A stretch of DNA of 64,000 nucleotides, taken from the IMG/VR virus record IMGVR_UViG_3300021256_000005. One strand, 5' to 3'. The stretch comes from a virus. The position numbers and the translations under genes were made by a program. This document shows positions 1 through 64,000 of the stretch, piece by piece. The notes under the pieces are model-generated. The model saw nothing but the letters and a program-made list of their open reading frames with translations. It searched no databases and was not told where the DNA came from. How positions within the stretch are numbered: the first letter of the stretch is position 1; every line of letters starts with the position of its first letter.

Positions 1-32
1 GATTCAAAAAGCACTGTTACAACTTAATGCGA

Positions 33-50
33 GGTAACCAATAGTAACCC
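33..50 (-). repeat. Inverted copy of a GGTTACT-ATTGGTTAC motif that is clustered at about 54.9-55.3 kb
   Basis: The plus strand reads ggtaaccaatagtaaccc. Its reverse complement gggttactattggttacc matches ggttacttattggttact at 55010-55027 apart from a 1-nt indel. Confidence 0.4.
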
Positions 51-102
51 AAATTATAATTGGCACAACGCAGCAATATCAATGGATTGAGCAGGTTTTA
101 TT

Positions 103-127
103 GCGGGTTCGAGTCCCGTCTCGCGCT
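103..127 (+). other. tRNA-like 3' fragment (T-arm plus acceptor-like strand); possible att-core remnant or truncated tRNA
   Basis: GCGGG-TTCGAGT-CCCGT forms a 5-bp stem (one G-U pair) with a canonical TTCGA-type 7-nt loop, followed by ctcgcgc and t. I could not fold a matching 5' acceptor, D arm or anticodon arm from the upstream sequence. Confidence 0.3.
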
Positions 128-169
128 TTTTAAGAAAGGAGAATAGGCGGTTTTTTAGAGTGTCTATTT

Positions 170-193
170 GTAACTAACCCAACCAGTAACCCA
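170..193 (-). repeat. Second inverted group of GGGTTAC(T)-type motifs
   Basis: The plus strand reads gtaactaacccaaccagtaaccc. Its reverse complement is gggttactggttgggttagttac, the same GTTAC core as the 55-kb cluster. Confidence 0.35.
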
Positions 194-202
194 AACCAAA
201 AA

Positions 203-237
203 CGGTAAAAAATACCCCCAGAATTACTCTGGGGGTA
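203..237 (-). terminator. Rho-independent terminator closing the leftward late/lysis operon
   Basis: A 9-bp GC-rich stem pairs 213-221 (tacccccag) with 229-237 (ctgggggta) around a 7-nt loop. On the minus strand it is followed by TTTTTT, directly after the endolysin stop at 244. Confidence 0.8.
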
Positions 238-243
238 TAACTA

Positions 244-1053
244 TTATCTTTTTGCTTTCTTCGCTTTTGCTAAACAATCTTTCCCAAACAGTCCATCAGC
301 TTTTAACTTAACGCCTTTTTGGAATCTCGTCACAGCGTCAATCGTATTGCCGCCAATCACACCATCGACAGCAATATCTCTGGAATTATACCAGTTTAAG
401 AATTTCTGCAATTTCTTCACATTATCGCCGCTATCGCCTTTTTTGAAGTACCCCCTCTTTGGAAGAGTAGGGAACGAACCAGTGTAACCGCTCGCTTTTA
501 TGTTACTGGTTTTAGGTTTAGCGACTTTGCTACCAGTCAGATAAGACTTGAAATGCTTCCAGTCGTTGTCATCATAGCCGCCATTACAATACATATGAGG
601 ACAATCTTTGCCAGTGCGATCAAAGTGGCGCAGCACGTGCTTGATATTCGGACACTTTGAGTTAATATAATCATGTAACCATTTCGCCGCCTTCAACTGA
701 GCATCAGACGGAAGTTTATCCACACAATCACACAACTCAATAGACACAGAAGTGGCATTGCTTGTTGCACTGTAGAACTTACCACCGCCAGTTTTTGAGC
801 AATCACTGTATTTTGCGCCGCCAACTGCCCACGCAATACGATTCAGCGGGATAGAGCAATAAATCTCGCCTTTGCGGTCGATAAAGAAGTGCGCACCCGC
901 AGATCTGGTATTGCTGTAGCGGAAGTATTTTGCTTCGTTCTGTGCCGTATCACCTTTGACGCCCGTATAGTGCCAGAACTCAGTGTAAATCGAACTCAGT
1001 GAACGTTTGCCGCCATAACTAATTGATTTCGCATATAACTTATTTATCTTCAT
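244..1053 (-). CDS. Endolysin: N-acetylmuramoyl-L-alanine amidase (Amidase_2/PGRP fold) with a C-terminal PG_binding_1-like domain
   Basis: T7-lysozyme-type zinc ligand pattern (WHYTG ... HVLRHFDRTGKDCP). The C terminus (GDSGDNVKKLQKFLN ... DGVIGGNTIDAVTRFQ ... ADGLFG) is a typical peptidoglycan-binding repeat. It is the last gene of the lysis cassette. Confidence 0.9.
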   Translation of the reverse strand: MKINKLYAKSISYGGKRSLSSIYTEFWHYTGVKGDTAQNEAKYFRYSNTRSAGAHFFIDRKGEIYCSIPLNRIAWAVGGAKYSDCSKTGGGKFYSATSNATSVSIELCDCVDKLPSDAQLKAAKWLHDYINSKCPNIKHVLRHFDRTGKDCPHMYCNGGYDDNDWKHFKSYLTGSKVAKPKTSNIKASGYTGSFPTLPKRGYFKKGDSGDNVKKLQKFLNWYNSRDIAVDGVIGGNTIDAVTRFQKGVKLKADGLFGKDCLAKAKKAKR

Positions 1054-1384
1054 CTACATCATCACTCCGATCCTCGTCATCACGATCTACGTAATCATAA
1101 TCATCTTTCGGGTATTCATATGCCATAGACCGATTACTGTCAGTAATACCCTTAGTAGTCGGGTCAGTAATAACACCAAGAGCGGACAGAACTGCTACCG
1201 CAACCGTTCCAATTAAATAAGGATTCCGCACGAACTGTATAAATACATTCGATACAGAATCCCAAGTGGTCAGGTCTTTATAAGACAACCCAAAATATGC
1301 TAACACAGGCGATGCAACAACGCCAACCATACCAATCCAAAACTGCGGACTGCGACTTCTTACTTTCCAGTTAATTTTACTCAT
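1040..1384 (-). CDS. Holin (phi LC3 / Phage_holin_1-like)
   Basis: SKINWKVRSRSPQFWIGMVGVVASPVL ... LIGTVAVAVLSALGVITDPTTKGITDS followed by an acidic tail, with two TM segments. I placed the start at the internal ATG preceded by GGAGG. That ATG lies within ATGAGTAA, which contains the stop of the upstream gene. Confidence 0.75.
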   Translation of the reverse strand: MSKINWKVRSRSPQFWIGMVGVVASPVLAYFGLSYKDLTTWDSVSNVFIQFVRNPYLIGTVAVAVLSALGVITDPTTKGITDSNRSMAYEYPKDDYDYVDRDDEDRSDDVDEDK

Positions 1385-1685
1385 GAGAATCCTCCATTTT
1401 CTGCAACACATGTTTCAGCGTTTCCACATCATCATGTAATTGCTCAATCTCTTTATCGTGTTTCTTAATGATACCTTCGTAATTATGTTGGAAATTTTGT
1501 ACGTCTTTAATCCCCTCGACAATCGAGGTTAGTTTCATATCAAGACGTATAAAATCTTTGGCAATATCTTTGTCCATAGAATGTTCGTGCGAATTAACTG
1601 TACAGATAATCAAAACAATAATCGCTACACAGGACACAATAGATAAGATAAGTGAAATACTTACGTCTAATGGCATTGGTTTCAC
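1377..1685 (-). CDS. N-terminal TM plus coiled-coil protein (BhlA/UviB-like holin-associated candidate)
   Basis: One N-terminal hydrophobic helix (ISLILSIVSCVAIIVLIICTV) followed by a charged coiled-coil region. It lies immediately upstream of the holin. Confidence 0.6.
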   Translation of the reverse strand: MKPMPLDVSISLILSIVSCVAIIVLIICTVNSHEHSMDKDIAKDFIRLDMKLTSIVEGIKDVQNFQHNYEGIIKKHDKEIEQLHDDVETLKHVLQKMEDSHE

Positions 1686-1690
1686 CTACC

Positions 1691-2011
1691 TTATTTTAAT
1701 TCTTGCTTAACTTCATCAATATGGTTAAATGCTGTTTTTAAGTCACGCTTGATAATCTCAATTTCTACATTTTGTTGATGTAGCTTTTCGTCTATCACTT
1801 GCACGTCTTTTTGCGTTTGCGTAGTAATCTGATAGACCTGATTCAATTTAATATCAATCTCCAACATTTTTGAATGTAAATCATTATATTTGTTGTTACT
1901 TTGATTTTGTTCTTCTGTGTTATTTTGCTGTGTGTTATACAGCAAGACTATGATAGCTACAAGCAATGATCCTGCGCCAATAAAAGAACTTATGAGTTGA
2001 TAAATATTCAT
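1691..2011 (-). CDS. N-terminal TM plus coiled-coil protein, with the same architecture as 1377..1685
   Basis: N-terminal TM segment (LISSFIGAGSLLVAIIVLLY) followed by a Q/E/K-rich coiled coil. It sits in tandem with the previous gene. Confidence 0.6.
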   Translation of the reverse strand: MNIYQLISSFIGAGSLLVAIIVLLYNTQQNNTEEQNQSNNKYNDLHSKMLEIDIKLNQVYQITTQTQKDVQVIDEKLHQQNVEIEIIKRDLKTAFNHIDEVKQELK

Positions 2012-2025
2012 ACATATATTTTTCC

Positions 2026-2232
2026 TTATTTTTTAATGATTTTACGTTGCTGATAAACTTGTCCATTATCATCCATCAACATACACAAATCAGACTGTAG
2101 TGTATCGGAAATACAGGCAGAAGATAATTCTCCATGGTAGGCAGATTCTGCTTTATATGCGTCATCATATCTAAAAATTGCCTGAGTTGTTTCTCCTGTT
2201 TTTGTGGTTTGAATAATAATTAAAAAATACAT
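2026..2232 (-). CDS. Small hypothetical protein (68 aa)
   Basis: The start was moved to MYFLIIIQ, which is preceded by AAAGGAAAG. The longer track ORF overlaps the fibre gene end. Confidence 0.5.
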   Translation of the reverse strand: MYFLIIIQTTKTGETTQAIFRYDDAYKAESAYHGELSSACISDTLQSDLCMLMDDNGQVYQQRKIIKK

Positions 2233-2245
2233 AATATCTTTCCTT

Positions 2246-5200
2246 TTATGCTTGTTCTGCCATATAAAAACCATGAACAATAATCCAGTTGGAAGGATCA
2301 GCGGTTAAAACAATCGAACCATATCTGTTAACAAATAAGTAGCATGGAGATTTTTTACTTATATTCATTGCAGTTAATGGCGTGTCTGCATTGCCCCAGT
2401 TTTTGCTCGCAGGGATTGGAAGACCAGTTAACACAGCCGATTCTGTAAACCCCGCTTCATCCATATGAATTACCAAATGTACAAATACAATTCGTCCAAC
2501 TTGTTTATATCCACCAATGACAGACGCCAGACGTTCATTATATATAGCTGGCTTTTTGAGTGATGATAGTGTTAGAGTTGACCAAGACAAATCTAATAAT
2601 CCAACGGAGTTATATGAATCAGTTCTTGCAACAACATCTTTGGAGACATATAACCTTCCATCTATATCAACATGACCTTCTGTTCCAGTAGTAACAATTT
2701 GTAAATTGCCGCTGCTCAACCCTGCGTTTATTACATCAGTATAAACAGTTCCATCCCAACCAACACGCATGGCTGTGTTATCTATACCAACTGATAACGC
2801 AAATAATCCGTCTGAATTTCCAACGGCTGTAATATCATTATTACCATCCCATCCGACTCGGATACCACCAATTGTACGGATATTGCCTAATGAATCAATT
2901 TCAAAAGTGTATTTTCCGTTTGTTTGTTTTGCTCCAAGAGTCATGTTTGCTGTTGGATTATAAGCGACATATGAAATACGTACCATAGAAACTTTTTTAT
3001 CAGCAAAACTTTTAGCAGTAGTAGAATCCAAAGAAATAGCCTGATTAGTTGTTTGAATCGTAGCAGAAATTAAATTGTCTTGATCTTGCGTCATTCCAAC
3101 AATTTTTACGCCTTGCGTGCTATTTATATTATCTAATTGATATTTTAAGTTAAAATTGGCTATATATGTAGAATTTTCAATGTAATAATCAAATGGCAGT
3201 ATCTCATTGATAATCCTTTTATCGCTTGATTGATTCAATGTGATATTAAAATAATCTGTTTGACTTGATGTGACTGCTTTTATTCCACTCTTGGTGATAG
3301 ATAATTTAGAATTGTCATTCGACAATAAATCAATTCCATCCTTCCCAAACTTCGCCACAGGGTTACTATCAACATATATTGACACCCCATCACTATTCAT
3401 GTTCGTGAAGTTCTTCAAATCATCTGCATTATGAACCGTAATACCATCAATATCAGTGATGGTAGTAATGTACTTAGAGGTCTTTGTAGCAAGATCTTTC
3501 GCTGTATTTGCAACCTTTGTAGCATCATCAGCTGTTTTCTGAGCTTTAGCAGCATTATCTTTCGCCGCAGTAGCAACCGTACTAGCATTATTCGCCGTAT
3601 CTTTTGCCGCATTAGCCGTACTTGTCGCTGTTTCTGCCGTTGATTTAGCTGTATTTGCGGTACTATTGGCTGTTTGCGCTAACGATTTTGCGTCAGTTGC
3701 TGTAGACTTCGCCGTATTAGCTGTACTCGTTGCTGAGTCGGCAGTGGATTTGGCGGTATTTGCTGTTTTGTTAGCTGTGGTCGCTGTAGTGTTGGCTGTA
3801 TCAGCTAAATCTTTTGCTTCGATGGCTGTGTCGTCAATTTCCTCGAGACGGACGTTAGTTACCCAAGTAGTACAATTTTCAGAATTGTAATAATTTGTCA
3901 AAAATCCTATTTTAATAAATGCAGTGCCTGGTCTAAAACCAAAAGTGGGATACTCTACAGTTGTAACATTTAAGAGATTATCAACATTTGCCGATGCTGA
4001 TATCCAATCTGTTAAATTATAATCAACATAAAAATACATCCAACCATTACTATCACTTATTTGAGAAACTTTTGTTCCTGCATCAAAATGACCATGTGAC
4101 CACGGGGAAGATAAAGTAATATCATTTCCTGAAAAACTTGATTCTCCAGACCATAAGTTAGACCAATGATTTCTACTATATGTTTCTTCCAGATATTGAT
4201 ATCCATATGAATTTTTATAATTCCAAAAAATTAATCCATGTTCAAAGGAATAATCAGTCTTTTTATTAAATCCATCTGTACTTGTTAAATGAACAACGGT
4301 GTCTCCATCATTAAGATCTTGTGCTAGTGTTGTAAGTGAGTTCTTATAATGTCTCACATCTGTTGCACGAATTTCATATCCATCAATATCATAGCAACTT
4401 ATCCCTCCATAAAACGCTGATAGAACACTTGATTTAGCATTGACCGAAATTTTGTAATGTTTATTTTTATCTACTGGAATTTTTTCAGTTAAAAGACGCT
4501 TGGCACGATTACCAGTACACTTAAAGCTTCCGCAAGATCCGTTATAACACGTGTATCCATCATATTCAAAATCAGGAAAGTTATAATTATTTCCAAGAAT
4601 TCCGTTGCCATTTGTAACTAAGTTATTCCCTCTCGACAACGACTTTTGGTTCGCATAATCAGCCGCATTATTGACATAATCCGAAATCGCCGCATCACCG
4701 ATCTTTAACTTTGTAGCAACAACAGTTCCGTCATACAACACTTGAAATGGAGCGGCGGTAGAAGTAGTAGAACCCGCCCAAAACGCTCTTGAACTATCTC
4801 CAAGTCCCACCTGATTTGTACCGTCAGTCGCAGTAAGAGTATCCGTACCAATTTTCCATCTGCCGATTGTACCAGACGTAGATGTGATAGTTCCTTTGAT
4901 AGATGCCGCACCATCTTTCACAGCAAAGTTCGGTGTAATAATATTGCCATTTGACAAGTCAAACAATGAGCCTTGCTGTGAATATACAGAACCGCTTTGA
5001 TAATTCGTAGATTTCAGTGCATCCGTCTTAATCTTACCGCCCTCGATAATTGTAGATACACCATTTGGGGACTTCACGACAAACTGTTTTGTCACTGCTT
5101 CAAGCATTTTATCAGTAAGCGTGAGAGCACTACTTGTTCCGTTAACGGATACCATCATCCCGATTTTATCTGCATTTTGCTGAATCTTTGATGTCAGGTT

Positions 5201-5671
5201 AGTCACATCAGATGTATTTGCTTTACTGTTCAGTGTGGTTTGCACGGAAGAAACCGTAGAAGTAACACCAGTTAAATCTGTCTCGACTTTGGATACTCGG
5301 TCACGGATTGATTTGCCTTTTGAACTATCATAGCTGTCTATAGACGCAGAAATATCAGTCTGCCATACTTTGTTGGTGATCTTTTGTTCTGCTTGATTAA
5401 CTTTTGAAATAACGCCAGATAATGTGGTGTCACAAGTAGAATTAGAATATTTCATCGTACCATTGGACAAGACCGTTTTGAGCCTTGTCCAAATGTACTT
5501 ATTTTCTGTCGCAGTAGGTTTTGTTTCTGACCACGACCCATCTACCAGAGCCGTAGAAGAACTCGATAGATAGTATTCTGGAAATGTACCAGTTACAGAA
5601 TATCCTTGTTCACCTTTCGCACCATCATCCACGTTAATAATTCCAATTGATGAATGTGCAATTTTACTCAT
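2246..5671 (-). CDS. Tail fibre / receptor-binding structural protein (1141 aa)
   Basis: Position downstream of Tal. It has a long Ala/Thr/Asn-rich pseudo-repeat rod (TANTAKSTA-type). It also has a central sugar-binding-like segment and a C-terminal beta-rich domain. Confidence 0.7.
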   Translation of the reverse strand: MSKIAHSSIGIINVDDGAKGEQGYSVTGTFPEYYLSSSSTALVDGSWSETKPTATENKYIWTRLKTVLSNGTMKYSNSTCDTTLSGVISKVNQAEQKITNKVWQTDISASIDSYDSSKGKSIRDRVSKVETDLTGVTSTVSSVQTTLNSKANTSDVTNLTSKIQQNADKIGMMVSVNGTSSALTLTDKMLEAVTKQFVVKSPNGVSTIIEGGKIKTDALKSTNYQSGSVYSQQGSLFDLSNGNIITPNFAVKDGAASIKGTITSTSGTIGRWKIGTDTLTATDGTNQVGLGDSSRAFWAGSTTSTAAPFQVLYDGTVVATKLKIGDAAISDYVNNAADYANQKSLSRGNNLVTNGNGILGNNYNFPDFEYDGYTCYNGSCGSFKCTGNRAKRLLTEKIPVDKNKHYKISVNAKSSVLSAFYGGISCYDIDGYEIRATDVRHYKNSLTTLAQDLNDGDTVVHLTSTDGFNKKTDYSFEHGLIFWNYKNSYGYQYLEETYSRNHWSNLWSGESSFSGNDITLSSPWSHGHFDAGTKVSQISDSNGWMYFYVDYNLTDWISASANVDNLLNVTTVEYPTFGFRPGTAFIKIGFLTNYYNSENCTTWVTNVRLEEIDDTAIEAKDLADTANTTATTANKTANTAKSTADSATSTANTAKSTATDAKSLAQTANSTANTAKSTAETATSTANAAKDTANNASTVATAAKDNAAKAQKTADDATKVANTAKDLATKTSKYITTITDIDGITVHNADDLKNFTNMNSDGVSIYVDSNPVAKFGKDGIDLLSNDNSKLSITKSGIKAVTSSQTDYFNITLNQSSDKRIINEILPFDYYIENSTYIANFNLKYQLDNINSTQGVKIVGMTQDQDNLISATIQTTNQAISLDSTTAKSFADKKVSMVRISYVAYNPTANMTLGAKQTNGKYTFEIDSLGNIRTIGGIRVGWDGNNDITAVGNSDGLFALSVGIDNTAMRVGWDGTVYTDVINAGLSSGNLQIVTTGTEGHVDIDGRLYVSKDVVARTDSYNSVGLLDLSWSTLTLSSLKKPAIYNERLASVIGGYKQVGRIVFVHLVIHMDEAGFTESAVLTGLPIPASKNWGNADTPLTAMNISKKSPCYLFVNRYGSIVLTADPSNWIIVHGFYMAEQA

Positions 5672-5683
5672 TGTTCACCGCCT

Positions 5684-8134
5684 TTACGCTTTTGTTACCT
5701 CCGCAAAGAACTGCATTTTGCCGTTGATAATAGACGGGTCAATATAAAATGCCCTAGTTGTTTTATACGGAGTTGTTGTGTCAAGAGAAGCACCGTTTTT
5801 ATCTACTCGATAGTAATTATAGGTATATGCATCAGTTTCACTTGCTTCTGCCCAAGCAGTTCCGCTGTATTTCATCAGAGTACAAGTCTTTTTCGATTTG
5901 TCTAACTTGTAGTAGAAGTCACCACTGGACGGACTAGAAGGTGCAGTTTCCGAAAATACAGTCGTACGAATCGGGTCAATTTCTACACCGCCACGATATA
6001 ACCGAGTGTAGATTGCCCCACAACCCTGAGAGTTTTTGAACTGGGATACTGTAGCGTAAGTGATTGCGACAATATCATCTGTGGTGTCGATAACAGTGTA
6101 GTAAGCAGAATAAGACTTTCCGCCATATACTGCCGTAGCTTTTAACCACATCTGATCTACCACCATGTCGGGTGTAATCGTGATAGACGTACCAGTTTTT
6201 GCAGGAGTGAAGTCTGCATAAACGCCACTTGTAAACTGTTGCCATGTTACCGAAGTCGGAGTTACTTCGCCACTGCCAGACATAAGCATTGTTTTGATTG
6301 TGGTACTCTTATTATTCTGCTGATCGACTGTACCACCATCAACAGGATAAAGCTGTAAGATCACCGAATTTGTACCGTTAATTGCCTGTTTCGATTTTGT
6401 CCATGTGTATTTCTGGGTAAACGTCTTACCTTCGGCGGTCAGAGTAATGGTAATATCACCAGTCATTAAACTAGAACTGCCTAATGTTGCACCCGCTCCA
6501 AATGTAAGTACCAATGCGCCGTCAGCACTCGCTGTACCCGCTGTGTTTGTTTTCGCCGTTACACCAGTAGGAAGTGTACCGTAAGAGGCGGTAACTGGAA
6601 CACGGCTAATTCCTTTATATGCAAAGAACGGAATGGTGATTTCTCTGGCACTTGCCACATTGCCGTTGGAATCACAAGGAATTACATCACTGTAGTTACC
6701 CAATCCGAACGATAAAGCACTCGTGCCATTATAACCATCTTTCGTGATAACGATAGTCTGTGAGTCTAATTCAGTAGTTGTTCCACCTGCGGCATAAAGT
6801 GCACACCGTACAGCAACAACCGTATTCCCCGATGGAGTATAAGTTTTACTCGATTCATTTGTCGTACTAGTATATTTACTTGTAAATGTAGAACCATCGG
6901 TAGATTCAGAAATAACAAATCGTCCAGAATAAGCTGTTTTAGCAGTATTGCCAACTTTCTGATAAGCAGAGAATTTCACACTGGTAGGCGCAAACGTACC
7001 GCTTGTTTTTAGATTTAATGCGTACACATCGGGTTCTACCGTGTAAACAACTGCGTCCTGACCATCTGCACCTGCATACTGTTTGGTAATGGTGTATCGT
7101 TTTGTGATTGTTGCAAAACCATTTCGAGTACAGGTAAAATCAGCATAAGAACTATCTGCGGTTAACGCACTCGGGGTATAAGTCTTTGTGTCCGAATCAT
7201 AAGCACCAGTTAATCCTGCACCATTCGATACAGCAATTGTCCATTTTGCCGTTACATCAGTTCCACCCTCATAAATATGGATCTGAGTTTCAGCACCCGT
7301 CCAAGATTTTACATCACCACTGGAATTAACAGAAAGCACGTGGTTCTCGTTGGACAGCACTGCCGCTACCGTAGAATTACCAGGCGCACCATCGTGAATT
7401 TTAAGAATCTGATGATAGTCATAAACATCCGCTTTATCTGTTACCAACTTGATAACAGCTACTTTATCGTTATTTAACCAAATACCACTTTCAGTTGCTT
7501 TCACCACAAGAGTATTGCCTGTGATAGATGTATTATTTGTAGTAGGGAAATTGACGAATGTACCATCGGATGTTTTGTACTGCCATGCCTTAATGGAGCA
7601 ACGTTCTGTACTTCCTGTTAAAGTGATGCTACCAGAACCAACTAACGTTTTGTTGGTGTCATACAGAAAGGCAGACTCACCACTGATTGCACAGGAACTT
7701 AATTCCGTTGCCTGAGATAACAGCGTATAAGTCAGAGAAGCAGTAGCAGTAACTGGAACAGCATCGTTATAAGTTACTTTACACTGATAGGTGATAATTC
7801 CGCTCGAAGATGCTAGTCTGTTTTTGTTTACTTTTAATAATCCACTTGCTTTTGATTCGCCATTGGTGGACGAAATAGCTGTTGGACTGCCGTTACCATC
7901 CTGCACGGTATAAGTGATACTTACTTTACTAGACGTAGGATCAATATTCTGTCCGTTATAAGAAATAACAGGTGTAATCGTGAGGTTACTAGTTCCCCAG
8001 TTAGGTGTGTAACTAGTTGTATTTGGATTATATGTAACTGTTGTAGGCAGTGAACTTGTTAAAAATAACTGTAATGTACCAACGTCAGTTAAATCTACGA
8101 CACTAACACTTGAAAAAGACTGAATTTTTGCCAT
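5684..8134 (-). CDS. Tail/baseplate-associated structural protein with repeated Ig-like beta segments (816 aa)
   Basis: Thr/Ser/Gly-rich with recurring beta-strand blocks of about 90 aa. It is located in the tail-tip module. Confidence 0.6.
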   Translation of the reverse strand: MAKIQSFSSVSVVDLTDVGTLQLFLTSSLPTTVTYNPNTTSYTPNWGTSNLTITPVISYNGQNIDPTSSKVSITYTVQDGNGSPTAISSTNGESKASGLLKVNKNRLASSSGIITYQCKVTYNDAVPVTATASLTYTLLSQATELSSCAISGESAFLYDTNKTLVGSGSITLTGSTERCSIKAWQYKTSDGTFVNFPTTNNTSITGNTLVVKATESGIWLNNDKVAVIKLVTDKADVYDYHQILKIHDGAPGNSTVAAVLSNENHVLSVNSSGDVKSWTGAETQIHIYEGGTDVTAKWTIAVSNGAGLTGAYDSDTKTYTPSALTADSSYADFTCTRNGFATITKRYTITKQYAGADGQDAVVYTVEPDVYALNLKTSGTFAPTSVKFSAYQKVGNTAKTAYSGRFVISESTDGSTFTSKYTSTTNESSKTYTPSGNTVVAVRCALYAAGGTTTELDSQTIVITKDGYNGTSALSFGLGNYSDVIPCDSNGNVASAREITIPFFAYKGISRVPVTASYGTLPTGVTAKTNTAGTASADGALVLTFGAGATLGSSSLMTGDITITLTAEGKTFTQKYTWTKSKQAINGTNSVILQLYPVDGGTVDQQNNKSTTIKTMLMSGSGEVTPTSVTWQQFTSGVYADFTPAKTGTSITITPDMVVDQMWLKATAVYGGKSYSAYYTVIDTTDDIVAITYATVSQFKNSQGCGAIYTRLYRGGVEIDPIRTTVFSETAPSSPSSGDFYYKLDKSKKTCTLMKYSGTAWAEASETDAYTYNYYRVDKNGASLDTTTPYKTTRAFYIDPSIINGKMQFFAEVTKA

Positions 8135-8146
8135 TTATAAACTCCT

Positions 8147-8641
8147 TTACTGTTCGTCAAATGCGCTTAATACGTCTAAATCATCAAGTTCAATTGCAGA
8201 ATTTTCTTTCAGCGTATTGACTAATTCATCAATTTTTAATGTAGTAAATTCATACGTATTCTTTTCCGCTAAAACAGATTGCAGTTCAGTGTTTAATTCT
8301 TCAGCACGTTTTTTGTACGCATCTACGAACTCAGGCTTTACTTGTCGCAGTGATTCTGTTACCACATTACCTTCTGCGTCATGGATTTCATTCCCTTGTT
8401 CATCTAATTTTGGCTGATGAATTTCGTCTGATTTTTCTTCCCCAAAATATTCAGACTTAAAGTCATTGACTAAACCTTCACGGAATGTCTTAAACTTTTC
8501 TACATCGCCCTGCATCTGTTTGATATTGTTGAGTAATTTCCACTGGATTTTAATTGGCAGTTCTTTGATTTTATACATTTTGAACTTGTCAAACCAATCA
8601 TTCATCGTAATTGCATCTAATAAACTCAACTCTTTTGTCAT
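8147..8641 (-). CDS. Acidic hypothetical protein (164 aa), possibly a fibre/baseplate accessory
   Basis: Good RBS (AAGGAG). No catalytic motifs recognised and no HUH/Y1 transposase motifs. Confidence 0.55.
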   Translation of the reverse strand: MTKELSLLDAITMNDWFDKFKMYKIKELPIKIQWKLLNNIKQMQGDVEKFKTFREGLVNDFKSEYFGEEKSDEIHQPKLDEQGNEIHDAEGNVVTESLRQVKPEFVDAYKKRAEELNTELQSVLAEKNTYEFTTLKIDELVNTLKENSAIELDDLDVLSAFDEQ

Positions 8642-8693
8642 TTTATAAATCTCCTTTTAAATCATTATTATATTTTAATACAGACAAAAATGT

Positions 8694-9935
8694 CTAACTC
8701 ACATTATCTAACCAATAAATCTTAGAATATTTCCAAAGTAATTTGCATTTTCTTGCGTTAACTTTTTTGCAATGTTTTGTTGGACTTTGAAAATTAAGAG
8801 CATTTTGTTCTGGGTATAAAGCTGTTACATACCCTCTATGCGTTTCACCGTTCCTAAAAGTGTACTCAACCAAATCCCTATGTTTAATTCCAAGAACGTT
8901 ATCTGTCTTAGCCTTACTTTGTCTTCGCATAGGTTTTATTATCCATTCTTTAATTTCACATGTGTCTGGTCGCAAATCTGTGATGCATATGGCATCATTA
9001 GAATGTGATTTTGTAATTCCCCACTCAATACGCTTATTTGCCGTATCACCTCCGTTTGTTAAATGTAACATTCCTAAATTTGATAACTGTTCTCTCAGCC
9101 ATTTTTTACCTACCATTACATGCTGTGCGTAATTCAGATTCTTATTATCAGAAGAATTTAACAAAGTAAAGTATCTGTTCATATATAATTCTTCTACGCC
9201 TTCTGTTTGCTGATGACATTGTGTACATAATGTAATAAGATTACCAAGTGAATTGGAACCATTCAGTCTTCTTGGTTTAATATGGTGTACCTCTAATCTA
9301 CAATTAGATTTTCCACATTCCATACATTTGCAACCATCTCGTAAAATTACAGCTTTACGAGTATTTTCGTCCAATTTATTTGATTTTTGATATTGCCACC
9401 GATATGGTTTATAACCATCTGTCAATGCTCTTATATCAATGGCAACATCTTCTAACCAATAATTCGTTATATTTATCCATTTATTAAGTTGATTGATCAC
9501 TCTTATTGTTGCTTGACGTTTTTGTAAAATACTTGGTGCAATTCTCCCTTTTCGTTTAGAAGATTTTCTGTTATTAAATCTCGCCTGTCTATATCTTTTA
9601 TGATAACGGTGATAACGCCTAAATCCACGCCTAATGTCCATAAGATGTTTTACATCATTACGCTGTTCAATGATTCCTTTAAAAACTACTTTGTTTGTCG
9701 TCTGACATTTCTGTACTAATGCGACACCAATATGAAGACCGCCGTCATCTATTCCACAACGGATTTCATCTTTACAGATTTCTTTATCTGAAATTTTCTT
9801 TTTAAGCTGTATGACCATTGGATATTTGCTAACCAATGTTGCTCGTTTCTTACGAATGAGAAACCAAGCCTTCTGTTCTTTAGTTGGTGCTAATTGTTTA
9901 TTATTAGCATCCAATACAAAAGCATAATTTGTCAT
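8694..9935 (-). CDS. iscB: IscB RNA-guided nuclease (PLMP domain, split RuvC with HNH insertion, TID)
   Basis: PLMP-like N terminus ([15 protein letters not shown] ... RATLV). RuvC-I is [14 protein letters not shown]. An Arg-rich bridge helix follows ([22 protein letters not shown]). RuvC-II is APSILQKR ... [11 protein letters not shown] is CMECGK ... LEVHHIKP ... [10 protein letters not shown]. RuvC-III is [14 protein letters not shown]-like C terminus is present ([10 protein letters not shown] ... GETHRGYV). I placed the start at MTNYAF, which is preceded by AAGGAAGG; the track ORF extends to 10010. Confidence 0.9.
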
Positions 9936-10254
9936 TTCTGACGCCTTCCTTTCGGAGTATTTTTCTTCGTGCCAATATCGAGTAGAGGACATGTGTTTCC
10001 CTGTTGTCAATGCATGACATTAGCATTGTTTCTTGGTTTGCACTCACAGAGCTTCAGACTGAAGATTACATCTAAAGGTGTGTCTTTACCTTACTACTTA
10101 ATGTAGTTCATATCTGCAACATATCTTTCGATAGTAGCAGTCACTTAGGCTCGAAACCTATTGTTAAGCCATAGACAAGAGACTTAATGTGTCCACTCTT
10201 GTCTATGTTCACGTACATATTTCTATGTTTTTGATTACTTAACAATTAGTCCTT
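9936..10254 (-). ncRNA. Candidate omega-RNA (HEARO-type) of IscB
   Basis: In IscB loci the omega-RNA lies directly 5' of the ORF on the same strand. This roughly 320-nt block is ORF-free and helix-rich, for example a 12-bp stem catagacaagag/ctcttgtctatg at 10171-10208 and cttcag/ctgaag at about 10053-10065. Confidence 0.6.
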
Positions 10255-13200
10255 TTAATCGTTTTTCTCAAATCTACACTGAAAAACAGCGTTTATTTTA
10301 ACGTCATTTGCTGTCACTTGAATGGATTTCGCCCCTGTCGAGTGCTGATCGTTCCAGTAGAGATCCGCATCAGCATCATTACTTTTACGCTCCCAGATAA
10401 AATACTTTGCATCAAACTGATCGGTCACGTCCTCAGAATTCTTCATCAGCTTTGCTTTCAACGTAATTTCGCCAGTGCCGATATTCGTACCATTTGGGGT
10501 ATCAATATACACTTGATAGGTTTGGCTGTTTTGAATATCCGTATCCAACTGTTCTAATTTGTCAGCTGTATTGTTCTTAAAAGACGTATATTCTACACCG
10601 AATTGGTTGCCGTTACCATCATATACTTTAGCAATATCAATACCGCCGTACTCATTTGGCTCGATAATGTCAAAACCAAGTTTGTCTTTGGACAAAGAAT
10701 TGTCTTTGACCATATCGTTATCAATCAAACCGTCAGCAATAGCATCCTTTGTGATACCATCTGGTGACAATACAACTGCGCCTTGTGGATTACGCAAAAT
10801 CAAAGATGGTTGATTGGAAGTATCATAGCCAAGTTGCACGCCAACATAAGACTTTTGTTTGCCATCTGTGTCAACATATTTACCGCTGATCTGAAGCTTT
10901 GTGCCATCCATTACCATTGCGCCGTTTTCAGAAATGATACGCATTTTATCCGAGACTGTAATGTCTCCTGCCGATAAGTCTGCAACGGTCAGTTCTTTTG
11001 CAATGCCTTTAATAAGAGTGGCTTTTTGGGCGATTAAATCATCCGTCAATTGCTTGTCAACAGTCAAAATATTTGCATTAATAAGTTGTGCCGTAACAGC
11101 GTCAGCGGATACTACTTTGGATGATAACTTGTCAAAAAATGCTTGATCTGCATTTAACAAATTGGTTTCAATTACATTTGCTGTCACCATCTTAGATGAA
11201 AGCTTGTCAATATTCGCTTGATCTGCTTCTAACAGTTTTGTAGAAATCGTGTTTGCTGATAAAAAACTACCAGTCAACGTTCCAAAATTTTGTGAAACGC
11301 TATTACTGATAGCACGATTAACCAGTCCGTTACTTAATAACGACCGAATCATTTCTGGTGTAAAGATATAGTTAGAAATTGTATCAGACTGATTTAAAGA
11401 ACCTAATTGAATACTGTTTTTGGCACTCCTAATAGAATTATTTAACAGGTTTGAAAAATCATCTCTATGGTTTTTATAGTCTGTTATGGTAGAAAATGTA
11501 ATAGTAAGCCCACCGTCATAAATACACGGATTATATGACATACTTACAATACGCAATGTTAGAAACGTATCGTCAGAAATTTCCACATGTACAAATGAAA
11601 ACAGCTTTAACGGTTCATATATATTCTTAAATTCTTCAAGCCCGACAATGTTATTTACCGTATCTTTCCAAGTGTATTGCGGATGTGCATACTGATATAG
11701 TTGATCTGTTGCTTGATATAATAAGTCGGCATGTTGATTCAAAATATCTTGCGTATTCATCATATCGGTAATAATGATATTAGAATCTTCAATATCGGTA
11801 TGCTTATATAAAGATTGCAAAATACGTTCTTCTTCATCAGTAAAACCAAAAGTTTTTCGTTGTACGCTATGCGCAATATCATTCATCTGCTTCTGATAAC
11901 CAGTCATAGCAGAAACCGCATTATCATATTCTTTGGTTCGTTTTTCCAATTCAGCTTTACAAGCGTTGTATTGCGTCTCATAATCTAAATACAGCTGATG
12001 ACACTGCGAATAGTATGTATATGCACTAACGGTTGGTTCTTCTGGTTTCTTATATTCTTGCAATCGCACAAGATTATTTTGATATACTTCCAACAGATTT
12101 TTTAATTCTGTGACACCGTATAATTTATAATCTGTTTTATAATTTTTAATTTCATCTTCTGACTGTTGAAAATATACAAAGTCTGACGGTGAAGATATAT
12201 CTCCACGCTCCAACATAACACCACAAATATCAAATGTTGTGTTTAACTCGTCCCCAAAGAAACCAATCTTCAAAATAGGCGTAGTAGTGTCGGATTGTAC
12301 GACAACCTTCATAAACTGTCGAGTCCACGTTGTAGTAACAGGCATGGAAGCACATTTATCTTTTGTTGGTGTTTCATCTTTGTTGCTTGCATATACATAA
12401 ATCAGTATCGCACTAGAAGAACGCACATAAAAACTCAGCATATAAGTAGTGTTATATGCGTTTAAGTTACCCTGTGTGATACCCCAAAAATCCGTATTAC
12501 CAGAAATTTTGGCATATGAAGTAATACCGAATACTGGCGTATTGTTTTTCTTTGGCGTATCTTCTGTAACTGTCACAGCAAACGTTGTTTGTGCATCTGT
12601 CTTATCCCAGTGGTCACTACTAGAAAATGTTGCATTTGAAACAATATTTCCTGTACCGTAAGAAATGATTTTACTTCTCGTATCCGTAGTAATATCATCT
12701 TTGTTTTGTAACGCACTAATAATAGACGGTAACACATAATTCATTGTTTGCTCATATAAAGACCAATCCGCAGAATTTTTTAGCGCATTAAAATCAAAAT
12801 TTCCATCAGAATCTACATATGTATTTTCTAACGCTTTAATAATGGCTGTGTTGTCTGTATAAGCAGTCTCTAAGTCTGGCGTGTCCATGTATTCCCAGTC
12901 ATTACTTACGGTGTCATTCGGAACTCTTGTATCAAGTTCAGTAACGACTTTTTGACTATCCATATACTGTTTGATTTGTTCAACGTATTTTGGACGCTGT
13001 TCATCACGAAACTTTACCCATGAATTATATTTATCAATAAGTGTTTTCGGAACAAACTTTTCATCCATAAAATATGAATAATCTTCAATATCGGAATCGC
13101 CAAAGTTGGAATACAAAACATTGCCAAATCCATCACCACCACGAACTGTAGCAGAAGTATATAATTCGTTTGCTTTTGTAGCTTCGATATTTTCTTGAAT

Positions 13201-14055
13201 ATTGCGCCAACCGATAAACACGTTTGTATCTTCGCCAATATTATCTACATAAGTAGCATTGATTAAACGATTATCAGTATCAAACGTAAAAATACATTGA
13301 AAAGCCTGTGATACATCCTGCGTTAAAAAAGAATATACATCTTGATTATCAACGGAAAATGCGTATACTTCATTTGGCAAATATACTTCACGTGTTGTAC
13401 CGTCGTATTTTTTTATAGTCCGTGGCTTTGTGTCTATTTTTCCAATTTTCCACAAACCTTGCTCAATATTGTCAACCCAATTTTCATGCATTACGCCATT
13501 TTCATCATACGTGACAGTAGAAGGAATAATACCAGACTGAGCCAATATAATATGTAACAAGGATCTTTCTGGGTGTATATCATCATAAAATACAATTGGT
13601 ACATATACTGGCTGATTCGATTGCTGTAATAGGTCTTTGTAAAAATCTTGATCTTTATATTTGTTATAAAACCGCATCATCCAGTCGTTTGTGTTGCCAG
13701 TACCGACTTCAAACTCTTGCAGGTCGAAATTCTGCAACTGAATCTCCGCAGACTCCGCAACAACTTCAAGATATTCCGAACGCTTTCCATTGTTTACAAT
13801 CTTTGGTGCTTCATTGATGATGTACCAAATACCATCGACATATATCTGCATCATTTCAACGATAGACGTATAAAATGATGAATCAATTCCGTCAATATAC
13901 CGATCAACTTCAAACGATAATTCTGCCGTATTCTGTGCATTTAGATTAACAACAACAGATGATTTTTTAACACCGTTTAGCGCACCTAATAACCGCCGAT
14001 CAGAAGTAGCGAGATAAATTTCATTCTCGTCTGCTTTACCATTGAAGTAATACAT
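10255..14055 (-). CDS. Tail-associated lysin / tail tip protein (Tal; prophage-tail-endopeptidase-like N terminus, 1266 aa)
   Basis: The N terminus (MYYFNGKADENEIYLATSDRRLLGALNG) is typical of siphovirus minor structural proteins. The gene follows Dit with a 1-nt overlap. The C-terminal half contains coiled-coil fibre repeats (LLNADQAFFDKLSSK and similar). Confidence 0.8.
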   Translation of the reverse strand: MYYFNGKADENEIYLATSDRRLLGALNGVKKSSVVVNLNAQNTAELSFEVDRYIDGIDSSFYTSIVEMMQIYVDGIWYIINEAPKIVNNGKRSEYLEVVAESAEIQLQNFDLQEFEVGTGNTNDWMMRFYNKYKDQDFYKDLLQQSNQPVYVPIVFYDDIHPERSLLHIILAQSGIIPSTVTYDENGVMHENWVDNIEQGLWKIGKIDTKPRTIKKYDGTTREVYLPNEVYAFSVDNQDVYSFLTQDVSQAFQCIFTFDTDNRLINATYVDNIGEDTNVFIGWRNIQENIEATKANELYTSATVRGGDGFGNVLYSNFGDSDIEDYSYFMDEKFVPKTLIDKYNSWVKFRDEQRPKYVEQIKQYMDSQKVVTELDTRVPNDTVSNDWEYMDTPDLETAYTDNTAIIKALENTYVDSDGNFDFNALKNSADWSLYEQTMNYVLPSIISALQNKDDITTDTRSKIISYGTGNIVSNATFSSSDHWDKTDAQTTFAVTVTEDTPKKNNTPVFGITSYAKISGNTDFWGITQGNLNAYNTTYMLSFYVRSSSAILIYVYASNKDETPTKDKCASMPVTTTWTRQFMKVVVQSDTTTPILKIGFFGDELNTTFDICGVMLERGDISSPSDFVYFQQSEDEIKNYKTDYKLYGVTELKNLLEVYQNNLVRLQEYKKPEEPTVSAYTYYSQCHQLYLDYETQYNACKAELEKRTKEYDNAVSAMTGYQKQMNDIAHSVQRKTFGFTDEEERILQSLYKHTDIEDSNIIITDMMNTQDILNQHADLLYQATDQLYQYAHPQYTWKDTVNNIVGLEEFKNIYEPLKLFSFVHVEISDDTFLTLRIVSMSYNPCIYDGGLTITFSTITDYKNHRDDFSNLLNNSIRSAKNSIQLGSLNQSDTISNYIFTPEMIRSLLSNGLVNRAISNSVSQNFGTLTGSFLSANTISTKLLEADQANIDKLSSKMVTANVIETNLLNADQAFFDKLSSKVVSADAVTAQLINANILTVDKQLTDDLIAQKATLIKGIAKELTVADLSAGDITVSDKMRIISENGAMVMDGTKLQISGKYVDTDGKQKSYVGVQLGYDTSNQPSLILRNPQGAVVLSPDGITKDAIADGLIDNDMVKDNSLSKDKLGFDIIEPNEYGGIDIAKVYDGNGNQFGVEYTSFKNNTADKLEQLDTDIQNSQTYQVYIDTPNGTNIGTGEITLKAKLMKNSEDVTDQFDAKYFIWERKSNDADADLYWNDQHSTGAKSIQVTANDVKINAVFQCRFEKND

Positions 14056-15158
14056 TAGTATGCACCTACTTTCAATTCTTCACGGTACGTTATTTTAACC
14101 GTACAATTACCAGTTACGCTAATTTCATTATCACCGTCAAATAGCTTTAACCAATATACCTTTGATGCATCTGAAATACCAATATCGGTTAGCCGAAGCG
14201 GAAGATCACTCGTTGTTGTTACCGTCATAAGCCGATTGTCAAATGTCATTTCATCGTTTTTGGCATACGGTGTAAATGTCAGCGATTTATTATCAACACT
14301 ATTTGTGATTGTAATTTTGTTTGTGTCATTCGGTAACACACGCATTACTGGATAAACCCAATGATTGTCTGTATTCAAATGAATCTTAATTTTTGCTGTA
14401 TCAGTAGAATTTACTGTAACTGTCTTTTTCTCGCCATAACCAAACGGCGAATCACATCTAAACGTCACAGTTAACCCAACTAACCCATTGTAATTATTAT
14501 CTTCAATATTTGTTACAACACCACAATAATCAACTGGAATATCTAAAATACTTTCGTCTGTTTCAAAATTATACATATGAAAGAGTGATGGAAAGTCTGG
14601 TTCAGTCAACCACGCAATAATATTACGAATTTCAGAACGAGTAAACCGTGGATTATATGTATATGTTGTTTCATATTTATATGTGACAATAGCAATATGT
14701 AGTGCCTGAGTCGCTAATTCGTCCGAAAATTTAATATATTTTTGTTGCTTTTGTTCACCCGATGCAGTAGTGATTTCTTCCGTTGTAAAGCTATACTGTT
14801 TATCGTTTAAAGTAGCATAATTTCCTGTTCCATCAGTAATATCAATGTTAACTACATTACTATAATTAACTGGAAATTTTGTACCAGTAGATAAATCATA
14901 TTTTTGAATTTCTTGTTTCATTACTGTAGGATCATCTTTACATGGTAGTTTAATAAATCCAATCTGAAACTCAAGTGTTTCGTTATAAACCATACCATAA
15001 TGATTCGGTTTTGAAGAATAACGATTTAAGTCACTCGCTTGTACGTCTCGTTTCATACCGAGTGGAATACTTTGTGCCTGTTCAAATGAACCAATCGCAA
15101 TATTAAATTCCTCAGATGAATGTCCATTATAAGTAAAATATTTGCCAAAAATTGCCAT
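14055..15158 (-). CDS. Distal tail protein (Dit, Sipho_tail-like)
   Basis: The N terminus (FTYNGHSSEEFNIAIGSF) is typical of Dit. It occupies the canonical TMP-Dit-Tal position. Confidence 0.75.
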   Translation of the reverse strand: MAIFGKYFTYNGHSSEEFNIAIGSFEQAQSIPLGMKRDVQASDLNRYSSKPNHYGMVYNETLEFQIGFIKLPCKDDPTVMKQEIQKYDLSTGTKFPVNYSNVVNIDITDGTGNYATLNDKQYSFTTEEITTASGEQKQQKYIKFSDELATQALHIAIVTYKYETTYTYNPRFTRSEIRNIIAWLTEPDFPSLFHMYNFETDESILDIPVDYCGVVTNIEDNNYNGLVGLTVTFRCDSPFGYGEKKTVTVNSTDTAKIKIHLNTDNHWVYPVMRVLPNDTNKITITNSVDNKSLTFTPYAKNDEMTFDNRLMTVTTTSDLPLRLTDIGISDASKVYWLKLFDGDNEISVTGNCTVKITYREELKVGAY

Positions 15159-15216
15159 ACTCTCACCACCTTTATAATAGTGACGGCACAGTATAGTACC
15201 GCCACTACGTTATAAA

Positions 15217-18200
15217 TTACCTCAGTCCTGTTTTTCGTATATCTTGATACATACGCTTTGAAGTATATTCATAGCTTTGTTCAAGTAAATCTTTTACCTT
15301 TGGATATGTTTCAGCATCAATACTACCTTCAACATTTAACAAACTATCATAGTGAATATTGATATTTGGAACAATCGTAGTAGCCTTACGTGTTGTATTT
15401 ATCAATTTCTGCATACGCTCTACAGAATCAATAAAATCTGGAACGCTATTCTGCGTGAACGATTTCGGAAGTACCATTTCACCATATTGCGCAGTAATAA
15501 TACCATCGTCACCATTCATTAAATCAGATAACGGAATCAGCCGATCAATAACACCGCCTTGCGAATACCCTTTGACACCACGATTATGCAATGCGCCCTT
15601 AAATTCTTTTGAGTAGATTTTATTGTTCTTAACATATTTCTTGTAAGATTTTTCATCATACTTAAAGTCTTTAATAACGCCAGTTGGCAAATTTACTCTA
15701 CGTACAATAGAATTTTTTCCTTTTGTATTAAAGAATAAATTACCATGGCTATCCACTGTTCCTTGCACACCGTTCATCTGAACTACAGTACCACCAATAA
15801 TTCCTGCTTTTCTAAGAGAGTTCAAAGACAACTTCTGGAATTTCTTAGCGTCTGGCGTATATGAGTTAATAATTGCCAATACTTTTTGCCGTATTAACTT
15901 TTCGGCTTGTTTTTGTTGAACTGTCTTTGCTGTCGATTTTTTCTTAGCAGTAGTAGTTTTTGGTGTGGTTTTAGTAGTAGTAGGAGTAGTAGTTTTTGCA
16001 GGAGCAGGAGCGGGTTTTGGTGCATTATAAACATAATCACCACTTGCGTTGTCTTTCCCTTTAGATGCGTTTGTGTTAGTTTTACCAGCGGTACTATCTG
16101 GAATTGAAGTATCTGTTTTAACAGTAGGCGTATCTAATGTAGCAGAATTGTGTGTGTTCAAATCACCGCTAACATTACGTCCCGCATCAGAAGCAGTGTT
16201 GATATTTGTATGTACAGGTTTTGTCTTATTGTTAAGACCTTCTGTAGTTGTACCAGTCCGTTTAATAACATCATTGATATAATTATAGGCATCATCATAT
16301 TCCGCTTTTATCTTATCAAGCATATCCTTGACAATATCAATCTGGAACTGACTATTTGTTTTTAATTGATCTAATGTGTTATTCAGTGCTTTATTGGTAT
16401 TGTTGGCAAGATCGTCATAACCATCAGAGATCAAATTGATTTTATGACTACGAACCGTATCGTCATAATCTTCCTGTGCATCTTTTAACTGCTGTTGCAA
16501 TTGCAGTAATTTTGCCGCACCTGCTTCACTTGAAACACCTTGCAAAGCGGCTATTTCAGCTTTTAACTGGTTAATATCTTTATTTTTATCTTTGAGAGTT
16601 TTATTATAATCATAATAATCCTCTTTTGCAGATAAAGCAGATTTTCTCAAGTTGATATTATCTTGCAACACCTGATTCTCATTTTGAATCTGTGTCTGAT
16701 AAATATTGATAATAGACTTTTTGAGATTTTCATTCGACTCAACGGCTTGCTGAATACTTTGTGTATATTCAGACATACGCTCCGTCAATGTCTGTTCAGA
16801 TATTTCACCAGATTTGTACAGCTTCTGAATAGATGCAATGCCATTTTTCCAACTCTGAATTGCGTCAATATTTTTATTGATCTGTTCGCCAATCAATAAT
16901 AATCCCGCATATCCGCTACGATTTAATTCGCCCGCATCCGAAACAAACGTATCACTATCAAGTAGGTTAAACAAATGAGAAGCATCACGAATATCATTTT
17001 GAATCTTCGTAATCGCACGTGTAAACTTATTGACAGCCGTATTGACTATATTGTCAACCTGTTGGTTAATATCTTCACCAACTGATAAAATCTGTGAATC
17101 AACGTCACTAATCTGTTTTGCTAAATCTTGATATTTTTGACTGTTTGGGTCATAATCATCAAGCTGTTTTACCATTTCAGCACGCTGATCTCGCAACGCT
17201 TTTAAGTAAGATTGATTGTTCTGAATCGTCAGTTGAGCGTTTTTAATAGCATCATTATCCATCGTATCAAACGATGCATGTTTTGATGTATTATAAGTCG
17301 CAACTGCTTTCAGTCCATCGGCAATACGCCCGAATTTATCAACCACCCACTGTTTTAATGTGAGTCTGATCTCTTTCATCTGGTTAATCAATTCTTGTGA
17401 CGTATTCTTTGAGTCAATTACCTGCTGTTTGATTTCATTATATGTAGCTTTAATGCTCAGATAGTATTCACGTTGTGCTACATATTCATTTTTAGAATCA
17501 GTAACTTTCTTCTTGTCTTGTGCTGTTTTTGCCTGTTGTTTGCTTAACGCCTTTTTATCAGCTTTTACCTTTTTGGAATTTTTACCATATTTCTTTTGGT
17601 CTTTTGCTAATTTAGCTTGCAGTTTCTTTTGCTTCTCAACATCTTTAGCGTACTGCTTCGTTGCTTTTGTGTTAATAGTATTCGTATCACGAACCGCTTT
17701 ACGAGCATTAACCATTTCTTTTGCATAAGCATCTTGCTCTTTTTCGTATTGAGAAGTAGCTTTATTTTGTAAACTATGTTGTTTCGCTAAATTGCTATAA
17801 TAACTTCCAGAAATATTTTTACCCTGATTTTCGAGAAGCTGATTAGTAGATTCGTAAATTCCTTTTTCAGTCGTGTAAACATTAGCAGAAGTCTCATAAT
17901 ATGTTTTAATATTATCAAGACGTTGCTGTTCAATATCCGCAATCTTTTGTTGCCATGCAATCTGTTGATCTACAGCTGACTGTGCTTTATCATACCAAGA
18001 CTGATATTCATTGATTAACTCTTTGGTGACTGGATTTTTAATCTTCTGAATTGCCTTATAGTTTCCATCACGTACAAGTTTTTTGTATTTCGATGAAAGA
18101 CTAGCAGTCACAGAATATTGTTTGCCATTCTCTTTGAATTTTACAGTACGTTTTTTTACAGAAGCATCGGCTTGCTTCATATACCGTTTAGCTGATGTGG

Positions 18201-21200
18201 TTGCTTTTCGGTAAGAATCTAACGCAAGGTTATATTCGCTCTGCAAATTTTTCTGACGACTAGTAAAGCTATGTGTAGTATTGGTAGAATTATTATTGTA
18301 CCGATCTAACCGTGTATTCACACGATCAATCCACCGCTCAATCCAGTCATGCAAGTTATCAAATGCTGACGATAATTTATCAGCCGCTTTGCTAAGTTTT
18401 TCCGAAGAACTTAAAGCCTTGGAGTTACCTTTACCGCTAGACTTAGATTTAGACTTAGAAGAAGATTTTCCAGACGATTTACTCGATGATTTACTTGACG
18501 ATTTAGAGGTTGATTTTGACGAAGATTTAGAAGAAGTTTTCTTCTTCTTTTTTTTCGGGTTAGAAATTAAACTAACATGTCCAGTATCACGATTTGCACT
18601 ATAGTATGCAGGAATAGAGCCGTGAGCAAAAGAACCAATCAGTCTGCCGTGTCCTTCGTTAGATGTAACGTATCCATTCTTTAATAATTCAGCAGTTTGC
18701 TTGTGGTTGAATACAATATCGCCAGATTTTAACGACTCAAAATGCGCTCCACCATCTAATAAAGACCATTTTCCATTACGAACAATTGATTCTTGACCAA
18801 TTTCATTGACCAACGCTTTTTGATCTTTTTGTATTGTCACATCTGTGCCGTTGGCAAAGGCGTGAAAAGAACCGTTTGCTTTCGTCATAAATAACGGCTG
18901 TGTACCAGTTGGCACGTTTACCGTTGCCGCATGACCTGTCACACCAATACCCGTTTTACCAGGATATTTATATGCTTTCCCATCACCACTGGTAATACCA
19001 GTGCTACCAACTTTCACGATAACTCGTTTCGTAATTGGTTGACCTAACTCATTAAACAAACTAAAAATATTGCCAGTAGAAGCAGATATTTTGACTGTTT
19101 TATCATGCAGTGCTTTTCTATCTACACGTTGTATAATTTTAGTTGCTAAATCTTTCGCTGACAACTTAACCGTTTTATCTTTAGGTTTCTTCTTGTCAAT
19201 TTTATCAACTTTTTTACTAGCGTTGTCTTTAACGGAAATCGTAAACACTTTATCCATATCAAGACCAGCCGCTTTGAACACCTTATCCAAATTCGACTTG
19301 TCTTTTTTACTCATGGAAATTTTTAACGTACTTTTTCCTTTTGAGTTAATTAACCCCGCAGACTGTTCAGCTTGTAATAACTGATTGTACTGCGATGTAA
19401 CAATACCATTACTAGAATCACTAAGTTTTCCTTTTTTGGTTAATAACTTTGACCAAGAAGTAGCGGTGCTTGATACGTCTTTGGAAACCGTCTTATATTT
19501 CGACTTTGCAGATTTATTATCACTCTTATTAAGTGCTTCTTTATAAGCGTTTAAATCTTTTGTCGCATTAACAACACTAGAATCATCAACTTCAACTTTT
19601 GTCTGAAAAACTTTTCCGTCACTTGCTAAAAGCTGATCTAAGATTGTTTTATCATCCGATTTAACGTTGATTCCCAGATCGAAACCAATCTGATTACCGC
19701 TCTTGTTATAAAGATTTTGTAATGTCCTTGCGGAAGACACCAAATCTTCTTTAACCGCAGACTTTGTTTTATTGCTAACAATTCCGCCTTGTTTAATGGT
19801 GTCTTGCACAGACTGATAAGAATTATACTTACGTCTCAGTGTTTGTAACGCTGTGATCTGTTTCTTTTGATCTTCCGTAGCATTACTGGTATCAGCGTTC
19901 ATATAACTTGATACATATTTATTACTAGCATCCGCATTTTGACGCTTATTATAGTTTAACATCTGTAAACTATGTGTGTAATATTTGACTTTATCCCAGT
20001 CCGCAGAATCAAATTCAGATTTCTTCGTGAGTTTACCGTTATCTGTTAATTTAGCAAGTTCATTAGCAACATCTGTAATTTGTTGTTTTGCTTTTTGAGG
20101 ATCTGTAACATTAAAATCAATACCAATAGTAGTGACGCCATCTGCTTGCAGATCTTTTTTGTCTTGCTCAATACGTTTCTTTAACTCTTTTGTGCTAACT
20201 GGTTCATAATCAAAATGGATTTCAAAACCTTTTTCTTTTAATTCAGATAAAAGCGTATCATAAAGACTTGAACTAATACCCATCTTTTTAGCGGCAGTAT
20301 TAGTATCCATATTAAGGTTATAACCATTTTTATCGTCTTTTTTGAATACACCTTTCGCTATCGCATCTTGAATAAAATTATTTGCACTATCAGTGGTATC
20401 AGAACCAAACCAACGATTTAGTTTACTCTTTACTTTTGTTGAATAAGATTTAGCAAATTTATCAGCATCCCACTTGTTTACATCTGTATCATCTGGGAAA
20501 AACATGCTAACAAACTTTTGAAATCCTTCGTTGCCCCAGTCATGATTGTTGTACAACTGTTGGATAGATTTTTTTGCAGATCGAATAGTATCACTTTGCG
20601 CACCGTACGAACCTGCGCTAATAGCCGTTTGCCATTGATTGAACTTTGATGTAAGAGCAGTGTAAGCAGATACTTGTTGTTCGACTTGACCAATCTCGTC
20701 CTTCAGAGTATCTTGTTGGCGCAGTAACCTTAATTTTGTTTCACTGTCAGTCGTATTATTAATAGATTTTGTAACATCATCATATTGAGTTCGTAAATCT
20801 TCGAGTTGAACTGATGCATCTTTTAAATTAGTATCTGCATAGGCAGAATTTAATTCATTCAAAGACTTAACATTCAGCTTAATACCATTGGCAGAATTTT
20901 CAAAAAGTTTATCTGTATTTAGCCCACTTTCAGAAAATAAACTTGTCAGATTACTAATCGAAGTGGAAGATAACCCCGTAGAAGAATTACTTTCTTTTAA
21001 TGCAGTTTCAATATTAGATATATTCTTTTTTTCTGTATCTAAATCGAACGGAAGAGTAAATCCACCCGTAATGGAACCCATCGAAGATGCGTAATTATTT
21101 ACGGCTTCTGCGGCAGATGTAGCACCACTTACTGCTTCTAGCCATGCTTCTTTTTGAGAATTAGTAAATTTGCCTACATACTTATCAACGTCAATCCACT

Positions 21201-24200
21201 TACCACTTAATAATTGCACATATCCAGTTTGTTGATAAACAGCGTTGTTTGCTTCATCAAGTGATTTTCCCGCAGAAACAAACGATTGTTTCATTTTATT
21301 TAATGAATTAGAAGTAGTTGTAACGGTTGCCGTTTCCCAATTATTGTTGGATAATGGTTTCCGTTCAAATATGTCTGCTTGTAGCGACTTTTTAACACGC
21401 TTGTTGACATTTTCAACATCAGCAATTCCAAGAGATTCTTTTAATTGATCGACAGACGGAGCATTAGAACCTTTTAATCCAGATTTTAATATATCGACAT
21501 CTTTATCGAGCAGAGATAAATCTTTACTGGTTAACTTATCTTTATTGCTCATTTTCTTCTTGATAGAAGCATAAGCATTTGTTAATTTGTCTCCACCTTC
21601 ATTGATGCCTTCAGTAAGATCACTAACATATGAAATAACAGCCGATTTCGGATTGCCACTAGACATAATATTCTGAATAGCATCCGTACTCATATTATTA
21701 ACTAAATCAGAAGCAAGAGTGCGCTGTTGTTCATTTAATTTTTGATAAGTACCGTCTAAGCCTTTTAAGTATCCAGTAATTGACTGTTTTACTGTCGAAT
21801 TAGCCGCTTCGAGTGTTGCTTCTCTTGTTTTGATTGCTGATTGGATAGCGTCAGAAGTAACTTCATCGCCATTTGTTACACCAAGTAATTCCTTAATGGC
21901 AGGATCTTGCGAACCCTTTTTGATTTTATAATCTTTGAGTCGTTGAATTTCACCAGTGATACCAGTGTACTTCATCAACTCATCATATTGTTCGCCTTTT
22001 GCACCAGAAGCAAGTATATAACCTTCGGCTTTTTGCTTTTCGTCTAATTTTGTGTCGGCTTTATAAGCTTTAACAACGGAATTAAAACCAGAATTTTCAA
22101 TATCGTCACTACCATTAAAAGCAGTAGCGTAAGCCGTTTGTTGCTCTTTTGCAAGTGCATCATTTAAGCCTTCAACGTTGCCTTTAAGGTTTACGATAGC
22201 GTTACCTTGTGCGTCATATCCAGATACCAGAGTAGGATACATACTAGCAATTTGATTGCTAATATCTAAATATCTTTCATACTGATCGGTAGATAAAGAC
22301 AAATTTTGGTTTTGATCTCCAACCCCTTTAGACAACTGCATATATTCATCTTTAAAAGCGGAAACCTGTTCGCTATGTTGACGATAATTTTCAAGCTGTG
22401 TCTTAGAGGTTGTCATCATGTCTGATGTAGCTTGTTTAGCTTCGGCTTTTGTAACGATTGCTTTACTAACAGCAGTCATTACAGCTTCGATACCAATAGA
22501 TGCCGCCGCCATAATACCGCCAGTAGCTAAACCAGAAATGGCATTCGCACCAAAATTTTTCAGAACACCTTTAATACCGTTGTTAGTCAATGAGTTATTA
22601 TAAGAAGTACGTGTCTCATTCTCCTTCTTAATAAGCTCATTTGTTTTACCAACTACAGCGGTAACAGACGCTTCGCCATCGAAAGATTTCTTCGCTTGTT
22701 GAGCAAGTGCTTGATGTGTTTTTCCTGCATCTTCAATGGATTGTCCGTTCTTCTTTAAGTCTGCAACTTCCTTTTCCCATTCATCAGCCGACTGAGACAT
22801 TGCACGTTTGATGGAGTCAGAATTTTCCGTAACCTCTGGAAGCATAGGGAGAGGATTTTGTTCACCGTTCCAGAAACGAGAAAAAGCACCTTTAACACCT
22901 GCGCCAGTTTCTTTTCTGGCTTGTCTGCGCAGTTGTTGTTCAGATTTCCGCTGATCGACTGGTACTTGTGCTTGTCCTGTCAATAATTCTTGATAACGTG
23001 ACTCTGCTAGATCATTATGATTACCTACATTTTGCGCAAACCTTTTTACATCTTTAACAATGTTAGTATCTTTACGTTTTGCACGGGTGTAACCAAAAAC
23101 AGTAGCCATCATGCTTAATCCAGTCGGAACAGCACCCATCGTACCCCAAATTTTAGTTACGATATTTAATAATGCCGTACCACCAGAAACAGCATCTTTC
23201 AGACCATCAGAATCAAGAAAGTTCGCCCAAAATTTCTGTTGTTGATTTTTGAACGCTTCTAATCGCCCACTCAAACTGTCCTGAACAATTTTAATATCAC
23301 GATCAGAATATCCCGAAGAGTTCTTAGAGGATTCATAAACATCCTGCAACATATCACCATTTTGTAAAATGGATGCCACGATAGATGCTCTATTTTTACC
23401 GCCCAGTAACTCAAGTAATGCCGAACTACGGTTTGTGCCATACTTTTTATCTTCTTCTTGAATCTCGCCGTATACTTTGGAAATATCTAACAAGGTTTCA
23501 TATACATCTTTATATGAACCATTAGCCTTTTCCATACTTACGCCCTGATAGCCGTTAGAAGCTACCGCCGTAAGTTTCATCAAGTCAGCATTGATTTTGG
23601 ATTGTGTTTGAGGAACGCCACTAGTATCCTCGCCTTCAGCTTTTAACTGTTCACCAGAAAGCTTTGTTCCCTGTAAACGAAGTGCGATGGTTCTTAAACC
23701 AGTACCAACTTGCTCAGAGTTCTGAATAATTGCATTGCCCGCTACAGTCAGAGCATTTGCTTTATCCATGTCGATTCCGAGGGCGGACAATGTGCCAGTA
23801 GAACGCTGTAAAGATTCCGCTAATTCTTGCGGCGAAATACTAAAGTTATTACCAATCTTACTCAGCTTGTCTACAATGTCCTTTTTGCTCATATTTTTAT
23901 AAGCCTGCGACATTGATACAAGCGAAGTAGTAGCATCGTTTACATTTTCAAAGTCAGAGATTTTATATAAAATCGTTGCTTCTTTTGCTGACTGCTGTGC
24001 TTGACTTAAATTTTCACCAAGTCGCATCCAATCGGTTGTAGATTTTTGAATATCCAAACCATTTGCAGATGCTTCTTTGGCTGTTTTAAAACTATCAACT
24101 TTGGCGAATTTTTCAAGCGAAGAATAAGAATCATTCGATACAACCTTCATTTCTGTCAGTGCATCATCTAATTCTTTTACAGTGTTGATTCCCTGTTTCA

Positions 24201-26256
24201 GTCCGTCCCATGCTTTCATGGCAACGCCAAAAGTGCCGATGTATGAGAAAAACGCCAAGGCTTTACCTTTAGCAGAAACTAATGCCTGTTCAAAACTTGA
24301 CAGCTGTTTGATAGGCGCAGACATATCCAACGTATAGCCTAACCCGTTGACAGTATTACCAGACATTTTTAACAGCTGTTCACTACCTTGTGCTGTCTGT
24401 AATGTTGCTGATAATGTTTGGATACCTTTTTGACTTTGCGGAGTATGAACTTTTAACAAGCGCATACCATTACGACGCTGTTTAGCGATTTCTGCGTTGA
24501 ATGCATCACTTAACTGCTGACTATATGTTTTAATACCATCCTGTGCAAAATATGTAAAGTTTTTATTGGCTAAACTACTATTGACCTGTTTACGAAATTC
24601 TGATTTTAACTGTTTTTGTGAAGCTTCAAACTCTTTATATTGTGATTCATAATATGACGATAATTTAGAATTGTTATATAGGTTTTTTAACTGTTTAATA
24701 TTATTGTCATGCAATGACTTCTGCATCTGATACTGACCAACCATATCCGCATTGGCAGTGCCAGATTCAGTCATATATGCCGAATTAGAAGTATACAGCT
24801 TTTGTCCAGACACTCTAGCTTTTTGCAGGGCAGTCATAAACTGTTGTTCCTGCTGTGTCATATACTGTTTCGTGCGTGATATATCTACAGTCGGATTCCT
24901 AACCAACGTCCCATCAGACAAGAAAGAACCAGTTACTTTTTGTAGTTTTGTATTACCAGTGTCAAAAACGGTAGTAAAATTAACTAATCCATTTGAGGTA
25001 CGTTTTACAGAACTTGTAATAACATCAAAGCCTTTAGCAACATCTTGTGCCTTTTGAGCAAGATTATCTTGCGCTCTATTGTAATTCTCTGGTGTCCAAT
25101 ATGTAGAATCAGATAGTCCATATTTATTTCTTTGTGTTTCTTTGAAACCATTAAAAACTTTAGGAACACCGTCATCAATTCTGCCAGAATATGTACGAAG
25201 CTTTCTTTCATTAGCATCTACATCAGCAGTCCACGTCTTACGTTTTTCATTGTATTGAACGCCTAGGATTTTTGATAACTCTGTCAGTTGTCCACTATTC
25301 TTTAAGGCTGTTTTAATATCTGATTTTACAATAGCTTGCGACAAAGAGTTAGCAATCCGTTGAGTATCTAATTCAACACGTGTTGGAATTTTATTTGGCG
25401 TAACAGCGTTATAAGCTGTACCAAACTTTAATGGATTATAAACAAAATTCTTATTTGAAGGAATCGTAAAATTAGCAGAAGCTAAATGTAATCCGCTTTG
25501 TTTTGGCAGTAAAAATCTTTCAGTTTTTAAATCATCACCAAAGTAATTTTTACTTTTTGGATACAAAGGATTATTTTTATAATCTTTATAAAAAACAGGA
25601 TTATTTCTTTGTAATGTTTTCCCTTCTTGTAATCTGCGTAAGTTACTTTCCTGTTTTTGGTAAATAGGAACATAAGAAGCATTGTTAATCTTTAATTTCT
25701 TATTGGAAACAAGTACCATATCACTAATTTGATTATGCAAATCATTGATAGTACGATATGTTGATTCCTCAATTCCTTTATATAAATCTGGAATTACTTT
25801 TTCAGCAGATTTCATCAAAGAAGTATAAGACGTAGGAATTTCTACGCCTTTTACTTTAGCCATATTATAATTACTAGCTATCGTCTTTGCAAGCTTACCC
25901 CCTTTATCGGTTTGCAAAAATTGAGTAGGAGATAAGTTAACCTTTTGCGCTTCTTTTTGAAATGTACTATATGCTGTTTTTAAATTTTTAGATATAGATT
26001 CTTTATCAAGCCCGAGAATACGAGACGATAACGGATTCTGTTGTTTTAATTTTCCGATCTCATTGATTGTATTTTTTACAGAACCAAAATTATCTAAAAG
26101 TTTTTTCGGATTAACAACATTAAGTTTAATGTTTCTCGTTTTCTCTAAATTATTAAGCTGTTGTTCAGCTTCGAGTATTTTGCTATCGTCTATATTGAGT
26201 TTTGCATCAATAGCGGCTTTTAATTTAGCTTCAATATCTATAACTCTACTTTTCAA
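15217..26256 (-). CDS. Tape measure protein, 3679 aa
   Basis: A TP901-type TMP core-like segment is present (ELAESLQRSTGTLSALGIDMDKANALTVAGNAIIQNSEQVGTGLRTIALRLQG). Hydrophobic Gly/Ala-rich segments and very long coiled coils are also present. It lies immediately upstream of Dit/Tal. Confidence 0.9.
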   Translation of the reverse strand: MKSRVIDIEAKLKAAIDAKLNIDDSKILEAEQQLNNLEKTRNIKLNVVNPKKLLDNFGSVKNTINEIGKLKQQNPLSSRILGLDKESISKNLKTAYSTFQKEAQKVNLSPTQFLQTDKGGKLAKTIASNYNMAKVKGVEIPTSYTSLMKSAEKVIPDLYKGIEESTYRTINDLHNQISDMVLVSNKKLKINNASYVPIYQKQESNLRRLQEGKTLQRNNPVFYKDYKNNPLYPKSKNYFGDDLKTERFLLPKQSGLHLASANFTIPSNKNFVYNPLKFGTAYNAVTPNKIPTRVELDTQRIANSLSQAIVKSDIKTALKNSGQLTELSKILGVQYNEKRKTWTADVDANERKLRTYSGRIDDGVPKVFNGFKETQRNKYGLSDSTYWTPENYNRAQDNLAQKAQDVAKGFDVITSSVKRTSNGLVNFTTVFDTGNTKLQKVTGSFLSDGTLVRNPTVDISRTKQYMTQQEQQFMTALQKARVSGQKLYTSNSAYMTESGTANADMVGQYQMQKSLHDNNIKQLKNLYNNSKLSSYYESQYKEFEASQKQLKSEFRKQVNSSLANKNFTYFAQDGIKTYSQQLSDAFNAEIAKQRRNGMRLLKVHTPQSQKGIQTLSATLQTAQGSEQLLKMSGNTVNGLGYTLDMSAPIKQLSSFEQALVSAKGKALAFFSYIGTFGVAMKAWDGLKQGINTVKELDDALTEMKVVSNDSYSSLEKFAKVDSFKTAKEASANGLDIQKSTTDWMRLGENLSQAQQSAKEATILYKISDFENVNDATTSLVSMSQAYKNMSKKDIVDKLSKIGNNFSISPQELAESLQRSTGTLSALGIDMDKANALTVAGNAIIQNSEQVGTGLRTIALRLQGTKLSGEQLKAEGEDTSGVPQTQSKINADLMKLTAVASNGYQGVSMEKANGSYKDVYETLLDISKVYGEIQEEDKKYGTNRSSALLELLGGKNRASIVASILQNGDMLQDVYESSKNSSGYSDRDIKIVQDSLSGRLEAFKNQQQKFWANFLDSDGLKDAVSGGTALLNIVTKIWGTMGAVPTGLSMMATVFGYTRAKRKDTNIVKDVKRFAQNVGNHNDLAESRYQELLTGQAQVPVDQRKSEQQLRRQARKETGAGVKGAFSRFWNGEQNPLPMLPEVTENSDSIKRAMSQSADEWEKEVADLKKNGQSIEDAGKTHQALAQQAKKSFDGEASVTAVVGKTNELIKKENETRTSYNNSLTNNGIKGVLKNFGANAISGLATGGIMAAASIGIEAVMTAVSKAIVTKAEAKQATSDMMTTSKTQLENYRQHSEQVSAFKDEYMQLSKGVGDQNQNLSLSTDQYERYLDISNQIASMYPTLVSGYDAQGNAIVNLKGNVEGLNDALAKEQQTAYATAFNGSDDIENSGFNSVVKAYKADTKLDEKQKAEGYILASGAKGEQYDELMKYTGITGEIQRLKDYKIKKGSQDPAIKELLGVTNGDEVTSDAIQSAIKTREATLEAANSTVKQSITGYLKGLDGTYQKLNEQQRTLASDLVNNMSTDAIQNIMSSGNPKSAVISYVSDLTEGINEGGDKLTNAYASIKKKMSNKDKLTSKDLSLLDKDVDILKSGLKGSNAPSVDQLKESLGIADVENVNKRVKKSLQADIFERKPLSNNNWETATVTTTSNSLNKMKQSFVSAGKSLDEANNAVYQQTGYVQLLSGKWIDVDKYVGKFTNSQKEAWLEAVSGATSAAEAVNNYASSMGSITGGFTLPFDLDTEKKNISNIETALKESNSSTGLSSTSISNLTSLFSESGLNTDKLFENSANGIKLNVKSLNELNSAYADTNLKDASVQLEDLRTQYDDVTKSINNTTDSETKLRLLRQQDTLKDEIGQVEQQVSAYTALTSKFNQWQTAISAGSYGAQSDTIRSAKKSIQQLYNNHDWGNEGFQKFVSMFFPDDTDVNKWDADKFAKSYSTKVKSKLNRWFGSDTTDSANNFIQDAIAKGVFKKDDKNGYNLNMDTNTAAKKMGISSSLYDTLLSELKEKGFEIHFDYEPVSTKELKKRIEQDKKDLQADGVTTIGIDFNVTDPQKAKQQITDVANELAKLTDNGKLTKKSEFDSADWDKVKYYTHSLQMLNYNKRQNADASNKYVSSYMNADTSNATEDQKKQITALQTLRRKYNSYQSVQDTIKQGGIVSNKTKSAVKEDLVSSARTLQNLYNKSGNQIGFDLGINVKSDDKTILDQLLASDGKVFQTKVEVDDSSVVNATKDLNAYKEALNKSDNKSAKSKYKTVSKDVSSTATSWSKLLTKKGKLSDSSNGIVTSQYNQLLQAEQSAGLINSKGKSTLKISMSKKDKSNLDKVFKAAGLDMDKVFTISVKDNASKKVDKIDKKKPKDKTVKLSAKDLATKIIQRVDRKALHDKTVKISASTGNIFSLFNELGQPITKRVIVKVGSTGITSGDGKAYKYPGKTGIGVTGHAATVNVPTGTQPLFMTKANGSFHAFANGTDVTIQKDQKALVNEIGQESIVRNGKWSLLDGGAHFESLKSGDIVFNHKQTAELLKNGYVTSNEGHGRLIGSFAHGSIPAYYSANRDTGHVSLISNPKKKKKKTSSKSSSKSTSKSSSKSSSKSSGKSSSKSKSKSSGKGNSKALSSSEKLSKAADKLSSAFDNLHDWIERWIDRVNTRLDRYNNNSTNTTHSFTSRQKNLQSEYNLALDSYRKATTSAKRYMKQADASVKKRTVKFKENGKQYSVTASLSSKYKKLVRDGNYKAIQKIKNPVTKELINEYQSWYDKAQSAVDQQIAWQQKIADIEQQRLDNIKTYYETSANVYTTEKGIYESTNQLLENQGKNISGSYYSNLAKQHSLQNKATSQYEKEQDAYAKEMVNARKAVRDTNTINTKATKQYAKDVEKQKKLQAKLAKDQKKYGKNSKKVKADKKALSKQQAKTAQDKKKVTDSKNEYVAQREYYLSIKATYNEIKQQVIDSKNTSQELINQMKEIRLTLKQWVVDKFGRIADGLKAVATYNTSKHASFDTMDNDAIKNAQLTIQNNQSYLKALRDQRAEMVKQLDDYDPNSQKYQDLAKQISDVDSQILSVGEDINQQVDNIVNTAVNKFTRAITKIQNDIRDASHLFNLLDSDTFVSDAGELNRSGYAGLLLIGEQINKNIDAIQSWKNGIASIQKLYKSGEISEQTLTERMSEYTQSIQQAVESNENLKKSIINIYQTQIQNENQVLQDNINLRKSALSAKEDYYDYNKTLKDKNKDINQLKAEIAALQGVSSEAGAAKLLQLQQQLKDAQEDYDDTVRSHKINLISDGYDDLANNTNKALNNTLDQLKTNSQFQIDIVKDMLDKIKAEYDDAYNYINDVIKRTGTTTEGLNNKTKPVHTNINTASDAGRNVSGDLNTHNSATLDTPTVKTDTSIPDSTAGKTNTNASKGKDNASGDYVYNAPKPAPAPAKTTTPTTTKTTPKTTTAKKKSTAKTVQQKQAEKLIRQKVLAIINSYTPDAKKFQKLSLNSLRKAGIIGGTVVQMNGVQGTVDSHGNLFFNTKGKNSIVRRVNLPTGVIKDFKYDEKSYKKYVKNNKIYSKEFKGALHNRGVKGYSQGGVIDRLIPLSDLMNGDDGIITAQYGEMVLPKSFTQNSVPDFIDSVERMQKLINTTRKATTIVPNINIHYDSLLNVEGSIDAETYPKVKDLLEQSYEYTSKRMYQDIRKTGLR

Positions 26257-26268
26257 AATATCACCACC

Positions 26269-26838
26269 CTATAAGTTACCTTCGATAACGCTAAATACAT
26301 TATCAACCAGTTGTGCAACATTTTTATCTATAATATTTTCTTCTCTTTGATATTCTGTTTGTTCGGGAGAATCACTTTTTTGTGCCATTCTGCCCCAACG
26401 TACTGGATTAGTAATAAATGGATACGTTGTCCATCTCGGTGCGCCACTATGAGAAACGCCAGCTAATACACCACTTTTTGCTCCCCCGTGATAGCCTTCT
26501 TCCCACACTAAGTTGGCTAAATATTCATTACCTAAAGACTCTGACGCATAATATTCGACAATGATTGCAGTTCCAGTTACTTTGGGTTGTACTATTTTAT
26601 TTAATGAATTTCTACGTCTATATGCAACAGGAGAGTAACTCCCATAAAAATCTTGTGCTGTTTCTACGCCCGCTTGCTTAATTTCAACGCTCATCTGTTC
26701 CGCTGTTTGTTTGGCAAGCTGTAATAATTGTTCATTAGATCGAGTCACTGCATTTTGTATGTATTCTTTATATTTTCGTTGTAAAGGTGTTTCAACTAAT
26801 TCCTTAAATTGTGATAACAAATTACTCAATATACTCAC
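26269..26838 (-). CDS. Hypothetical protein just upstream of TMP (189 aa)
   Basis: Uninterrupted ORF in the tail operon. Any tail assembly role is inferred from position only. Confidence 0.5.
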   Translation of the reverse strand: MSILSNLLSQFKELVETPLQRKYKEYIQNAVTRSNEQLLQLAKQTAEQMSVEIKQAGVETAQDFYGSYSPVAYRRRNSLNKIVQPKVTGTAIIVEYYASESLGNEYLANLVWEEGYHGGAKSGVLAGVSHSGAPRWTTYPFITNPVRWGRMAQKSDSPEQTEYQREENIIDKNVAQLVDNVFSVIEGNL

Positions 26839-26882
26839 CCTCGAAAAGATTATATGGCTCTGACACCATATAATCCTAATAA

Positions 26883-27443
26883 TTATTTACTAACAGTAAA
26901 TAATTTTTTAAGCGACTCTTTTTCTTCATCACTTAAATCATCGAACTTATTAGATAATGCGTCAATTGCCATCTGTGTAATAGTTTCAAATATCGTTCCA
27001 ACTTCTGATAACTTATCGTTGAAAAACTTGTGCGGTTCAAAATTATTAAACTTATAATCAGATTCAACATCAGAAAGAATTTCGTCAAAAAATATTAAAT
27101 CGTCTTCAACGTATTTAATAAACCGCATATAAAAGTTACTTCTAAATAATAAATCATACGATTCATTCGGCTTCGTGAAATCTACCTGAATGTCAGTATA
27201 ACATTCCACAATACATAAATAATATAAGATTTTAAGAACATATTTCTGCTGTTTAAACTCATGTTCTGAACCATAAGCAGATTTCATTACGGCTTCACAA
27301 ACACTCATTTTTTCATCAATCGGAACATAAAATCTTGTAATATGATCTGTAATAAAAGTCTCAAGATCTTCTTCGGCAATTTCTTCTTGTCGAACCTGTC
27401 TTAATTTATCTTCATATTCTTCAATTACTTTATTTAATTCCAC
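26883..27443 (-). CDS. Acidic hypothetical protein, tail-assembly-chaperone candidate by position (186 aa)
   Basis: Acidic helical protein two genes upstream of TMP. No frameshift signal was seen. Confidence 0.45.
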   Translation of the reverse strand: MELNKVIEEYEDKLRQVRQEEIAEEDLETFITDHITRFYVPIDEKMSVCEAVMKSAYGSEHEFKQQKYVLKILYYLCIVECYTDIQVDFTKPNESYDLLFRSNFYMRFIKYVEDDLIFFDEILSDVESDYKFNNFEPHKFFNDKLSEVGTIFETITQMAIDALSNKFDDLSDEEKESLKKLFTVSK

Positions 27444-27906
27444 GCTGTTTCTCCTTTTTGTCCTGTCTTTTAAGTTTTACAAAATCATCCCAGTTTATCC
27501 AACCAGTTTTCTTTGACCATGTGAGCCAACAAAAATTAACGTCTGGATATTTGTATTCAAATAGTTTTCGCTTTAATTTTGCTACTGGATCCACTAACAA
27601 TCCTGCACCTTTCGTGTCTATTACACGTTCCTTACCGTCAGAATACTTAATCCAATAATCAGAGACGTATTCTATTTTTCGCACCAGAGAACCATCTTTT
27701 CTACGAAAACTTTCCTGCAACAAATATTTTTTTTGAAGTTGATAATCTACGATAGTTCCATTTTGATATAAGGGCAGTAGTACATCAGTGTAAAATTTCA
27801 TCTCTATATTAGAAGCAAACTGAAACGTCTTTTGTAAATGATCGTCAAAGACTGTTCTGTTTTGTTTAGCTTTTTTAGAAACATCGACTTTATATTTACT
27901 ACGCAT
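27430..27906 (-). CDS. DUF1064-like protein (PD-(D/E)xK / resolvase-like fold)
   Basis: The pattern FASNIEMKFY ... G.I ... QLQKKYLL ... YVSDYWIKYSDGKERVIDTKG ... KLKRKLFEYKYP matches the DUF1064 layout. Confidence 0.6.
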   Translation of the reverse strand: MRSKYKVDVSKKAKQNRTVFDDHLQKTFQFASNIEMKFYTDVLLPLYQNGTIVDYQLQKKYLLQESFRRKDGSLVRKIEYVSDYWIKYSDGKERVIDTKGAGLLVDPVAKLKRKLFEYKYPDVNFCWLTWSKKTGWINWDDFVKLKRQDKKEKQRGIK

Positions 27907-28519
27907 GATATAATTCCTGTAAATGATTCAGACGATCAGTAGCAATTCCGTATTTGATTTGTTCATCAGAATCAAAATACCAGTCTTTTGATTTGTTTTC
28001 GTCAAACAACTTTTCATCAATGTTGGTTCGAGACAACACAAGATCCTTCATTAGATTTACTTCTCGCCTATAGTCTTTCTGAAACTGTTCGATTTCATCA
28101 AATGTTCCCTGTGTCTGAGCAGAACCACGATGCAACATTGCACGACTGTGTGACATAGTGAATCGTTTCTGTCCACAAATAAATAAGTACAATCCACAAG
28201 ACATAGCTAATCCCATATTATAAGTATAAATTGGCGTTTCAGAAGATAGGATAGTATCAACTAAAGAAAATCCAGAAGCTACAGAACCACCATTAGTAAA
28301 AATACAAATTTTAATTGGCATACGTTCTTTAATTGGTTTCCCAAAATCTTCCAGATTAATTAAAACAATTTCTTTTTGCAATTCCAGTAAGGTATCATCA
28401 ATCTCATAATCTACATAAAAAATTCTCTGTTCTCTTAACTTAAAGAAGTTCAGCGAATACTCTGAGGGTAACTGTAAATTTTCTACATCCTTTGGAATAT
28501 CAAGTTCTAAAACATTCAT
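27899..28519 (-). CDS. ClpP-family (S14) serine protease-like protein
   Basis: ICIFTNGGSVASGFSLVDTI, GLAMSCGLYL (Ser), AMLHRGS (His) and DWYFDSDEQIKYGIAT (Asp region) follow the ClpP order. Confidence 0.8.
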   Translation of the reverse strand: MNVLELDIPKDVENLQLPSEYSLNFFKLREQRIFYVDYEIDDTLLELQKEIVLINLEDFGKPIKERMPIKICIFTNGGSVASGFSLVDTILSSETPIYTYNMGLAMSCGLYLFICGQKRFTMSHSRAMLHRGSAQTQGTFDEIEQFQKDYRREVNLMKDLVLSRTNIDEKLFDENKSKDWYFDSDEQIKYGIATDRLNHLQELYHA

Positions 28520-28531
28520 AATGTCACCGCC

Positions 28532-29971
28532 TTACATATTGATTTTCATATTTTTTACAGCGCAAACAACTCTAGCTGTTTTTAGCTTATTACATAAAAC
28601 ACGTTCCAGTTGCGCCTTGAAGTTTAATCGAGTTTTTTCATCTGAATGAACTAATACAATTTTTTGTGTGTTAATAGAAGAGTAGTATCTTAATAAATCA
28701 TAATATTGCATATGTGAAGAAAACGATTTTAAATTCACAATTTGTGCTTTGTTTTTAACAAATGTATTATTAATATTAAAAGATTTAATATGACCTTCTT
28801 TAATATATCGTGCAAGAGTGCCTTCTCCTGCATAACCAATAAAAGCAATACAATCTTCTGGATTAGGCAAAATACTTTTTACCCATGACACGCTACGTCC
28901 CGCTGTCAACATACCAGAAGAAGCTAATATAACAGCACTTCTGGTGTTTTCTAAGTGATACACGCTATCCTCTGGCGCAACAATCCGAATAATATTTTGC
29001 CAATTCATCATATCGTCAAATTTTTCTTTTGCTTCGCCAGTTAAAATTTCACCATACGCATCTAGTAATCGATTAGCCAACGGACTATCTAATAAAATAG
29101 GCACTTTGAAATCTTTATCGTATCCAAACATTGAAAATAAAATCCACAATATGTACGGAAACCTATCTAATGAAAACGTGGGGATTAGAACTCTGTGATT
29201 ACGCTCTACACAATATTGTTCTATGACAGTCCGTAATTTAACTTTATCTTTTACTTGCGATGGTGGATTATGTGCGCATCCGTATGTACACTCACCAATT
29301 ACTATGTCCGCACTAGTAACAGGCTGAAAATGTTCAACAAAAATTCTGGTATCTTCTGTCGCAAGATTACCAAGGTCAGACGTAAACAACACTTTATGAA
29401 TTTTGTTTTTATGCACTAGCCACATTTCTGTTTGCTGTGATAATAAAATGTGACCCGCAGGAGAGTAGCGGATTTGCATATCTTCATACACTGGATAAAT
29501 AATATCACATTCAACTTCTTCAATATGTTTAAGTGCGGTCTTTACATCATCTTCTGTATATAGCGGTTGGCGTTCTTGTTTTGAAGAATACATCTTGTTG
29601 ATTTGCATAACATCACGCTGATTGATAAATGCACAATCCATCCACATTTCTTTTAAGATTCTTGTTGAGTTTTTCGGTACGATAATGCGAGCATTACAGT
29701 TATTGCGATATAATGCGGGAATTAACCCGACATGATCTACGTGGCAATGTCCAACTACAATAGCGTCTATTGTCTTTGGTTTAATGTCTTGCAGTATCTT
29801 TTGATTTAACACATAATTTTCACGGATATTATGTTTTTCTTGTATCAGTCCACATTCAAATAAATATGTGTGTTGCATTGTTAAAATTTTTGAACATGAA
29901 CCAGTTACACCTAATGCATTACCACCTATAATTTCAATTGTCGTTCGTTTTTTGTTAAAATTTTTGCTCAT
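28532..29971 (-). CDS. Metallo-beta-lactamase fold, beta-CASP-type nuclease (RNase J/CPSF-like)
   Basis: HxHxDH motif (VVGHCHVDHVG). Downstream His/Asp motifs and a C-terminal SSH motif fit beta-CASP proteins. The size, 479 aa, also fits. Confidence 0.75.
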   Translation of the reverse strand: MSKNFNKKRTTIEIIGGNALGVTGSCSKILTMQHTYLFECGLIQEKHNIRENYVLNQKILQDIKPKTIDAIVVGHCHVDHVGLIPALYRNNCNARIIVPKNSTRILKEMWMDCAFINQRDVMQINKMYSSKQERQPLYTEDDVKTALKHIEEVECDIIYPVYEDMQIRYSPAGHILLSQQTEMWLVHKNKIHKVLFTSDLGNLATEDTRIFVEHFQPVTSADIVIGECTYGCAHNPPSQVKDKVKLRTVIEQYCVERNHRVLIPTFSLDRFPYILWILFSMFGYDKDFKVPILLDSPLANRLLDAYGEILTGEAKEKFDDMMNWQNIIRIVAPEDSVYHLENTRSAVILASSGMLTAGRSVSWVKSILPNPEDCIAFIGYAGEGTLARYIKEGHIKSFNINNTFVKNKAQIVNLKSFSSHMQYYDLLRYYSSINTQKIVLVHSDEKTRLNFKAQLERVLCNKLKTARVVCAVKNMKINM

Positions 29972-30195
29972 TTTAATGTATGCTCATTCCACTGTCGATA
30001 TAATTCTCTAGTTGCTTTATTTTTTAGAAACACATAAGTAATCGGATTTTCGGGATGGCGTGAGTTATATAGAATATCAACCAAATACTGTCCCGCATCA
30101 TGCTTAATATACAGCCGAAACTGAATGTGATTTCCAATATAAACAACTTCATCTGAATTATATGTTTTACCAGTAATTACAGAAGTTGTTCGCAT
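29968..30195 (-). CDS. Small hypothetical protein (75 aa)
   Basis: The ORF overlaps the downstream start by 4 nt, suggesting translational coupling. Confidence 0.55.
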   Translation of the reverse strand: MRTTSVITGKTYNSDEVVYIGNHIQFRLYIKHDAGQYLVDILYNSRHPENPITYVFLKNKATRELYRQWNEHTLK

Positions 30196-30213
30196 AAGTA
30201 TCCTTTCTGAACG

Positions 30214-30254
30214 GTAAAAAAAGAGAGATTTATACTATCGTATACATATCTCCC
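30214..30254 (-). terminator. Probable intrinsic terminator
   Basis: An imperfect long hairpin (gagagat ... atctccc, with inner tatac/gtata) is followed on the minus strand by T7. Confidence 0.45.
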
Positions 30255-30279
30255 ATCTTTTTAAATTCCATTCACAGTA

Positions 30280-30603
30280 TTATTTTTTCTTATAATATTT
30301 CTGCCTATTCGTATTATTAGTAGGACGGTTATTATAAGATAATAATTCTTTAACTAATTTTTTATTTTCATTATCTTCCCAACTATCAATATCAGACAAA
30401 TCTAATTTCTGTAATGCCTGTTTTGCTTCAGATTTAGAAAGGTAATTCAAAAATAAATTTCTTAAAATTGTAAATACATGAAAATGATCTTCGCAATCCG
30501 CATACATTTTCCAAGAAACAAACTTATCATGATATTTGTCGCATGTATCACATCTGTGATATTTTTTACCACAAATCTCACATGTTGCGTTCAAATATGC
30601 CAT
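30280..30603 (-). CDS. Zinc-ribbon hypothetical protein (107 aa)
   Basis: CEICGKKYHRCDTCDK provides a CxxC-N7-CxxC pattern. An RBS (GAGGTG) is present. Confidence 0.6.
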   Translation of the reverse strand: MAYLNATCEICGKKYHRCDTCDKYHDKFVSWKMYADCEDHFHVFTILRNLFLNYLSKSEAKQALQKLDLSDIDSWEDNENKKLVKELLSYNNRPTNNTNRQKYYKKK

Positions 30604-30612
30604 TTAATCACC

Positions 30613-30651
30613 TCAAAAAAGTAAAGGTGAGTTCTGACACCCACCTTTACT
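30613..30651 (-). terminator. Rho-independent terminator after the major tail gene
   Basis: A 10-bp stem pairs agtaaaggtg (30620-30629) with cacctttact (30642-30651), followed on the minus strand by TTTTTT. The next RBS follows immediately. Confidence 0.75.
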
Positions 30652-30664
30652 ATAATTATTTTGT

Positions 30665-31468
30665 TTACTCAGCGTCAGTTTTCGGAATAATAATCTTGAA
30701 CAGAGTTTTCTCTTTATCACAGTATGCCTGCTGTGCAATGACAGAGAACGGATGGTTGCCATCGGTCTTGAAATCAATAGTAACCTTCGGATCAAGTTTA
30801 GCATTCGGGAAAATAATATAAGCATGAATCTTAACAGACGGATTACATACATCACAACCAAGAACTTCCAGTACGAACTTACCTGCACGGGGGAAGTTTT
30901 TAGCGGTGTTAGTAACACCAACTGCCTGATCGGACTCATAGTCATACATTACGAAAACCTGAGAACCAACCGCTACATCACTACCAAGAGTAATTTTCTT
31001 CTGAGAAGCATCATAAACAAATTTACCGTTTCCTGCGGAAGCACTACCTTTCAGTTCCTGTCCAAGAGTACCATCGCTATTCAGAACATAAATGCTCTTT
31101 ACATCCTGAGTCGGTGTATGTTTCAGTGTTAAAACAGCAGAAGCACTAGCAACATCAATAGTTTCAAAAGTCGGAACTACCATCTTGTTATCAGCTGTTG
31201 CGGATACTTTGGCAGTACCAGACTGAGCGGCAAGCAGTCCGAGGTCGAACAGAGAGTTCTGTCCAGAGAAAGTTGCTTCTTTCGCTCTATCGAAAGTCAT
31301 AATACGAGAACCAAGTGCATCAACCGCATCGGTGCTTTCAGAAGTCATTTCCAGAGACGGTTCGGTAATCTGGTTGATAGACCACATGTAAGAACCATCT
31401 TCGGTAGAAGTCATGATACCTCTCAGCGCATGGTCAATGACAAAGTTATTAGGATTAAATTCAGCCAT
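30665..31468 (-). CDS. Major tail (tube) protein candidate (267 aa)
   Basis: Locally higher GC content and a strong terminator. The size and position after the head-tail connector genes fit. The protein is Ser/Thr/Ala/Gly-rich and beta-type. Confidence 0.6.
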   Translation of the reverse strand: MAEFNPNNFVIDHALRGIMTSTEDGSYMWSINQITEPSLEMTSESTDAVDALGSRIMTFDRAKEATFSGQNSLFDLGLLAAQSGTAKVSATADNKMVVPTFETIDVASASAVLTLKHTPTQDVKSIYVLNSDGTLGQELKGSASAGNGKFVYDASQKKITLGSDVAVGSQVFVMYDYESDQAVGVTNTAKNFPRAGKFVLEVLGCDVCNPSVKIHAYIIFPNAKLDPKVTIDFKTDGNHPFSVIAQQAYCDKEKTLFKIIIPKTDAE

Positions 31469-31500
31469 TATGTTTTATCCTCCATACAAAAAAGACAAGG

Positions 31501-32250
31501 TTAGAAATCATCCCTTGTCCAATCAAAAAGTTTTTTATTTATTTTCTTCACATCGCAAAAACCAGAGTATTGTCCTTGTATCAATGCGAATGAAGATATT
31601 GCAATTTGCGAACCTATAGCAGATTCATTAAACATGCCAATCGGCATCTGTTTAATTGTTTCTAATGGACAGCTATATCGAGAAAAACGCAAGATCATTT
31701 TTATCTTTTGTTTAATGTTAGACTGTCCAGAACATGCGAATTTAGCTTTCTCATCTCTGTCAAGCATAATCATTATTTTACGTGTACCCTCATTCAGTGC
31801 AGTGTCATGGTTTTCACGAATATGATGTATGGTACGCAAATATGAAGCAATCTTGAGATAAGCTAATTCATCAATTACAATAGTTTCCTGATCATTGGAA
31901 AACACCCAAGAATCATTCTGCGGATTAAGACAAAGTTCTAATTGTGAAAAATCAAAATTGCCAAACAGAATAGAAGTTTCTTCAAGTGTATACTGCGAGA
32001 TTACAGACTTTAACGACATTATGAATAATTCATAATCCGTAATCTCCATAAAGTTAATTCCTTGATCATCTAGTTCGGACATTTTATCAGAAGGAGTAGA
32101 AGTAAATACACCTAACAGTGCATTATATTTATGTTCACCGTATTGGATTATCTGTTCAACAGTCGGTTGATAGATCGTCAAATAATCATTAACCTTAAAT
32201 GGCTCTCCAACAAATGCTTGTAATTCATCAATTTGATAAGCCACTAACAA
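31501..32250 (-). CDS. Hypothetical structural-module protein (249 aa)
   Basis: Uninterrupted ORF in the operon. The start is uncertain because it overlaps the upstream gene by 23 nt. Confidence 0.55.
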   Translation of the reverse strand: MLVAYQIDELQAFVGEPFKVNDYLTIYQPTVEQIIQYGEHKYNALLGVFTSTPSDKMSELDDQGINFMEITDYELFIMSLKSVISQYTLEETSILFGNFDFSQLELCLNPQNDSWVFSNDQETIVIDELAYLKIASYLRTIHHIRENHDTALNEGTRKIMIMLDRDEKAKFACSGQSNIKQKIKMILRFSRYSCPLETIKQMPIGMFNESAIGSQIAISSFALIQGQYSGFCDVKKINKKLFDWTRDDF

Positions 32251-32767
32251 TTACCCTGCCATCACGCACAATGCCATTTAAGGTTGTCTGTTTGAACGTT
32301 AATAAACGCCCAAGATAACGATTATCAACAGGTCGAGGATCATTAGAAATTAAATTTAACTGTGTTCCAAAATCTTCGCAGTGATTAAATTCATCTTCAA
32401 CCAATGCGCTCAACAGATCATGCGTAGCAATACCAGTCGCATCGTCCTTTGCATGATTTGTGTGAATCAGAATATAAAATGCTAAATATAATTCTTTATA
32501 ATAATAATTTTCTTTACTTAACGTAGACCATTGAATTTCATAACACAAAAAACTTCGTGTTTCCGCTTCAACAGGCGTTACTAAATGGTACGGTAAAATC
32601 ACCGTATCAAATAAATCATCATAATCCAGTAAATCCTCTTGACCATCTTGTGCATGTCGTAACAGTAAATCCATGATAGGTTCATTGTTTAACAGTTTCT
32701 TTTTGATAATTTCTTTTTCTAATATAATATCGTTTTGATATTTTGATTTGTAATCCAGTAATTCCAT
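32228..32767 (-). CDS. Hypothetical head-tail module protein (179 aa)
   Basis: ORF in the operon; no motif recognised. Confidence 0.55.
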   Translation of the reverse strand: MELLDYKSKYQNDIILEKEIIKKKLLNNEPIMDLLLRHAQDGQEDLLDYDDLFDTVILPYHLVTPVEAETRSFLCYEIQWSTLSKENYYYKELYLAFYILIHTNHAKDDATGIATHDLLSALVEDEFNHCEDFGTQLNLISNDPRPVDNRYLGRLLTFKQTTLNGIVRDGRVIVSGLSN

Positions 32768-32776
32768 AGTACACCT

Positions 32777-33946
32777 CTACAGCGACTTTAACTGTAATTT
32801 CAATTCTGCTGTCCAGTCATTTAACTGACATTTAACGGTTAAAATTTTGTTCAGATAATCTTTTTCCGAACCAATAAATTTAACACTACATTGATTATTA
32901 CTTGCAGTGCAAACAACAAAATTATTAACAGTTTGATCTCCAATAAAGAAATTCCACTGGTAGCCAGTCGTATACTGTGATGTGATATTGTTATTGTCGG
33001 CATCGAATATATTGGCTTGGATGCGTTTTGCACTGCCACCAATCTTTAACACGTCATTCACAGCTGATAATTTGAGTTGAAGCTTACCATCAACTGGCTC
33101 AACCGGTTTAATTACACTATCACGATAATAGTCTGCACAAAGAATTTTGTTATCATAATCAATAAAATCATGAATTGAATCAAATTCATCTTGTACTAAC
33201 GTGAATATGATTAAACCACGTGGAGTAAGATTGTCAATTTTTGTTACCTTAAATGTCAGCGGAACAGTATTAGGCATAGAAATTATCATCCGAGTATTAT
33301 AAAAAATACTAATTGAATCATTATTATATGGCAAAATAAATTTATCTTGATTATCAACAGTTTTCGTCATATTACCAGTTGAAACACCAGAACTATAGCT
33401 TTGCTGAATCCTTTGTACACCACACATTTGATGCAGAGTTTTGACACCATCATCCCATGTGACCCACTGATATACATAATCACAGCGCAAAATTACAAAC
33501 TTTGGAAGTAAATTCCTCGAATCTGAATTAACTACAAGCCATTTATGATAAACACCTCGGTCGTCTGGAATATCAACATATAAACCAACTGGAAAATCAA
33601 TGTCTAAATCGGCATATGCCTTCCACCAATCTGGTACGCATGATTGTTCATTCCACACATCAGGTTCAAACATAATCTGATGTTGTGGAAAATCATCTAA
33701 TGCTGTTGCGTATTCTGCAATCATAACTTTTAACCAAACTTTAACCTTTTTATCAGTATCCGTTGGGTCGTAACCGTGTAGTTGTTTTTTATGATTATCA
33801 TGCGAATAATCATATAAGTAACATGGTCGTGTAGCTAAATCATTATAAAATGTTTGCTGTACAACATGATCTGTTAATTCTTTATATTTTTGTCCTAAAT
33901 ACTCAGTTTTGGAAGTATGTTCTTTCATATCACGAAACGTAATCAT
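32777..33946 (-). CDS. Hypothetical structural protein (389 aa)
   Basis: ORF in the operon. The C-terminal part is Ig-like and beta-rich. Confidence 0.6.
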   Translation of the reverse strand: MITFRDMKEHTSKTEYLGQKYKELTDHVVQQTFYNDLATRPCYLYDYSHDNHKKQLHGYDPTDTDKKVKVWLKVMIAEYATALDDFPQHQIMFEPDVWNEQSCVPDWWKAYADLDIDFPVGLYVDIPDDRGVYHKWLVVNSDSRNLLPKFVILRCDYVYQWVTWDDGVKTLHQMCGVQRIQQSYSSGVSTGNMTKTVDNQDKFILPYNNDSISIFYNTRMIISMPNTVPLTFKVTKIDNLTPRGLIIFTLVQDEFDSIHDFIDYDNKILCADYYRDSVIKPVEPVDGKLQLKLSAVNDVLKIGGSAKRIQANIFDADNNNITSQYTTGYQWNFFIGDQTVNNFVVCTASNNQCSVKFIGSEKDYLNKILTVKCQLNDWTAELKLQLKSL

Positions 33947-33949
33947 TTA

Positions 33950-34273
33950 TCATACCTCCAATCTACTCACTTCTGCTCCTGCGTCTAATATAAGTTTACG
34001 ATAAACTTTGTAATTGAAATTTGGACTATTGTATTCAATCAGCGCAGATTCCAACAAACACATAATATCTACTATCTGAGTAGGTTCATCACACAATGAG
34101 TTCATCCCTCTCAGCTTCAACAATAGTCCAATAATACTTTTTGTTACATCTATTTCTTGATATTGATCTTTAGTTGCGGGGTCAACGATCAATAACAAGA
34201 AAAAGATTTTTCCTCTTAATGATTTTTTTATTTGATTAAATTGTTCACAGGTAAATTCAACACCATATTTCAT
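33950..34273 (-). CDS. Hypothetical head-tail connector-sized protein (107 aa)
   Basis: Tight packing with neighbouring genes, including a 1-nt overlap with the upstream gene. Confidence 0.55.
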   Translation of the reverse strand: MKYGVEFTCEQFNQIKKSLRGKIFFLLLIVDPATKDQYQEIDVTKSIIGLLLKLRGMNSLCDEPTQIVDIMCLLESALIEYNSPNFNYKVYRKLILDAGAEVSRLEV

Positions 34274-34710
34274 TATGAAAACGCTCCATAATAATATTGA
34301 TGATTTCTTGCCTTCTTCTTTAATTTAAGTTCGGCACTCTCAAGACGATCAATTATGGTCTTGTAATTTCCTTGCAATTTCTTTTCTTCTTTCCCGCCGA
34401 TTAATACAGAAGTGTTAATTGTCGTATCAGCTTCTGGTCTTAACCAGTTAATAACCATGCCATCTGAGAATAAATCAGCCACAAAATCATCATCTGTTTC
34501 ATTGTCAACAGGATTTTTTAGAGTATAGGTTAATGTGCGGGTTTCATCATTAAAAGTCAAAGTATCAAAAATTTTACGAATATAAGGAATAGCACCAACC
34601 CCATGAAGCATCCCTATCATTTCTTCGTAAGCGATATTTTCATCCTTCTTAAAAAACAGAACATCGTCATGTTTAATGTAGAAGAGCGAAAAAATTTCAT
34701 CATAAGTCAT
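34273..34710 (-). CDS. Hypothetical head-tail connector-sized protein (145 aa)
   Basis: ORF in the operon directly after the capsid module. Confidence 0.55.
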   Translation of the reverse strand: MTYDEIFSLFYIKHDDVLFFKKDENIAYEEMIGMLHGVGAIPYIRKIFDTLTFNDETRTLTYTLKNPVDNETDDDFVADLFSDGMVINWLRPEADTTINTSVLIGGKEEKKLQGNYKTIIDRLESAELKLKKKARNHQYYYGAFS

Positions 34711-34727
34711 TGGCTATTCCTCGCTTT

Positions 34728-35372
34728 TTAAAGAAATTCTTTAATACAAGTTCCTAGAATTTCGTCAATGATTGATAATTTAGAAATGTCTGGATAATTC
34801 TGTTTGTGAATCATTTCCATTGCCGCAATAGAAATAACTTCTTTAATTGGACCTGGAGAAGTTTCGAGTTTTTCTCTAAACTCAGCATCAGATAAAGTAA
34901 AGAAGTCCTCTAACGACTCGATCTCTAAAAACGTCTTGTAAGTATCCCCAAGGTCTTTGCGCCACCGATACAGAAGTTCTGGATCTTCAATCATGATCTT
35001 TCCATCTTTTAACAGCGGTTTACGGCGGTATGTCTGTAAATCACGATATGCGACGTTCTGCACATCGCCAAAATAATCCCAAACATACATTCTTAAATGA
35101 TCTGGGGTAGCGATTACAAGTTTCCACGGAACACAGCTACGACAAGGAATCAAATCATCCAATTCATATTTGCGTTCACTCGGAACATACACTTGCTGTT
35201 TCTTTGATTCTTTTTGTTTTGCCGTCTTTTTGTTTGGTTCTTTTACAGCATCAAGTATTTCCTGAGTAACAGTGTTCATATGGCTTGTAATCTTAAACCC
35301 TTTTGATTTCAAATCATCAATCAGTTCTTTGTTAGAAACACCCAACTGTTTTGATAAGTCTTTAATTTGCAT
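34728..35372 (-). CDS. Hypothetical protein with an IF2_N/Rho_N-like N-terminal helix bundle (214 aa)
   Basis: MQIKDLSKQLGVSNKELIDDLKSKGFKITSHMNTV resembles the IF2 N-terminal / SAP-like motif. Confidence 0.55.
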   Translation of the reverse strand: MQIKDLSKQLGVSNKELIDDLKSKGFKITSHMNTVTQEILDAVKEPNKKTAKQKESKKQQVYVPSERKYELDDLIPCRSCVPWKLVIATPDHLRMYVWDYFGDVQNVAYRDLQTYRRKPLLKDGKIMIEDPELLYRWRKDLGDTYKTFLEIESLEDFFTLSDAEFREKLETSPGPIKEVISIAAMEMIHKQNYPDISKLSIIDEILGTCIKEFL

Positions 35373-35385
35373 GTAATCTCCCTTT

Positions 35386-35418
35386 AATCAAAATAATGGC
35401 AGTCAACCGACTACCATT
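35386..35418 (-). terminator. Probable intrinsic terminator after the capsid gene
   Basis: A 10-bp stem with one mismatch pairs 35395-35404 with 35409-35418 around an AACC loop. A T-rich tract follows on the minus strand. Confidence 0.5.
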
Positions 35419-35429
35419 GTTACGGTTCA

Positions 35430-36527
35430 TTAACCAGTAATTTTAATTGCGCCAAACAGCTCGTCAATAGCAACGCCAGTTCCTTCGATATAAGCGATTT
35501 CAGCATCAATCGTCATATCTTTCTTCTCGCCGTTTGTGCCAGATTCGTAATACATTACGTCACCTTCGTTGACACGTTTGATCGGCTTGAACTCAGGATC
35601 AATCGGAACAATCAGGATTGTCTTGTTGTCTGTGATGCTTGTGCGAGTACCCTGAGCGTTGATTCTCGGAATAGCGGCACACATATAACCTTCCCAGTTA
35701 CCAAGTACACCTTTCTGGTTCTGCTCATCTTTCATGGCATCAGACCATACGTTATAATCTACAGTACCCTGAAGCTGATTCAGTGCCAGTTTAGAACCCA
35801 TCAGACAAATTTCTTTACCAGTTACTGATTTAACAAGCTCACACTGCTCAATAATAGCAGACTTAGTGTCTTTAGAAACATTAGTTTCCAGAATCATATC
35901 AGTCGGCAGAGAAGCGGGAAGTGCTTTAAAAGCTACATACAGTGCTTCATATCTGCGCTTCTCAATAGCGGCATACATCTTGTCTACCATTCCTGCAAAG
36001 TCTACTTTACCTTTACGGAACAGGTCAAAATCAGTATAAGTCTTGATAGTATACCAAGAGGTCTCGATACGGAAAGCAACACCAGGCTTCAGTGCCTGAC
36101 GTACTACATCATGATGATTTCCTGCAAATTTAGAAACAGTCAGGATGGAACTATCTTCTACATAGAACTCGTTTACGTCACCTTCCGCCAGATTTCTGTT
36201 GTCTACCAGTTCATCAAGGAAACTGCCGTTAGTAGCATCAATGCCAGAAACCATTCTGTCAGCGATAACATCCTCAACCAGAGAAGCCCACTCTTTCGAG
36301 TGCATACGATATGCCTGTCTCCGTTTCATAGGAGTTGCGTGTTCCCAGTTGATACCAAAAATTCTATCTGCGCCGTTACGAATAATTTTGTTTGTTTCTT
36401 CTTTAGAATATTTAGTGTAGATACCGTGAGAAGCATCCATCATCAGATCATGAAACTCAACAACATTTTCATATTTATTGTCAAACTGATTCATAACATG
36501 TGCAGAAAAAGCTGTCATATCTCTCAT
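35430..36527 (-). CDS. Major capsid protein candidate (365 aa)
   Basis: Size and position after the scaffold/decoration-like genes fit. Locally higher GC content and a downstream terminator suggest a highly expressed gene. Confidence 0.65.
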   Translation of the reverse strand: MRDMTAFSAHVMNQFDNKYENVVEFHDLMMDASHGIYTKYSKEETNKIIRNGADRIFGINWEHATPMKRRQAYRMHSKEWASLVEDVIADRMVSGIDATNGSFLDELVDNRNLAEGDVNEFYVEDSSILTVSKFAGNHHDVVRQALKPGVAFRIETSWYTIKTYTDFDLFRKGKVDFAGMVDKMYAAIEKRRYEALYVAFKALPASLPTDMILETNVSKDTKSAIIEQCELVKSVTGKEICLMGSKLALNQLQGTVDYNVWSDAMKDEQNQKGVLGNWEGYMCAAIPRINAQGTRTSITDNKTILIVPIDPEFKPIKRVNEGDVMYYESGTNGEKKDMTIDAEIAYIEGTGVAIDELFGAIKITG

Positions 36528-36551
36528 TAGTGTTTATCCCCTTTCAATTTA

Positions 36552-37112
36552 TTAAACCTGTGCATTCTTGATACACTCAATACGAACCATATTCAGTGCA
36601 TTACCCTGCACAACAGAATGCACACGACCAATAAAGCCGTAAGTTGTACCTTCTGGTTTAGCGGAAGCGGCAACTTCAACGTAACCACCTTTTCCGTCAA
36701 CTACTACATAGTTGCCCTCTTTCGGCAGTTTATTTGCGCCAACAATAGTGGAAAACTGATAAGATGCAACAGCAAAAATTTCATTTTCCTCTTCAAGCAC
36801 CTGATAACATTTTACTGGTGCGCCAGCTACATTTGTAAAGTTATACGGCTGACTCTGTGCTTTAGTTACAGCGTCTTTTACATCTGGCGAAGAACCAGTT
36901 ACAGCAATCTTGTCACCTTTATCGGCAATAGTTCCTTTTCTAGTCTGTAATCCATCATAAGTCGGATCACCAACTTTTACAGCAACGCCGTTGTCTACAT
37001 CTTCATCGAAAACTAAATCAAAAATTTTTCCAACGTCTGTAGCTTTCAGCTTGCTAGATTCAAAAATACCATGCTTACCTTTTGCATCGGTTGTATATAC
37101 ATGCGTACTCAT
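36552..37112 (-). CDS. Head decoration or scaffold-associated protein candidate (186 aa)
   Basis: It lies immediately upstream of the capsid gene. The protein is Gly/Val/Ala/Lys-rich and beta-type. Confidence 0.45.
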   Translation of the reverse strand: MSTHVYTTDAKGKHGIFESSKLKATDVGKIFDLVFDEDVDNGVAVKVGDPTYDGLQTRKGTIADKGDKIAVTGSSPDVKDAVTKAQSQPYNFTNVAGAPVKCYQVLEEENEIFAVASYQFSTIVGANKLPKEGNYVVVDGKGGYVEVAASAKPEGTTYGFIGRVHSVVQGNALNMVRIECIKNAQV

Positions 37113-37128
37113 TCAAAAATCCTCCTAA

Positions 37129-38520
37129 TTATTTTTTGTTCAGCAATTCATCAAGGAAAGAATTATCTTCCTGTGCAGGCGTTCCAAAAGCAAAAGTATG
37201 CGTTTCAACTCCTGTTTTAACTTCATTTTTATTTTCTGCTTGCTGAGAAACAGAAAACGTTCTGCGCATCTGACCAAGCACAAGATCACATTCTTTTCTC
37301 AGTTCATCAACGCTATAGTTTTCTTTATTGTTAACTAAGTTTTTGAAATTATCAGATTCAGTGATTTCGGCATAAGCGGAATCAGACAGAATAGCATCAC
37401 GCTTTGTATTTAATTCTTTGCGCTCATAATCTTTCAGTTTAATTACAACTGTGTCGTAATCTTCACGCATTGTTTTAAGCTCAGTAAGTTCTTCTTTTGT
37501 TAAATATTCAAGAAAAACCTCAATTGCTTCACCCTCAAACTGAATATCATTATCATCTTTTGTATAATTCTGTTTGAATACATTCGATACGCAAGTTCCG
37601 TCCTCATCAACTGCATTGTGCTGATAAAAAAAGTATTCATCAAAAACATCAATGATATAATCGTAATCACGATAATTTTCATTTTTACGTAACTGCTCGT
37701 AGATCTTACGCCTAACATTATCATGTGATAATTCAAAAGTAACTTGATAAGTAGGCTCTTTTGCATCCTTTTCCATTTTATTATCTTCCACGATTTTGTC
37801 CTCCTTTCTTACAGAATTTTTATTGAAATCTTCTGTAAGAACAGAAGAATTTTCAAGCGAATTAACAATCTTGATTTTAGAACCTTCCATACCTGGCTTT
37901 ATTTCGTTGCCGTTAGCATCATAGCCTAAAATCGTAATTCCAGAAAAATAAAAATCTGTAATAACCAAAACATCATTTTCAGCGTCAAAATGACACTCAT
38001 CTACACAAAGTTCTACAGACACAGGACATTCACCGTGTCTGGAAACAATTTCAACTGCGGCTGTATATTCATCATACAGAAGTCCATGAACAACAACCCT
38101 ATCAACTTCTTTATCATCGTCATAAATCATTTTCACATCTGGATTAGACGGAATATGACCAACGGAAATTTCGTCATAAACAAAATCTTCCTTCTCGTTT
38201 AAATGTACATTATGACCATAAAATTCAAACTCTCCATCTACTTTATGGATATAACCCAAAATAGGTCTATCACCAATAGACGGAAGTGCAGAAGCCATAG
38301 TTTCTTTAGAGATATAAGAATTGTTTAAGTTCCGCATCGTATGACAAGCCGTGAGTTCAACTTCAGTAAGTCCCTTTTTTGCAGTAGCTTCAAAAGACAC
38401 CATACCGTCTGTCAGCACATGAATTGGCTTCTCATTGTTGTCATGACTTGAAAAAGAAGTAATGTTTTGGTGTGCCTTATAAAATTTTACAAGTTCATCA
38501 ATTGTTATAATACCTTCCAC
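37129..38520 (-). CDS. Prohead protease/scaffolding protein candidate (463 aa)
   Basis: It sits between the portal and capsid genes. The C-terminal half is acidic coiled coil, like a scaffold. No catalytic triad was confidently identified. Confidence 0.45.
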   Translation of the reverse strand: MEGIITIDELVKFYKAHQNITSFSSHDNNEKPIHVLTDGMVSFEATAKKGLTEVELTACHTMRNLNNSYISKETMASALPSIGDRPILGYIHKVDGEFEFYGHNVHLNEKEDFVYDEISVGHIPSNPDVKMIYDDDKEVDRVVVHGLLYDEYTAAVEIVSRHGECPVSVELCVDECHFDAENDVLVITDFYFSGITILGYDANGNEIKPGMEGSKIKIVNSLENSSVLTEDFNKNSVRKEDKIVEDNKMEKDAKEPTYQVTFELSHDNVRRKIYEQLRKNENYRDYDYIIDVFDEYFFYQHNAVDEDGTCVSNVFKQNYTKDDNDIQFEGEAIEVFLEYLTKEELTELKTMREDYDTVVIKLKDYERKELNTKRDAILSDSAYAEITESDNFKNLVNNKENYSVDELRKECDLVLGQMRRTFSVSQQAENKNEVKTGVETHTFAFGTPAQEDNSFLDELLNKK

Positions 38521-38530
38521 GCATTACACC

Positions 38531-38704
38531 TCAGAAAAATAATTTATTAGTAAATTTAATATCATTTTGGGATTTAAACGTATACAATTTGCCATTGTTA
38601 ACGAATACCCAATACATATCGTTTTGATACACACAATGAGTAATCTGCTTTAATTTTTCCGCAGTTTCTTTATTATTTGTAACAATAAATTTTTCCATCA
38701 TCAT
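38531..38704 (-). CDS. Small ORF (57 aa) not in the supplied track, translationally coupled to the portal gene
   Basis: My reverse-complement translation reads MMMEKFIVTNNKETAEKLKQITHCVYQNDMYWVFVNNGKLYTFKSQNDIKFTNKLFF and ends at a TGA stop (38531-38533). Its ATG overlaps the portal TGA as ATGA. The ORF fills the otherwise empty gap. Confidence 0.5.
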   Translation of the reverse strand: MMMEKFIVTNNKETAEKLKQITHCVYQNDMYWVFVNNGKLYTFKSQNDIKFTNKLFF

Positions 38705-40242
38705 GTACCCCTATCATCATTCTTTCCAGACACTCTTGCAGAAACACCTTCTTCAGATAAATCTTCTTCTGGCATTTCTGGTCTGCCCGATTTTTGATCT
38801 GAACCACTCATTGTATAAGAGTTCATCAGTGGTATCATCTGTTCTTTAATTTTAGAAGCGTTTTCAAAACGAATCTTATTCCAAGCTATCCAAGGTGTAT
38901 CACCAAGAGAACACAGATAATCAATCGCAGAACCACCAAGAGTTGCCGCTTCTTTTTTCATCTGAACAAAATCGGCTTCGTTGTATCGTGTCTGATCGAA
39001 AATTTCTAACTCAAAACCATCAATAATATTATTCTTAATATAATAGTTCAGCCATGACTCTAAACGGCGCACATAAATAAACATGTTGCCAGTGTCATTA
39101 GCAATCGAGTATTTGATACCAGAAGCGTTTGTCGAACTACCAGAACTTACTACTAATTTATTTACACCCGCATTGGAAAACAAATTATTTATGTTTTGAT
39201 TCAAAGTATCTGTATCGTCATTATTAGTTGATTTATCAAAATTGATAACCTCAAAATCATAAGGAGCAACACCAACACCAACTAAATCTGGAACACTATT
39301 TTCAATGATCGCTTGAAACTGATTTACCATTTCTAGTGAGATAGCAAAATCATCAATATCATTAGAATCCTTCATTAACGGAATTTTACCTAACAATAAT
39401 TTATAATTCTGCAACTCCGTTTTAGATGCGAGAATAGCTTCTGTATCAATCAACTGTAAGAGAGAAACAAATAACGGCACAAAATAGGGGAGTGGCATAT
39501 AAAATTCATCATCTGTTCCGCTAACGATGGTGCAGGTTTTTTCTGGTGTCAGTCGAAACCACTGAGCTGATCTTCCTATTTCTTTATATTGATTGTATCC
39601 ATCAATGAAACACTGATCCCAACAACCAGAAGTATCTCCATCAACACCAAGTACAAATTGCTTATTTGTTCCAACATCAAAATATGCGGCGTTAAAATAA
39701 GTGATCCATTCACCAGATCCAGTTTTACCATAAACACGACAATACTGTACGTCCAATGGCATTAAAAACATGCCATCATCGTCTGATTCATACATAAATC
39801 CTGTAAATTGACCATCTCGAATCACACAAGAAATAATATTAAAACACTCTTTTTCCATCTTAAAATGATGAAAAGTTTTTAATATCTTCTGATAATTCGG
39901 CATAATGTTATCAATATCAATTTCTTCGCTTAAATCCATAGTTGGAATAATCGTGTAGCGATATAACGGCATAGTAGCATAGTATAAAATCAGCTTTTTA
40001 TACACCATTGATACACGGGTTAGAAACCGAGATGCTTCACGGATATTATCAATATTATTGATAGGCGATTCGAGGTATTGTTGAATAAGAGTCTTTGTAT
40101 GCTGTGTGAATGATTTCGTAATGTTTCTTGTTACATCACGCTGTAAAATTTGTTGAATCTTTTCAAAATTTTTAATTGTTTGCGCTCGTTTTCTCGTATG
40201 AGCATAATCTTCACTCGACATAGAACGAGTTATCATTTCCAT
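38701..40242 (-). CDS. Portal protein (513 aa)
   Basis: It lies directly downstream of the large terminase. The size and the acidic C-terminal tail are typical of portals. Confidence 0.75.
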   Translation of the reverse strand: MEMITRSMSSEDYAHTRKRAQTIKNFEKIQQILQRDVTRNITKSFTQHTKTLIQQYLESPINNIDNIREASRFLTRVSMVYKKLILYYATMPLYRYTIIPTMDLSEEIDIDNIMPNYQKILKTFHHFKMEKECFNIISCVIRDGQFTGFMYESDDDGMFLMPLDVQYCRVYGKTGSGEWITYFNAAYFDVGTNKQFVLGVDGDTSGCWDQCFIDGYNQYKEIGRSAQWFRLTPEKTCTIVSGTDDEFYMPLPYFVPLFVSLLQLIDTEAILASKTELQNYKLLLGKIPLMKDSNDIDDFAISLEMVNQFQAIIENSVPDLVGVGVAPYDFEVINFDKSTNNDDTDTLNQNINNLFSNAGVNKLVVSSGSSTNASGIKYSIANDTGNMFIYVRRLESWLNYYIKNNIIDGFELEIFDQTRYNEADFVQMKKEAATLGGSAIDYLCSLGDTPWIAWNKIRFENASKIKEQMIPLMNSYTMSGSDQKSGRPEMPEEDLSEEGVSARVSGKNDDRGT

Positions 40243-40282
40243 TGACCGTTTAATATTGCGTTCTTTCGTTATTTTTCACCAC

Positions 40283-42055
40283 CTATCTATATCGAGTTAC
40301 CCGTTTCGGCATCCTCATATGAATCAACATTTGTGCTTCTTGTTCTTGCGTCTGCTTACGTATTTTCTTTTTTAATCTAATTTGTTGTGCGACATATAGG
40401 TTGTATTGCAAAGAAGAGTAGCGGTCTTTTCGCATACCATTCTTCTCTGTAATTCTAATCTTTTCTCCAACAACCTCATACTCCAAATTTATAAGTTCGT
40501 TAATAAGAGCAGATGTCTGCACATATGGATAAAGACATTTCGCCTTTTGAGCGGGATTCAATTTAGAATATCCCTTTTGATTATTAAAATATTCCTTCGA
40601 TTGTAACTCTGTAATTGGTAATGTTAGCTTTTTATTTTGTATTTGCGCCCTCAGAGCAGTAGCAGTATCACTATTAAACGTAGCATTTGCCTTAATAGAC
40701 CAAAATGCTTTATTAGCATTTGGCTCTTTACAACGTTCAGCCATAGATTCATCGTTAATACATTTTAATGCCTGATATTCAACGCCTAACTCTGGATCAA
40801 AACGATTAACAGCAATATAATCAGCCACGCCTAATCCAACACCATTCGTATCCATCACCAAATCCGTACAATTGAACCGATAGAATGTACGCATAATAAT
40901 CAAACCTAATTCATCTGTAGTCAGTCCTTCATATGTATCAATCGAAACAATATGATTCATATAATCATAATCTGACACTGGAAGATTACGGTTAATAATC
41001 AGCGCAGATGCATCGTTATCGTGTTTTTTCGAGTTCATCAACGCAATATCGACAGATAAAATACGCCGTTCGTTAAATACTAATTTTGGTAACTTAAAGT
41101 GCATAGTAGAATAATCATAAGCTTCTAGCGGATAGATAATAGAATCTCGTTCAGTCCGTAACGGTTCAATATCAGAAAACTTAAAGAATGAACCATCCGT
41201 ATCGCTGTACCATAATGAACCCATTTCAATATCAAATGACATCTGATCGAAATCATCTTCGGACATTTCATCTTCAATCTGCTCACGCATCAGTAATCCT
41301 TCTTTAATAGAAAGCTGATATGGCAATGCACAGACAAAATATCTCTTTGTATGATCCAACATATTCTTCACAAAAGAAACAAATCTTTTATAAGACCAAT
41401 GGCTTTTATACCATGCACTAGTCGCATACATTTCCATATTACGTTCTTGTAAATGAACGTATTCTGGTTTATCTAAATATAACGGATGACGAGGATCTGT
41501 TAAGAATTTCTTCAATACATTATCTATGATCTTTTTCGCAACCATACGGTATTCATCGACAATCACGATATTGGCACGATTATGTCTGGCATTATCATCA
41601 GAAGTAACAACTTTAATAGTTGAACCATTTCTCCATTTACAAATTGGTTTATTTACACCAGTGTGTAATTCTTCAATTTCATTACGAATATTGGCAGAAC
41701 CCCACGTGTAGTTTTTACAAAATTCTTCATCAATCTTTGTTAAGATTTCCAATGCTTGACCTTTTGTACCAGAAGCAATAACAATCTTCGTGCCTGGATA
41801 TAAAATGCATCTACAAATACAGAATAGTGCAAGTAGCCACGATTTACCCTGACCACGTGCCGCCACGTATATCACATGAGTCGAATGCATCATTTCATAT
41901 AAATTTATTTTCTGAAATGTCTTTAACCCAGTGATATTGCAATAATCAACACAAAAACGTTGTGGATTCTCACGGTAAAAAGTACCACGTTCTGCCACAA
42001 CATACATCATTTGTTCTACTTTGTCTTGAAATACTTGTTTCGTTGTTTTCGACAA
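40283..42055 (-). CDS. Terminase large subunit (590 aa)
   Basis: Walker A-like VAARGQGKSW and Walker B IVIVDEY are present. The C-terminal nuclease-like half has conserved Asp residues (VDIALM ... MDTNGVG). Confidence 0.85.
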   Translation of the reverse strand: MSKTTKQVFQDKVEQMMYVVAERGTFYRENPQRFCVDYCNITGLKTFQKINLYEMMHSTHVIYVAARGQGKSWLLALFCICRCILYPGTKIVIASGTKGQALEILTKIDEEFCKNYTWGSANIRNEIEELHTGVNKPICKWRNGSTIKVVTSDDNARHNRANIVIVDEYRMVAKKIIDNVLKKFLTDPRHPLYLDKPEYVHLQERNMEMYATSAWYKSHWSYKRFVSFVKNMLDHTKRYFVCALPYQLSIKEGLLMREQIEDEMSEDDFDQMSFDIEMGSLWYSDTDGSFFKFSDIEPLRTERDSIIYPLEAYDYSTMHFKLPKLVFNERRILSVDIALMNSKKHDNDASALIINRNLPVSDYDYMNHIVSIDTYEGLTTDELGLIIMRTFYRFNCTDLVMDTNGVGLGVADYIAVNRFDPELGVEYQALKCINDESMAERCKEPNANKAFWSIKANATFNSDTATALRAQIQNKKLTLPITELQSKEYFNNQKGYSKLNPAQKAKCLYPYVQTSALINELINLEYEVVGEKIRITEKNGMRKDRYSSLQYNLYVAQQIRLKKKIRKQTQEQEAQMLIHMRMPKRVTRYR

Positions 42056-42067
42056 TTTATCACCGCC

Positions 42068-43105
42068 TTATTCCTCAAGGTCATGACCAAAGATATTGTC
42101 AAAAGCAATTTCTGTATCTGATTCACCTTCATATTCTGGTTTTTTCACGGTATACTTTTCTATAAACCGTCTGTACAAGTGAGAGAGTGGATTTTTAATT
42201 TTCAAATTCTCACACATGTGACCACGATAGAACACATCAATATACTGTCCAATACGATCTACATCCTTTAGTTCTGGGTCAATATCTGGACATGGACGTT
42301 CGGTTTCCCATTTTTGAATCAGAGTACCAAAGGTTTGCGCTTCTGAAAAAGCATCCAACACGTTTTGTTTTGGCGTTAAATTTCCAGAGTTCATTAACTC
42401 CTGTAAAGTTTTATATAAGTCTTTAGTCGGCAAATCATCTTGATTAGCCTTGCGGATTTTTAACTGTGTTTCAGCAATACTCTGTAACACAATTTCCATA
42501 GACTTAGTATTACACTCATAGCGGGTACTCCAATCTTTATACTGCTCATATAAAAACTTATAATCTTCTGTAGAGTATCCACGCCCGAAACGTGCTATGG
42601 TGTCTTTTAACTGCTCCTTCGTAAGTCCATACTCACTTAAATTCTGCGTTGTATCACTCGATTGCTCAAAACTCATAGTACGATAATTTGCATTTCTTTG
42701 TAATATACCTAAATACTGCTCATTAACATACATAACTTTTGTTGGGTCTGAATTGTTTTTAACCATCTCTTGCGCTGATTCATAAATAGAATCAATAAAC
42801 GGCAAATCTATTAGTTTTAATCCTTTTTTTAACGTATCAATATTTTCATACTTGATACCAGTTCCAGTATCGGTTGGGATTATAACTTGTTTGACGCATT
42901 GTTTACAAATAGGCAAAACATTTGATCCCCATTTCTCGCTTTTATAAAAATCAGATTTAGGTTTAAATTCAGCACAGCAATGACAATAAGCTCCATTTTT
43001 CATAGACTCATAAGCTTTACTCAAAGTCTTGTACATCTGTTTTACTTCATTTGGGGTTTTGCCTTTTAGAACGTCAACATCATCAAATGCAGTAATTTTT
43101 TTCAT
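42068..43105 (-). CDS. Packaging-module protein with a zinc finger; small-terminase candidate by position only (345 aa)
   Basis: It lies immediately upstream of TerL. It contains CHCCAEF ... CKQC. Confidence 0.35.
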   Translation of the reverse strand: MKKITAFDDVDVLKGKTPNEVKQMYKTLSKAYESMKNGAYCHCCAEFKPKSDFYKSEKWGSNVLPICKQCVKQVIIPTDTGTGIKYENIDTLKKGLKLIDLPFIDSIYESAQEMVKNNSDPTKVMYVNEQYLGILQRNANYRTMSFEQSSDTTQNLSEYGLTKEQLKDTIARFGRGYSTEDYKFLYEQYKDWSTRYECNTKSMEIVLQSIAETQLKIRKANQDDLPTKDLYKTLQELMNSGNLTPKQNVLDAFSEAQTFGTLIQKWETERPCPDIDPELKDVDRIGQYIDVFYRGHMCENLKIKNPLSHLYRRFIEKYTVKKPEYEGESDTEIAFDNIFGHDLEE

Positions 43106-43683
43106 CCTATTTCTCCTTTTGACATATTAAAACAACTATTGAGTGATATTTCTATCTGCCAATATATATCTTCATACATATTCAGACACGTAGCATATAA
43201 CAGCCGAGCAGTCGGGAGCGACCCAACTGCTTTGTTATACCTATAAAACTACGGATAGACTGCTTACTATCACCTTTTACACACCTTTCGGCACAAATAT
43301 CGTTTTGTTTTAGAATGTACTTGTATAAAAAGCCTTGTGCTACTCAGACCAAACTCCAACGTTATACACGCATTTCTGCGCTTCACGGCTCTACAGATTA
43401 TTGATATTCCGCAGGTTTGATACAGTCATCGGCTAAACCCTAACTACGGTTATTGTACACAGTACCGTCTATTGCTCTGTCCGTCTCGTTTGTTCCTTTG
43501 TATGCGACACATATTGACACATATTCTTGATGTTGAGATTCTGTCTCTCCTTGCACAATATCACTATTATGCAACAGCAATAAACACAAGGTATACCTCA
43601 TGCGCTTACTGATCTTCCGAACATTCTCAGCACCGTTGGTTTCACGGCTCTGCACTGAGTTACTCAATAGCTGTTTTAATGTT
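43106..43683 (-). other. About 580-nt ORF-poor, helix-rich non-coding block upstream of the packaging genes (candidate ncRNA, leader or pac region)
   Basis: The block lies between a strong terminator at 43684-43719 and the 42068..43105 gene. An 11-nt direct repeat ttcacggctct occurs at 43382-43392 and 43641-43651, and multiple hairpins are present. Confidence 0.4.
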
Positions 43684-43719
43684 TCAAAAAAATAGTGGGT
43701 ATTTTTCGTACCCACTATT
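43684..43719 (-). terminator. Rho-independent terminator
   Basis: An 11-bp stem pairs aatagtgggta with tacccactatt and is followed on the minus strand by T7. It overlaps the stop of the 43715..44872 gene. Confidence 0.8.
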
Positions 43720-44872
43720 TAATACCACCTAATTCAAAAGTGTATTCAATTGCTTTTCCTTGTTCATTAAAAATAAATAAATTTGATTTTGGTGTAGAAG
43801 ATAACACCTGTGACGTAGCATATGGATCAATGCCAATCACGCTACCTACAGATAACACATTGCACCGAGTGCCAACTTCTTTTGACTGGCTATGATGAAT
43901 GTGTCCAGAAATTAAGTAGTTAATATCTGTATGATACAGCCTAGTAAATTCATGAATTGCGGTAGAAAGATTTTTTACTTCACCATGAATCCCTAAAATA
44001 TTAAATCCACAAATGGTTTCAAAATTCATTCCAGTTGGATTTTCAGCAATTGTTATGTGATTATTATTCCGTAATCTTATTTTTAAAAACTCACGAATCA
44101 CGTAACTCATGTTTTCATCTGGGAAAGAATTTTTCGGCTGTCCAAGTAAACGTAATTGATTATGGTTAGAATCACTCACCATCTGAAATTTTACATCTAC
44201 ATACTGACTAATATCGTTTAGCCATTCTGCAATATATTCAGCATAACGAATGGCTGATTCGATCACACCATACTGCAATTGTTTCAGCTGAGAACTAAGC
44301 CTAAGCATACCTTGTACACTATCGCCTAATTCCCAAATAGAAATAGAAGATAAGTTTTCACGTTTAATAGCATCTAATAAACACTGTTTCATATATTCCA
44401 TACGGCTTACGAATACATGACTATTGTACTTATTAACAACATTACCTGCTAAATCTTTAATACAAAACTCAATTCCGAAATGACAATCAGAAAAGACAAA
44501 TAGTCCCGCTCTGTTATTATCGGTTTCTTTAACAGGCAGTCCGACTGACCGATAATCCATATCTGGAAGTGCCTTAATAGCGTCAACTATCTTTTCTGTA
44601 ATTAATTCATCACGTGCTTTCTCACGCAGTAAACGGTTGTATTCAATTTTTTCAGTTTGAATCTTTTTTCTTTCTTTAAGCAATTCATAATATTCCGCAC
44701 TAGCGGTTAAACTAGCATATTGCTTACGATATTTACTTTCCGTATATTTCACATGCAGTATATCATTTAATACATTCGCCACATCTTCCCACGTACCAAT
44801 AGTATCTTTTAACGAACAAATTCTTTTAATTACATCTTCATCAGATTCATTTGGTAAACGCTCAAACTGCAT
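43715..44872 (-). CDS. Calcineurin-like metallophosphoesterase (385 aa)
   Basis: The ordered motifs are SDCHFG (DxH), LGDSVQG (GD), SDSNHNQ (GNH-like), GIHGE and SGHIHH (GHxH). Confidence 0.75.
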   Translation of the reverse strand: MQFERLPNESDEDVIKRICSLKDTIGTWEDVANVLNDILHVKYTESKYRKQYASLTASAEYYELLKERKKIQTEKIEYNRLLREKARDELITEKIVDAIKALPDMDYRSVGLPVKETDNNRAGLFVFSDCHFGIEFCIKDLAGNVVNKYNSHVFVSRMEYMKQCLLDAIKRENLSSISIWELGDSVQGMLRLSSQLKQLQYGVIESAIRYAEYIAEWLNDISQYVDVKFQMVSDSNHNQLRLLGQPKNSFPDENMSYVIREFLKIRLRNNNHITIAENPTGMNFETICGFNILGIHGEVKNLSTAIHEFTRLYHTDINYLISGHIHHSQSKEVGTRCNVLSVGSVIGIDPYATSQVLSSTPKSNLFIFNEQGKAIEYTFELGGIK

Positions 44873-45054
44873 TACACTAGTTCCTCATCTTTGGTTGTAA
44901 CAAGAATAGAAACCTCTGTGCCATCAGTGAAATATTGATTTATTACATCCATCAGATCAATCAGTTCATCATCCTCTGACACCAATTCATTGTTTGTTAC
45001 ACACGCATTATTTATTTTTAATTTAGTTGTCGTTGTCCTTTTTACTTCAATCAT
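44872..45054 (-). CDS. Small acidic hypothetical protein (60 aa)
   Basis: ORF in the operon with overlapping start and stop codons at both ends. Confidence 0.45.
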   Translation of the reverse strand: MIEVKRTTTTKLKINNACVTNNELVSEDDELIDLMDVINQYFTDGTEVSILVTTKDEELV

Positions 45055-45448
45055 TTTTTACATCCATTTCTGCAACAAAACGCTGTTTTGGTGAATACTC
45101 ATTAAACTTGCACGGTATTAACACACCACCTGAAGTAACCTTCCTAAGTTCTTCAAATGATTCATAAGTACAGAATACTATATCATTTTCGAGAAACAAA
45201 TATTCTCCATTCTTTGCTCTTGCGGGTTCAATCCATAATTCATCGTTGCAAATTGTCACATAATATCCACCTCCATAATCATAATAGTCCACTTTTAATA
45301 ATTTAATATCAAGTTTTCTATTAAAATTACGGATTAAATAAATAACACAATCAACAATATCTTTATCTGGACACACGAAACTTACATTATAATCACTACT
45401 CAGTTCAATAATGTTGTCGTATAAATTCTCATGATCTTTAAAAATCAT
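45047..45448 (-). CDS. Hypothetical protein (133 aa)
   Basis: The ORF overlaps the cysteine desulfurase stop by 4 nt. Confidence 0.55.
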   Translation of the reverse strand: MIFKDHENLYDNIIELSSDYNVSFVCPDKDIVDCVIYLIRNFNRKLDIKLLKVDYYDYGGGYYVTICNDELWIEPARAKNGEYLFLENDIVFCTYESFEELRKVTSGGVLIPCKFNEYSPKQRFVAEMDVKND

Positions 45449-46560
45449 AACCTTTTCTCCGTTAAATCACGAAGAAATCCTGTGATTTGAATTAACTTAT
45501 CAATCACATAATCAATTTCTTCTTTTGTATTAGTATAATAAAAACTAAATCTTACACAGGTATAAATTTCTGGCTCTTTCATACCTATAGCTTCTAACAC
45601 GTAAGATTTCTCAAGTACATTAGAATTACAAGCAGAACCAGTCGATGCGCAAATTCCAATATTATCTAGCATAGAAACGATTGTATTTCCATCACAACCA
45701 TCAAATTGTACGTTTACAATGTGCGGAGACACGTTCTCATTTAACACTACATGGGCGTAAGGTATTCTGCTGACACAATCAACAAAATAATCATGCAAGT
45801 CACGCATATAATGTCTAGGTTGACATACAATATCTTTTAATGCTACAGATAATCCAACGATTGCCGCTGTATTCTCTGTACCACCAACTAACCCTTTTTC
45901 TTGATGACCATGAATAATCGTGCGAAGCGGAATAGAAGAGTACAATACAGCCGCACCACGAATACCGCCTATTTTATGCGCACCAAACGTGAATATATCA
46001 ACATGTAAGTGTCGAATGTTTACAATTTCATATCCAATTGCTTGCGTAGCATCACACATAAGTACATGATTATACCGATGCGCTATATCCGCAAGTTTAC
46101 AAATTGGCTGAATACACCCAGTTTCATTATTAACATATTGCACAATCACCAAAGAATTAGCAGGAGCGTGCTGACAAAATTCCTGATATGAAGACATATT
46201 TATCAATCCATTACTATCGACTGGTAAAATGTAAGAATTATAAGACTGTACACATTCGATAATATCAACGTGTTCTACTGCCGAACATAAAATATGCACA
46301 GAAGGATGAGATTTCATATAGCCTTGAATTGCTATATTATTTGCAGTAGTAACTGAGTTAGTAAAATAGACGTTTTCTACTTCACCGCGTAGAATATCAG
46401 CAATATCAGCACGTGCCTTTTCAATCGCTTCACGTGATTGTTTTCCTAACGAATGAGTTGAATTTGGGTTTCCGTATATTGTTGTCAGATAAGGCGTAAT
46501 TGCGTCTAACACGTGTTTTGAAGGCCGTGTTGTAGCCGCCTGATCGAAATTCACTCTCAT
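45445..46560 (-). CDS. Cysteine desulfurase (class V aminotransferase, NifS/IscS-like)
   Basis: A PLP-lysine context (FGAHKIGGIRGAAVLY) and a catalytic Cys loop (ASTGSACNS) are present. The N terminus has GNPNSTHSLG. Confidence 0.85.
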   Translation of the reverse strand: MRVNFDQAATTRPSKHVLDAITPYLTTIYGNPNSTHSLGKQSREAIEKARADIADILRGEVENVYFTNSVTTANNIAIQGYMKSHPSVHILCSAVEHVDIIECVQSYNSYILPVDSNGLINMSSYQEFCQHAPANSLVIVQYVNNETGCIQPICKLADIAHRYNHVLMCDATQAIGYEIVNIRHLHVDIFTFGAHKIGGIRGAAVLYSSIPLRTIIHGHQEKGLVGGTENTAAIVGLSVALKDIVCQPRHYMRDLHDYFVDCVSRIPYAHVVLNENVSPHIVNVQFDGCDGNTIVSMLDNIGICASTGSACNSNVLEKSYVLEAIGMKEPEIYTCVRFSFYYTNTKEEIDYVIDKLIQITGFLRDLTEKRL

Positions 46561-46681
46561 TTTATACCTCTATACAAATAGTACCTTATAAAGCAAAAAG
46601 ACCTTGAAGCTAAAAATTTTCAATGTCTTTTGCGCCCGCTCAGCAGGCATTCGCTAATTAAAACTATGGTGCCATATTATA

Positions 46682-46714
46682 ACAAAAAGGAGAACCAGAC
46701 GCATCCGATTCTCC
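46682..46714 (-). terminator. Probable intrinsic terminator after the HU-like gene
   Basis: A ggagaa/ttctcc stem is followed on the minus strand by TTTTTGT. An extended -10 (TGTTATAAT, minus strand) follows and could drive the desulfurase operon. Confidence 0.5.
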
Positions 46715-46810
46715 TAAGTGCGCTCCACTTGAAGAGACGCACCGCAATTCACACTGTTAGTATAATACGGACTCTATATCATTACATCTAGCATGTACTA
46801 CTTGTTTTAC

Positions 46811-47098
46811 TTATGCTTCAATACGAATATCTCTAAGCGGCTTTGTCATTTTTACTTTCACACCAATGTGAGCAGAATCTGACCACGGTCGCCCATTACA
46901 CATACCAGTGCGGTCTGGATATTCCTTCATTTTATACTGCACGCCAAATAAAGACATTTCTTCTTTGGATTTTAAGTTATTGTAAATTGTAGTAAACATT
47001 GCCTGATAAATGTCGTTCAGTTCATGTAACGAATATTTTGTACCACACTCATTCACAACTAACTCCTGTACGGCTCTAATGAAATTTTCCTTTGTCAT
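46811..47098 (-). CDS. HU/IHF-family DNA-binding protein (95 aa)
   Basis: An HU-like layout: an N-terminal helix pair (KENFIRAVQELV ... IYQAMFTTIYNNLK), then a beta-arm region (SLFGVQYKMKEYPDRTGMCNGRPW ... IGVKVKMTKPLRD). Confidence 0.7.
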   Translation of the reverse strand: MTKENFIRAVQELVVNECGTKYSLHELNDIYQAMFTTIYNNLKSKEEMSLFGVQYKMKEYPDRTGMCNGRPWSDSAHIGVKVKMTKPLRDIRIEA

Positions 47099-47228
47099 AA
47101 CTTTTTCTCCTTTGATTCGTATAAGACATTGGTATAAGTATATTCACACCATGTCTTAAATTGTTGTTTTTGTTACTTCTCTTCTCAATATATAGTTTTT
47201 GACATAATCCTCTATAATTGCGCTATTA

Positions 47229-48038
47229 TCAGCTCTCAGAGGAACTTAAAAGAACTTTTTTACACGTTTGCGAACAAAATTGTTTGTTTTTGTATGCTTC
47301 AAATAAGTGATGGCACACAGGACACTCTTTCAAATTCTTCACTAGTTTATAATGCGCATAATATTGTTTTCCCAAGTTATTAAAGTTCTCAACCCAAAAT
47401 GCAACTGGTTTAGTTGTGTCAAGGTTCAAAATATTTACTTTGAACATATCAAGTTTGTCCACATGCAAGGTTTGTTTCGTCCCACGGTCAACAGTGCGAA
47501 TATCATAATTTAACATTCCTTTACCAATCAAATCATTTAAACACTTGAAATACTTGTCAGTGTTAAAGTTGGTTACATCCGCCAACTGTTTCAGATCAAC
47601 CGCTAAAATATGAAACCAATACCAATATTTCTCACTGGACAAATAATCGTCCACATGATACTTTTCCATGTGGCAGGTATCAATCCACTTTTTATGTACC
47701 AATAAAGCGAACAAGACTTTTTCATACTCCCAATTTTTCACTGACCGTATATTTTCCAGTTCGCATTCATAAACAGGCACTTTCACGTTATAGTCTTTAA
47801 TGCGAGTAGCAGAAGCAATGAAGCGGTTATAAATCTCAGTTTTATCCTTTACGTCTAAATAACATAATACACCATCACTTAATTCATCAAATTTATATCT
47901 GATTTCTCCCTTCGTGTAATTATTGTTCAACATATAAACAGCAACAGCGGTTAACTCTTGTCTGCTAAACTGTTTTGTTTTTAATTTACCAATCTTAAAA
48001 ATATATTCGCCGTATGTATAATAATTATGAATAATCAA
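47229..48038 (-). CDS. Hypothetical protein with a C-terminal zinc ribbon (269 aa)
   Basis: CPVCHH ... CSQTC at the C terminus. The gene overlaps the RNAP gene end by 4 nt. Confidence 0.6.
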   Translation of the reverse strand: MIIHNYYTYGEYIFKIGKLKTKQFSRQELTAVAVYMLNNNYTKGEIRYKFDELSDGVLCYLDVKDKTEIYNRFIASATRIKDYNVKVPVYECELENIRSVKNWEYEKVLFALLVHKKWIDTCHMEKYHVDDYLSSEKYWYWFHILAVDLKQLADVTNFNTDKYFKCLNDLIGKGMLNYDIRTVDRGTKQTLHVDKLDMFKVNILNLDTTKPVAFWVENFNNLGKQYYAHYKLVKNLKECPVCHHLFEAYKNKQFCSQTCKKVLLSSSES

Positions 48039-50815
48039 ATTTGCACCTCTGTATATTTCTTCCCTAAATACTCTGCACCGCTTTTATCTTCAATTACCGC
48101 AATATGCCTACCTTCCGGTAGTATGCTCAAAATATCTTCGCCCAACATATCCCAGATGAACGCTTCATCAAAACCGGATGTTTTATTGCCAAAATCAATC
48201 AGCACGTTAAATAAGTCGTATGTATTAGTTACAAGTTCGTCCAATTTGCCACGATATTCTAAATCGAACATACGTTTGGCATTACTGATAATACGGTGAA
48301 AATCGTCGTCATTGATATTGTCAAGCAAGTGTCTCACTAATGAGAGATATTTATTATTACAATAGTCACGGTAAATCTCGTAAACAGTGTCGTAATTATA
48401 TCTCACTGGTGGCATCCCGTATGACATCAAAACATTTTCTCCCTTGATTTTACGGAACGAAATATTATCCTCAACCCGCTCAAATTTGTGGCAAAGCTTA
48501 TTCATAATGCATGGCGAATCCAGAACAGGAGAGAAGTATTCAACACGATTCACGAATTTACGTTCTTCTTTTGTTTTGTTCGGCTTATATTTCAAGTCGT
48601 TGTATTTGATTTGAAATTTTGCCTTACAGATTTTCTGAAAACTTTTCATATGATTTGTATACGATTTATGCAAATTATCATACAGATAAATCATAAAGTA
48701 CGGCTTCTTTGTAATCACCAACGAATTACGTTTGTATTTTGCGTCTATCACCTCTGGACTATCATTTTCTAAATCAATTTTTACACGCTTAATCCATTCT
48801 TCTGGAAATTCAGGAGATACACCAAGTTTAATTTTATCAATCTCTGCACCAATGATCTCACGCAGTAATTTCAGACGTGTTAAAATGATTCTATGTTCTT
48901 CTGGTTTGGTATCAGCAGGAAACAAAGGCAACATAGCATTGAGAGATGTGCTATTGTTCGTGATTTGACCTACTAAAGTGTCGAATCCGTCCATATCGCA
49001 AGCAATCATGTTAGCGTATGTCGGCTTTCGTTTCGGTGCTTTGTCTTTGTCATATGTGATTACATTGTTTTTATAATACGCCCCCTCAATTAGTTGCTGA
49101 TTATCAGTTGTAAACGCAATATCACCGTCGAAATCCGAGTCACTATGGCGTATTGTGCTAGTATCATAAATACTATACACGATTCCAGAATACAAATACT
49201 GAAACCATTGTTCGCATTCATCGTCATCGTACACAGATAAGATATTATGTTCATGCCGATCCACCATAGGACTTCGCATCGCATCTATAGTATTTACACC
49301 ACGGTTCAGCCAAAACTGTGTATATACACAATTAGCAGGAATAAACCCCTGTATTGGCATATTAGAAGCTTGTTGCAGTAGCGGAATAGGATCAGCCAAC
49401 TGGAACTGATAATTTCCCTTCGCCCAAACACGACCAAGTTTTGCTTGCTTGAATGATTCCTTAATACTGTGATAAATCTTACGCTGTATGTATTCGTCTT
49501 TAAGCAAGTCTTGATTTTTCACAATTGCCTTTGTAAATAAACTACCGCAACTATTCATCATATCCTGCCAAGTTTCATCGGCGTGTTTACACCCAATAGC
49601 ATACAGATTAGCGTATAACGATTCACCGCTACAGATTTTTTGAAACCATTCAATTGTCGGCTGTATCAACTCGTCTATCGCTTTATCGGACAATCCGCAA
49701 TTCTGAATGTACTGGTAATTCAGTTGAGAATATTCTGCGTCATATTTTTTGTTGTATCTAGCAACACCCCAGTACAGTCCGTATTTGTCATGATAGTCAA
49801 CATACTCACGCACCGATGAATAGTAATCATGCATCTTAAACTGCGACTCTGTGAGTAAAACGTCTATTTCGTCCACATTAAACAATTCGCCGTAAATACT
49901 GCGGATTTCAGTTACCCCACACCGTTCCTTTAAGTATTTACGGAAATCAAACGTCAGCAGATTGCCCTTTACGAATGCCGTCCTAATTACGAACTGGCAA
50001 GCAGTATATCCAATCCCCATATCCTCAGACCAAAGTTCAGCCATTTCTGGCGTGATTAAACCTTCGCCATCACAGCTGTTCAAAACAACGTCCATAGTAG
50101 TAGGTTCGACTGTCTTTGTTCCATCCTCATGCTTCACGATATAGTCTATCTTCTGCTGTGGAATAGTAGTTTCAACGTCAGCAATTACGCAAATTCGAGG
50201 TTTTCTCACCCACAGAACGGAAGAAAACGACAGGGCAAAATACGCTGATAGTTTCGACAGTACAATTTCATCAATCGTACCGTAGAGTCCGCAGTACAAA
50301 TGTTCATTGAGTATATCGTAATATTCATCGTTGATAAACGTCACGGTATTACGTCTCATTTGTCCTGCACCACAACAGAACCGAACGTAATGTTTACCAT
50401 TGCAGTAGAAGCCGTGTTCCGCTATATGCTTATAGTGTGCCTTATTTACAACTTTGACATTGATAAAATCCGTCAGGTAAGTCATATCGAGTAGTTTGTC
50501 CTTCAACTGTTTAATAGACTTTTTGGTACGCTGATTTGTGTGCTTTGTACGTACTTTATCAATTTGTACCCGCACTTCTTGAATGTCGTTGTATAATTCA
50601 AGCGGTGTGCGTTTCTCCCCCTGTAAGTCTCTCAGCTTGCGTAATACTAAATTGTCACCAATGGAAACAATTTCTTTATTTTTAACCGCCTTCTGATAAC
50701 TGTACTGTCCCAGATCGAATCGTGGCTCAGTTGGTAGTTTCCCACCAACTAAACCTGTCCGATAAATCTTCGTTGTTTTAATTTTTAGTATGTCGTATAA
50801 AATTTGTTTTGGCAT
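48035..50815 (-). CDS. YonO-like single-subunit two-barrel RNA polymerase (related to cellular RdRP and multisubunit RNAP beta-prime)
   Basis: AMRSPMVDRHEHNI, about 35 residues, then HSDSDFDGDIAFT mirrors the RNP ... H ... DxDGD catalytic arrangement of the QDE-1/YonO family. The 926-aa size and the HU-like neighbour parallel SPbeta yonO-yonN. Confidence 0.7.
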   Translation of the reverse strand: MPKQILYDILKIKTTKIYRTGLVGGKLPTEPRFDLGQYSYQKAVKNKEIVSIGDNLVLRKLRDLQGEKRTPLELYNDIQEVRVQIDKVRTKHTNQRTKKSIKQLKDKLLDMTYLTDFINVKVVNKAHYKHIAEHGFYCNGKHYVRFCCGAGQMRRNTVTFINDEYYDILNEHLYCGLYGTIDEIVLSKLSAYFALSFSSVLWVRKPRICVIADVETTIPQQKIDYIVKHEDGTKTVEPTTMDVVLNSCDGEGLITPEMAELWSEDMGIGYTACQFVIRTAFVKGNLLTFDFRKYLKERCGVTEIRSIYGELFNVDEIDVLLTESQFKMHDYYSSVREYVDYHDKYGLYWGVARYNKKYDAEYSQLNYQYIQNCGLSDKAIDELIQPTIEWFQKICSGESLYANLYAIGCKHADETWQDMMNSCGSLFTKAIVKNQDLLKDEYIQRKIYHSIKESFKQAKLGRVWAKGNYQFQLADPIPLLQQASNMPIQGFIPANCVYTQFWLNRGVNTIDAMRSPMVDRHEHNILSVYDDDECEQWFQYLYSGIVYSIYDTSTIRHSDSDFDGDIAFTTDNQQLIEGAYYKNNVITYDKDKAPKRKPTYANMIACDMDGFDTLVGQITNNSTSLNAMLPLFPADTKPEEHRIILTRLKLLREIIGAEIDKIKLGVSPEFPEEWIKRVKIDLENDSPEVIDAKYKRNSLVITKKPYFMIYLYDNLHKSYTNHMKSFQKICKAKFQIKYNDLKYKPNKTKEERKFVNRVEYFSPVLDSPCIMNKLCHKFERVEDNISFRKIKGENVLMSYGMPPVRYNYDTVYEIYRDYCNNKYLSLVRHLLDNINDDDFHRIISNAKRMFDLEYRGKLDELVTNTYDLFNVLIDFGNKTSGFDEAFIWDMLGEDILSILPEGRHIAVIEDKSGAEYLGKKYTEVQI

Positions 50816-50824
50816 ATATTCCTC

Positions 50825-52564
50825 TTAAATAATCCACGCTTCACATTGAATATTGCTAATATTTAATTCGTGTTTAGCACGTGTCATTGCTACATACATA
50901 AGTCGTGCTTCGTTTTCTGGTGCGTCACGCCAACTTGGAAACCTATCTGGCTCGCAACCAATAATATACACACGGTCAAATTCCAATCCTTTACTGCCAT
51001 GAATCGTCATAAGAGAAACACCGCTATGATCGGATTTCTTTTTCTTATGATTCATCGTGCTAAATACAATAAAGTTATCAATCGAACTAAACCGCCACGC
51101 CATAGAAGTAAGGTTGAAAATTGAATCTCGTTTATCTTCGACTGATACTGAATCATATCGTTCATCAAGCCACTGATTCACCCTGCACAGTGCAACAATA
51201 CTATCAATGATTTTTCCAACCTGCACGTTCCGTTCTTCTTTGGTCTTTAACCGAGAAATTATATTATTGAGTTTCTCTACGTTATCTCTTTCAAATGCCT
51301 TGTCAAACTTGTGGTCAAGTAATGCTTCATACATAGAATAGTTTCGCATGGTGGCTTCTGCCCGCAGATCATCTACCAAACTTGACTTAAAGTAAGTAGC
51401 AGGGTATAAGCGTGATTCTAACAGTTGTTCCAATGCTTCATCATCACTTGTGCGATTAACTAATCTTAATACCGCCATAATACCTTTAATCGGCTGACGC
51501 TCAAAAAACGAATCACTACTATATAGCGTGTAAGGAATGTTCTTATCTTTTAGCAAGGCTTCAAGCGAGTCTACCATTGCGTTGTTACGGTACAGAACAG
51601 CCGTGTTGTTCAATTCTGCTTCTGACAGCTTCGACAAACGTTCACAAATACTCTCTGCTTCATCCAATGGAGTATCATAAGTGCTTATATTTATTTTAGT
51701 TTTAGAGCAGTCATTAGCTTTGGCGTAATATTTTACCTTGTCACCCACAAAAGGTTTAATAAAATCATTAGACGCCGTTACTATTGTATCGTTGGAGCGA
51801 TAGTTCGTATTCATGTAGATTACGTGATCCGCTTTATTACTGAACTGATAAAACAGCTCAGAATTAGCACCCCGAAACGAATAAATAGATTGTAAATAAT
51901 CGCCTACAATGAAGATGTTGTTATCAGGACACATCAATTCCATTAACTTGTACTGAACTACGTTGTTATCCTGCGCTTCATCGTTCAATAAGTATTTCCA
52001 AGTACGTCCAATATTGTCCGCCTGATATTCCTTTAAGGTAAGCAGTAACCATTCGTCAAAGTCGTACAGATGATGTTTATGACAGTAGTCCTGATAATCG
52101 CTGTAGTAGTAGCGCATCTGCTTCTCAGAGTATTCGCAATCCTTCTCCTTAAATTCATCGGTTGGATAAATACCCCAGTTTTTCTGATAAGAAATCCAAG
52201 CACGAATATCTTTGATGTTAATTTTTGGATTGTCTTTCGACCATCTGCGTTTCAGCTGATAATCTTTTGGCATATTGAGAAGATCCTCGTAACCGATTTC
52301 TTCCAATAAACGCTTGCAGATTGAGTGCATTGTGCCAGTGGTGACGCCGGTAATATTTTTGTCTGCCAGTTTCTTCTTTAGATCATTAGAAGAAGCAAGA
52401 GTGAAAGACAGAGCAACAATGTCATTTGGATTGATGCCTTGTTCAATCATATAGTTAATCCGTTCTACTAATACAGTAGATTTTCCGGAACCCGCTGAAG
52501 CAACCACTTGAACAGAACCGTCAATTGTGTGAATTGCTTCAAGTTGCTGTTTGTTATATTCCAT
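50825..52564 (-). CDS. UvrD/PcrA/Rep-type SF1 DNA helicase (579 aa)
   Basis: Walker A (ASAGSGKST), motif II (LLNDEAQDNN), YRSN, TIHGSKGLEFDRVYI and VAMTRAKHEL are all present. Confidence 0.9.
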   Translation of the reverse strand: MEYNKQQLEAIHTIDGSVQVVASAGSGKSTVLVERINYMIEQGINPNDIVALSFTLASSNDLKKKLADKNITGVTTGTMHSICKRLLEEIGYEDLLNMPKDYQLKRRWSKDNPKINIKDIRAWISYQKNWGIYPTDEFKEKDCEYSEKQMRYYYSDYQDYCHKHHLYDFDEWLLLTLKEYQADNIGRTWKYLLNDEAQDNNVVQYKLMELMCPDNNIFIVGDYLQSIYSFRGANSELFYQFSNKADHVIYMNTNYRSNDTIVTASNDFIKPFVGDKVKYYAKANDCSKTKINISTYDTPLDEAESICERLSKLSEAELNNTAVLYRNNAMVDSLEALLKDKNIPYTLYSSDSFFERQPIKGIMAVLRLVNRTSDDEALEQLLESRLYPATYFKSSLVDDLRAEATMRNYSMYEALLDHKFDKAFERDNVEKLNNIISRLKTKEERNVQVGKIIDSIVALCRVNQWLDERYDSVSVEDKRDSIFNLTSMAWRFSSIDNFIVFSTMNHKKKKSDHSGVSLMTIHGSKGLEFDRVYIIGCEPDRFPSWRDAPENEARLMYVAMTRAKHELNISNIQCEAWII

Positions 52565-52679
52565 ACAGTCTCCTTTTATAAATTTATGTTTGGTTTAAGA
52601 ACAGTATAATCCGGAATGGGGTTAAAGTCAAGAGAAAATAAAAATAAATTAAGTATTGACAAAATTAAAAAGTTGTGTT

Positions 52680-53580
<901 letters not shown>

Positions 53581-53599
53581 TTAAACAGTGTGGTTGCTA

Positions 53600-56365
53600 T
53601 ATATTATTATTTATTAAATATTTTATCTATTACTTTATCTATCGTTTGTATTATTCATTCACACTATTGAATTGTTATTATATACCCATACAACAACACA
53701 CAGTCATTTTGTGCGCTGTTTTATATATGCAGTTTAATAAGTTTACCCTAAATTATTAAAACGTCTGTATAAGCCTAATAGATATGTTATTTGAGGTGTG
53801 CCTTTTTTGGCGGGTTCTATTTTGTTGCGTGCTAGTTCCTGAGCTGTTTAGTTTATTATTTAATCGCTGTTATTTGCGCCGCCAAATTATATATACCAAA
53901 CGTCCTGTATTTTTAGCGTGTTTGTATTTGTTTGGTTGCCTATTTAGTTTAGTGTTCTGTAAGATGAGACAGTAAACTATTTGGATGTTATATTTAGTTA
54001 TATATTATATTATATATTTATATATTATTGACTGTCCAATTATTTTTCTGCGCCTTGTATCTTTGTCGGCTTTGTTTTATATTATTACTACAGTATTTTA
54101 TAGAACCGCTTGTCTGAAACATGCCTATATCTACACCTATTGATTGTACGCATGTTTTTATGACACCACCCTATAACTTTTACGTCTGAGAATAAAAACG
54201 TCTATATGAGCGTTTTAGAGCATTGTATAATACATTGATGATTGTCTATGTGTTTTGTTTAGTTAAATAAATTTAATTAAATTTCTTTAAGTATTTATTG
54301 GTGCGCCACTAGAAATATAGGCAGTATTTGACTGCTTTGTTTTGCGATGGTAAACTGTATTAAATAATTATTTGCGTGTTTTATTACCGCCTGCGAAATA
54401 GAATAATGTATATTTATTCATTGTTTATACATTTTGACTTGTTTGGTTGTTAATTTTTGCGGCTGTAATTTTTGGTTGTAGCCGTTAATGTTTGCGATGG
54501 TCTGTTTAATGTGTAAATATACCCCGCCTGTTTATTAAGTATGAGATCGCTGTTGGAGTACTTTTTTAATGTGTTTTGTATGTTATTTAGCTGAAAGATA
54601 GTTAAGCCATTAAGCAGTCAATTAGTTTAGATGATTGTTTTATGTTTGATTGAACAGAGCAATAGTGGTTGTTTCGTATTATTATATAGCACTTAAATGA
54701 TTGCTATTGTTTTGCTGATGGTTTATTCTGCGTTATTAGACAGCTAATTAGTTGAGCAGATATATGCTAATTTGTCCGCGCTGTAATTAGTTTATTTATT
54801 GGAGCAGTAAGTGATTTGCTAGTTCTATATTGCAGTTGTTTAGTCAGTGATGTTTGATGTTAAATTAGTTAGGTTCCTAACTAACTAGGTGCTAAGCCAT
54901 TTTTGTGGCGACTGAGGGTGTTATTTTATATTAATTATATATAGTTACTAATTAGTTACTAGTATTTAGCGGTTGATAATATAGTGCAGGACAATTGCCT
55001 AATTTATATGGTTACTTATTGGTTACTAATTATGTTGTTGTTTTATGCAGTGAGTGGATTCTATTAGGCGATTGAGAAGTTGATTCTGGCAGTTAATTAT
55101 TATTGAATTAAGCCGCTGAATTACTTTATTTGATTGTTGTTTTGGAAGGTGTTATTTTGTGTTGATTCGAAATTATTAGGACGTGATGTAACTAATTGTA
55201 GTTACTAATTGGTTATTAGTTACTTATTAGGTATTAAGTATGTTGTTAGTTATTTATTAGTTACGTTGCGATTTATTTAGTTGCTTCTTAATTTATTTAT
55301 GTTTTGTAATATTACTTATTCTGCGACTGATTAAGTATTGGGAAATTCATTAATCTACTGATTTTGTTATGGTTTCTAAGATATCTTCTGACGTAAAATT
55401 GGTTTTGATTAATAGTTAAATATATTTAATTATTTAGTTGAGTAGTTTTACGATTGCTGTATTGATCTGATTGTAGTTGGTAAGAAGTAATATTATTGGC
55501 TGTTAGAACTATATGGTATTAGCAGAGTATATGATTGTTGTAGTTTAGTGGTTAATTTGTTGTGTTGTTTAATTATTAAACAGTGATTTATTTAGTAGCG
55601 AGCAACAATAAGTAATAAGTTTTTAGTTAGAGTGTTAATTAGTTGTAGTGCTGATTGAACACTGATGGTTTAGTAGTGATTTATTAGAGTGATGATTGAT
55701 TTATTTATGTTTTGGTAAATTTATTTGGTTTTTGTAAATAATTTTAGGTAGATATATTTAATTATTATTTATAATGACTGAGTTGGCAAGTTATGAATGT
55801 TACTTGAAGTATTCAATTCATTTTAATAAGCCTGAGATTTTCTTGTGTCGATTTAACTTATTGAGAGTAGTTTTATAGGACGCAATTCTGATGGAACAGT
55901 TTAACAATAAGGCTACTTGATCGTTTAATTAATTAGTTAGTTATTAGGTTTTTAGTTTTTTAGAGATTGATTTAGTGGATAGTTATTTATTAATGCGGGA
56001 TTTGGTGAGTAGAACTTTTATTTAGTGAATGTGGCAGTTTGATAAGTAGGTGATGGTATAGGTTGTTAGTTAGTAATGTTGATTGGTGGTAGTGTTTATA
56101 GATTAGTGGTTATTTAGTGAATTAGTTAGTGATTGTTGCTGATGTTGATTGGTTGATAGTGTATTAGTTATGATGTTTGTTTGATTGATAGGTGTGATGG
56201 CTGTTTGTGGGTGAGTGAGTTATTTGGTAATTTTATTTGATTTTTTTGTAATTAGTTTTTGTTAGTTTCTTTAATAGTGAGTTATTTATTTGGTGAGTTT
56301 GTTGGATTTTTGGAATGTTAGTGAGTTTTTAGTGAGTTGGGAAGTGAGAAGGGTGAGATTTTGAC
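53600..56365 (+). other. About 2.7-kb ORF-free tract, G+T-rich on the plus strand, with C depletion increasing rightward
   Basis: By my count there are 7 C in 55921-56364 (444 nt). Stop codons are dense in all six frames. Confidence 0.85.
54943..55265 (+). repeat. Cluster of at least 8 GTTACTAAT / GTTACTTAT / GTAACTAAT iteron-like motifs
   Basis: Copies occur at 54944-54953, 54955-54964, 55011-55020 and 55022-55031. Further copies are at 55188-55197, 55201-55210 and 55219-55228, with degenerate copies out to 55265. Confidence 0.7.
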
Positions 56366-56617
56366 GGGGTGTGTGAGTTTACCTCCATATAGCTATTTTA
56401 GCTTTACACTTTTGTCAAAATGTATAAATAACCCCCTTTTGACGTCGGATAATAAAAATTACCCGACATGGCACTTTTTTGACATTTATGTCAAAAACTT
56501 AATAGTTAAATTTTTTTAACTAATTTTTTAATTATATATTATATATTATGCATAATATATTATATATCATATATTATATAAAATTATATTTGACACAATA
56601 TAAATTTCCAGAGCAAC

Positions 56618-56718
56618 AAAATACTTAAAAATCTTTAACCATTCCCATCCCATCAAAAATACTTAAAATAATTTAACTATTATTTTTGCTCTAAAAATAC
56701 TTAAAAATTTTTAACTAT
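56618..56718 (-). repeat. Three direct repeats (about 38-bp period) of AAAATACTTAAAA-N-TTTAAC(C/T)AT, the reverse complement of the TAGTTAAA-N-TTTAAGTATT boxes
   Basis: Copies lie at 56618-56642, 56655-56680 and 56693-56718. They sit 100-200 bp upstream of the consensus promoter at 56815. Confidence 0.75.
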
Positions 56719-56814
56719 CTCACCAGAACAAAAAATATATTTCATCAAATATAATTTGATACAACGTTATGCTGCACGTCACCAAACAAAAAATAAATTT
56801 TTTCCAAAAACCTA

Positions 56815-56843
56815 TTGACACAACGCGATACTAGTGCTATACT
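56815..56843 (+). promoter_or_regulatory. Near-consensus sigma-A/sigma-70 promoter with an extended -10 and an A/T-rich UP-like tract
   Basis: TTGACA (56815-56820), a 17-nt spacer ending in TGC, then TATACT (56838-56843). Upstream is aaaaaataaattttttccaaaaa. Confidence 0.8.
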
Positions 56844-56849
56844 ATAGTC

Positions 56850-57430
56850 AAGATAAAGATATAACTTATTTATCTTATCGTTCGGGCACTCTGCCCGCCC
56901 ACCGCTATCACAGCGGGCGTACCTTGACAAGTTACCTGTTGGTAACTCATAAGATAGGAGAACACCGTGACGGGTGAACTCTGCCTATCGTTAGTTTGAT
57001 AATTCTAACGCCTAAAAATTATCAGCCTATCTATAGGCGTAGTTTGCATACCCATGATAGGTTTACTATGAAATCGGCAACTGAAACCGTAGTTATGATA
57101 GAGTCGTTTAGACTCAAGTAGTCGGGTACAAGCCGAGTAGTAAATTGGGATTCATGGCAGACAAACTACAGCTATAGACAGGTGACTTACCCTTTGTATA
57201 TGTGAGGGTGTCGGGCTTTTCGGGTGTCCCATCAATACATCCAGGACGAAAATCATATACCGAACAAAATTGTCAACCGACGTGCCAGGGGTTGAATGTT
57301 TGCGGACTCAGTGCGCTTAAATAGCAGATAAATTTACACCGCAACATTGGCCGCCTGGTATGTCGTTACCTTGTAAGTTGCTTTAATTGCATGAGTTTAT
57401 CGTGCAATTAACGCAACTTATAAAGCGCAA
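56850..57430 (+). ncRNA. About 580-nt helix-rich untranslated RNA (long leader or stand-alone large ncRNA candidate)
   Basis: No ORF of 60 aa or more in this orientation. GC content is clearly higher than the surroundings. Many local hairpins are present: cgggca/tgcccg, agttacc-tgtt-ggtaact at 56930-56947, cgttag/ctaacg, and a 17-bp hairpin at 57374-57420. Confidence 0.5.
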
Positions 57431-57447
57431 TAAAAAAGGAGAAAACT

Positions 57448-58023
57448 ATGTTAAAATTTAATCAGATTTCAAACGGCTTTATTGACAAGACAGCAAAGGA
57501 AAACAAGGCGGGCATTACCCGCATAATTAACTACGGCGTATCCCTCGTTGATCACGCCGAGAAACTTCTGTCTTTGCAGGAAGAAAAGAAGGAAGCAGAA
57601 AACAATCTGAATTCTGCTTCTGAAAAGTTAGACGGCACAATCTCCATTGACGAACGTGCCGCAACTCTGTTATCGTATCGGCTGAAAGTTAACGCAGTCA
57701 GTGAGAAGATTAAAGCAGAAAACAAAAGTTTTCGCTCGAAATCAAAGGTATTCACCGATGCCTTCAAGACGTCTGAATTATATCAGGCGTACAAAGAGTT
57801 TGACGGAACTGGAAACAGTTACCTTGATGCCATGTCAACGTTTCTTGATTTAGTCGGTATTGTACCGACTAAAAAAACTGTCAAAAAACTTTGCCGTCTT
57901 GCTGGTGGCTCAGTAACTACTGGCAATAAAGAAATAATAAATTGCCAATTCACAAAACGCCTGTCTAAAAAGGCGTTTGAAACTTTAATCATTAGATTGC
58001 TGTGTGAAGAGTTCGCACAATAA
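57448..58023 (+). CDS. Hypothetical early protein (191 aa)
   Basis: Strong RBS (AAAGGAG). Helical protein with no motif recognised. Confidence 0.65.
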   Translation: MLKFNQISNGFIDKTAKENKAGITRIINYGVSLVDHAEKLLSLQEEKKEAENNLNSASEKLDGTISIDERAATLLSYRLKVNAVSEKIKAENKSFRSKSKVFTDAFKTSELYQAYKEFDGTGNSYLDAMSTFLDLVGIVPTKKTVKKLCRLAGGSVTTGNKEIINCQFTKRLSKKAFETLIIRLLCEEFAQ

Positions 58024-58039
58024 TTAGAAGGAGGAAATT

Positions 58040-58225
58040 ATGAGTTGGTTTGATGCAACAAAAAATTATCACGGGTATACAAAAGAAGAGTTCTATTCGG
58101 TATTCACCGATGAAGAACTCAATAGGAAATATGCCGAACTGGTTGAACATTATGATTCAATCAGGCAGGCTGACGCAGGGATACTATATGATATTCTCTG
58201 TGAACTATCAATAAAAATAAAATAG
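58040..58225 (+). CDS. Small hypothetical protein (61 aa)
   Basis: RBS GAAGGAGG; a terminator follows. Confidence 0.6.
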   Translation: MSWFDATKNYHGYTKEEFYSVFTDEELNRKYAELVEHYDSIRQADAGILYDILCELSIKIK

Positions 58226-58248
58226 GGCGCAAGCCCTATTTCTTTTTT
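58222..58248 (+). terminator. Rho-independent terminator
   Basis: An atagggc-gcaa-gccctat hairpin is followed by ttcttttttatt. Confidence 0.8.
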
Positions 58249-58317
58249 ATTATTATATATACATGTGTCACGTTTAATGGGTTCCCATAAAAACGTGGCA
58301 GAACAGAAAGGGACACG

Positions 58318-58593
58318 ATGAAAAAGAAAATAATCATTTTAGCTGTAGCATTCGGCATGGCTTTAATCATTGGTGGTCACTCTGACTATGAAACCACTAG
58401 AGCAGAAAAAGATGTCTTTTCTACTTATTCCACCGTTGAAAATATCAACGGTCAAACATGCGTAAATGTCAAAGGTGATTACTTCGCTTTTGATGATGAT
58501 TCAATCAAAGAAAACAACTACGTGAGTGTTACAGTTGATACTCACGGTTCAGACAATAAGCATGACTGGACACTTGTCCGAGTGTGCAAGTAA
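58318..58593 (+). CDS. Small secreted or membrane-anchored protein (91 aa)
   Basis: Signal-peptide-like N terminus (MKKKIIILAVAFGMALIIGG). Confidence 0.6.
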   Translation: MKKKIIILAVAFGMALIIGGHSDYETTRAEKDVFSTYSTVENINGQTCVNVKGDYFAFDDDSIKENNYVSVTVDTHGSDNKHDWTLVRVCK

Positions 58594-58628
58594 CCAATAA
58601 GATATAGATAAATATAAAGGAGCAAACT

Positions 58629-58970
58629 ATGGAAATAATTAACTTAACCCCTCATGCAATCAACATTATTACAAATAAAACCACTATCACTATTGAACCG
58701 AGTGGCACAGTCGCACGTGTCACGGCTAAAACTGTTCAGGTGGGAACGATGAACTGTGTGGATTGTGATGGTGTTAATATCCCTGTTACTACAACCGTCT
58801 TTGGGGAGATTGAAAATCTTCCCGAAGAAAAACCAGAGACAATTTATATTGTATCGGCTATAGTTGCGAAATGTTGTACAAATCGGTTCGATGTATTTGT
58901 TCCTAATGGATCTGTTAGGGATGATAATGGGCGGATCATCGGATGCAAGTCACTCAGTAGAATTTATTAA
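58629..58970 (+). CDS. Hypothetical protein (113 aa)
   Basis: RBS AAGGAG. The LTPH ... PSG ... ARV pattern recurs in unannotated phage and plasmid proteins; this is from my recollection only. Confidence 0.6.
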   Translation: MEIINLTPHAINIITNKTTITIEPSGTVARVTAKTVQVGTMNCVDCDGVNIPVTTTVFGEIENLPEEKPETIYIVSAIVAKCCTNRFDVFVPNGSVRDDNGRIIGCKSLSRIY

Positions 58971-58987
58971 GAAGGGAGAAAGAAATT

Positions 58988-59344
58988 ATGAGCATGAAAA
59001 CTACCAGAAAAGCAGTCGTTAATAACTACCCGAATATCAGGTCAGCAGACTACTGTGATTTACAGGCATTACTGCGCAATCATAACCCCCTTTGCCATAC
59101 AGAAGGCATTTACGGGTGGAACTTTGACGTATACAGCGTATACGGTCTGACAATCTGCACAGGATACCGTAACATGCCGGGAAAACGTTTAGAAGGCATT
59201 GGAACCTATGAGAAAAAAGCCGCCGCAATATGGTCAGATTATGATAATTATAAAGGTGTTGGCGGATTCGAAAAACAGCAGTCAGAAGTAGAAGAACTCT
59301 TAAAAGAGTTTTGCAAGTTGAATGGAGGGAACAATTATGAATAA
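58988..59344 (+). CDS. Hypothetical protein (118 aa)
   Basis: RBS AAGGGAGAAAG. Contains YCDLQALL ... GIYGWNFDVY. Confidence 0.6.
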   Translation: MSMKTTRKAVVNNYPNIRSADYCDLQALLRNHNPLCHTEGIYGWNFDVYSVYGLTICTGYRNMPGKRLEGIGTYEKKAAAIWSDYDNYKGVGGFEKQQSEVEELLKEFCKLNGGNNYE

Positions 59345-59630
59345 ATATAAATTTACAAGTAAGGGACGCACATTTACACGTGTAAGTAAGACAGCCGCAA
59401 AAAAGGCATTTATAAATGGTTTTACTATTGCGTTATGTCCTTCTAATTTACGCCCGGGTGCGCCATGGCACCCGGAAACAATTACAAACAGAGAAATAAT
59501 TGGCGCAGAAAATCCGGCTACGGGTTTTGACGTATTATTAAGTTCGTTCGAATACTTTAATTGCACGAACACAGAAACAGGAAGATATGCGGAGTTCTTT
59601 ATCGAAAGCGAGAATAACGAAGGAGAGTAA
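59337..59630 (+). CDS. Hypothetical protein (97 aa)
   Basis: The start was moved to MNKYKF, which is preceded by GGAGGG. It overlaps the upstream stop. Confidence 0.55.
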   Translation: MNKYKFTSKGRTFTRVSKTAAKKAFINGFTIALCPSNLRPGAPWHPETITNREIIGAENPATGFDVLLSSFEYFNCTNTETGRYAEFFIESENNEGE

Positions 59631-59632
59631 CT

Positions 59633-60181
59633 ATGACAAAATCTAGCATCACCAAATTCATCAACTTTTTTAAGAAGGAAAATAATTTAATTCTGGAACG
59701 TCATAATGAAACCATTCTTATTTCTGAGGGTCATGCAATTTATGAAATAGATTCATATATTTATGACACATATTTCAGTATTAAAAGTCCTAGATTTCAA
59801 TTTCCAGAACTGGAAAATCATGTGTGTTACATGGCAAACAGGAAGAATGAAATTCCTAGTCCTACAGGGAGCAATAAGTTGAAAGATATATATGAAAAAG
59901 CTAAACACTCAGCCACAAAATCAGTGGAATTAACGAAGTGGGTAATTAAAGATGATGCAGATTTGATGCGACTATATAAAGGCGATGAATTTGTTGTTTC
60001 GTGCAATGAAAAGTTCGTTGAACTGGCGTCATATCTTAGTGTGGACGTTCACATGGCATTAGGCAGTGATTACAAATCACCAGTAGTATTTAATACATGC
60101 ATGGTTTTACCAATGCTGATTAAAGATTCTGAAGTGTGGAATCAGCTGGCAGAAATCATGAAGGTTAAAACTACACACTGA
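59633..60181 (+). CDS. Hypothetical protein (182 aa)
   Basis: RBS GGAGAG, closely following the previous gene. Confidence 0.6.
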   Translation: MTKSSITKFINFFKKENNLILERHNETILISEGHAIYEIDSYIYDTYFSIKSPRFQFPELENHVCYMANRKNEIPSPTGSNKLKDIYEKAKHSATKSVELTKWVIKDDADLMRLYKGDEFVVSCNEKFVELASYLSVDVHMALGSDYKSPVVFNTCMVLPMLIKDSEVWNQLAEIMKVKTTH

Positions 60182-60197
60182 AAACAATTCGGGTCTG

Positions 60198-60284
60198 GAA
60201 AGAATTTCAAATTAGGTACTGATTTTTGAAAGCAGTGAAAACTGAATGCCGAAAAGAATTTGAAAATAGGTACTAGTTTCAAAG
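60198..60284 (+). promoter_or_regulatory. Tandem pair of about 34-nt hairpin repeats with a conserved TAGGTACT loop; the second abuts the RBS
   Basis: gaaagaatttcaaattaggtactgatttttgaaag lies at 60198-60232 and gaaaagaatttgaaaataggtactagtttcaaagg at 60251-60284. The tttcaaa and tttgaaa arms are swapped between the two copies. Confidence 0.55.
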
Positions 60285-60296
60285 GAGGAAACTATA

Positions 60297-62012
60297 ATGA
60301 GCTTAAAAAATGACGTAATCGAAGTATTAGATAATGAGAAATATATCTATTACAATGATGCAGTGTCAAGAATTATTAACGCTTATGAACCAAATAAACA
60401 TGAGGTAGTTGACATTTTACGCCGTCATCCTGACTGGAACGAGGATAATATGTCAATCTGTATCCCCGCAACATCGTATACACGAAAGTTCAATAGTAAT
60501 GCAATTTCCACGTTTGTAGATTACCTGATAGGCAGTATTTATTTCTCTGAGGAATTTCAGAATAATCTGGTAACATACTGTGCCGTGATGAATTATCAGT
60601 TACTCTCCAAATCTTTAGGAATAATATATTGTAGTGAAGTCATGCGTAAATGGTGGTTTGAAGAAAATGAACCATTGGTTAATGAGGATGGTGCCCTTCT
60701 ATACACACGGAATAAAGTTAGTACAGGAAAATATAATACTATTTTTCATGTATGCCCGAAAATAACGAAGGTGTTATCTTTCATTAGTTCGCTTAATACA
60801 GTTTTTTTCAATGCTGATATGGACGACGAATTAAATGAACTTAACGCCGATTTCCCGGCGTTCCATCTGCGAAACAACATGAAAACGTCAAAGGCAATCG
60901 GCAAAATTTGTAGAGAAATGGGTTGGGATAAATTTCCCAAATATAATGAAAAGTATGCGGCACTGTGTGACGAGATTAACCCATTAACAGTGCATACGCC
61001 TACATATATCAGTGTTCACCCTTGTGATTATTTATATATGTCAGATGGACATTCATGGACTAGCTGTCATGATATTCGAAACGCTGATGATCCGGGATGC
61101 TACAGTTCTGGCACTATCAGTTATATGTTAGATCATTATAGTTTCATCGTATACACACTGCCAGAAGTAGTAACCGAAAAACCGTGGAATCAGCCGAAAC
61201 TGCAAAGGGAAGTGTTTGCTCTGAAAGACGGTGTTATATTACAGAGCAGATTATATCCGCAGAGCTGTGATAACGGTTCAGGGGATGCTTATAGGGAAAT
61301 CCGCAACGTTGTACAGAAGGTAATTGCGGATTGTCTTGGGCAGCCTAATCTGTGGCAGACAAAACATTACCCGAATGTAGAACAGTACATCGTCCATGGT
61401 GACGGTGCTACCTGCTATCCAGATTGGAAAGACGGAAATCCTGGATCTACATATTGTTCCCTGACGTTCTTAAAGGGAATTGATCTCACCCATTTCTCAA
61501 TGGAAATCGGTGCAACACCTGTATGTCCAAACTGCGGAATGGAACATTGTCGTGAAGACAGTATTATCTGCGAAGATTGTGGAAACATTATCACCTGTGC
61601 AGATTGTGGCTGTGAGATGGACAGAGACTGCGCTTACATGATTGATGATGAATATTATTGTGAAGGTTGTGTCTTTTGGTGTGAATACCACGAGGATTAC
61701 GAACTAATTTCTAATGGTGTAACAGAAGTTGACGGATACGGTCAGGTTTGTGATCGAGCGTTAGAATATGGAGATTTTTACCAATGTGAATATTGCGGGG
61801 AATGGAAGTACGTAGAGGATATAATCCGCACAGAAGATGGTTGTTATTACTGTTGTGAAGAATGTGCAATTAGAGATGGTTATAGGGAAACCACCGATGG
61901 ATGGTATCTTGAACGTAAAACAGTAAAATGTCCACATTGCGGACGTTACAATTTAGAAGAAGACGATCAGTGCTATTGGTGCGGTAAATTTGTTGCGGGG
62001 GTGGCATCATGA
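60297..62012 (+). CDS. Hypothetical 571-aa protein with a Cys-rich multi-zinc-ribbon C terminus
   Basis: At least 7 CxxC pairs occur in the last roughly 170 aa (CPNCG, CEDCG, CADCGC, CEGC, CEYCG, CCEEC, CPHCG, CYWCG). A conserved-looking core (HPCDYLYMSDGHSWTSCH ... GCYSSGT) is present. Confidence 0.7.
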   Translation: MSLKNDVIEVLDNEKYIYYNDAVSRIINAYEPNKHEVVDILRRHPDWNEDNMSICIPATSYTRKFNSNAISTFVDYLIGSIYFSEEFQNNLVTYCAVMNYQLLSKSLGIIYCSEVMRKWWFEENEPLVNEDGALLYTRNKVSTGKYNTIFHVCPKITKVLSFISSLNTVFFNADMDDELNELNADFPAFHLRNNMKTSKAIGKICREMGWDKFPKYNEKYAALCDEINPLTVHTPTYISVHPCDYLYMSDGHSWTSCHDIRNADDPGCYSSGTISYMLDHYSFIVYTLPEVVTEKPWNQPKLQREVFALKDGVILQSRLYPQSCDNGSGDAYREIRNVVQKVIADCLGQPNLWQTKHYPNVEQYIVHGDGATCYPDWKDGNPGSTYCSLTFLKGIDLTHFSMEIGATPVCPNCGMEHCREDSIICEDCGNIITCADCGCEMDRDCAYMIDDEYYCEGCVFWCEYHEDYELISNGVTEVDGYGQVCDRALEYGDFYQCEYCGEWKYVEDIIRTEDGCYYCCEECAIRDGYRETTDGWYLERKTVKCPHCGRYNLEEDDQCYWCGKFVAGVAS

Positions 62013-62863
62013 ATTTTATACAGATATTGAAAAAAAGTCAGGCAGACCTGAAATCAGAACTGGAAAGTAATTTAAGATCCTATGGATACAAAGTCACTAA
62101 TGGAAACGGTTATCTGTATAAAGACGGTACATTTCCTGTATTACTGGTGGCACATATGGATACTGTCCACAAAGAGAAACCTTTGCAAATCATCAAACAC
62201 GGAAACGTATGGTCATCCCCGCAGGGCATTGGTGGAGATGATAGATGTGGCATATATATGATTCTGAAAATTATAGAAAAATATGATTGCGCCGTGTTGT
62301 TTACGGAAGATGAAGAAATCGGCTGTATTGGCGCAAGCAAATTTGTAACATCAGACCTATGTAAATCATTAAAAGGAAAGTTCAATTACATCATCGAACT
62401 GGACAGACACGGGAAAAATGATGCGGTGTTCTATGAGTGTGCCAATGATGATTTTGAAACATTTATAACAGAAAGGTACTGGGAAACAAAGCAGGGCAGT
62501 TATAGTGATATCTGCGAGATTGCTCCTGCACTTGGCGTGGCGGCTGTTAATTTAAGCTGTGGATATCACAGCGAACATCAAACAACGGAAACTGTGAATG
62601 TAGCGGAAATGAATCGCAACATAAAAGAAGTCTGTAATTTGTTATCCCGCACGAAAGACACTGTATATGAATATGTCAGCTTCTGTAATAGCTATTGGTG
62701 GGATGGTCAAACAGAATACGAAATTATATATAATAACTATTATGAGGTGGAGTATATTCTTGCAGAAAGTAAAGCAGAAGCAATTGGTATTTTTTGTATG
62801 AACCATCCACAGGTATCGTATAGTGAAATCGACAGTGTAAAGGATGATATGTTGTTTTGGTAA
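62009..62863 (+). CDS. M20/M28/M42-like metallopeptidase-fold protein (284 aa)
   Basis: The ordered metal-ligand-like motifs are VAHMDTVH, GGDDRCG, TEDEEIG, ELDRHG and GYHSEH. Confidence 0.6.
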   Translation: MNFIQILKKSQADLKSELESNLRSYGYKVTNGNGYLYKDGTFPVLLVAHMDTVHKEKPLQIIKHGNVWSSPQGIGGDDRCGIYMILKIIEKYDCAVLFTEDEEIGCIGASKFVTSDLCKSLKGKFNYIIELDRHGKNDAVFYECANDDFETFITERYWETKQGSYSDICEIAPALGVAAVNLSCGYHSEHQTTETVNVAEMNRNIKEVCNLLSRTKDTVYEYVSFCNSYWWDGQTEYEIIYNNYYEVEYILAESKAEAIGIFCMNHPQVSYSEIDSVKDDMLFW

Positions 62864-62896
62864 GATCGAGAGTTGACGCAAAAAGAAAGGAGATAT

Positions 62897-63070
62897 ATGG
62901 ATAACGTAGTAGCTGTAGGAAATGATAACAAGGTACTGTTCATAGATAGTGCCGCCAATGAATACGCAGTTTTTATGATTGAGAACGGCGTAGAACACCA
63001 GAAAACAAGATGGACAACTTTAGAAAAAACTCGAAAGAGTTTTGATAAAATTGTAGAAAACGAACTGTAA
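62897..63070 (+). CDS. Small hypothetical protein (57 aa)
   Basis: The start was moved to MDNVVAV, which is preceded by AAAGGAG. Confidence 0.5.
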   Translation: MDNVVAVGNDNKVLFIDSAANEYAVFMIENGVEHQKTRWTTLEKTRKSFDKIVENEL

Positions 63071-63095
63071 ATTTAAGAAGAAAAGGAGAAAAATT

Positions 63096-64000
63096 ATGTT
63101 AACATTTGAAAGAAATTACACTGACAAAACTGCAAAGAGCATCGCTAAAATGATTAACGGAAACCGCACAGAAATGACGTTTGATAACTGCGTTCAGCGG
63201 AACTATGTGTGGAAAATTGAACAGCAGTCAATGTTAATTGATTCAATTTTACGTGGGTATCCTGTGCCAGACATTTACGCAAACCGCACAGAAGCTCATA
63301 CAGAAAAAGGCACAAAATACTATGTCTATGATGTGTTGGATGGTCAGCAGAGATTAACTACAATTGCTCGATTCGTGGCAGGCAAATTCGCATTGAAAGG
63401 ACTGCCTGAGTTCGAGGATGAAGAAGGCAACAGTGTTGATCTGAATGATTGCTACTATGACGATCTTGACGAGAATTACAAAGAGGTACTGAACAACTTT
63501 ACATTCCGCATCCAGTATTATGACAACATGGATGATGAATCGGTTGCTGAGATTTTCCGTAGGCTGAATAACGGGAAGTCGTTAACCAACATTGAAAAGA
63601 TTCGTGTTTATGCGAAATCGTTTGATACGATTCGAGAATTAGCAAATCACCCGATTTTCAATATTGGCGAGATGATGACCGAAGCATCCCGCAGAGGTTA
63701 TCACAATGAAGATATGGTGATTAAATTATTCATGATTCTTCATGACGACACTAATCTTGACGCAAAACACGTGAAAGAAGTTCTTGCTAATGCTGAGTTT
63801 ACTGAACAGGATGTTACGCAGATCAAAACAATTTTAGATTATGCACGGAAGATTCATGACACAATTTTAGCCGATGATACAGATTTGAAATTAAATAAGA
63901 AAATCGCTAAACGGATGTATGGCAAGGTGCATTTTGTATCACTTATTCCGCTGTTCATGGAGACGATTGAAAATGGAATGCCTGATAGTTCTGTAGTTGA
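63096..64000 (+). CDS. DUF262 (ParB-like nuclease superfamily; GmrSD N-domain / DndB-like) protein, 3'-truncated by the window edge
   Basis: This is my own translation, since the ORF is not in the track (no stop within the window). It begins MLTFERNY and contains LIDSILRGYPVPDIY, VLDGQQRLTTI and IFRRLNNGKSLTNIEK. An RBS (AAAGGAG) is present. Confidence 0.8.
   Translation, partial: MLTFERNYTDKTAKSIAKMINGNRTEMTFDNCVQRNYVWKIEQQSMLIDSILRGYPVPDIYANRTEAHTEKGTKYYVYDVLDGQQRLTTIARFVAGKFALKGLPEFEDEEGNSVDLNDCYYDDLDENYKEVLNNFTFRIQYYDNMDDESVAEIFRRLNNGKSLTNIEKIRVYAKSFDTIRELANHPIFNIGEMMTEASRRGYHNEDMVIKLFMILHDDTNLDAKHVKEVLANAEFTEQDVTQIKTILDYARKIHDTILADDTDLKLNKKIAKRMYGKVHFVSLIPLFMETIENGMPDSSVV

Follow-up and report, generated by a model that had tools for sequence, protein, structure and literature searches.

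The 64,000-nt stretch of DNA analysed here (the window) very probably harbours a non-autonomous IscB-omegaRNA element (OMEGA or ISC-type), lying within the late tail operon of a large siphovirus whose host is a low-GC gut bacterium. It adds a new copy to an IscB lineage that was already characterised and is spread through gut and staphylococcal phages. The result for the window itself is mostly confirmatory, because the protein family, the RNA and the TAM have been characterised before; taken with its relatives, the locus places IscB machinery in phage structural operons, including those of Staphylococcus phages that are strictly lytic and can be cultivated. Cas9 descends from IscB-omegaRNA systems. 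The features are as follows.

8147-8641, minus strand: downstream gene, 164 aa, whose ribosome-binding site abuts the element
8651-8655, minus strand: AGGAG, the Shine-Dalgarno sequence of the 164-aa gene and predicted TAM of the empty site
8656-10253, minus strand: whole mobile element, 1598 bp, delimited by >20 independent copies and by empty and occupied alleles elsewhere
8681-8696, minus strand: short hairpin TAGACA-TTTT-TGTCTG, overlapping the iscB stop and conserved in position in all copies
8694-9935, minus strand: iscB coding sequence, 413 aa and stop codon, from family, domain and residue matches
9936-10253, minus strand: omega-RNA scaffold (HEARO class), 318 nt, from covariation and homology to the HfmIscB-2 scaffold
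10176-10213, minus strand: long hairpin inside P1 (CATAGACAAGAG ... CTCTTGTCTATG), with compensatory changes
10237-10252, minus strand: 5' strand of the P1 helix, pairing with 10154-10169
10254-10269, minus strand: predicted source of the guide, the 3'-terminal 16 nt of the upstream tail gene with the TAA stop included (GAGAAAAACGATTAAA)
10255-14055, minus strand: upstream tail gene at the Tal position, 1266 aa, from synteny and a C-terminal tail-fibre PHROG match

The open reading frame encodes an intact IscB

The longer minus-strand ORF spans 8694-10010 and gives 438 aa from a TTG; the ATG at 9935, with AAGGAAGG directly ahead of it, gives the 413-aa protein (MTNYAF...) and agrees with the starts of homologues. 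An earlier reading of the sequence by itself (the sequence-only reading) had called this protein an IscB, and family and structure matches bore it out. Pfam RRXRR matched residues 6-184 (E 3e-46) and Pfam HNH residues 204-243 (E 2e-10), and the profile search that this reading had recommended returned NCBIfam NF040563 ('RNA-guided endonuclease IscB', guided_IscB) at 286.2 bits against a cutoff of 175 bits, with positions 2-313 of the 314 in the model matched. HfmIscB in PDB 9k2z matched residues 4-411 (E 4e-201), and identity to this protein, HfmIscB-2, is 69% over the full length.

All of the catalytic residues named beforehand are conserved in an alignment with OgeuIscB, namely D63 of RuvC-I (GIDDG), E162 of RuvC-II (LEDV), H217/H218 of HNH (EVHHIK) and H311/D314 of RuvC-III (SHSNDA). 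The HNH domain, which has CxxC pairs besides the HH at 217/218, sits between RuvC-II and RuvC-III, and an Arg-rich bridge helix follows RuvC-I (a 22-residue segment from residue 102, with the RRXRR match). At the N-terminus, where a PLMP-like domain had been proposed, the protein can be aligned with the PLMP(T) regions of TbaIscB and OgeuIscB, although the motif itself is degenerate, reading QLAPT in the window IscB and PLAPT in HfmIscB-2. The 92 C-terminal residues (320-411) are 77% identical to the HfmIscB C-terminus and, by homology to the solved HfmIscB structure, are assigned to the TAM-interacting domain (TID). Judged by this conservation, the ORF encodes an intact IscB that keeps every catalytic residue and, with the N-terminal motif degenerate, the expected domains, and for which guide- and TAM-dependent cleavage is predicted.

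Homologues are named 'HNH endonuclease' in PHROG families 2214 and 119 and in GenBank records. That the protein is an ordinary protein-guided HNH homing endonuclease is nevertheless practically inconceivable, and profile and structure-database matches have already refuted this reading: the protein has RuvC segments, a bridge helix and a TID, its NCBIfam score exceeds the IscB cutoff by 111 bits, it matches a solved IscB-omegaRNA structure over the full length, and a conserved structured RNA lies directly upstream of the gene. With RuvC segments found, the plain HNH protein lacking them, which the sequence-only reading had named as the case against itself, did not arise. For phage-therapy genomes, the annotation 'HNH endonuclease' in Twortvirinae hides a programmable nuclease.

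A covarying omega-RNA precedes iscB

The 318 nt upstream of iscB are a conserved, covarying, structured omega-RNA. RNAalifold, applied to 17 homologues, gave 78 pairs, 23 of them with compensatory changes and long-range GCC/GGC pairing included, and the RNA is collinear with the HfmIscB-2 scaffold at 79.5% identity; the upstream omega-RNA expected from the sequence was borne out on both counts. The published scaffold starts with AGGACTAATT (PMC13180657, Supplementary Table 1), and the window omega-RNA starts at the same AGGAC / AGGACTAATT. The Rfam HEARO match at 9957-10193 scored 28 bits and, because the gathering score is 83, did not reach the family threshold; with a score so far under gathering and the 5' part misaligned, Rfam alone was set aside as evidence for the omega-RNA in favour of covariation and scaffold comparison.

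The P1 stem begins at the G of AGGAC, which is the element boundary, and its alignment columns 2-17 pair with columns 89-104, nearly invariant and with G-U/A-U exchanges. Inside P1, the long hairpin displays compensation from A-U to G-C at several pairs, for example at columns 56/75 in 7 of the 17 sequences. Copies at three different sites (L049, L058 and L072) have lost the hairpin closest to the 5' end. The idea that the element's first 58 nt hold an internal promoter was considered and rejected, this region being a P1 strand and a dispensable hairpin; a promoter scan gave fewer sites than in shuffled sequence.

The guide is predicted to be the final 16 nt of the tail gene, made by read-through 5' of the scaffold, with the length of 16 nt taken over from the IscB literature. 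The 5' end of the omega-RNA is placed by homology to the published scaffold, and the guide with it; the last 16 nt of the tail gene were favoured because the AGGAG(D) that follows in the empty site fits the published TAM and the element's own junction, AGGACT, does not. The left flanks, as guide sources, differ at every insertion site.

Relatives define the ends of the element

The element was compared across about 90 related loci and two occupied/empty pairs. Among more than 20 independent copies, homology starts at AGGAC and stops just before AGGAG, and the two ends read AGGACTAATTGTTAAG ... TATTTAAACACAAATAA ... AGGAG; because AGGA stands at both junctions, each boundary can slide by up to 4 nt. 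The interval 8642-10254, first proposed from the sequence, is essentially the element, which we place at 8656-10253. In gut phages from IMG/VR, the empty allele reads ...TTTTTAAGAAGGAGGAAT... and the occupied one ...TTTTTAAGA[AGGAC...TTTTAAGA]AGGAGGAAT; one dataset of this pair has both allele types, with flanks 95-99.7% identical. The element type is also present in cultured lytic Staphylococcus phages, whose close relatives have clean empty alleles: phage JDF86 is occupied, CTATAA[AGGAC...AAGAAGG]AGGAGAAAAG, and phiSA_BS1/BS2 are empty, CTATAA joined directly to AGGAGAAAAG, with flanks 99.4% identical to those of JDF86. On these alleles, the clean insertion suspected beforehand is nucleotide-exact for this element type. 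The comparison with phages lacking the insertion, also suggested by the sequence-only reading, set the ends from the alleles of other phages but did not yield an empty allele of the window's own site: a pattern scan of IMG/VR found none, and exact-protein look-ups returned only occupied contigs, breaking inside the element. The other assemblies of this phage are occupied in 8 of 8 cases.

Full-length copies are all about 1.6 kb and carry iscB only. Shorter derivatives left by deletion, 55-520 bp long, occur here and there in gut phage contigs. The same 140-bp mini-element, without omega-RNA and iscB, stands at two different sites (L066 and L068), and another locus (L031) retains about 28 nt of the element 5' end, followed by unrelated sequence, and was assigned to no class. 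Three further loci (L030, L045 and L065) matched the 5' 19-mer with no further similarity and were discarded as probable chance matches. In the Silviavirus VL10 copy, the AGGAC start is lost and the copy overlaps the next gene. Such decay raises the possibility that the window copy is itself an inactive relic, with ORF and RNA intact by chance or through recent arrival, but we regard this as highly improbable: the ORF is full-length with every catalytic residue present, the omega-RNA helices are all kept with compensatory substitutions across copies, and no difference in the element separates the independent assemblies of this phage.

The element ends share GACACATT, with hairpins inside P1 and one over the iscB stop. 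The latter, at 8681-8696, has one compensatory variant (in L021) and is kept in every deletion derivative; it may serve as a cis site at the far end of the element, on the transposon LE side. In the window, 8 nt are alike at the left flank and the element 3' end (TAAAAGGA), with 5 nt counted beyond AGGA, and at the IMG/VR site 12 nt are alike at both junctions, 8 beyond AGGA, in a sequence that belongs to the conserved end of the element. Elsewhere among the 21 tabulated sites, 0-3 nt match beyond AGGA, no more than chance would give. Target-site duplication or homology-dependent insertion was therefore rejected as a rule; close derivatives also have the same 3' end at different sites, and the two sites with longer identity stand as outliers.

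These junctions bear on whether the element is an IS607-like unit, or a product of other double-strand recombination at a GG/AGGA core, moved by a serine recombinase in trans and without a Y1 TnpA. Every copy has AGGA, with its GG, at both of its junctions; GG is where IS607 elements insert, and AGGAG or GAGGG is the TAM of most IS607 TnpB proteins (PMC13565253); Silviavirus genomes contain RAGATH-18/IS607-type RNAs together with HEARO (PMC13346280); and the 12 nt repeated at one site look as if the target resembled a circle junction. We nonetheless consider such a unit distinctly unlikely, given that Meers et al. (PMC10055086) found no iscB associated with serine recombinases, that no recombinase was noticed in passing beside any copy, that the right junction of JDF86 has an extra AGG, unlike a simple core crossover, and that at most sites the junctions share no more beyond AGGA than expected by chance.

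Insertion between a stop codon and a Shine-Dalgarno sequence

At higher coordinates on the minus strand, the gene order is a 3679-aa ORF of tape-measure size, a Dit-like ORF (phrog_33) and the 1266-aa ORF. The flanking genes are as first described, but the name 'Tal' comes only from TMP-Dit-X synteny and the C-terminal tail-fibre PHROG match. The downstream 164-aa gene had no family match, and a protein-based locus search found no relatives of it; 816-aa and 1141-aa ORFs further downstream have tail or tail-fibre PHROG matches. The 52-nt gap between the 164-aa gene and iscB is the same in all other assemblies of this phage. The element shares its orientation with the genes on either side, and a search of the minus strand at 7800-10800 showed no terminator-like site, in keeping with the original placement of the element between the Tal-position gene and the structural gene after it.

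In other phages, both occupied and empty alleles follow the pattern of stop codon, element (or none), and AGGAG-ATG. More than 20 different sites in other phage contigs are occupied, each just ahead of AGGAG and ATG, and a co-oriented ORF ends just upstream at 15 of the 34 readable sites. The right flank opens with AGGAG at 20 of the 21 tabulated sites; this is CTCCT on the other strand, and it abuts the element without duplication in the JDF86/phiSA_BS1 pair. Because the insertion leaves the stop codon and the ribosome-binding site intact, the tail operon should stay functional. The TAM of HfmIscB-2 is listed as RNRRRD from an in vitro screen (PMC13180657, Supplementary Table 1). With this motif, borrowed from the 69%-identical homologue, the 6-nt right flanks fit at 21 of 22 sites, the exception being L003, where AGGACT follows; the element's own junction, also AGGACT, does not fit.

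No cognate transposase was found with the element

A motif scan for Y1 TnpA in the 64-kb window found none, and phmmer --max with three TnpA queries over the same 64 kb gave a best E of 0.38, bearing out the lack of a nearby TnpA noted at the outset. Searches of the complete JDF86 genome and of the full-length copies found none either. Such TnpA genes as were seen near copies all lie in IS605 elements whose end hairpins are unrelated, and the TnpA-TnpB IS605 copies in L034 and L077 were rejected as the cognate transposase on this ground. About 1.5% of iscB genes have a tnpA, and iscB almost never lies next to one (Meers et al. 2023, PMC10055086); because non-autonomy is the rule for iscB, the absence of TnpA does not exclude the IS200/IS605 (ISC) family. 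Meers et al. (PMC10055086) place the iscB omega-RNA at the transposon RE, and the orientation in the window and the lack of a terminator agree with this placement.

A model for homing between phages

We propose that late-operon transcription would run from the tail gene into the element and that trimming of the transcript would leave an omega-RNA with the final ~16 nt of the tail gene (GAGAAAAACGAUUAAA) as its 5' guide. With this RNA bound, IscB would cut the empty allele, in which the guide sequence stands directly before AGGAGA, and would spare its own copy, in which AGGACT offers C where the TAM needs a purine. Repair from an occupied genome would copy the element in (homing) and could also restore it after excision. 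In bacteria, cutting of the empty site, after which the element is copied back, has been shown for IS605 elements with a known TnpA. The first arrival at new sites would most likely depend on a trans-acting TnpA of the IS200/IS605 type, inserting 3' of CTCCT, which we propose because 140-bp derivatives without omega-RNA and iscB stand at different sites.

On the sequence evidence, homing between co-infecting phages is plausible. Beyond this, we infer a gene-drive or anti-competitor role, as the sequence-only reading had done, and this is now better grounded because of the predicted TAM fit of the empty site and the coexistence of both alleles in close phages. Alternatively, the element may be immobile in this phage, with IscB and its RNA kept as a weapon against co-infecting relatives that lack the insertion (exclusion) or for another phage benefit. 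The occupation of all eight other assemblies and the lack of TnpA in the window would suit exclusion, and homing endonucleases can kill competitors when genomes are too divergent for conversion (PMC13565253). However, close copies at many sites and empty alleles in 95-99% identical phages indicate recent mobility of the family, and since the same cleavage underlies both outcomes, exclusion differs from homing in consequence rather than in mechanism; we judge it unlikely.

The homing model may be extended, tentatively and with less than even confidence, to a phage-adapted IscB lineage in which the Shine-Dalgarno sequence serves as both TAM and insertion motif, the guide is made by read-through, homing is mainly TnpA-independent, and omega-RNA-only derivatives are driven in trans. 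Landing between a stop codon and a ribosome-binding site would then result from the identity of the TAM and insertion motif with the Shine-Dalgarno sequence, and the lineage would be a natural RNA-programmed gene drive in viruses. With the locus and its relatives, RNA-guided homing or exclusion among viruses in co-infection can be tested directly.

Comparison with known systems

The closest characterised system is HfmIscB-2, from the human faecal metagenome contig Ga0169696_100022 (Kannan et al. 2025, PMC13180657). The window protein has 413 aa against about 411 and is collinear with it, and the omega-RNA start and the TAM fit agree; the two are nevertheless different orthologs, and their P1-internal hairpins differ, with the copies at L011 and L037 nearer to HfmIscB-2 in these hairpins than the window copy is. 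Genomic context, phage residence and insertion-site logic of HfmIscB-2 are not described in the accessible part of Kannan et al. 2025 (PMC13180657). OgeuIscB (PDB 7xht/8csz/7utn) shares the domain order, the catalytic residues and an upstream HEARO-type RNA with a 5' guide, whereas it has about 496 aa, a true PLMP motif and the TAM NWRRNA/NWRGNA; its match to the window IscB is weak (about 82 bits; aligned residues 5-119 and 114-319).

The iscB elements of Geobacillus stearothermophilus (IS200/IS605; PMC10055086) resemble the window element in that the omega-RNA is bounded by one transposon end, the guide is derived from the flank, the TAM is the transposase target motif, the elements are non-autonomous, and cutting of the empty donor joint is predicted. 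Unlike the window element, they have an identified cognate TnpA and an AT-rich TAM, TTCAT; in the window, the TAM and target are a Shine-Dalgarno sequence, the replicon is a phage, and no TnpA was found. IS607 TnpB with a RAGATH-18-derived guide RNA is similar in its TAM (AGGAG/GAGGG), its insertion at GG and its Shine-Dalgarno-like neighbourhood (PMC13565253), and IS607 TnpB elements likewise occur in Twortvirinae genomes (PMC13346280), but the nuclease is RuvC-only, the guide lies at the RNA 3' end and the recombinase is a serine recombinase. The T4-like Seg, Mob and intron-encoded HNH endonucleases are also selfish nuclease genes between conserved phage genes, expected to cut the element-less allele in co-infection and to be copied by repair (PMC13565253). 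In those systems the DNA is read by protein, whereas here it would be read by a predicted 16-nt RNA guide copied from the flank, and because of this copying every new insertion would retarget itself.

The IscB protein and its omega-RNA

The start of the nuclease gene was set at the ATG at 9935, which is preceded by AAGGAAGG and agrees with the starts of homologues, giving a protein of 413 aa within the following ORF call.

8694-10010, minus strand, iscB ORF

Pfam detected RRXRR (E 3e-46, residues 6-184) and HNH (E 2e-10, residues 204-243) in this protein, and the NCBIfam model 'RNA-guided endonuclease IscB' scored 286 bits (cutoff 175), with model positions 2-313 of 314 covered. The best PDB sequence match was HfmIscB (9k2z; E 4e-201, residues 4-411), followed by TbaIscB, OgeuIscB and type II-D Cas9s; the window protein shares 69% of its residues with HfmIscB, rising to 77% across the C-terminal 92. 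Alignment with OgeuIscB showed that catalytic D63, E162, H217/H218 and H311/D314 are all retained. These profile and PDB matches, together with the retained catalytic residues, confirm the ORF as the IscB proposed in the sequence-only reading and exclude a plain HNH endonuclease. The catalytic residues claimed there were borne out on alignment, and the PLMP motif of the N-domain is degenerate (QLAPT). Both the window IscB and the published HfmIscB table sequence contain EVHHIK, whereas the deposited HfmIscB chain reads EVAHIK, which suggests that this histidine was inactivated by the depositors.

The Rfam HEARO match at 9957-10193 was weak, at 28 bits where the gathering score is 83. RNAalifold, run on 17 aligned copies with 77-96% identity to the window, predicted 78 consensus pairs, of which 23 show compensatory double changes; among the covarying pairs is a long-range GCC/GGC helix equivalent to the pseudoknot-forming helix of HEARO. 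The outermost helix is P1.

10252-10237 paired with 10169-10154, minus strand, P1 of the omega-RNA (RNAalifold)

The RNA structure therefore begins at element nucleotide 2. The HfmIscB-2 scaffold starts AGGACTAATTATTAAG and its TAM is RNRRRD (Kannan et al. 2025, Supplementary Table 1; PMC13180657); the window omega-RNA is 79.5% identical to this scaffold and collinear end to end. When the locus was compared with GenBank phages by megablast, only 376 nt matched, from the element start to the first iscB codons, at 95% identity in two human-faecal phage scaffolds in which the RNA region is intact and iscB is internally deleted.

Element boundaries and insertion rule

Element copies were located by the 5' 19-mer GGACTAATTGTTAAGTAAT in 19 IMG/VR and 68 metagenome contigs; three of these loci (L030, L045 and L065) are probably chance matches, with no similarity past the 19-mer. 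Homology among copies starts at AGGAC, after left flanks that vary between sites and are nearly always A-terminal, often within a TAA or TAG stop codon. In every readable copy the 3' end lies just before AGGAG, with a co-oriented ATG 5-10 nt further on. Upstream sequence was long enough to judge at 34 sites; at 15 of them a reading frame of 60 or more codons, in the orientation of the element, ends no more than a few nucleotides from it.

Comparison with related phages yielded two sets of occupied and empty alleles. Six gut phage contigs carry the empty allele, ...GTTTTTAAGAAGGAGGAATAAAAAG..., and nine loci, including those cut off inside the element, are occupied by ~1.6 kb between GTTTTTAAGA and AGGAGGAAT; both alleles were found in one IMG dataset, with flanks 95-99.7% identical. 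The second comparison came from cultured Staphylococcus phages (L104-L109 for JDF86, OQ129426.1, and L106 for phiSA_BS1), with flanks 99.4% identical: phiSA_BS1 and BS2 are empty, reading CTATAA|AGGAGAAAAGACTATTATGG, and JDF86 has CTATAA, then the element AGGACTTAC...TTTTAAGAAGG, then AGGAGAAAAGAC. JDF86 belongs to the Twortvirinae and is strictly lytic; its element is of the same type (IscB 60% identical in amino acids) and is flanked by structural genes, with the tail sheath gene two genes downstream. In Golestan101-M, IscB lies at another site and the JDF86 site is empty.

Because these comparisons fix the element ends, the window element spans 8656-10253, and its proposed insertion in the tail operon holds. 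The predicted empty site is ...GAGAAAAACGATTAAA|AGGAGATTTATAAAATG, comprising the stop codon of the Tal-position gene, a Shine-Dalgarno sequence and the start of a 164-aa gene. Other assemblies of the window's phage (L096-L103) have both junctions identical to the window, and all of these independent metagenome assemblies terminate inside the omega-RNA or iscB, a pattern that fits a repeat common to several genomes, with many copies in the samples. In the 3' end of the element, a TAGACA-18 nt-TATAAT sequence (8667-8696, minus strand), matching the consensus at 11 of 12 positions, points towards the 164-aa gene; it is probably not meaningful, because this region shows no excess of promoter-like sites and other copies do not preserve the -10 hexamer.

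Phage context

The window comes from a large genome of siphovirus type with ~35% GC, and it also encodes a terminase. In gene order, a 3679-aa ORF, Dit and a 1266-aa ORF precede the element, and genes for the tail and tail fibres follow it.

15217-26256, minus strand, 3679-aa ORF at the tape-measure position
43126-43683, minus strand, full-length ROOL RNA (Rfam RF03087, 300 bits; gathering score 99)
48035-50815, minus strand, 926-aa ORF (Pfam RdRP PF05183, E 9.5e-13)
50825-52564, UvrD-type helicase, adjoining the 926-aa ORF
52565-57447, ~4.8-kb stretch without an ORF of at least 110 aa

The length of the ORF at the tape-measure position implies a very long tail. As PF05183 includes two-barrel RNA polymerases of the YonO/QDE-1 type, the 926-aa ORF is probably a phage-encoded RNA polymerase of this kind. 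The ROOL RNA sits in an inter-ORF gap of the head/packaging region. The ~4.8-kb stretch divides leftward structural genes from rightward genes and contains TA-rich tandem repeats (52.6-53.6 kb, GC 0.21), followed by a strongly C-depleted, G/T-rich stretch (~54.6-56.4 kb, GC skew +0.52).

Predicted guide, TAM and self-sparing

Flank-derived guides and a TAM common to transposase and nuclease have been described, and iscB almost never adjoins tnpA (PMC10055086). By homology, the guide would be the 16 nt at 10269-10254, transcribed by read-through out of the tail gene; between 7800 and 10800 the minus strand showed no terminator-like site. The target would be the guide sequence followed by the right flank, and 21 of 22 right flanks fit RNRRRD (AGGAGG, AGGAGA or AGGAGT). 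The element's own junction, AGGACT, misfits because position 5 is C, so that a single TAM position would discriminate self from non-self. We infer all three steps, from guide through target to self-sparing, from homology.

AGGACT instead of AGGAG, again a misfit to RNRRRD, follows the element at a single site, represented by L003, L028, L032, L067 and L086, and may reflect post-insertion mutation or another entry route. At one IMG/VR site (L006/L040 versus L022-L027) the two junctions share 12 nt, TTTTAAGAAGGA, and in the window (8656-8660 and 10254-10258) they share 8 nt, TAAAAGGA; past the common AGGA, identity extends 8 nt and 5 nt, respectively, versus 0-3 nt at other sites. Thus, at those two sites the element 3' end mimics the seed and TAM of its own target.

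Mobility and derivatives

No Y1 TnpA was found in the 64-kb window, in agreement with the earlier claim that none is nearby, or in the complete JDF86 genome, which encodes a TnpB.

123524-124633, TnpB, Staphylococcus phage vB_SauM_JDF86 (OQ129426.1)

Derivatives are nested deletions. Those of ~520 bp (L001, L002, L029, L074 and L090) still contain the omega-RNA, with the two ends of iscB fused, and in minis of 55-180 bp (L004, L012, L055, L084, L066, L068, L083 and L079) what is left is ~26-150 nt from the 5' side and ~45 nt from the 3' side, in some cases the two termini alone; the deletion junctions fall at short repeats (CCAACAAAA; TAGACA). Three 520-bp units occur on the 301-kb contig ERZ1673753.19. 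An identical 140-bp mini occupies two distinct sites (L066 and L068), and copies without the first hairpin occupy three (L049, L058 and L072); therefore, their movement depends on a factor working in trans on the ends and cannot be attributed to an RNA guide. The simplest candidate mover is an IS200/IS605-type TnpA inserting 3' of CTCCT; alternatively, an IS607-like recombinase may move the ends at a GG core. IS605 copies near two loci were rejected as the cognate transposase source, their ends being unrelated to the element. At two hybrid loci (L033 and L035, compared with L001, L002 and L090) the left flank comes from one site and the right flank from another, indicating that copies recombine with each other, rearranging or deleting the phage DNA between them.

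Comparison with known systems

In the searchable literature we found no description of the stop codon-element-Shine-Dalgarno rule with its TAM fit, of the element's distribution among gut and staphylococcal phages alongside empty alleles, or of the derivative families. Public phage records hold homologues labelled HNH endonuclease, hypothetical protein or HEARO, and HEARO and RAGATH-18 are listed without comment in Silviavirus genomes (PMC13346280). A 2026 review treats OMEGA homing between phages as a theoretical possibility only. The homing model is already established for bacterial IS605 elements, and the protein, RNA and TAM of the window element fall within the HfmIscB-2 lineage of IscB, which had been characterised before; the window element offers a useful, testable context.

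Follow-up and report, generated by a model that had tools for sequence, protein, structure and literature searches.

A predicted omega-RNA-guided IscB element between two tail genes of a phage genome

The iscB gene and its neighbors

The DNA analyzed here, called the window, is a 64,000-nt stretch of viral sequence (IMG/VR record IMGVR_UViG_3300021256_000005), and the features described below lie on its minus strand. The iscB gene (8694-9935, ATG at 9935) is intact and encodes 413 aa. Upstream of it is a tail gene (10255-14055, 1266 aa) that matches a PHROG tail fiber family (3.8e-17), is preceded by a 3679-aa ORF and by the gene for a DUF6558 tail protein, and supplies the predicted guide from its 3' end. 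The original prediction named this gene Tal and placed its stop at 10255-10257; the stop is there (TAA, 10257-10255), and the name agrees with the gene order and the PHROG match, its two supports. Downstream is a gene for a 164-aa protein (8147-8641, ATG at 8641) whose ribosome-binding site adjoins the element.

Pfam domains identified in the 413-aa protein were RRXRR (PF14239, 3.3e-46, residues 6-184) and HNH (2.3e-10, residues 204-243), the HNH domain being inserted in a split RuvC domain with catalytic residues present. RuvC-I is represented by D63 (IDDG at 62-65), RuvC-II by E162 (LEDV), the HNH residues by H217/H218 and N232, and RuvC-III by H311/D314 (SHSNDA); an arginine-rich bridge helix at residue 102 follows the N-terminal PLMP/RRXRR domain and RuvC-I. 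A phmmer search against the PDB matched HfmIscB (9K2Z) with E = 4.4e-201 and 69% identity over 408 aa (residues 4-411), as well as OgeuIscB (7XHT/7UTN). The similarity to HfmIscB runs the full length, including the C-terminal motif-interacting region, and E162, H217/H218, N232 and H311/D314 are aligned and identical in the two proteins. The product of 8694-9935 is an IscB of the OMEGA class, for which nuclease activity is predicted. No exact-protein records were found for either of two alternative starts. Phage annotations name homologues of this protein "HNH endonuclease".

The omega-RNA scaffold upstream of iscB

The gap between the tail gene and iscB on the minus strand is 319 nt (9936-10254). 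The original prediction placed an omega RNA here, 5' of iscB on the same strand, and described the space as structured, and both claims were borne out. The fold energy of 9900-10270 was -96.1 kcal/mol, compared to -72.1 ± 5.7 in dinucleotide shuffles (z = -4.24), and none of 100 shuffles was as stable. A covariance search, which had been proposed as a check, gave a match to Rfam HEARO (RF02033) in the expected place and on the right strand (9957-10193), but in this sensitive scan the match was weak (28 bits, E = 0.0012 over 1 kb) and did not reach the gathering cut-off of 83 bits. HEARO was absent from a gathering-threshold Rfam scan of the whole window, where ROOL was the sole match. A group I intron or another RNA class had no Rfam support.

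RNAalifold, applied to 13 diverged copies, predicted 85 pairs in a HEARO-like fold, with 98.6% of alignment cells paired. Both sides had changed in a compensatory manner at 25 of the 85 pairs, compared to 7.2 ± 2.0 in shuffles; none of 500 shuffles reached this count, and slid controls gave 1-4. Additional compensatory changes in these helices come from Staphylococcus phage homologues (52-60% amino-acid identity). The HEARO-type scaffold spans 9947-10253, directly upstream of iscB on the same strand, and ends 12 nt before the ATG at 9935.

Its first domain is closed by stem P1 (10252-10237 with 10169-10154) and holds a hairpin (10228-10215) and a 12-bp stem (10207-10196 with 10181-10170). The latter had been placed at 10171-10208, one base off; it is kept in the 13 homologous copies, with compensatory changes at 4 pairs. 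A long-range or pseudoknot pairing of GCC (10150-10148) with GGC (9973-9971) follows, then a hairpin (10140-10114), a long stem (10102-10089 with 9988-9977), the nexus hairpin (10082-10045), a hairpin domain (10043-9993) and two small 3' hairpins (9968-9957 and 9956-9947), the last of which overlaps the iscB ribosome-binding site. Every HEARO element, the pseudoknot and nexus hairpin included, has a counterpart in this fold. Judged from this comparative evidence, the structured stretch is a genuine omega-RNA gene, conserved and structurally constrained. No second copy or solo omega RNA was found within the window by blastn. No sigma-70-like promoter was found on the minus strand in 10254-10800, which is weak negative evidence regarding a promoter of the omega RNA's own.

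The overlap of hairpin 9956-9947 with the ribosome-binding site, together with the "HNH endonuclease" annotations of phage homologues, would fit a different view, in which the structured region is a 5' leader controlling iscB translation and the nuclease works as a protein-guided HNH homing endonuclease that uses no guide RNA. This is very improbable: a leader would need far less than the ~300-nt fold, which follows the HEARO architecture and shows covariation, the protein is a complete IscB with a near relative of solved structure, and deletion derivatives of the element lose the protein and keep the RNA.

Element boundaries, adjoining motif and guide

The limits of the whole mobile element (8656-10253, 1598 bp, each boundary ± 1 nt) come from ~17 independent insertions and from insertion-free sites that fall into four families. 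Read on the omega-RNA strand it starts AGGACTAATTG... and finishes ...GATTTAAA, and it encodes IscB only, with no transposase gene. Full-length copies with 77-90% identity, from IMG/VR contigs and three bacterial genomes, have the identical start and end; gut Firmicutes genomes are among those that carry the element, and its hosts include Sharpea azabuensis and Fusicatenibacter saccharivorans. Across about 15 distinct sites the 5' flank varies, whereas the start of the element is always (A)GGAC. In all four families the insertion-free site equals left flank plus right flank, with AGGAG exactly at the junction, so that insertion is scarless, with no target-site duplication seen. A duplication was considered and rejected: AGGA alone is common to both junctions at every site, and at several sites the bases before it are not the same at one junction as at the other.

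In the window, AGGAG follows the element at 8651-8655 (CTCCT on the top strand, 5' of the left end) and is the Shine-Dalgarno sequence of the next gene. The right flank begins AGGAG, AGGGG or AGGAC at 15 of the 16 sites read (the L051 site was unread). As seen from the flanks, AGGAG is the likely target or transposon-adjacent motif. Since all genes here are preceded by similar ribosome-binding sites, the intergenic position accounts for part of this signal. The iscB stop codon lies within an imperfect palindrome (8681-8710) that is conserved, reads TTAGATAATGTG...CACATTTGTCTA in most copies, and forms 11 pairs in RNAalifold on 12 copies. Few changes keep the pairing, which makes it a weakly supported candidate for a subterminal left-end hairpin. 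A hairpin at the right end would share its position with omega-RNA helices.

No Y1 transposase (PF01797) was found among the 36 window ORFs scanned, nor a serine recombinase in the scanned window ORFs, and neither kind of gene was found beside any element copy. In a published survey iscB seldom has tnpA nearby, in about 1.5% of cases, and iscB genes were not associated with serine recombinases (PMC10055086). The latter bears on whether the same element is moved not by Y1 TnpA of IS200/IS605 but by an IS607-type serine recombinase with a GG-core crossover. Both junctions, like the insertion-free sites, contain (A)AGGA and with it GG, which fits a core-dinucleotide crossover, and IS607 TnpB nucleases of gut Firmicutes, where the element is also found, use 5'-AGGAG in 18/22 strains (PMC11061315). 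However, 5-nt adjacent and end motifs one base apart, plus a subterminal palindrome, are typical of IS200/IS605, and, as noted, neither recombinase was found beside the copies; we consider the IS607 route unlikely. A TnpB gene near the IscB element of Staphylococcus phage Golestan101 was searched for shared ends or AGGAG, with nothing informative.

Recent mobility is indicated by the many sharp-ended sites, the paired alleles and the internal-deletion derivatives. The 1.6-kb unit occurs with sharp ends at about 17 different sites, near-identical phage contigs carry occupied and insertion-free alleles, and the derivatives retain both ends and the omega RNA and have no protein. These observations argue against an IscB/omega-RNA pair that was domesticated by the phage, for example against competing phages or the host, and is now immobile with the flank "guide" a relic. 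Although the element sits in a conserved late operon without a transposase, and a Staphylococcus phage copy (VL10, L042) is cut short at each end and fused with its neighbors, as if immobilized, domestication is quite improbable.

The scaffold begins at the mapped end of the element, and the adjoining flank differs from site to site: alignment columns 1-16 are unconserved in 13 copies at different sites, and conservation begins at column 17, which is 10253. With 10253/10252 as the onset of both conservation and the first stem, the guide is predicted to be flanking DNA outside the element, at about 10254-10269, GAGAAAAACGATTAAA (5'-GAGAAAAACGAUUAAA-3'). Its length of 16 nt was assumed from characterized IscB systems. 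The scaffold starts one base past the tail-gene stop, and a ~16-nt guide would therefore derive from the last codons and stop of that gene; the segment covers the last four codons, the TAA stop and one more base. The original prediction had put the guide at 10240-10270. The flank over the stop codon stands, but 10240-10253 is scaffold (its first base and the 5' strand of P1). The guide had also been assigned to the transposon left end, which does not agree with the IS605 convention, by which the omega RNA adjoins the right end (PMC10055086).

The target suggested earlier, the uninterrupted junction of Tal and the downstream gene, exists in L031, the only insertion-free relative of the window phage. 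In L031 the tail-gene end adjoins AGGAG and then the next gene, which encodes a protein 98% identical to that of the 164-aa gene. Alignment with this relative, also proposed earlier, placed AGGAG at the junction, but the L031 allele, AAAATGAATGATTAAA+AGGAG, matches the predicted guide at only 11 of 16 positions, with a 4-nt indel and one substitution inside the protospacer. For three further insertion sites of the family, the exact "flank + AGGAG" is present in sister phage contigs without the insertion (L044-48, L052-55, L056-61). No further alleles of the window phage junction, occupied or insertion-free, were found in two metagenome pattern scans, and no IMG/VR relatives of the 164-aa gene or of the tail-gene C-terminus were found. 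A protein search with the C-terminal 300 aa of the tail gene gave matches of ≤62% identity, too distant to serve as sister alleles, and exact-protein records yielded no further copies of the window 5' junction.

Proposed working and comparison with known systems

Taken together, the data are best read as a non-autonomous, omega-RNA-guided IscB element of the IS200/IS605 type at 8656-10253, between two co-oriented phage tail genes (probability about 0.85). In published elements of this type the right end delimits the omega RNA, and the transposon-adjacent motif (TAM), which lies beside the left end, is nearly the same as the element's own end motif (TEM) (PMC10055086). The minus strand would encode an omega RNA of about 320 nt and then iscB. 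Transcription reading through from the tail operon would produce the RNA, and trimming would leave about 16 nt of flank (10269-10254) as its guide. IscB with the omega RNA would recognize GAGAAAAACGATTAAA followed by the motif AGGAG, a combination expected only where the element is missing, after excision or in a co-infecting sister phage. The insertion-free site would be cut by HNH and RuvC, and repair from the element-bearing genome would restore or spread the element, a retention or homing as shown for Geobacillus IscB and TnpB. At the occupied locus the sequence after the guide match would be AGGACT, from the end of the element itself, a difference that should spare self; this simple self/non-self rule is weakened because the L003 right flank also appears to be AGGACT. 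New insertions would be made by a transposase supplied in trans and targeting AGGAG, and the element would therefore land just upstream of ribosome-binding sites, with neither neighboring gene broken.

A fuller version is held only tentatively, at somewhat less than even odds. It states that AGGAG is both insertion target and nuclease motif, that every copy inserts in the sense orientation into the short space separating a stop codon from the following ribosome-binding site in phage operons, that it is transcribed by read-through with neither gene broken, that homing between co-infecting phages is RNA-guided, and that the L031 indel is an escape variant. Should AGGAG prove to be the motif, ribosome-binding sites would be what the family targets, which would explain how a 1.6-kb selfish element can be harmless in essential phage operons, and RNA-guided homing or exclusion between competing phages is predicted. 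The ends, predicted guide, likely motif and matching insertion-free alleles of a natural OMEGA (IscB) element in a virus were here mapped from sequence alone. Genes annotated "HNH endonuclease" in Staphylococcus Herelleviridae and gut phages are IscB genes whose guide RNAs have gone unannotated. At 413 aa the window protein is compact, it has a near relative of solved structure, and its motif preference may interest genome editing.

The type of system is already known; here it adjoins ribosome-binding sites in phage operons. The closest characterized protein, compared at the protein level, is HfmIscB (PDB 9K2Z), which shares domain order and length. The OgeuIscB protein is distant (E about 1e-22 over part of the length), whereas the OgeuIscB/HEARO RNA (RF02033) shares a position upstream of iscB on the same strand, a 5' flank-derived guide (predicted here), a stem-closed 5' multi-hairpin domain, long-range or pseudoknot pairing, and a nexus hairpin with the motif ACACC...CAGUC...GCUCUGU. 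Compared to that RNA, the first domain in the window is much larger, about 100 nt, with a 15-bp closing stem and a 12-bp hairpin.

With Geobacillus ISGst5 (Meers et al., PMC10055086) the element shares a non-autonomous IS200/IS605-type organization, an omega RNA bounded by the right end, a guide from the right-end flank (predicted here), a left-end-flank motif resembling one inside the right end, scarless excision, and the existence of protein-less derivatives. The ISGst5 motif is AT-rich (TTCAT), while that of the window element is CTCCT, the complement of a Shine-Dalgarno sequence; and unlike ISGst5, the family described here resides in phage genomes, always inserted in the sense orientation between genes. 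The IS607 TnpB/RAGATH-18 systems of gut Firmicutes (PMC11061315) share the 5-nt motif AGGAG and the kind of host bacteria, but their TnpB has no HNH domain, the RNA is another one, the transposase is a serine recombinase, and the motif lies on the opposite side of the target.

Free-standing HNH/GIY-YIG homing genes of phages (T4 Seg/Mob type, reviewed in PMC13565253) likewise place a nuclease gene between conserved phage genes, the nuclease being expected to cleave a co-infecting relative's nuclease-free allele, into which repair then copies its gene. Unlike these, recognition by the window IscB would use an RNA guide and a short motif, self would be told from non-self by whether the element is present, not by substitutions, and the unit has discrete transposon ends and many unrelated insertion sites.

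Phage setting and the IscB protein

The window itself is phage: a large terminase, tail proteins, a holin and an amidase are encoded around the locus, together with PHROG matches to tail fiber. On the minus strand, a 1266-aa ORF (TAA at 10257-10255) is followed by a 413-aa ORF (ATG at 9935, ending at 8694) and by a 164-aa gene starting at 8641. The 1266-aa ORF had been called Tal in the original prediction; gene order (a 3679-aa ORF, a DUF6558 tail protein, then the 1266-aa ORF) fits this name and is the sole basis for it, and we use "tail gene" here. The very long 3679-aa ORF (15217-26256, minus strand) occupies the tape-measure position.

Other features of the window were recorded. A metallo-beta-lactamase/beta-CASP RNase-like ORF lies amid phage genes at 28532-29971 (minus strand). 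A full-length ROOL RNA (Rfam RF03087, 300 bits against a cut-off of 99) was found between phage genes at 43126-43683 (minus strand). It is closely flanked by a class-V aminotransferase/cysteine-desulfurase-like ORF (45445-46560) on its upstream side and by the ORFs preceding the terminase on its downstream side. The 926-aa ORF at 48035-50815 (minus strand) matched Pfam RdRP (PF05183, 9.5e-13), a fold shared by YonO/crAss-type single-subunit RNA polymerases, and adjoins a UvrD-type helicase (50825-52564).

The 413-aa ORF matched the Pfam families RRXRR (3.3e-46) and HNH (2.3e-10), and RuvC and HNH catalytic motifs are present (D63, E162, H217/H218, N232, H311/D314). End-to-end alignment was obtained with HfmIscB (PDB 9K2Z, E = 4e-201, 69% identity) and a more distant one with OgeuIscB; by sequence, the protein is an IscB.

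A conserved omega-RNA scaffold

The 319-nt gap upstream of iscB, where an omega RNA had been predicted, folded far more stably than shuffled sequence (z = -4.24). The HEARO model, proposed as a check, fell below its cut-off in the standard Rfam scan but was placed at 9957-10193 (minus strand) by the sensitive scan (28 bits, E = 0.0012), with good alignment of the nexus motif and poor alignment of the first domain. The low score is explained by divergence and by the greater size of the first domain.

A 30-nt core of the RNA region occurred in 28 IMG/VR contigs, 2 GenBank gut-phage contigs and 3 bacterial genomes, and full-length copies share 77-90% identity with the window. When 13 copies taken from different sites were aligned, the consensus fold comprised 85 pairs in 13 helices, with 98.6% of cells paired. 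Both sides had changed at 25 pairs, as compared to 7.2 ± 2.0 in shuffles (0 of 500 reached 25) and 1-4 when registers were slid by 1-3 columns. The helices match those of HEARO one for one: a closing stem enclosing two hairpins, one of them the 12-bp stem noted in the original prediction (10207-10196 with 10181-10170); a long-range GCC/GGC pairing, covarying to GAG/CUC and GUC/GAC; and a hairpin, a long stem, a nexus hairpin and another hairpin domain. This comparative evidence is decisive for an omega RNA, and on it the RNA is real and a member of the IscB omega-RNA class.

Herelleviridae phages of Staphylococcus have IscB genes (52-60% identity) labelled 'HNH endonuclease', and the gap of ~272 nt upstream of each aligns to the same RNA core and adds compensatory changes. 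The copy in phage VL10 (L042, ~2230-3770) has neither the AGGAC start nor the 3' tail, and its reading frame continues into the following gene; from its sequence it looks immobilised. In phage Golestan101 (L043), a TnpB gene annotated 'transposase' (5161-6233; OrfB_IS605 and Cas12f1-like TNB domains) lies 1.4 kb downstream of the IscB element. Copies 78-90% identical in Sharpea azabuensis, Fusicatenibacter saccharivorans and a 'Ca. Scybalousia' MAG suggest gut Firmicutes, or their prophages, as hosts.

Element ends, predicted guide and mobility

At ~15 different 5' junctions, the sequences preceding (A)GGACTAATTG bore no relation to one another, and everything downstream was conserved. The first conserved base in the window is A10253, and stem P1 begins at G10252 (partner strand 10154-10169), with no stretch left inside the element able to serve as guide. 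Taking the guide as 16 nt, the predicted guide is flank 10269-10254, GAGAAAAACGATTAAA, spanning four codons, the stop (TAA) and an additional base. The guide first proposed at 10240-10270 was right in substance, being flank-derived, although its inner 14 nt belong to the scaffold. We put the probability of an omega RNA with a guide from the 3' end of the tail gene at about 85%; the original observation is confirmed, and its interpretation is supported after correction of coordinates and terms. The element's first 20 nt (10234-10253, minus strand; AGGACTAATTGTTAAGTAAT) hold TAA stops in all three frames, and any upstream ORF entering the element would end at once.

The ~40 nt directly after iscB form an AT-rich tail that is conserved. 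At every site that was read, the right junction is an A followed by AGGAG (or AGGGG, once AGGAC), then 5-10 nt and the start codon of a co-oriented gene. In the insertion-free relative (L031, a Logan contig), the tail-gene end is followed directly by TTAAAAGGAGATTTATAAAATG and the same 164-aa gene, with AGGAG at the junction. At three other sites, 4-6 sister contigs each read exactly as left flank plus AGGAG; since 14-17 flank bases were prescribed in the search patterns, their identity is partly by construction, and the junction itself was left free. On these sequences, the insertion-free alleles settle the junctions. The element thus spans 8656-10253 (1598 bp, ± 1 nt at each end), starts with AGGAC and adjoins AGGAG at 8655-8651. 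Only AGGA is common to both junctions at every site, which rules out a target duplication, and presence or absence of the element is a scarless polymorphism. On the top strand, a single base distinguishes the adjacent motif, CTCCT, from the end motif of the element itself, GTCCT, as in the Geobacillus IS200/IS605 elements.

In one other contig (L003), about 60 nt past the iscB stop codon, the right flank appears to open with AGGACT, the six bases with which the element itself begins, in place of AGGAG. This could be what remains of a different element end, or a variant of the motif that is tolerated. The 3' tail also holds a near-consensus sigma-70-like promoter pointing at the downstream gene (8667-8696, minus strand; TAGACA, 18 nt, TATAAT; 11/12), which may be chance since its -10 hexamer is absent from other copies.

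The element encodes no transposase, nor was one found among the 36 window ORFs scanned, which is normal for iscB (PMC10055086). An imperfect palindrome that spans the iscB stop codon (8681-8710) is conserved and is a weak candidate for the left-end hairpin. In gut Firmicutes, IS607 TnpB systems likewise use the motif AGGAG (PMC11061315), which makes a serine recombinase acting at the GG core a live alternative to Y1 TnpA for mobilisation. Three gut-phage contigs (L001, 3001-3376 and ~2862-3004; L002; L023) carry a deletion derivative, at two other sites, that keeps both ends, the omega RNA (~95% identical to that of the window) and, of iscB, ~19 codons at the start and ~31 at the end. This RNA-only, protein-less form would need IscB in trans.

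Possible homing and relation to known systems

The nuclease gene is intact, the constrained scaffold begins at the element end, the flank is site-specific and AGGAG is constant on the far side. No promoter-like site was found upstream of the RNA (minus strand, 10254-10800), and the omega RNA would be transcribed with the tail operon. By analogy with the Geobacillus work and IscB biochemistry, we infer that IscB and the omega RNA would recognise a guide match followed by AGGAG, a combination expected only at an insertion-free or excised site, and that the break would be repaired from an element-bearing genome. The occupied locus has the same 16 nt followed by AGGACT and should escape cutting.

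Compared with window 10254-10269, the corresponding stretch (770-800) of L031, the only insertion-free relative of this phage, agrees with the predicted guide at 11 of 16 positions and shows a 4-nt insertion (TGAA) and one substitution. No other internal indel occurs over 1.78 kb, and the two changes are the only differences from -46 to +96 of the junction; both fall within the predicted 16-nt protospacer, and the tail protein end changes from KND-stop to KNE-stop. In this single allele they could reflect chance, ordinary divergence or escape from cutting. That the element currently drives phage-to-phage homing is a tentative proposal, to which we would give slightly less than even odds.

The system belongs to the IscB/omega-RNA OMEGA class. 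Its protein is close to HfmIscB, for which a structure is solved, and published non-autonomous IS605-type IscB elements have the same build. In the searchable literature, we found no description of the residence of this IscB family in phage operons, including the unannotated Staphylococcus Herelleviridae copies, or of its strict position in the gap that separates a stop codon from the following ribosome-binding site, the apparent motif being AGGAG. These two features represent a modest extension of the known systems and not a new kind of system.

Follow-up and report, generated by a model that had tools for sequence, protein, structure and literature searches.

A C-depleted non-coding tract ends at a conserved palindromic core that possibly marks a chromosome end in an SPbeta-like phage

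The right end of a non-coding tract in an SPbeta-like siphovirus is almost free of C on its plus strand, and this depletion stops within a few tens of nucleotides at a conserved, palindrome-rich core. The tract (53600-56365 of the 64-kb stretch of DNA analysed here, hereafter the window) lies in a gene-free gap of 4.9 kb (52565-57447), which divides the helicase-YonO/late block on the minus strand from the divergent early genes on the plus strand. The gap has the YonO-type context that had been noticed from the sequence, since a YonO-type RNA polymerase gene (PF05183) is found 1.75 kb from it. We tentatively read the core as a DNA end at which 3'-ended strands would be repeatedly exposed, so that their skew would come from deamination and possibly from selection for annealing; we give this reading somewhat less than an even chance. 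The features of the gap are collected in Table 1.

A base recount of the plus strand found 7 C in the 444 nt of 55921-56364 (1.6%) and none in 56041-56100 or 56281-56340, reproducing every count of the original prediction; 7 is also the minimum over all 444-nt windows in the 64 kb, where the median is 87 and the 1st percentile 26. The longest C-free runs in the tract measure 115, 103, and 95 nt. The prediction had further described C as becoming rarer rightward, T as well above A, and the end as abrupt at about 56365-56400, all of which hold: GC skew is ~0 at 53.6 kb and has climbed to +0.89 at 56.0-56.3 kb, the composition of 53600-56365 is A.262, C.087, G.202, and T.449, and the depletion edge spans ~40 nt, with 0 C in 56270-56364 and 20 C in 56400-56499. 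The claim that such a bias is unusual stands for only part of the tract. Late-gene 4-fold degenerate sites, pooled on the sense strand, have A.307, C.101, G.175, and T.416 (n = 6138), which is close to the composition of the whole tract, and thus 53600-55400 (C 11.2%) does not stand out among unconstrained sequence in this genome. Composition becomes truly extreme only in 55400-56364 (C 3.8%), with the strongest depletion in 55921-56282 (C 1.9%; binomial P = 8e-10 against 10.1%), so that the exceptional composition is limited to the right ~1 kb. Since the left two-thirds of the tract has the neutral composition of late-gene sense strands, a genome-wide asymmetry tied to transcription or replication exists, and it could contribute to the tract skew. 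The highest GC skew in 400 nt is 0.90 here and 0.85 in the diverged relative L010, and all other fetched loci reach at most 0.68.

Table 1. Features of the gene-free gap and its borders.
Feature	Position	Strand	Remarks
Left gap part	52565-53600		A+T extreme (GC 13-20%), (TA)n-type blocks
GC-rich hairpin islands interrupting the (TA)n-type blocks	~52780-52870, 52960-53030, 53380-53455		
Helicase operon's own sigmaA-type promoter	52631-52603	-	TTGACT-17-TATACT
Terminator-like hairpin	53424-53453	-	13-bp stem; fits leftward transcripts; between tract and helicase promoter
Moderately skewed non-coding DNA	53600-55400	+	C 9-13%, T 44-45%
Iteron-like GTTAC cluster	54930-55270	+	GTTACTAATTAGTTAC and variants; repeat families D9, D11
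Extreme C-depleted zone	55400-56282	+	C 5.8% to 1.9% (left to right), G up to 27%, T 44-49%
Last 82 nt of tract	56283-56364	+	Zero C, G 34%, highly conserved between lineages
Core	56365-56600		Compositionally symmetric, 95-97% conserved, palindrome-dense
Core palindrome	56476-56495		TTTTGACA-TTTA-TGTCAAAA
Other core palindromes			AGCTA-TTT-TAGCT, GTCGG...CCGAC, ATATTATGCATAATAT, one copy of the 19-bp palindrome
Right flank	56601-56810	-	Plus strand A.45, C.19, G.04; minus strand G+T-rich
Strong sigmaA-type early promoter	56815-56843	+	TTGACA-17-TGcTATACT; kept in relative
600-nt leader of first rightward gene	56846-57447	+	Base-balanced, constrained, structured; bounds the tract, outside it

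The C-depleted tract cannot be put down to faulty assembly. Over 6.1 kb, an independent ENA contig is identical to the phage except for one mismatch, which lies at 53169, in AT-rich DNA to the left of the tract. Three independent assemblies (L002, L003, L006) break within the left gap part. Samples ERZ12302812, SRR873596, and SRR29381473 contain the phage. In L010, which has ~79% DNA identity, the depletion is alike (1-9 C per 100 nt) and the sharp right boundary is also present; the feature is thus inherited, and the alignment with a relative that had been proposed as a check shows equal depletion rather than ordinary composition. The only sequence of a third lineage (P0042, SRR31242626) is a contig of 922 nt, which ends before reaching the tract. 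Searches for further lineages with the tract gave nothing or chance matches in IMG/VR pattern scans and no match in a JGI pattern scan or in a helicase scan of IMG/VR; YonO scans of reference genomes and metagenomes returned only relatives at 22% identity, and a homology search with a pseudo-ORF spanning the core had no match. A G-poor stretch upstream of a remote YonO homolog in a Lachnospiraceae MAG (L021) turned out to be ordinary coding sequence on the other strand.

For most of the tract, divergence from the relative is p = 0.13-0.26, the two sequences being further separated by 25 indels, each 1-24 nt long, and the extreme zone has a roughly neutral rate and frequent indels; the core differs at p ~0.04. 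Divergence at 4-fold sites of helicase/YonO is 0.20-0.21, a benchmark that is itself ambiguous, with 4-fold p at 0.2 on the left versus 0.51 in the gene at right. The bulk of the tract drifts close to the neutral rate, gathering numerous indels and replacing its C's quickly. Indeed, C is its least conserved base, with 56% kept (28 shared versus 60 in a single lineage), and the C's of the iteron-like cluster are among the few that the relative retains. The implied plus-strand rates (C>T/G>A = 2.2, A>G/T>C = 4.1) put both deamination-type changes in excess, although they presuppose compositional stationarity, partly restate the composition, and come from two lineages with unpolarised substitutions. 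Of the four explanations first put forward, polarised deamination fits these data best, with the neutral rate, the C turnover, and the excess of C>T and A>G in its favor; its non-template version would need rightward transcription, for which we find no evidence.

The tract is non-coding. Its 3-nt periodicity is 0.76 versus 12-16 in adjacent genes, each frame carries 78-104 stops, and the longest open stretch is 71 codons; the same holds for the moderately skewed part by itself, where stops are dense in all six frames and codon periodicity is absent. With tblastn, ORFs of relatives gave only chance matches to the tract. Coding or decayed coding sequence was therefore rejected for want of periodicity, open frame, and homology, and so was the pseudo-ORF across the core, in which nearly every nucleotide difference changes an amino acid. 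Rfam cmscan of 52000-58000 at E <= 1 gave two chance matches, both within the helicase gene, ARAGORN found zero tRNAs, and promoter-like elements common to the gap and other intergenic regions were matched only at chance level. A long leader of the helicase/YonO operon is an unnecessary reading of the tract, since helicase has its own promoter, 45 nt upstream of the gene, and transcription by SPbeta YonO starts downstream of yonO itself (PMC5467207).

Across the right edge of the tract, a palindrome-rich block (~56283-56640) is 95-97% conserved. It begins with an array of (A/G)GTGAG units at 56293, 56321, 56332, 56344, 56353, and 56373, partly at 9-12 nt spacing and with no unit on the opposite strand, the copy at 56373 falling beyond 56364. 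Oriented GTGAG and TAGTTA families are enriched; the Chi motifs AGCGG, GAAGCGG, GCGCGTG, GCTGGTGG, and GNTGGTGG are not, these being Firmicute and E. coli motifs that may not be those of the host. The 19-bp palindrome occurs in eight copies, all confined to the gap, and the right flank holds 2.7 copies of a 38-nt repeat with this palindrome in each. The flanks of the core are mirror images in skew: G+T is 0.76 in the left flank (GC skew +0.89), 0.51-0.53 in the core, and 0.36 in the right flank at 56601-56810, where G falls to 4%, and the geometry is identical in L010. Function, in the form of promoter and operator repeats, may account for the right-flank composition instead of mutation. Structure follows the same division. 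Predicted ssDNA folding energy is 0.0 kcal/mol per 150 nt on both strands of 55951-56325, beyond the 99th percentile of the window, and this structure-free zone adjoins the most structured segment (z -3.6 to -4.2), the core ssDNA being predicted as the most structure-prone of the window for its GC content. This pattern is also predicted to be conserved in L010.

How could such an arrangement arise? In the reading that we favor, the tract would be non-coding spacer immediately internal to a double-strand end at a fixed place in the phage chromosome, and the block ~56283-56640 would be a packaging start site or short terminal repeat; the core is thus a candidate physical genome end, in the form of a packaging (pac) site or a terminal repeat. 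Ends at the core would arise on injected virion DNA and at the concatemer end left by terminase cleavage, and 5'->3' resection from them would leave the 3'-ended strand single-stranded, namely the plus strand left of the core and the minus strand right of it, with exposure peaking at the end and declining over 1-3 kb. As deamination is much faster in ssDNA than in duplex (C to U, read as T; A to hypoxanthine, read as G), unconstrained sequence would drift to G+T richness on the exposed strand, and exposure from an end together with deamination would yield a gradient that reaches its maximum at the core, breaks off sharply there, and is mirrored on the opposite side. Moreover, the G+T-rich, C-poor composition means that neither complementary tail could form G:C hairpins, and hairpin-free tails may have been selected for easier annealing or recombinase loading in re-circularisation or recombination-dependent replication. 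We infer the end at the core by synteny alone, from relatives at 37-45% protein identity, and likewise infer the exposure of strands by resection and the production of the skew by deamination and/or selection. No fetched contig ends at the core. Strand displacement, a leftward fork, or a leftward transcript starting from the core was rejected as the cause of deamination, since each would expose the minus strand and has the wrong polarity. A stronger form of the favored reading, which we regard as somewhat unlikely, takes the tract as a telomere-like end buffer: a kb-scale non-coding arm with C-less and G-less strands, whose structure-free tails would be expendable to exonucleases, with deamination and selection together preserving the composition. 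Such tails, G/T-rich on the 3' strand, would be ideal for recombinase loading and annealing.

A different source of exposure would be a rightward non-coding transcription unit, possibly with several weak promoters, that ends at the core and lets its non-template plus strand gain C>T and A>G changes, like the sense strand of the late genes. The tract composition almost equals that of late-gene sense 4-fold sites, the asymmetry being of the same type at ~2x strength, weak plus-strand promoter-like sites lie at 53966 and 54328, and a cumulative multi-promoter model also yields a rightward gradient with a sharp end. Nevertheless, we judge this explanation unlikely: promoter-like sites are not enriched (30 found versus 38.6 expected), no convincing rightward terminator is present at 56365-56400, and at 4-fold sites of the early genes, whose rightward transcription is certain, A exceeds T and not the reverse. 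In addition, a leftward transcript, for which there is no support, would have to be invoked to explain the mirror skew on the right side of the core.

Replication offers another account, in which rightward forks from an origin at ~53.0-53.9 kb use the plus strand as lagging-strand template and stall at the protein-bound core, leaving the last Okazaki-sized stretch single-stranded at the stalled fork. It would be in keeping with the cumulative GC-skew minimum at ~53.7 kb, with the AT-rich blocks, repeated 19-bp palindromes, GTTAC iteron-like cluster, and adjacent helicase gene, and with a gradient length of 1-2.5 kb, which is Okazaki-sized. The skew polarity on either side of the gap also fits divergent forks, but gene orientation is fully confounded with position, so that the skew switch is not specific evidence for replication. 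Furthermore, SPbeta-like phages have no known origin, initiator gene, or DnaA boxes, and divergent forks give no reason to expect that the skew should reverse for only ~200-450 nt beyond the right side of the core. We consider this account distinctly unlikely.

The skew may also have grown by polar expansion or slippage of short G/T-rich motifs (cryptically simple sequence), perhaps as a low-specificity protein lattice, and not by point-mutation bias. In both lineages, oriented oligomers are more numerous than a Markov model predicts (TAGTTA 12 versus 2.8, GTGAGT 8 versus 1.3), there is a spectral peak at ~3.9 nt, multi-nucleotide indels are many, and (TA)n expansion is seen nearby. However, Tandem Repeats Finder shows only short arrays of 2-5 copies in 53600-56365, the repeat families of the gap are scattered with no head-to-tail unit spanning the tract, and C is gained and lost by point substitution. 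Motifs also differ among sub-regions, which argues against a single decaying array, and most of the tract is unconserved, which argues against a specific lattice. We accordingly assign slippage a distinctly low probability. The protein-binding lattice that had been suggested earlier survives locally, in the GTGAG array at 56283-56380 and the GTTAC cluster at 54930-55270, and not for the bulk of the tract.

It is very unlikely that the tract serves as a template for a leftward, A/C-rich, nearly G-less unstructured RNA, for example a very long Rho-loading (rut-like) insulator shielding the helicase/YonO/late genes from transcripts that leak out of the early control region. A minus-sense RNA would indeed be nearly G-less and have little structure, as had been foreseen, with C 20-28%, G 2-9%, and zero predicted structure; its G depletion would be greatest at the would-be 5' end, and the minus-strand terminator-like hairpin would stand at its far end. 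However, inspection of the core turned up no credible promoter for leftward transcription, the RNA would be rich in A and not in C, its sequence drifts neutrally, and 2.7 kb far exceeds the need of a rut site; L010 has not kept the SD-like GGAGG of 56379-56388. The earlier proposal of an RNA immune to RNases is unsupported: the tract has no convincing promoter or terminator at its borders, and its sequence is unconserved. Finally, although R-loop origins occur in other phages (T4, ColE1-type), G greatly exceeds C on the plus strand, and three G3-G4 runs lie at 56339-56369, an R-loop-prone non-template strand that primes replication is extremely improbable and contradicted by nearest-neighbor energies, with the plus-sense RNA hybrid weaker than the duplex (ddG +10 to +14 kcal/mol per 100 nt, against a window mean of +6.3), a weakness that follows from an RNA with 45-48% U, and by just 8 G3+ runs in 2.8 kb.

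If the favored reading is true, base composition alone would show a phage chromosome end and which strand is exposed there, and the footprint of end processing would be readable in a single assembled sequence. Termini and packaging polarity could then be predicted for uncultured SPbeta-like phages, and the tract would be a natural case of local, ssDNA-driven mutational asymmetry outside organelles. It would also mean that some phages keep expendable, structure-free terminal arms, with a bearing on survival of host end-directed nucleases. Whatever the mechanism, the conserved core, together with the eight palindromes found only in the gap, shows where the main control region of this uncharacterised group of phages lies.

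Among known systems, the closest are the SPbeta-group phages, in which a precisely defined packaging start lies in the yonR-yonP interval, immediately upstream of the yonO operon, and is followed by a conserved ~250-bp block, with headful packaging and terminal redundancy (bioRxiv 10.1101/2021.11.22.469490; PMC8270828). The position of this pac site (Kohm et al.), intergenic upstream of the YonO operon at the late/early divergence, is shared with the core, and both are conserved blocks of a few hundred bp with inverted repeats. SPbeta-group phages use their terminal redundancy to re-circularise, which we count as a likeness, the end here being placed by synteny. The Goe records are oriented as phi3T, whose layout around the gap matches this phage, and TerL (40283-42055) has its closest counterpart in SPbeta/phi3T YonF (45% identity across 92% of TerL, E 4e-143). 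In contrast, similarity of the core to the SPbeta-group opening block was not detected (the region upstream of phi3T yonP was compared by eye), a blastn 'distant' search with 52500-57500 against 50 697 phage records gave no SPbeta-group match, and the equivalent region in Bacillus phages such as phi3T is only ~200 nt long before genes resume, with no multi-kb skewed non-coding tract. The SPbeta master repressor MrpR binds SPBRE operator repeats, including at the yonP/yonT divergence (PMC10516654). Like the 19-bp palindrome, SPBRE is a short repeat confined to promoter/intergenic regions; it is 15 bp long and differs in sequence, and the parallel concerns regulation of the gap, not the skew.

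Ends have been mapped in two further phages. TerL identity is 37% to phiCD211, which has a perfect 378-bp terminal repeat at the equivalent late/early divergence, and 26% to c-st, with a 404-bp repeat; these lengths are near that of the core here (symmetric over 236 nt, conserved over ~360 nt). In assemblies, the two copies of such a repeat are collapsed into one. Neither phage shows comparable skew beside its terminal repeats, and the flanks of their ends are mostly coding, with almost no unconstrained DNA. With no skew and a TerL just 26% identical, c-st was set aside as an uninformative model of the end.

Outside this group, the strand of linear chromosomes that runs 5'->3' toward the telomere is G/T-rich and C-poor. 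The tract resembles telomeres in being non-coding, buffer-like, indel-prone, low-complexity DNA with TTAG-type motifs, and differs from them in that neither telomerase nor a regularly repeated unit is present and nothing points to end-binding proteins; the likeness may reflect convergence or coincidence. Animal mitochondrial DNA has a G+T-rich H strand, with a gradient that follows single-stranded time (e.g., PMC2939890). Here as there, T exceeds A and G exceeds C on one strand, C>T and A>G are in excess, the gradient is anchored at a cis element, and one base falls to a few percent at unconstrained sites. However, mitochondrial exposure comes from strand-displacement replication and not from the end resection proposed here, where the effect is local (1-3 kb), and the tract polarity is opposite to that expected from mitochondrial-style displacement starting at the core. 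Lastly, LLS-type lambdoid phages carry terminal Chi clusters, oriented and G/T-rich, on the 3'-ending strand near the DNA end, where they act on an exonuclease or recombinase entering from that end (PMC12315714). Their Chi sites are discrete 8-mers within genes, whereas here an entire non-coding region is skewed.

The window belongs to a distant siphovirus of SPbeta-like type, and the C-poor, G+T-rich tract lies within a 4.9-kb gene-free gap that separates diverging late and early blocks. Codon periodicity in the gap is 0.76 versus 12-16 in genes, stops are abundant in every frame, and searches of the gap for Rfam families, tRNAs and residual similarity to proteins of relatives returned no matches. 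An Aminotran_5-family gene (45445-46560, minus strand) sits within the late/structural block, and GmrSD_N and ArdC-N/MPTase-PolyVal (anti-restriction type) genes lie a few kb inside the early block, at 15649-17789 of an ENA contig (L004) downstream of the window. The late block also holds a non-coding 600-nt stretch (43106-43714) between the YonG and YonJ homologues. Because YonO of SPbeta initiates upstream of yonK, beside an unannotated ncRNA (PMC5467207), this stretch may, by analogy, be where this phage has its YonO promoter and ncRNA.

Features of the gap and its flanks, with identity to the L010 contig of a diverged relative
Feature	Position	Strand	Character	Identity to L010
Late block	ends 52564	-	tail genes including 3679-aa tape-measure protein; portal, terminase, YonG and YonJ homologues, HU-like protein	
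YonO-type RNA polymerase		-	PF05183	
UvrD-type helicase	ends 52564	-		
Helicase's own promoter	52631-52603		sigmaA-type; leftmost gap element	
(TA)n-type DNA	52680-53560		~1 kb; GC 13-20%; alternates with islands	
GC-rich multi-hairpin islands	~52780-52870, 52960-53030, 53380-53455			
~19-bp palindrome copies	53153, 53194, 54261/54274, 55414, 56504, 56622, 56661, 56699			
Skewed tract	53600-56365	+	follows (TA)n-type DNA	74-87% (bulk); 25 indels of 1-24 nt
Left of core		+	G+T 0.76; GC skew +0.89	
Palindrome-dense core	~56283-56640		conserved; follows tract	95-97% (56365-56620)
Symmetric part of core	56365-56600		G+T 0.51-0.53	
Right of symmetric part	56601-56810	+	G+T 0.36; G 4%	
Right flank of core			short; opposite skew; 38-nt repeat x 2.7	
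Early promoter	56815-56843		strong	
Leader	56846-57447	+	~600 nt; base-balanced; rightmost gap element	~87%
Early block	from 57448	+	small genes	
191-aa early gene				78%

All C counts of the original prediction were reproduced: 55921-56364 contains 7 C in 444 nt, with two 60-nt lines devoid of C, and is unmatched among 444-nt windows across the 64 kb (median 87, 1st percentile 26). The abrupt end that it described is equally evident in the GC skew, which climbs from ~0 at 53.6 kb to +0.89 at 56.0-56.3 kb and collapses within ~40 nt. The sequence is not an artefact, since an independent ENA assembly differs from the window at 1 position in 6.1 kb; this G/T difference, at 53169, is outside the tract, in one of the 19-bp palindrome copies. 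The (TA)n-type blocks are where three independent assemblies (L002, L003, L006) end. Overall, the plus strand of the 2.77-kb tract (A.26, C.09, G.20, T.45) has nearly the composition of sense-strand 4-fold sites in the late genes (A.31, C.10, G.18, T.42), where asymmetry of the same kind is about half as strong. Thus, 53600-55400 (C 11%) has the normal look of unconstrained DNA in this phage genome, with a polarity opposite to that of the adjoining late genes, and what stands out is the right ~1 kb alone, with C at 3.8% and, in 55921-56282, at 1.9% (P = 8e-10). Slippage-driven growth of G/T-rich motifs contributed to some degree, since the oriented oligomers GTGAGT and TAGTTA exceed expectation in the tract and a spectral peak occurs at ~3.9 nt.

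In distant relatives (helicase identity 43-47%), the region upstream of the helicase is occupied by ordinary small genes, and the 191-aa early protein gave access, from the gap's other side, to one closer lineage (helicase 91%). Its contig L010 aligns with 55152-58036 at ~79% identity and shows the same C depletion and sharp boundary, so the feature is inherited; the GTGAG array and the structure-free zone are also kept. The tract is therefore real, inherited and locally extreme. Measured against 4-fold sites (p = 0.20-0.21 in the helicase and YonO genes, 0.51 in the 191-aa gene), most of the tract drifts at about the neutral rate with its composition maintained, and the core is strongly constrained. 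Of the four bases, C is conserved least (56% kept; 28 shared versus 60 lineage-specific), and the plus strand has a deamination-type excess (C>T/G>A = 2.2, A>G/T>C = 4.1, assuming stationarity, from two unpolarised lineages). An ORF-shaped stretch crosses the core in both lineages (56337-56519, plus strand; 1111-1356 in L010) and will probably be called a hypothetical protein by annotation pipelines, but it was rejected as a gene because almost all nucleotide differences alter an amino acid, as in conserved DNA. Sense-strand 4-fold sites change from T > A in the late genes (244-52564) to A.35 > T.29, with C.17, in the early genes (57448-62863), and divergence from the relative, 0.08-0.21 on the late side, jumps to 0.51 in the 191-aa gene; these two shifts between blocks indicate mosaicism across the gap.

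The gap also carries candidate regulatory elements. The imperfect palindrome A[GC]TTAAA-N4-5-TTTAA[GC]T occurs in eight copies, in the gap only, three of them inside the 38-nt repeat upstream of the early promoter. The set resembles operators of a dimeric regulator and, in function, recalls SPBRE/MrpR of SPbeta (PMC10516654). The leader is constrained (p ~0.125 versus 0.51 at the adjoining gene's 4-fold sites), shares between the two lineages a fold of 154 predicted pairs, seven with compensatory double changes (two sequences), and has a long predicted hairpin (57372-57425) directly before the ribosome-binding site. No Rfam family matches the leader, a candidate for a novel structured leader or ncRNA.

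The right ~1 kb, the conserved core and the mirror flank are one coherent unit. The skew forms a mirror image around the core, identically in L010. For both single strands of 55951-56325 no structure is predicted: the energy is 0.0 kcal/mol per 150 nt, which is +2.6 to +3.3 SD given their GC content. The adjoining core is, relative to its GC content, the most structure-prone DNA in the window (-3.6 to -4.2 SD). If single-strandedness is the cause, the exposed strand would be plus on the left and minus on the right, with maximal exposure at the core. This pattern fits a double-strand end at the core that undergoes 5'->3' resection, forks that meet or stall at the core, or transcription converging on it; a leftward fork, a leftward transcript and strand displacement from the core are excluded by the strand and exposure required.

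The best explanation, possible if short of probable, is that the unit lies just within a phage genome end at which the 3' strands become single-stranded time and again, the end itself being placed by synteny. Exposure of a single strand there would lead to deamination and hence strand asymmetry. Compared with duplex DNA, single-stranded DNA undergoes cytosine deamination at a rate about two orders of magnitude higher, so minutes of exposure per infection cycle would add mutations of the order of replication errors, enough for the inferred ~two- to four-fold asymmetry. Transcription or replication likewise shapes neutral sites in this genome, as is evident from the sense-strand asymmetry across the genome. 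A rut-like, G-less leftward RNA is disfavoured: the composition suits it, but no leftward promoter was identified for it. The R-loop primer of the original prediction does not hold, as plus-sense RNA would be 45-48% U, its hybrid would fall short of the duplex in stability by 10-14 kcal/mol per 100 nt, and G3+ runs are scarce in the tract. A long late-operon leader is unnecessary given the helicase's own promoter, and known Chi sequences were not enriched.

Placement of a genome end at the core draws on known systems. Virion genomes of the Bacillus SPbeta group have a precise start point, located between yonR and yonP in the intergenic region immediately upstream of the yonO operon, followed by a ~250-bp conserved block; packaging is headful, and re-circularisation needs terminal redundancy (bioRxiv 10.1101/2021.11.22.469490; PMC8270828). 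Deposited Goe genomes have the orientation of phi3T, so the reported coverage decay "to the left" runs toward yonP/yonO, which by analogy would be leftward through the tract. In addition, the equivalent divergence point in phiCD211 carries a perfect 378-bp terminal repeat, and the TerL of the present phage most resembles SPbeta YonF (45% identity; phiCD211 37%, c-st 26%). By synteny, the core is thus the best candidate for a pac site or terminal repeat, and the strand with its 3' terminus at the putative end would, on the tract side, be the plus strand for either packaging direction. Unlike this phage, phiCD211, c-st and phi3T have no such tract, although the equivalent place in them has almost no unconstrained DNA. 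LLS-type lambdoid phages offer a precedent, with oriented G/T-rich elements concentrated near the phage end on the 3'-ending strand (PMC12315714), and RecA prefers TGG-type repeats (PMC3763553); selection for structure-free, recombinase-friendly tails could therefore operate beside mutation. The feature is a variant of known phenomena, namely strand asymmetry driven by single-stranded DNA and pac/terminal regions, rather than a new type of element.

Follow-up and report, generated by a model that had tools for sequence, protein, structure and literature searches.

Positions 56,815 to 57,447 of the phage DNA analysed here raise the question of what is transcribed from a near-consensus promoter when the first gene behind it begins about 600 nt downstream. 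The DNA, referred to below as the window, is a stretch of 64,000 nucleotides from IMG/VR record IMGVR_UViG_3300021256_000005 and is part of a ~77-kb phage. Its leftward late block encodes a holin, an amidase endolysin, a 3679-aa tail protein, and a terminase, and within this block YonG-like and YonJ-like proteins flank a ROOL RNA. The phage also encodes a YonO-type RNA polymerase of the RdRP fold and a UvrD helicase. A 4.3-kb ORF-free tract precedes the promoter and the stretch studied here, which we call the leader. The nearest relatives of the RNA polymerase belong to uncultured human-gut phages and to phages of Bacillus, Clostridium, and Enterocloster. The endolysin falls into a 90%-identity cluster with a chromosomal protein of Clostridium sp. 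SY8519, which points to a gut Firmicutes host, possibly with a temperate lifestyle of the phage, and suggests that a cultivable system may exist.

Promoter and transcription unit

The sigma-A-type promoter (56815-56843, plus strand) is composed of TTGACA (56815-56820), a 17-nt spacer, and TATACT (56838-56843), with the TG of an extended -10 element at 56835-56836. Its hexamers match the consensus at 11 of 12 positions, and a consensus scan ranked it as the best-scoring site in the 3 kb from 55500 to 58500; no second strong plus-strand promoter of this type was found between 56.8 and 64 kb. An A/T-rich, UP-like tract (56784-56814, plus strand) can be read in the sequence ahead of the -35 hexamer. 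The tract is kept in L012 (sample SRR29381473), the only diverged full-length homologue of the leader that was found, in which both hexamers and the TG are also unchanged and the spacer carries four substitutions. At the promoter, the GC content switches from 0.15-0.31 to 0.40-0.46. The initial annotation, made from the letters alone, had described the near-perfect extended -10 promoter, the A/T tract, the abrupt change in composition, the first start codon with a ribosome-binding site (RBS) some 600 nt downstream, and the lack of any plus-strand ORF of at least 60 aa; all of these were borne out, the RBS being AAGGAG (57436-57441) ahead of the ATG at 57448 and the longest plus-strand ORF in the interval having 47 aa. 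Judging from the promoter position, transcription would start at ~56850.

There is no terminator between the leader and the RBS of ORF191, and the RNA is therefore, as encoded, a 5' leader. The first intrinsic terminator on the plus strand after the promoter, a terminator-like hairpin with a T-run at 58220-58250, lies just past ORF61 and closes a unit of promoter, leader, ORF191, and ORF61. As encoded, the leader makes up the 5' 40% of a predicted ~1.4-kb transcript shared with these two genes. ORF191 (57448-58023, plus strand), the first rightward gene, is an orphan with a predicted helical hairpin and a small alpha/beta domain. Two relatives, with 84% and 81% identity, were found; an exhaustive profile search of 1.84 billion representatives returned no relative outside its own cluster, and comparisons with Pfam, PHROG, and PDB returned no match. 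Its AlphaFold model has a mean pLDDT of 68, the best Foldseek match in PDB reaching E = 0.31. That ORF191 is a real gene follows from its coding-type substitution pattern, with 82 of the 128 differences from L012 at codon position 3. The second gene, ORF61 (58040-58225, plus strand), is preceded by the RBS GGAGG.

Folding and conservation of the leader

The initial annotation compared the RNA with the ROOL and GOLLD classes, and this resemblance was not sustained by covariance models. Scanning 56300-57700 with Rfam 15 at E <= 10 gave no match to ROOL, GOLLD, OLE, or raiA, nor to HEARO, group I/II introns, T-box elements, riboswitches, ribozymes, or pRNA; what appeared were spurious miRNA and snoRNA hairpins of 14-21 bits, far under the thresholds. 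The same library serves as its own positive control: at gathering thresholds it yields one match in the whole window, a full-length ROOL (RF03087) at 43126-43683 on the minus strand with 300.3 bits (gathering threshold of the family, 99.1 bits), and it also finds ROOL in the related sequences L016 and L020, where the element is kept at a syntenic site. No tRNA genes were found in the window. The fallback offered in the initial annotation, a novel long leader or riboregulator, describes the locus better, namely a large, helix-rich non-coding RNA behind a strong promoter. The leader is a real, previously undescribed, lineage-restricted structured RNA without an Rfam family.

The interval is, as had been noted, packed with hairpins, roughly ten in number. 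The leader (56850-57447, 598 nt) has a minimum free energy (MFE) of -206.7 kcal/mol, corresponding to z = -7.84 against 100 dinucleotide shuffles; a second set of shuffles gave z = -10.1, compared with -7.3 for the ROOL of the window by the same procedure. Calibrated on 42 other 598-nt windows of the same sequence (background mean -1.6, sd 1.7), it is the most structured ~600-nt stretch among those sampled in the window. In 150-nt windows the folding of the middle of the leader is ordinary, and the signal must thus come from the long hairpins and from longer-range pairing. For the reverse complement, the predicted fold is nearly as strong (z = -7.75), so that folding energy alone leaves the strand unfixed. 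The L012 copy folds by itself (z = -5.47) and reproduces the main hairpins. The consensus of the two sequences obtained with RNAalifold consists mostly of serial hairpins and one long rod, and the long-range helices of the single-sequence MFE structure find no support in it.

From the 5' end, the fold (all on the plus strand) begins with a terminal stem-loop at 56852-56879, 2-3 nt from the inferred transcription start, which has an equivalent hairpin in L012; the segment 56859-56876 (AUAUAACUUAUUUAUCUU) forms the top of its 5' arm, its loop, and its 3' arm. Two small G+C-rich hairpins with pentaloops follow in the consensus fold at 56884-56896 and 56902-56916 and are invariant in L012, and a variable hairpin, GUUACC-UGUU-GGUAAC (56931-56946), is cleanly missing there owing to a 14-nt deletion. 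Hairpin H6/H7 (56953-56989) carries two compensatory pairs (G-C to A-U and G-C to C-G), and hairpins H9 and H10 (56998-57038) carry three one-sided, G-U-compatible changes. The 125-nt rod-like domain H11-H18 (57042-57166), with one compensatory pair, is the best conserved part of the leader (92-96% identity with L012) and is also predicted independently in L012. The next segment (57170-57274) comprises H19-H21 with two compensatory pairs, H22 with a conserved 9-nt loop, and H23 with one compensatory pair. In the irregular 26-bp hairpin H24/H25 of the consensus fold (57278-57365), the apical region of ~33 nt (57306-57338) shows a single substitution relative to L012. The terminal hairpin H26 (57371-57423) has one compensatory pair and a 3' arm that is conserved also in L013, of which 48 nt are available; no U-run follows it, and it is therefore not an intrinsic terminator. 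The linker with the RBS (57424-57447) is variable, with indels between lineages and 77% identity, and the RBS is unpaired in the predicted fold.

Two pairings of the initial annotation need amendment. The hairpin that it gave as 17 bp at 57374-57420 exists, and its extent differs, since H26 spans 57371-57423 with 22 pairs and ends 24 nt before the ATG. The 8-mers tatcttat (~56870) and ataagata (~56950) are indeed complementary, but their proposed long-range pairing is unsupported: L012 deletes part of the 5' partner, and covariation favours the local hairpins 56852-56879 and 56953-56989 instead. A further pairing spotted by eye, between the conserved internal-loop sequence GCGCUU and AAGCGC at 57424-57429, was discarded, its 3' partner not being kept in L012 or L013.

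The contigs of the ORF191 relatives supplied the diverged copy in L012 and the 48 nt of a third copy in L013, besides an identical copy (L011). No homologue was obtained when the leader and 57448-62012 were compared with 50,697 phage records by blastn ('distant'), in protein-anchored searches of IMG/VR with ORF191, the helicase, and ORF571, or when the leader was run by nhmmer and blastn against L001-L010, L018-L023, and MT835481.1. Scans of IMG/VR with 19-21-mers, of JGI metagenomes, and of GTDB genomes produced chance matches only; L014, L015, and L017 were set aside as chance matches of 21-23 nt whose flanks show no similarity.

The leader of the window is 84% identical to that of L012, or ~88% when the clean 14-nt hairpin deletion is left out. 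The ORF191 coding sequence shows 78% identity and a divergence of 43% at codon position 3, and the leader is thus more conserved than the synonymous sites of the gene downstream. Compensatory change in a homologue, the evidence to which the initial annotation had pointed, was found when the MFE structure, computed from the window sequence alone and blind to L012, was compared with a null of permuted substitutions. Seven pairs are kept in L012 by a double change, against 1.43 in the null (P = 0.0002), and 13 pairs are broken, against 25.8, a number as low as this occurring in none of 5000 permutations. The diverged copies amount to two of full length and the 48 nt of a third, so that the support for the helices comes from few events. 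Sliding the 3' partners of the RNAalifold consensus by 1-3 columns left 0-1 double changes, compared with seven in register, and the compensatory pairs are spread over H6, the rod, H19, H21, H23, and H26. Divergence from L012 is 12.2% at paired sites and 13.0% at unpaired sites; this equal constraint suggests that the sequence itself has roles in addition to helix stability. Selection acts on the fold, and paired and unpaired nucleotides alike are under purifying selection. As to strand, L012 breaks 13 pairs of the plus-strand fold and 19 of the minus-strand fold, a modest difference, and the assignment relies on the promoter and the orientation of the genes.

A small protein encoded in the interval was considered and rejected. 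Every small ORF on either strand, including the longest on the plus strand, is interrupted in L012 by stop codons or frameshifting indels, so that no conserved small ORF emerged, and the substitutions relative to L012 have no third-position bias.

Complementarity to the endolysin start

When the leader was searched against the rest of the window, 56859-56876 proved to be an exact 18-nt match to 1033-1050. Since the genes at 1033-1050 lie on the minus strand, the leader RNA is perfectly complementary to their mRNA. The amidase endolysin ORF (244-1053) and the holin ORF (1040-1411), both on the minus strand, overlap here, and the candidate trans target (1033-1050, minus strand) covers codons 2-7 of the endolysin (KINKLY) and overlaps the stop codon of the holin. 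The complement begins directly after the endolysin AUG and comprises 18 contiguous Watson-Crick pairs. A match of 18 nt was reached by 2 of 3000 dinucleotide shuffles. In real 600-nt windows of this A/T-rich genome, matches of 16-17 nt are common and those of at least 18 nt are rare outside a low-complexity tract; the antisense match is itself A/T-rich. For the 5' segment of the leader, the endolysin ranks first among 61 start regions (-24.1 kcal/mol, the runner-up reaching -16.7), with a z-score of about -4.5 to -5.5, and control segments reach -5.0 in 79 trials. RNAduplex with the whole 600-nt leader was uninformative because it allows huge loops. A second antisense candidate, 56934-56969 against the ORF at 30613-30945, was rejected as a patchwork of short helices lying partly in the hairpin that L012 is missing.

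Related sequences allow a comparison of both sides of the putative duplex. In the diverged lysis cassettes of L027 (SRR14741773) and L028 (SRR29381443), the target differs by a single change, G1039 to A, which is synonymous (AAG to AAA). The L012 leader carries two transitions in the 18-nt segment, C56865 to U and A56863 to G, both within the loop of the 5' hairpin. C56865 is the partner of G1039, and the U56865 of L012 would match the A1039 of L027 and L028; the change of A56863 to G faces an unchanged U and would give a G.U wobble. The L012 leader is predicted to pair equally well with either target variant. The leader and target variants compared here come from different samples and not from one demonstrated genome, and the pattern, consistent with covariation in trans, is suggestive and falls short of proof. 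Taking these observations together, we put the odds that the endolysin pairing is functional at roughly even.

The best explanation for the locus, at a probability of about 40%, has the 5' hairpin of an early leader RNA repressing the translation of the endolysin in trans. Host RNA polymerase with sigma-A would initiate at ~56850, at a promoter stronger than any other in this genomic region, and would produce a ~1.4-kb transcript composed of a leader of ~575-600 nt, ORF191, ORF61, and the terminator at 58220-58250. The 5'-terminal stem-loop would then be an antisense element acting in trans: through its loop and 3' arm it would base-pair with an 18-nt segment of the late lysis mRNA that directly follows the AUG of the endolysin and spans the stop codon of the holin. 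Pairing within the 'five-codon window' after a start codon blocks 30S binding; the endolysin pairing may act in this way or, alternatively, may create a substrate for RNase III. Abundant leader RNA would restrain endolysin synthesis until late, or in the lysogen. The RNA would owe its stability to its large structured body and its long 3' hairpins, which may together also let the leader be cut from the mRNA, H24 and H26 being plausible RNase III substrates.

The antisense function requires ~30 nt and leaves 570 nt of constrained RNA unexplained; the body of the leader probably has further functions beyond stability. A broader claim, which we regard as doubtful, would make the leader the first member of a new class of large regulatory RNAs in phages, one that combines a stable, intricate ~575-nt fold, transcribed from the first promoter that the host polymerase uses, a 5' hairpin acting as an antisense brake on the endolysin, and a body with further functions involving protein or RNA partners. 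Large, highly structured RNAs of bacteria and phages are scarce, and new examples have tended to bring unexpected biology to light. Relative to ROOL and GOLLD, the leader offers a concrete handle on function in its promoter, its transcription unit, the 18-nt complement of the endolysin, and the possible covariation of a single pair. Lysis timing in tailed phages is classically credited to holin and antiholin proteins. If the trans-acting brake on endolysin synthesis is real, it would constitute a new layer of lysis control, encoded in RNA, that sets lysis timing or silences lysis in the prophage.

A related proposal concerns Pseudomonas phage PAK_P4, where PAK_P4as15, described as a ~550-nt cis-antisense RNA over the endolysin gene, is proposed to repress endolysin translation and to delay lysis (PMC5563952, as presented in PMC12197685). 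On that description, PAK_P4as15 resembles the leader as a phage RNA of ~550 nt for which repression of the endolysin has been put forward, and both mechanisms are proposals. It differs in lying over its target, whereas the leader is encoded ~56 kb away in window coordinates and offers an 18-nt seed only. The c4 antisense RNAs of phages P1 and P7 were reportedly described by Citron and Schuster in 1990. With ~77 nt, c4 RNA is released by RNase P and acts on its own operon. The c4 RNAs and the type I antitoxin RNAs are like the leader in that an antisense RNA at the 5' end of an operon transcript exposes a loop that pairs with a translation-start region, as is proposed here, and in that the target is a phage gene that is harmful if expressed early. 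The leader differs from c4 in that its candidate seed is set within an RNA of ~600 nt and its target is a lysis cassette. The P1 and P7 c4 RNAs are classed as antisense regulators in PMC12197685.

Other readings of the locus

One of the two main rivals, possible although we consider it unlikely, is that the leader acts purely in cis, protecting the abundant early mRNA from 5'-end-dependent RNases, providing RNase III-type processing hairpins (H24 and H26), or binding a factor that sets the expression of ORF191 and ORF61, the endolysin complementarity then being due to chance. Its architecture agrees with such a role: no terminator precedes the RBS, which is itself unpaired and lies in a variable linker, the first hairpin sets in no more than 2-3 nt after the inferred start, the RBS is closely preceded by two hairpins of 22-26 bp, and the distantly related L020 carries, at the corresponding position, a structured leader that is not homologous. 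Long A/T-rich exact matches, moreover, do arise by chance in this genome. However, unpaired sites are constrained to the same degree as paired sites and an apical stretch of 33 nt hardly varies, which goes beyond the needs of a stabiliser, and the 18-nt match, antisense in orientation, coincides exactly with a translation start, the substitutions seen in relatives agreeing with it. Structured 5' leaders and early mRNAs processed by RNase III occur in phages such as T7 and Bacillus phage SP82. They share with this locus strong promoters, long hairpins in early transcripts of the host polymerase, and a stem-loop near the 5' end, but they are single hairpins, without sequence constraint over ~570 nt that includes unpaired regions.

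It is improbable that, as the other main rival has it, the element forms a new class of large 'ornate' RNA that is free-standing, with a role like that of ROOL or GOLLD, being co-transcribed with early genes and released by processing. The likeness lies in size (~575 nt, compared with a mean of 581 nt for ROOL), in a very strong folding signal, with a z-score beyond that of the ROOL of the window, and in being encoded by phages or prophages of Firmicutes. Constraint is uniform over paired and unpaired sites, the genome carries a true ROOL, so that the phage lineage already has one such RNA, syntenic in L016 and L020, and the 22-bp hairpin H26 might shield a 3' end produced by processing. Against this, the leader has no Rfam match and no mapped or predicted 3' end. 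Its fold, in the consensus of two sequences, is mostly serial hairpins, and multistem junctions and pseudoknots find no support there, whereas ROOL is defined by a multi-junction, pseudoknotted architecture (PMC5737381). ROOL and GOLLD are often found in prophages and lie between late genes or next to tRNA genes, unlike the leader, which is promoter-proximal, directly behind its promoter. The main weakness of the leader as an object of study is its rarity, with 2-3 closely related lineages in all collections searched, compared with ROOL and GOLLD, which span several phyla (PMC5737381). The conserved 33-nt apical region was also tried as a complement of the window's ROOL and performed no better than shuffles.

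Much less probable is a processive antitermination module, similar to the nut/N system of lambda or to the put elements of HK022, in which the leader, alone or together with ORF191, would let RNA polymerase read through 58220-58250. The sole strong plus-strand promoter from 56.8 to 64 kb is followed by a terminator after two ORFs, later genes on this strand have no good promoters, and several 5-bp stems with pentaloops are of boxB size. But nut and put elements measure 40-70 nt compared with the ~600 nt here, no boxA-like motif is evident by eye, ORF191 shows no detectable similarity to N, Q, or LoaP, and the phage's own YonO-type RNA polymerase could transcribe the downstream genes. Least credible of all is that the region is not an RNA element and serves as a DNA-level site (an origin or packaging site, with hairpins in single-stranded DNA) or codes for a small protein, as the almost equal folding of the minus strand and the adjoining 4.3-kb non-coding tract might suggest, since L012 interrupts all the small ORFs and its substitutions follow no codon pattern, the plus-strand fold loses fewer pairs than the minus-strand fold, and a conserved strong promoter aims into the element, with an RBS and a gene following on the same strand.

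Both the trans-acting and the cis-acting reading gain context from L020, whose helicase is 38% identical to that of the window and which has the order helicase, RdRP, YonJ, ROOL, and YonG in common with it. An ORF-free gap in L005, examined as another analogue, was rejected as weak (z -3.0). At the equivalent place L020 has a G+T-rich tract, A/T-rich repeats, and a sigma-A-type promoter (TTGCAA, a 17-nt spacer, and TATAAT, with the TG). The leader of L020 has no detectable sequence similarity to that of the window, and homology between ORF191 and the first gene behind it was not shown (BLASTP E > 5; hhalign E = 0.084). Behind the L020 promoter lies an ORF-free stretch of 447 nt that is significantly structured (z = -5.0), followed by an RBS and a gene of 360 aa, and from this one example it may be that phages of the group commonly have a long structured leader here.

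Leader surroundings and the analogue in a distant relative

In the distantly related phage contig L020, a sigma-A-type promoter (TTGCAA, a 17-nt spacer and TATAAT, with a TG) and the leader behind it occupy positions 1116-1597 on the minus strand. This leader comprises 447 nt, is ORF-free, A/T-rich and significantly structured (folding-energy score against shuffled sequence, z = -5.0), and is followed by a gene encoding a 360-aa protein; it is a positional analogue of the window's leader RNA, with which it shares no detectable sequence similarity. Approximately 100 nt 5' of the promoter in the window, three direct repeats of AAAATACTTAAAAATnTTTAAC are located at 56618-56718 with a spacing of exactly 38 nt. 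The AAAATACTTAAAAATnTTTAAC repeats are likewise present upstream in L012, the contig carrying the only diverged full-length homologue of the leader, and a similar word, TGTATAAAAATnnTTTT, is repeated 5' of the analogous promoter in L020. These repeats may serve as binding sites for a regulator or as promoters for the phage polymerase.

Farther upstream, a tract of approximately 4.3 kb (52565-56800) is devoid of any ORF of at least 90 aa, and the assemblies of relatives are broken at this point. The segment at 52.6-54.0 kb is composed of TATA-type low-complexity sequence with a GC content of approximately 21%. Between 54.9 and 56.35 kb the plus strand is strongly G+T-rich, with GC skew reaching +0.9 and AT skew falling to -0.44, and consists of the degenerate words TTAGT, GTGAGT, and TTGGT. 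In L020, a comparable G+T-rich tract (approximately 2100-2420, minus strand) lies ahead of the corresponding promoter.

Structure at the end of the transcription unit

Folding was also unusually strong at 57850-58300, which encompasses the 3' end of ORF191 (the first gene after the leader), ORF61 (the second), and the terminator region. The 598-nt segment at 58001-58598 scored z = -7.8, with local structure peaks at 57850-57999 (z = -6.1) and at 58150-58299 (z = -7.0); the bidirectional terminator hairpin (58220-58241) falls within the second of these peaks.

ROOL RNA, late genes, and a probable host lineage

A full-length ROOL RNA (RF03087; 300 bits) was identified at 43126-43683 on the minus strand, flanked by a YonJ-like late gene (43715-44872) and a YonG-like late gene (42068-43105). 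Syntenic ROOL RNAs were found in the close relative L016 (9058-9615, 310 bits) and in L020 (14087-14720, 287 bits), whose helicase is only 38% identical. No tRNA genes were found in the whole 64-kb window.

Also on the minus strand, a 926-aa protein with the RdRP (PF05183) domain of YonO-type single-chain RNA polymerases is encoded at 48035-50815, adjoining a UvrD helicase gene, and a 3679-aa ORF with a PhageMin_Tail domain (15217-26256) looks like a giant tape-measure-like protein. The amidase endolysin (244-1053, minus strand) shares a 90%-identity cluster with WP_013976107.1 from Clostridium sp. SY8519, to which it is 97% identical. This protein match suggests the host lineage, and that a cultured strain harbours a related prophage or lysis cassette.
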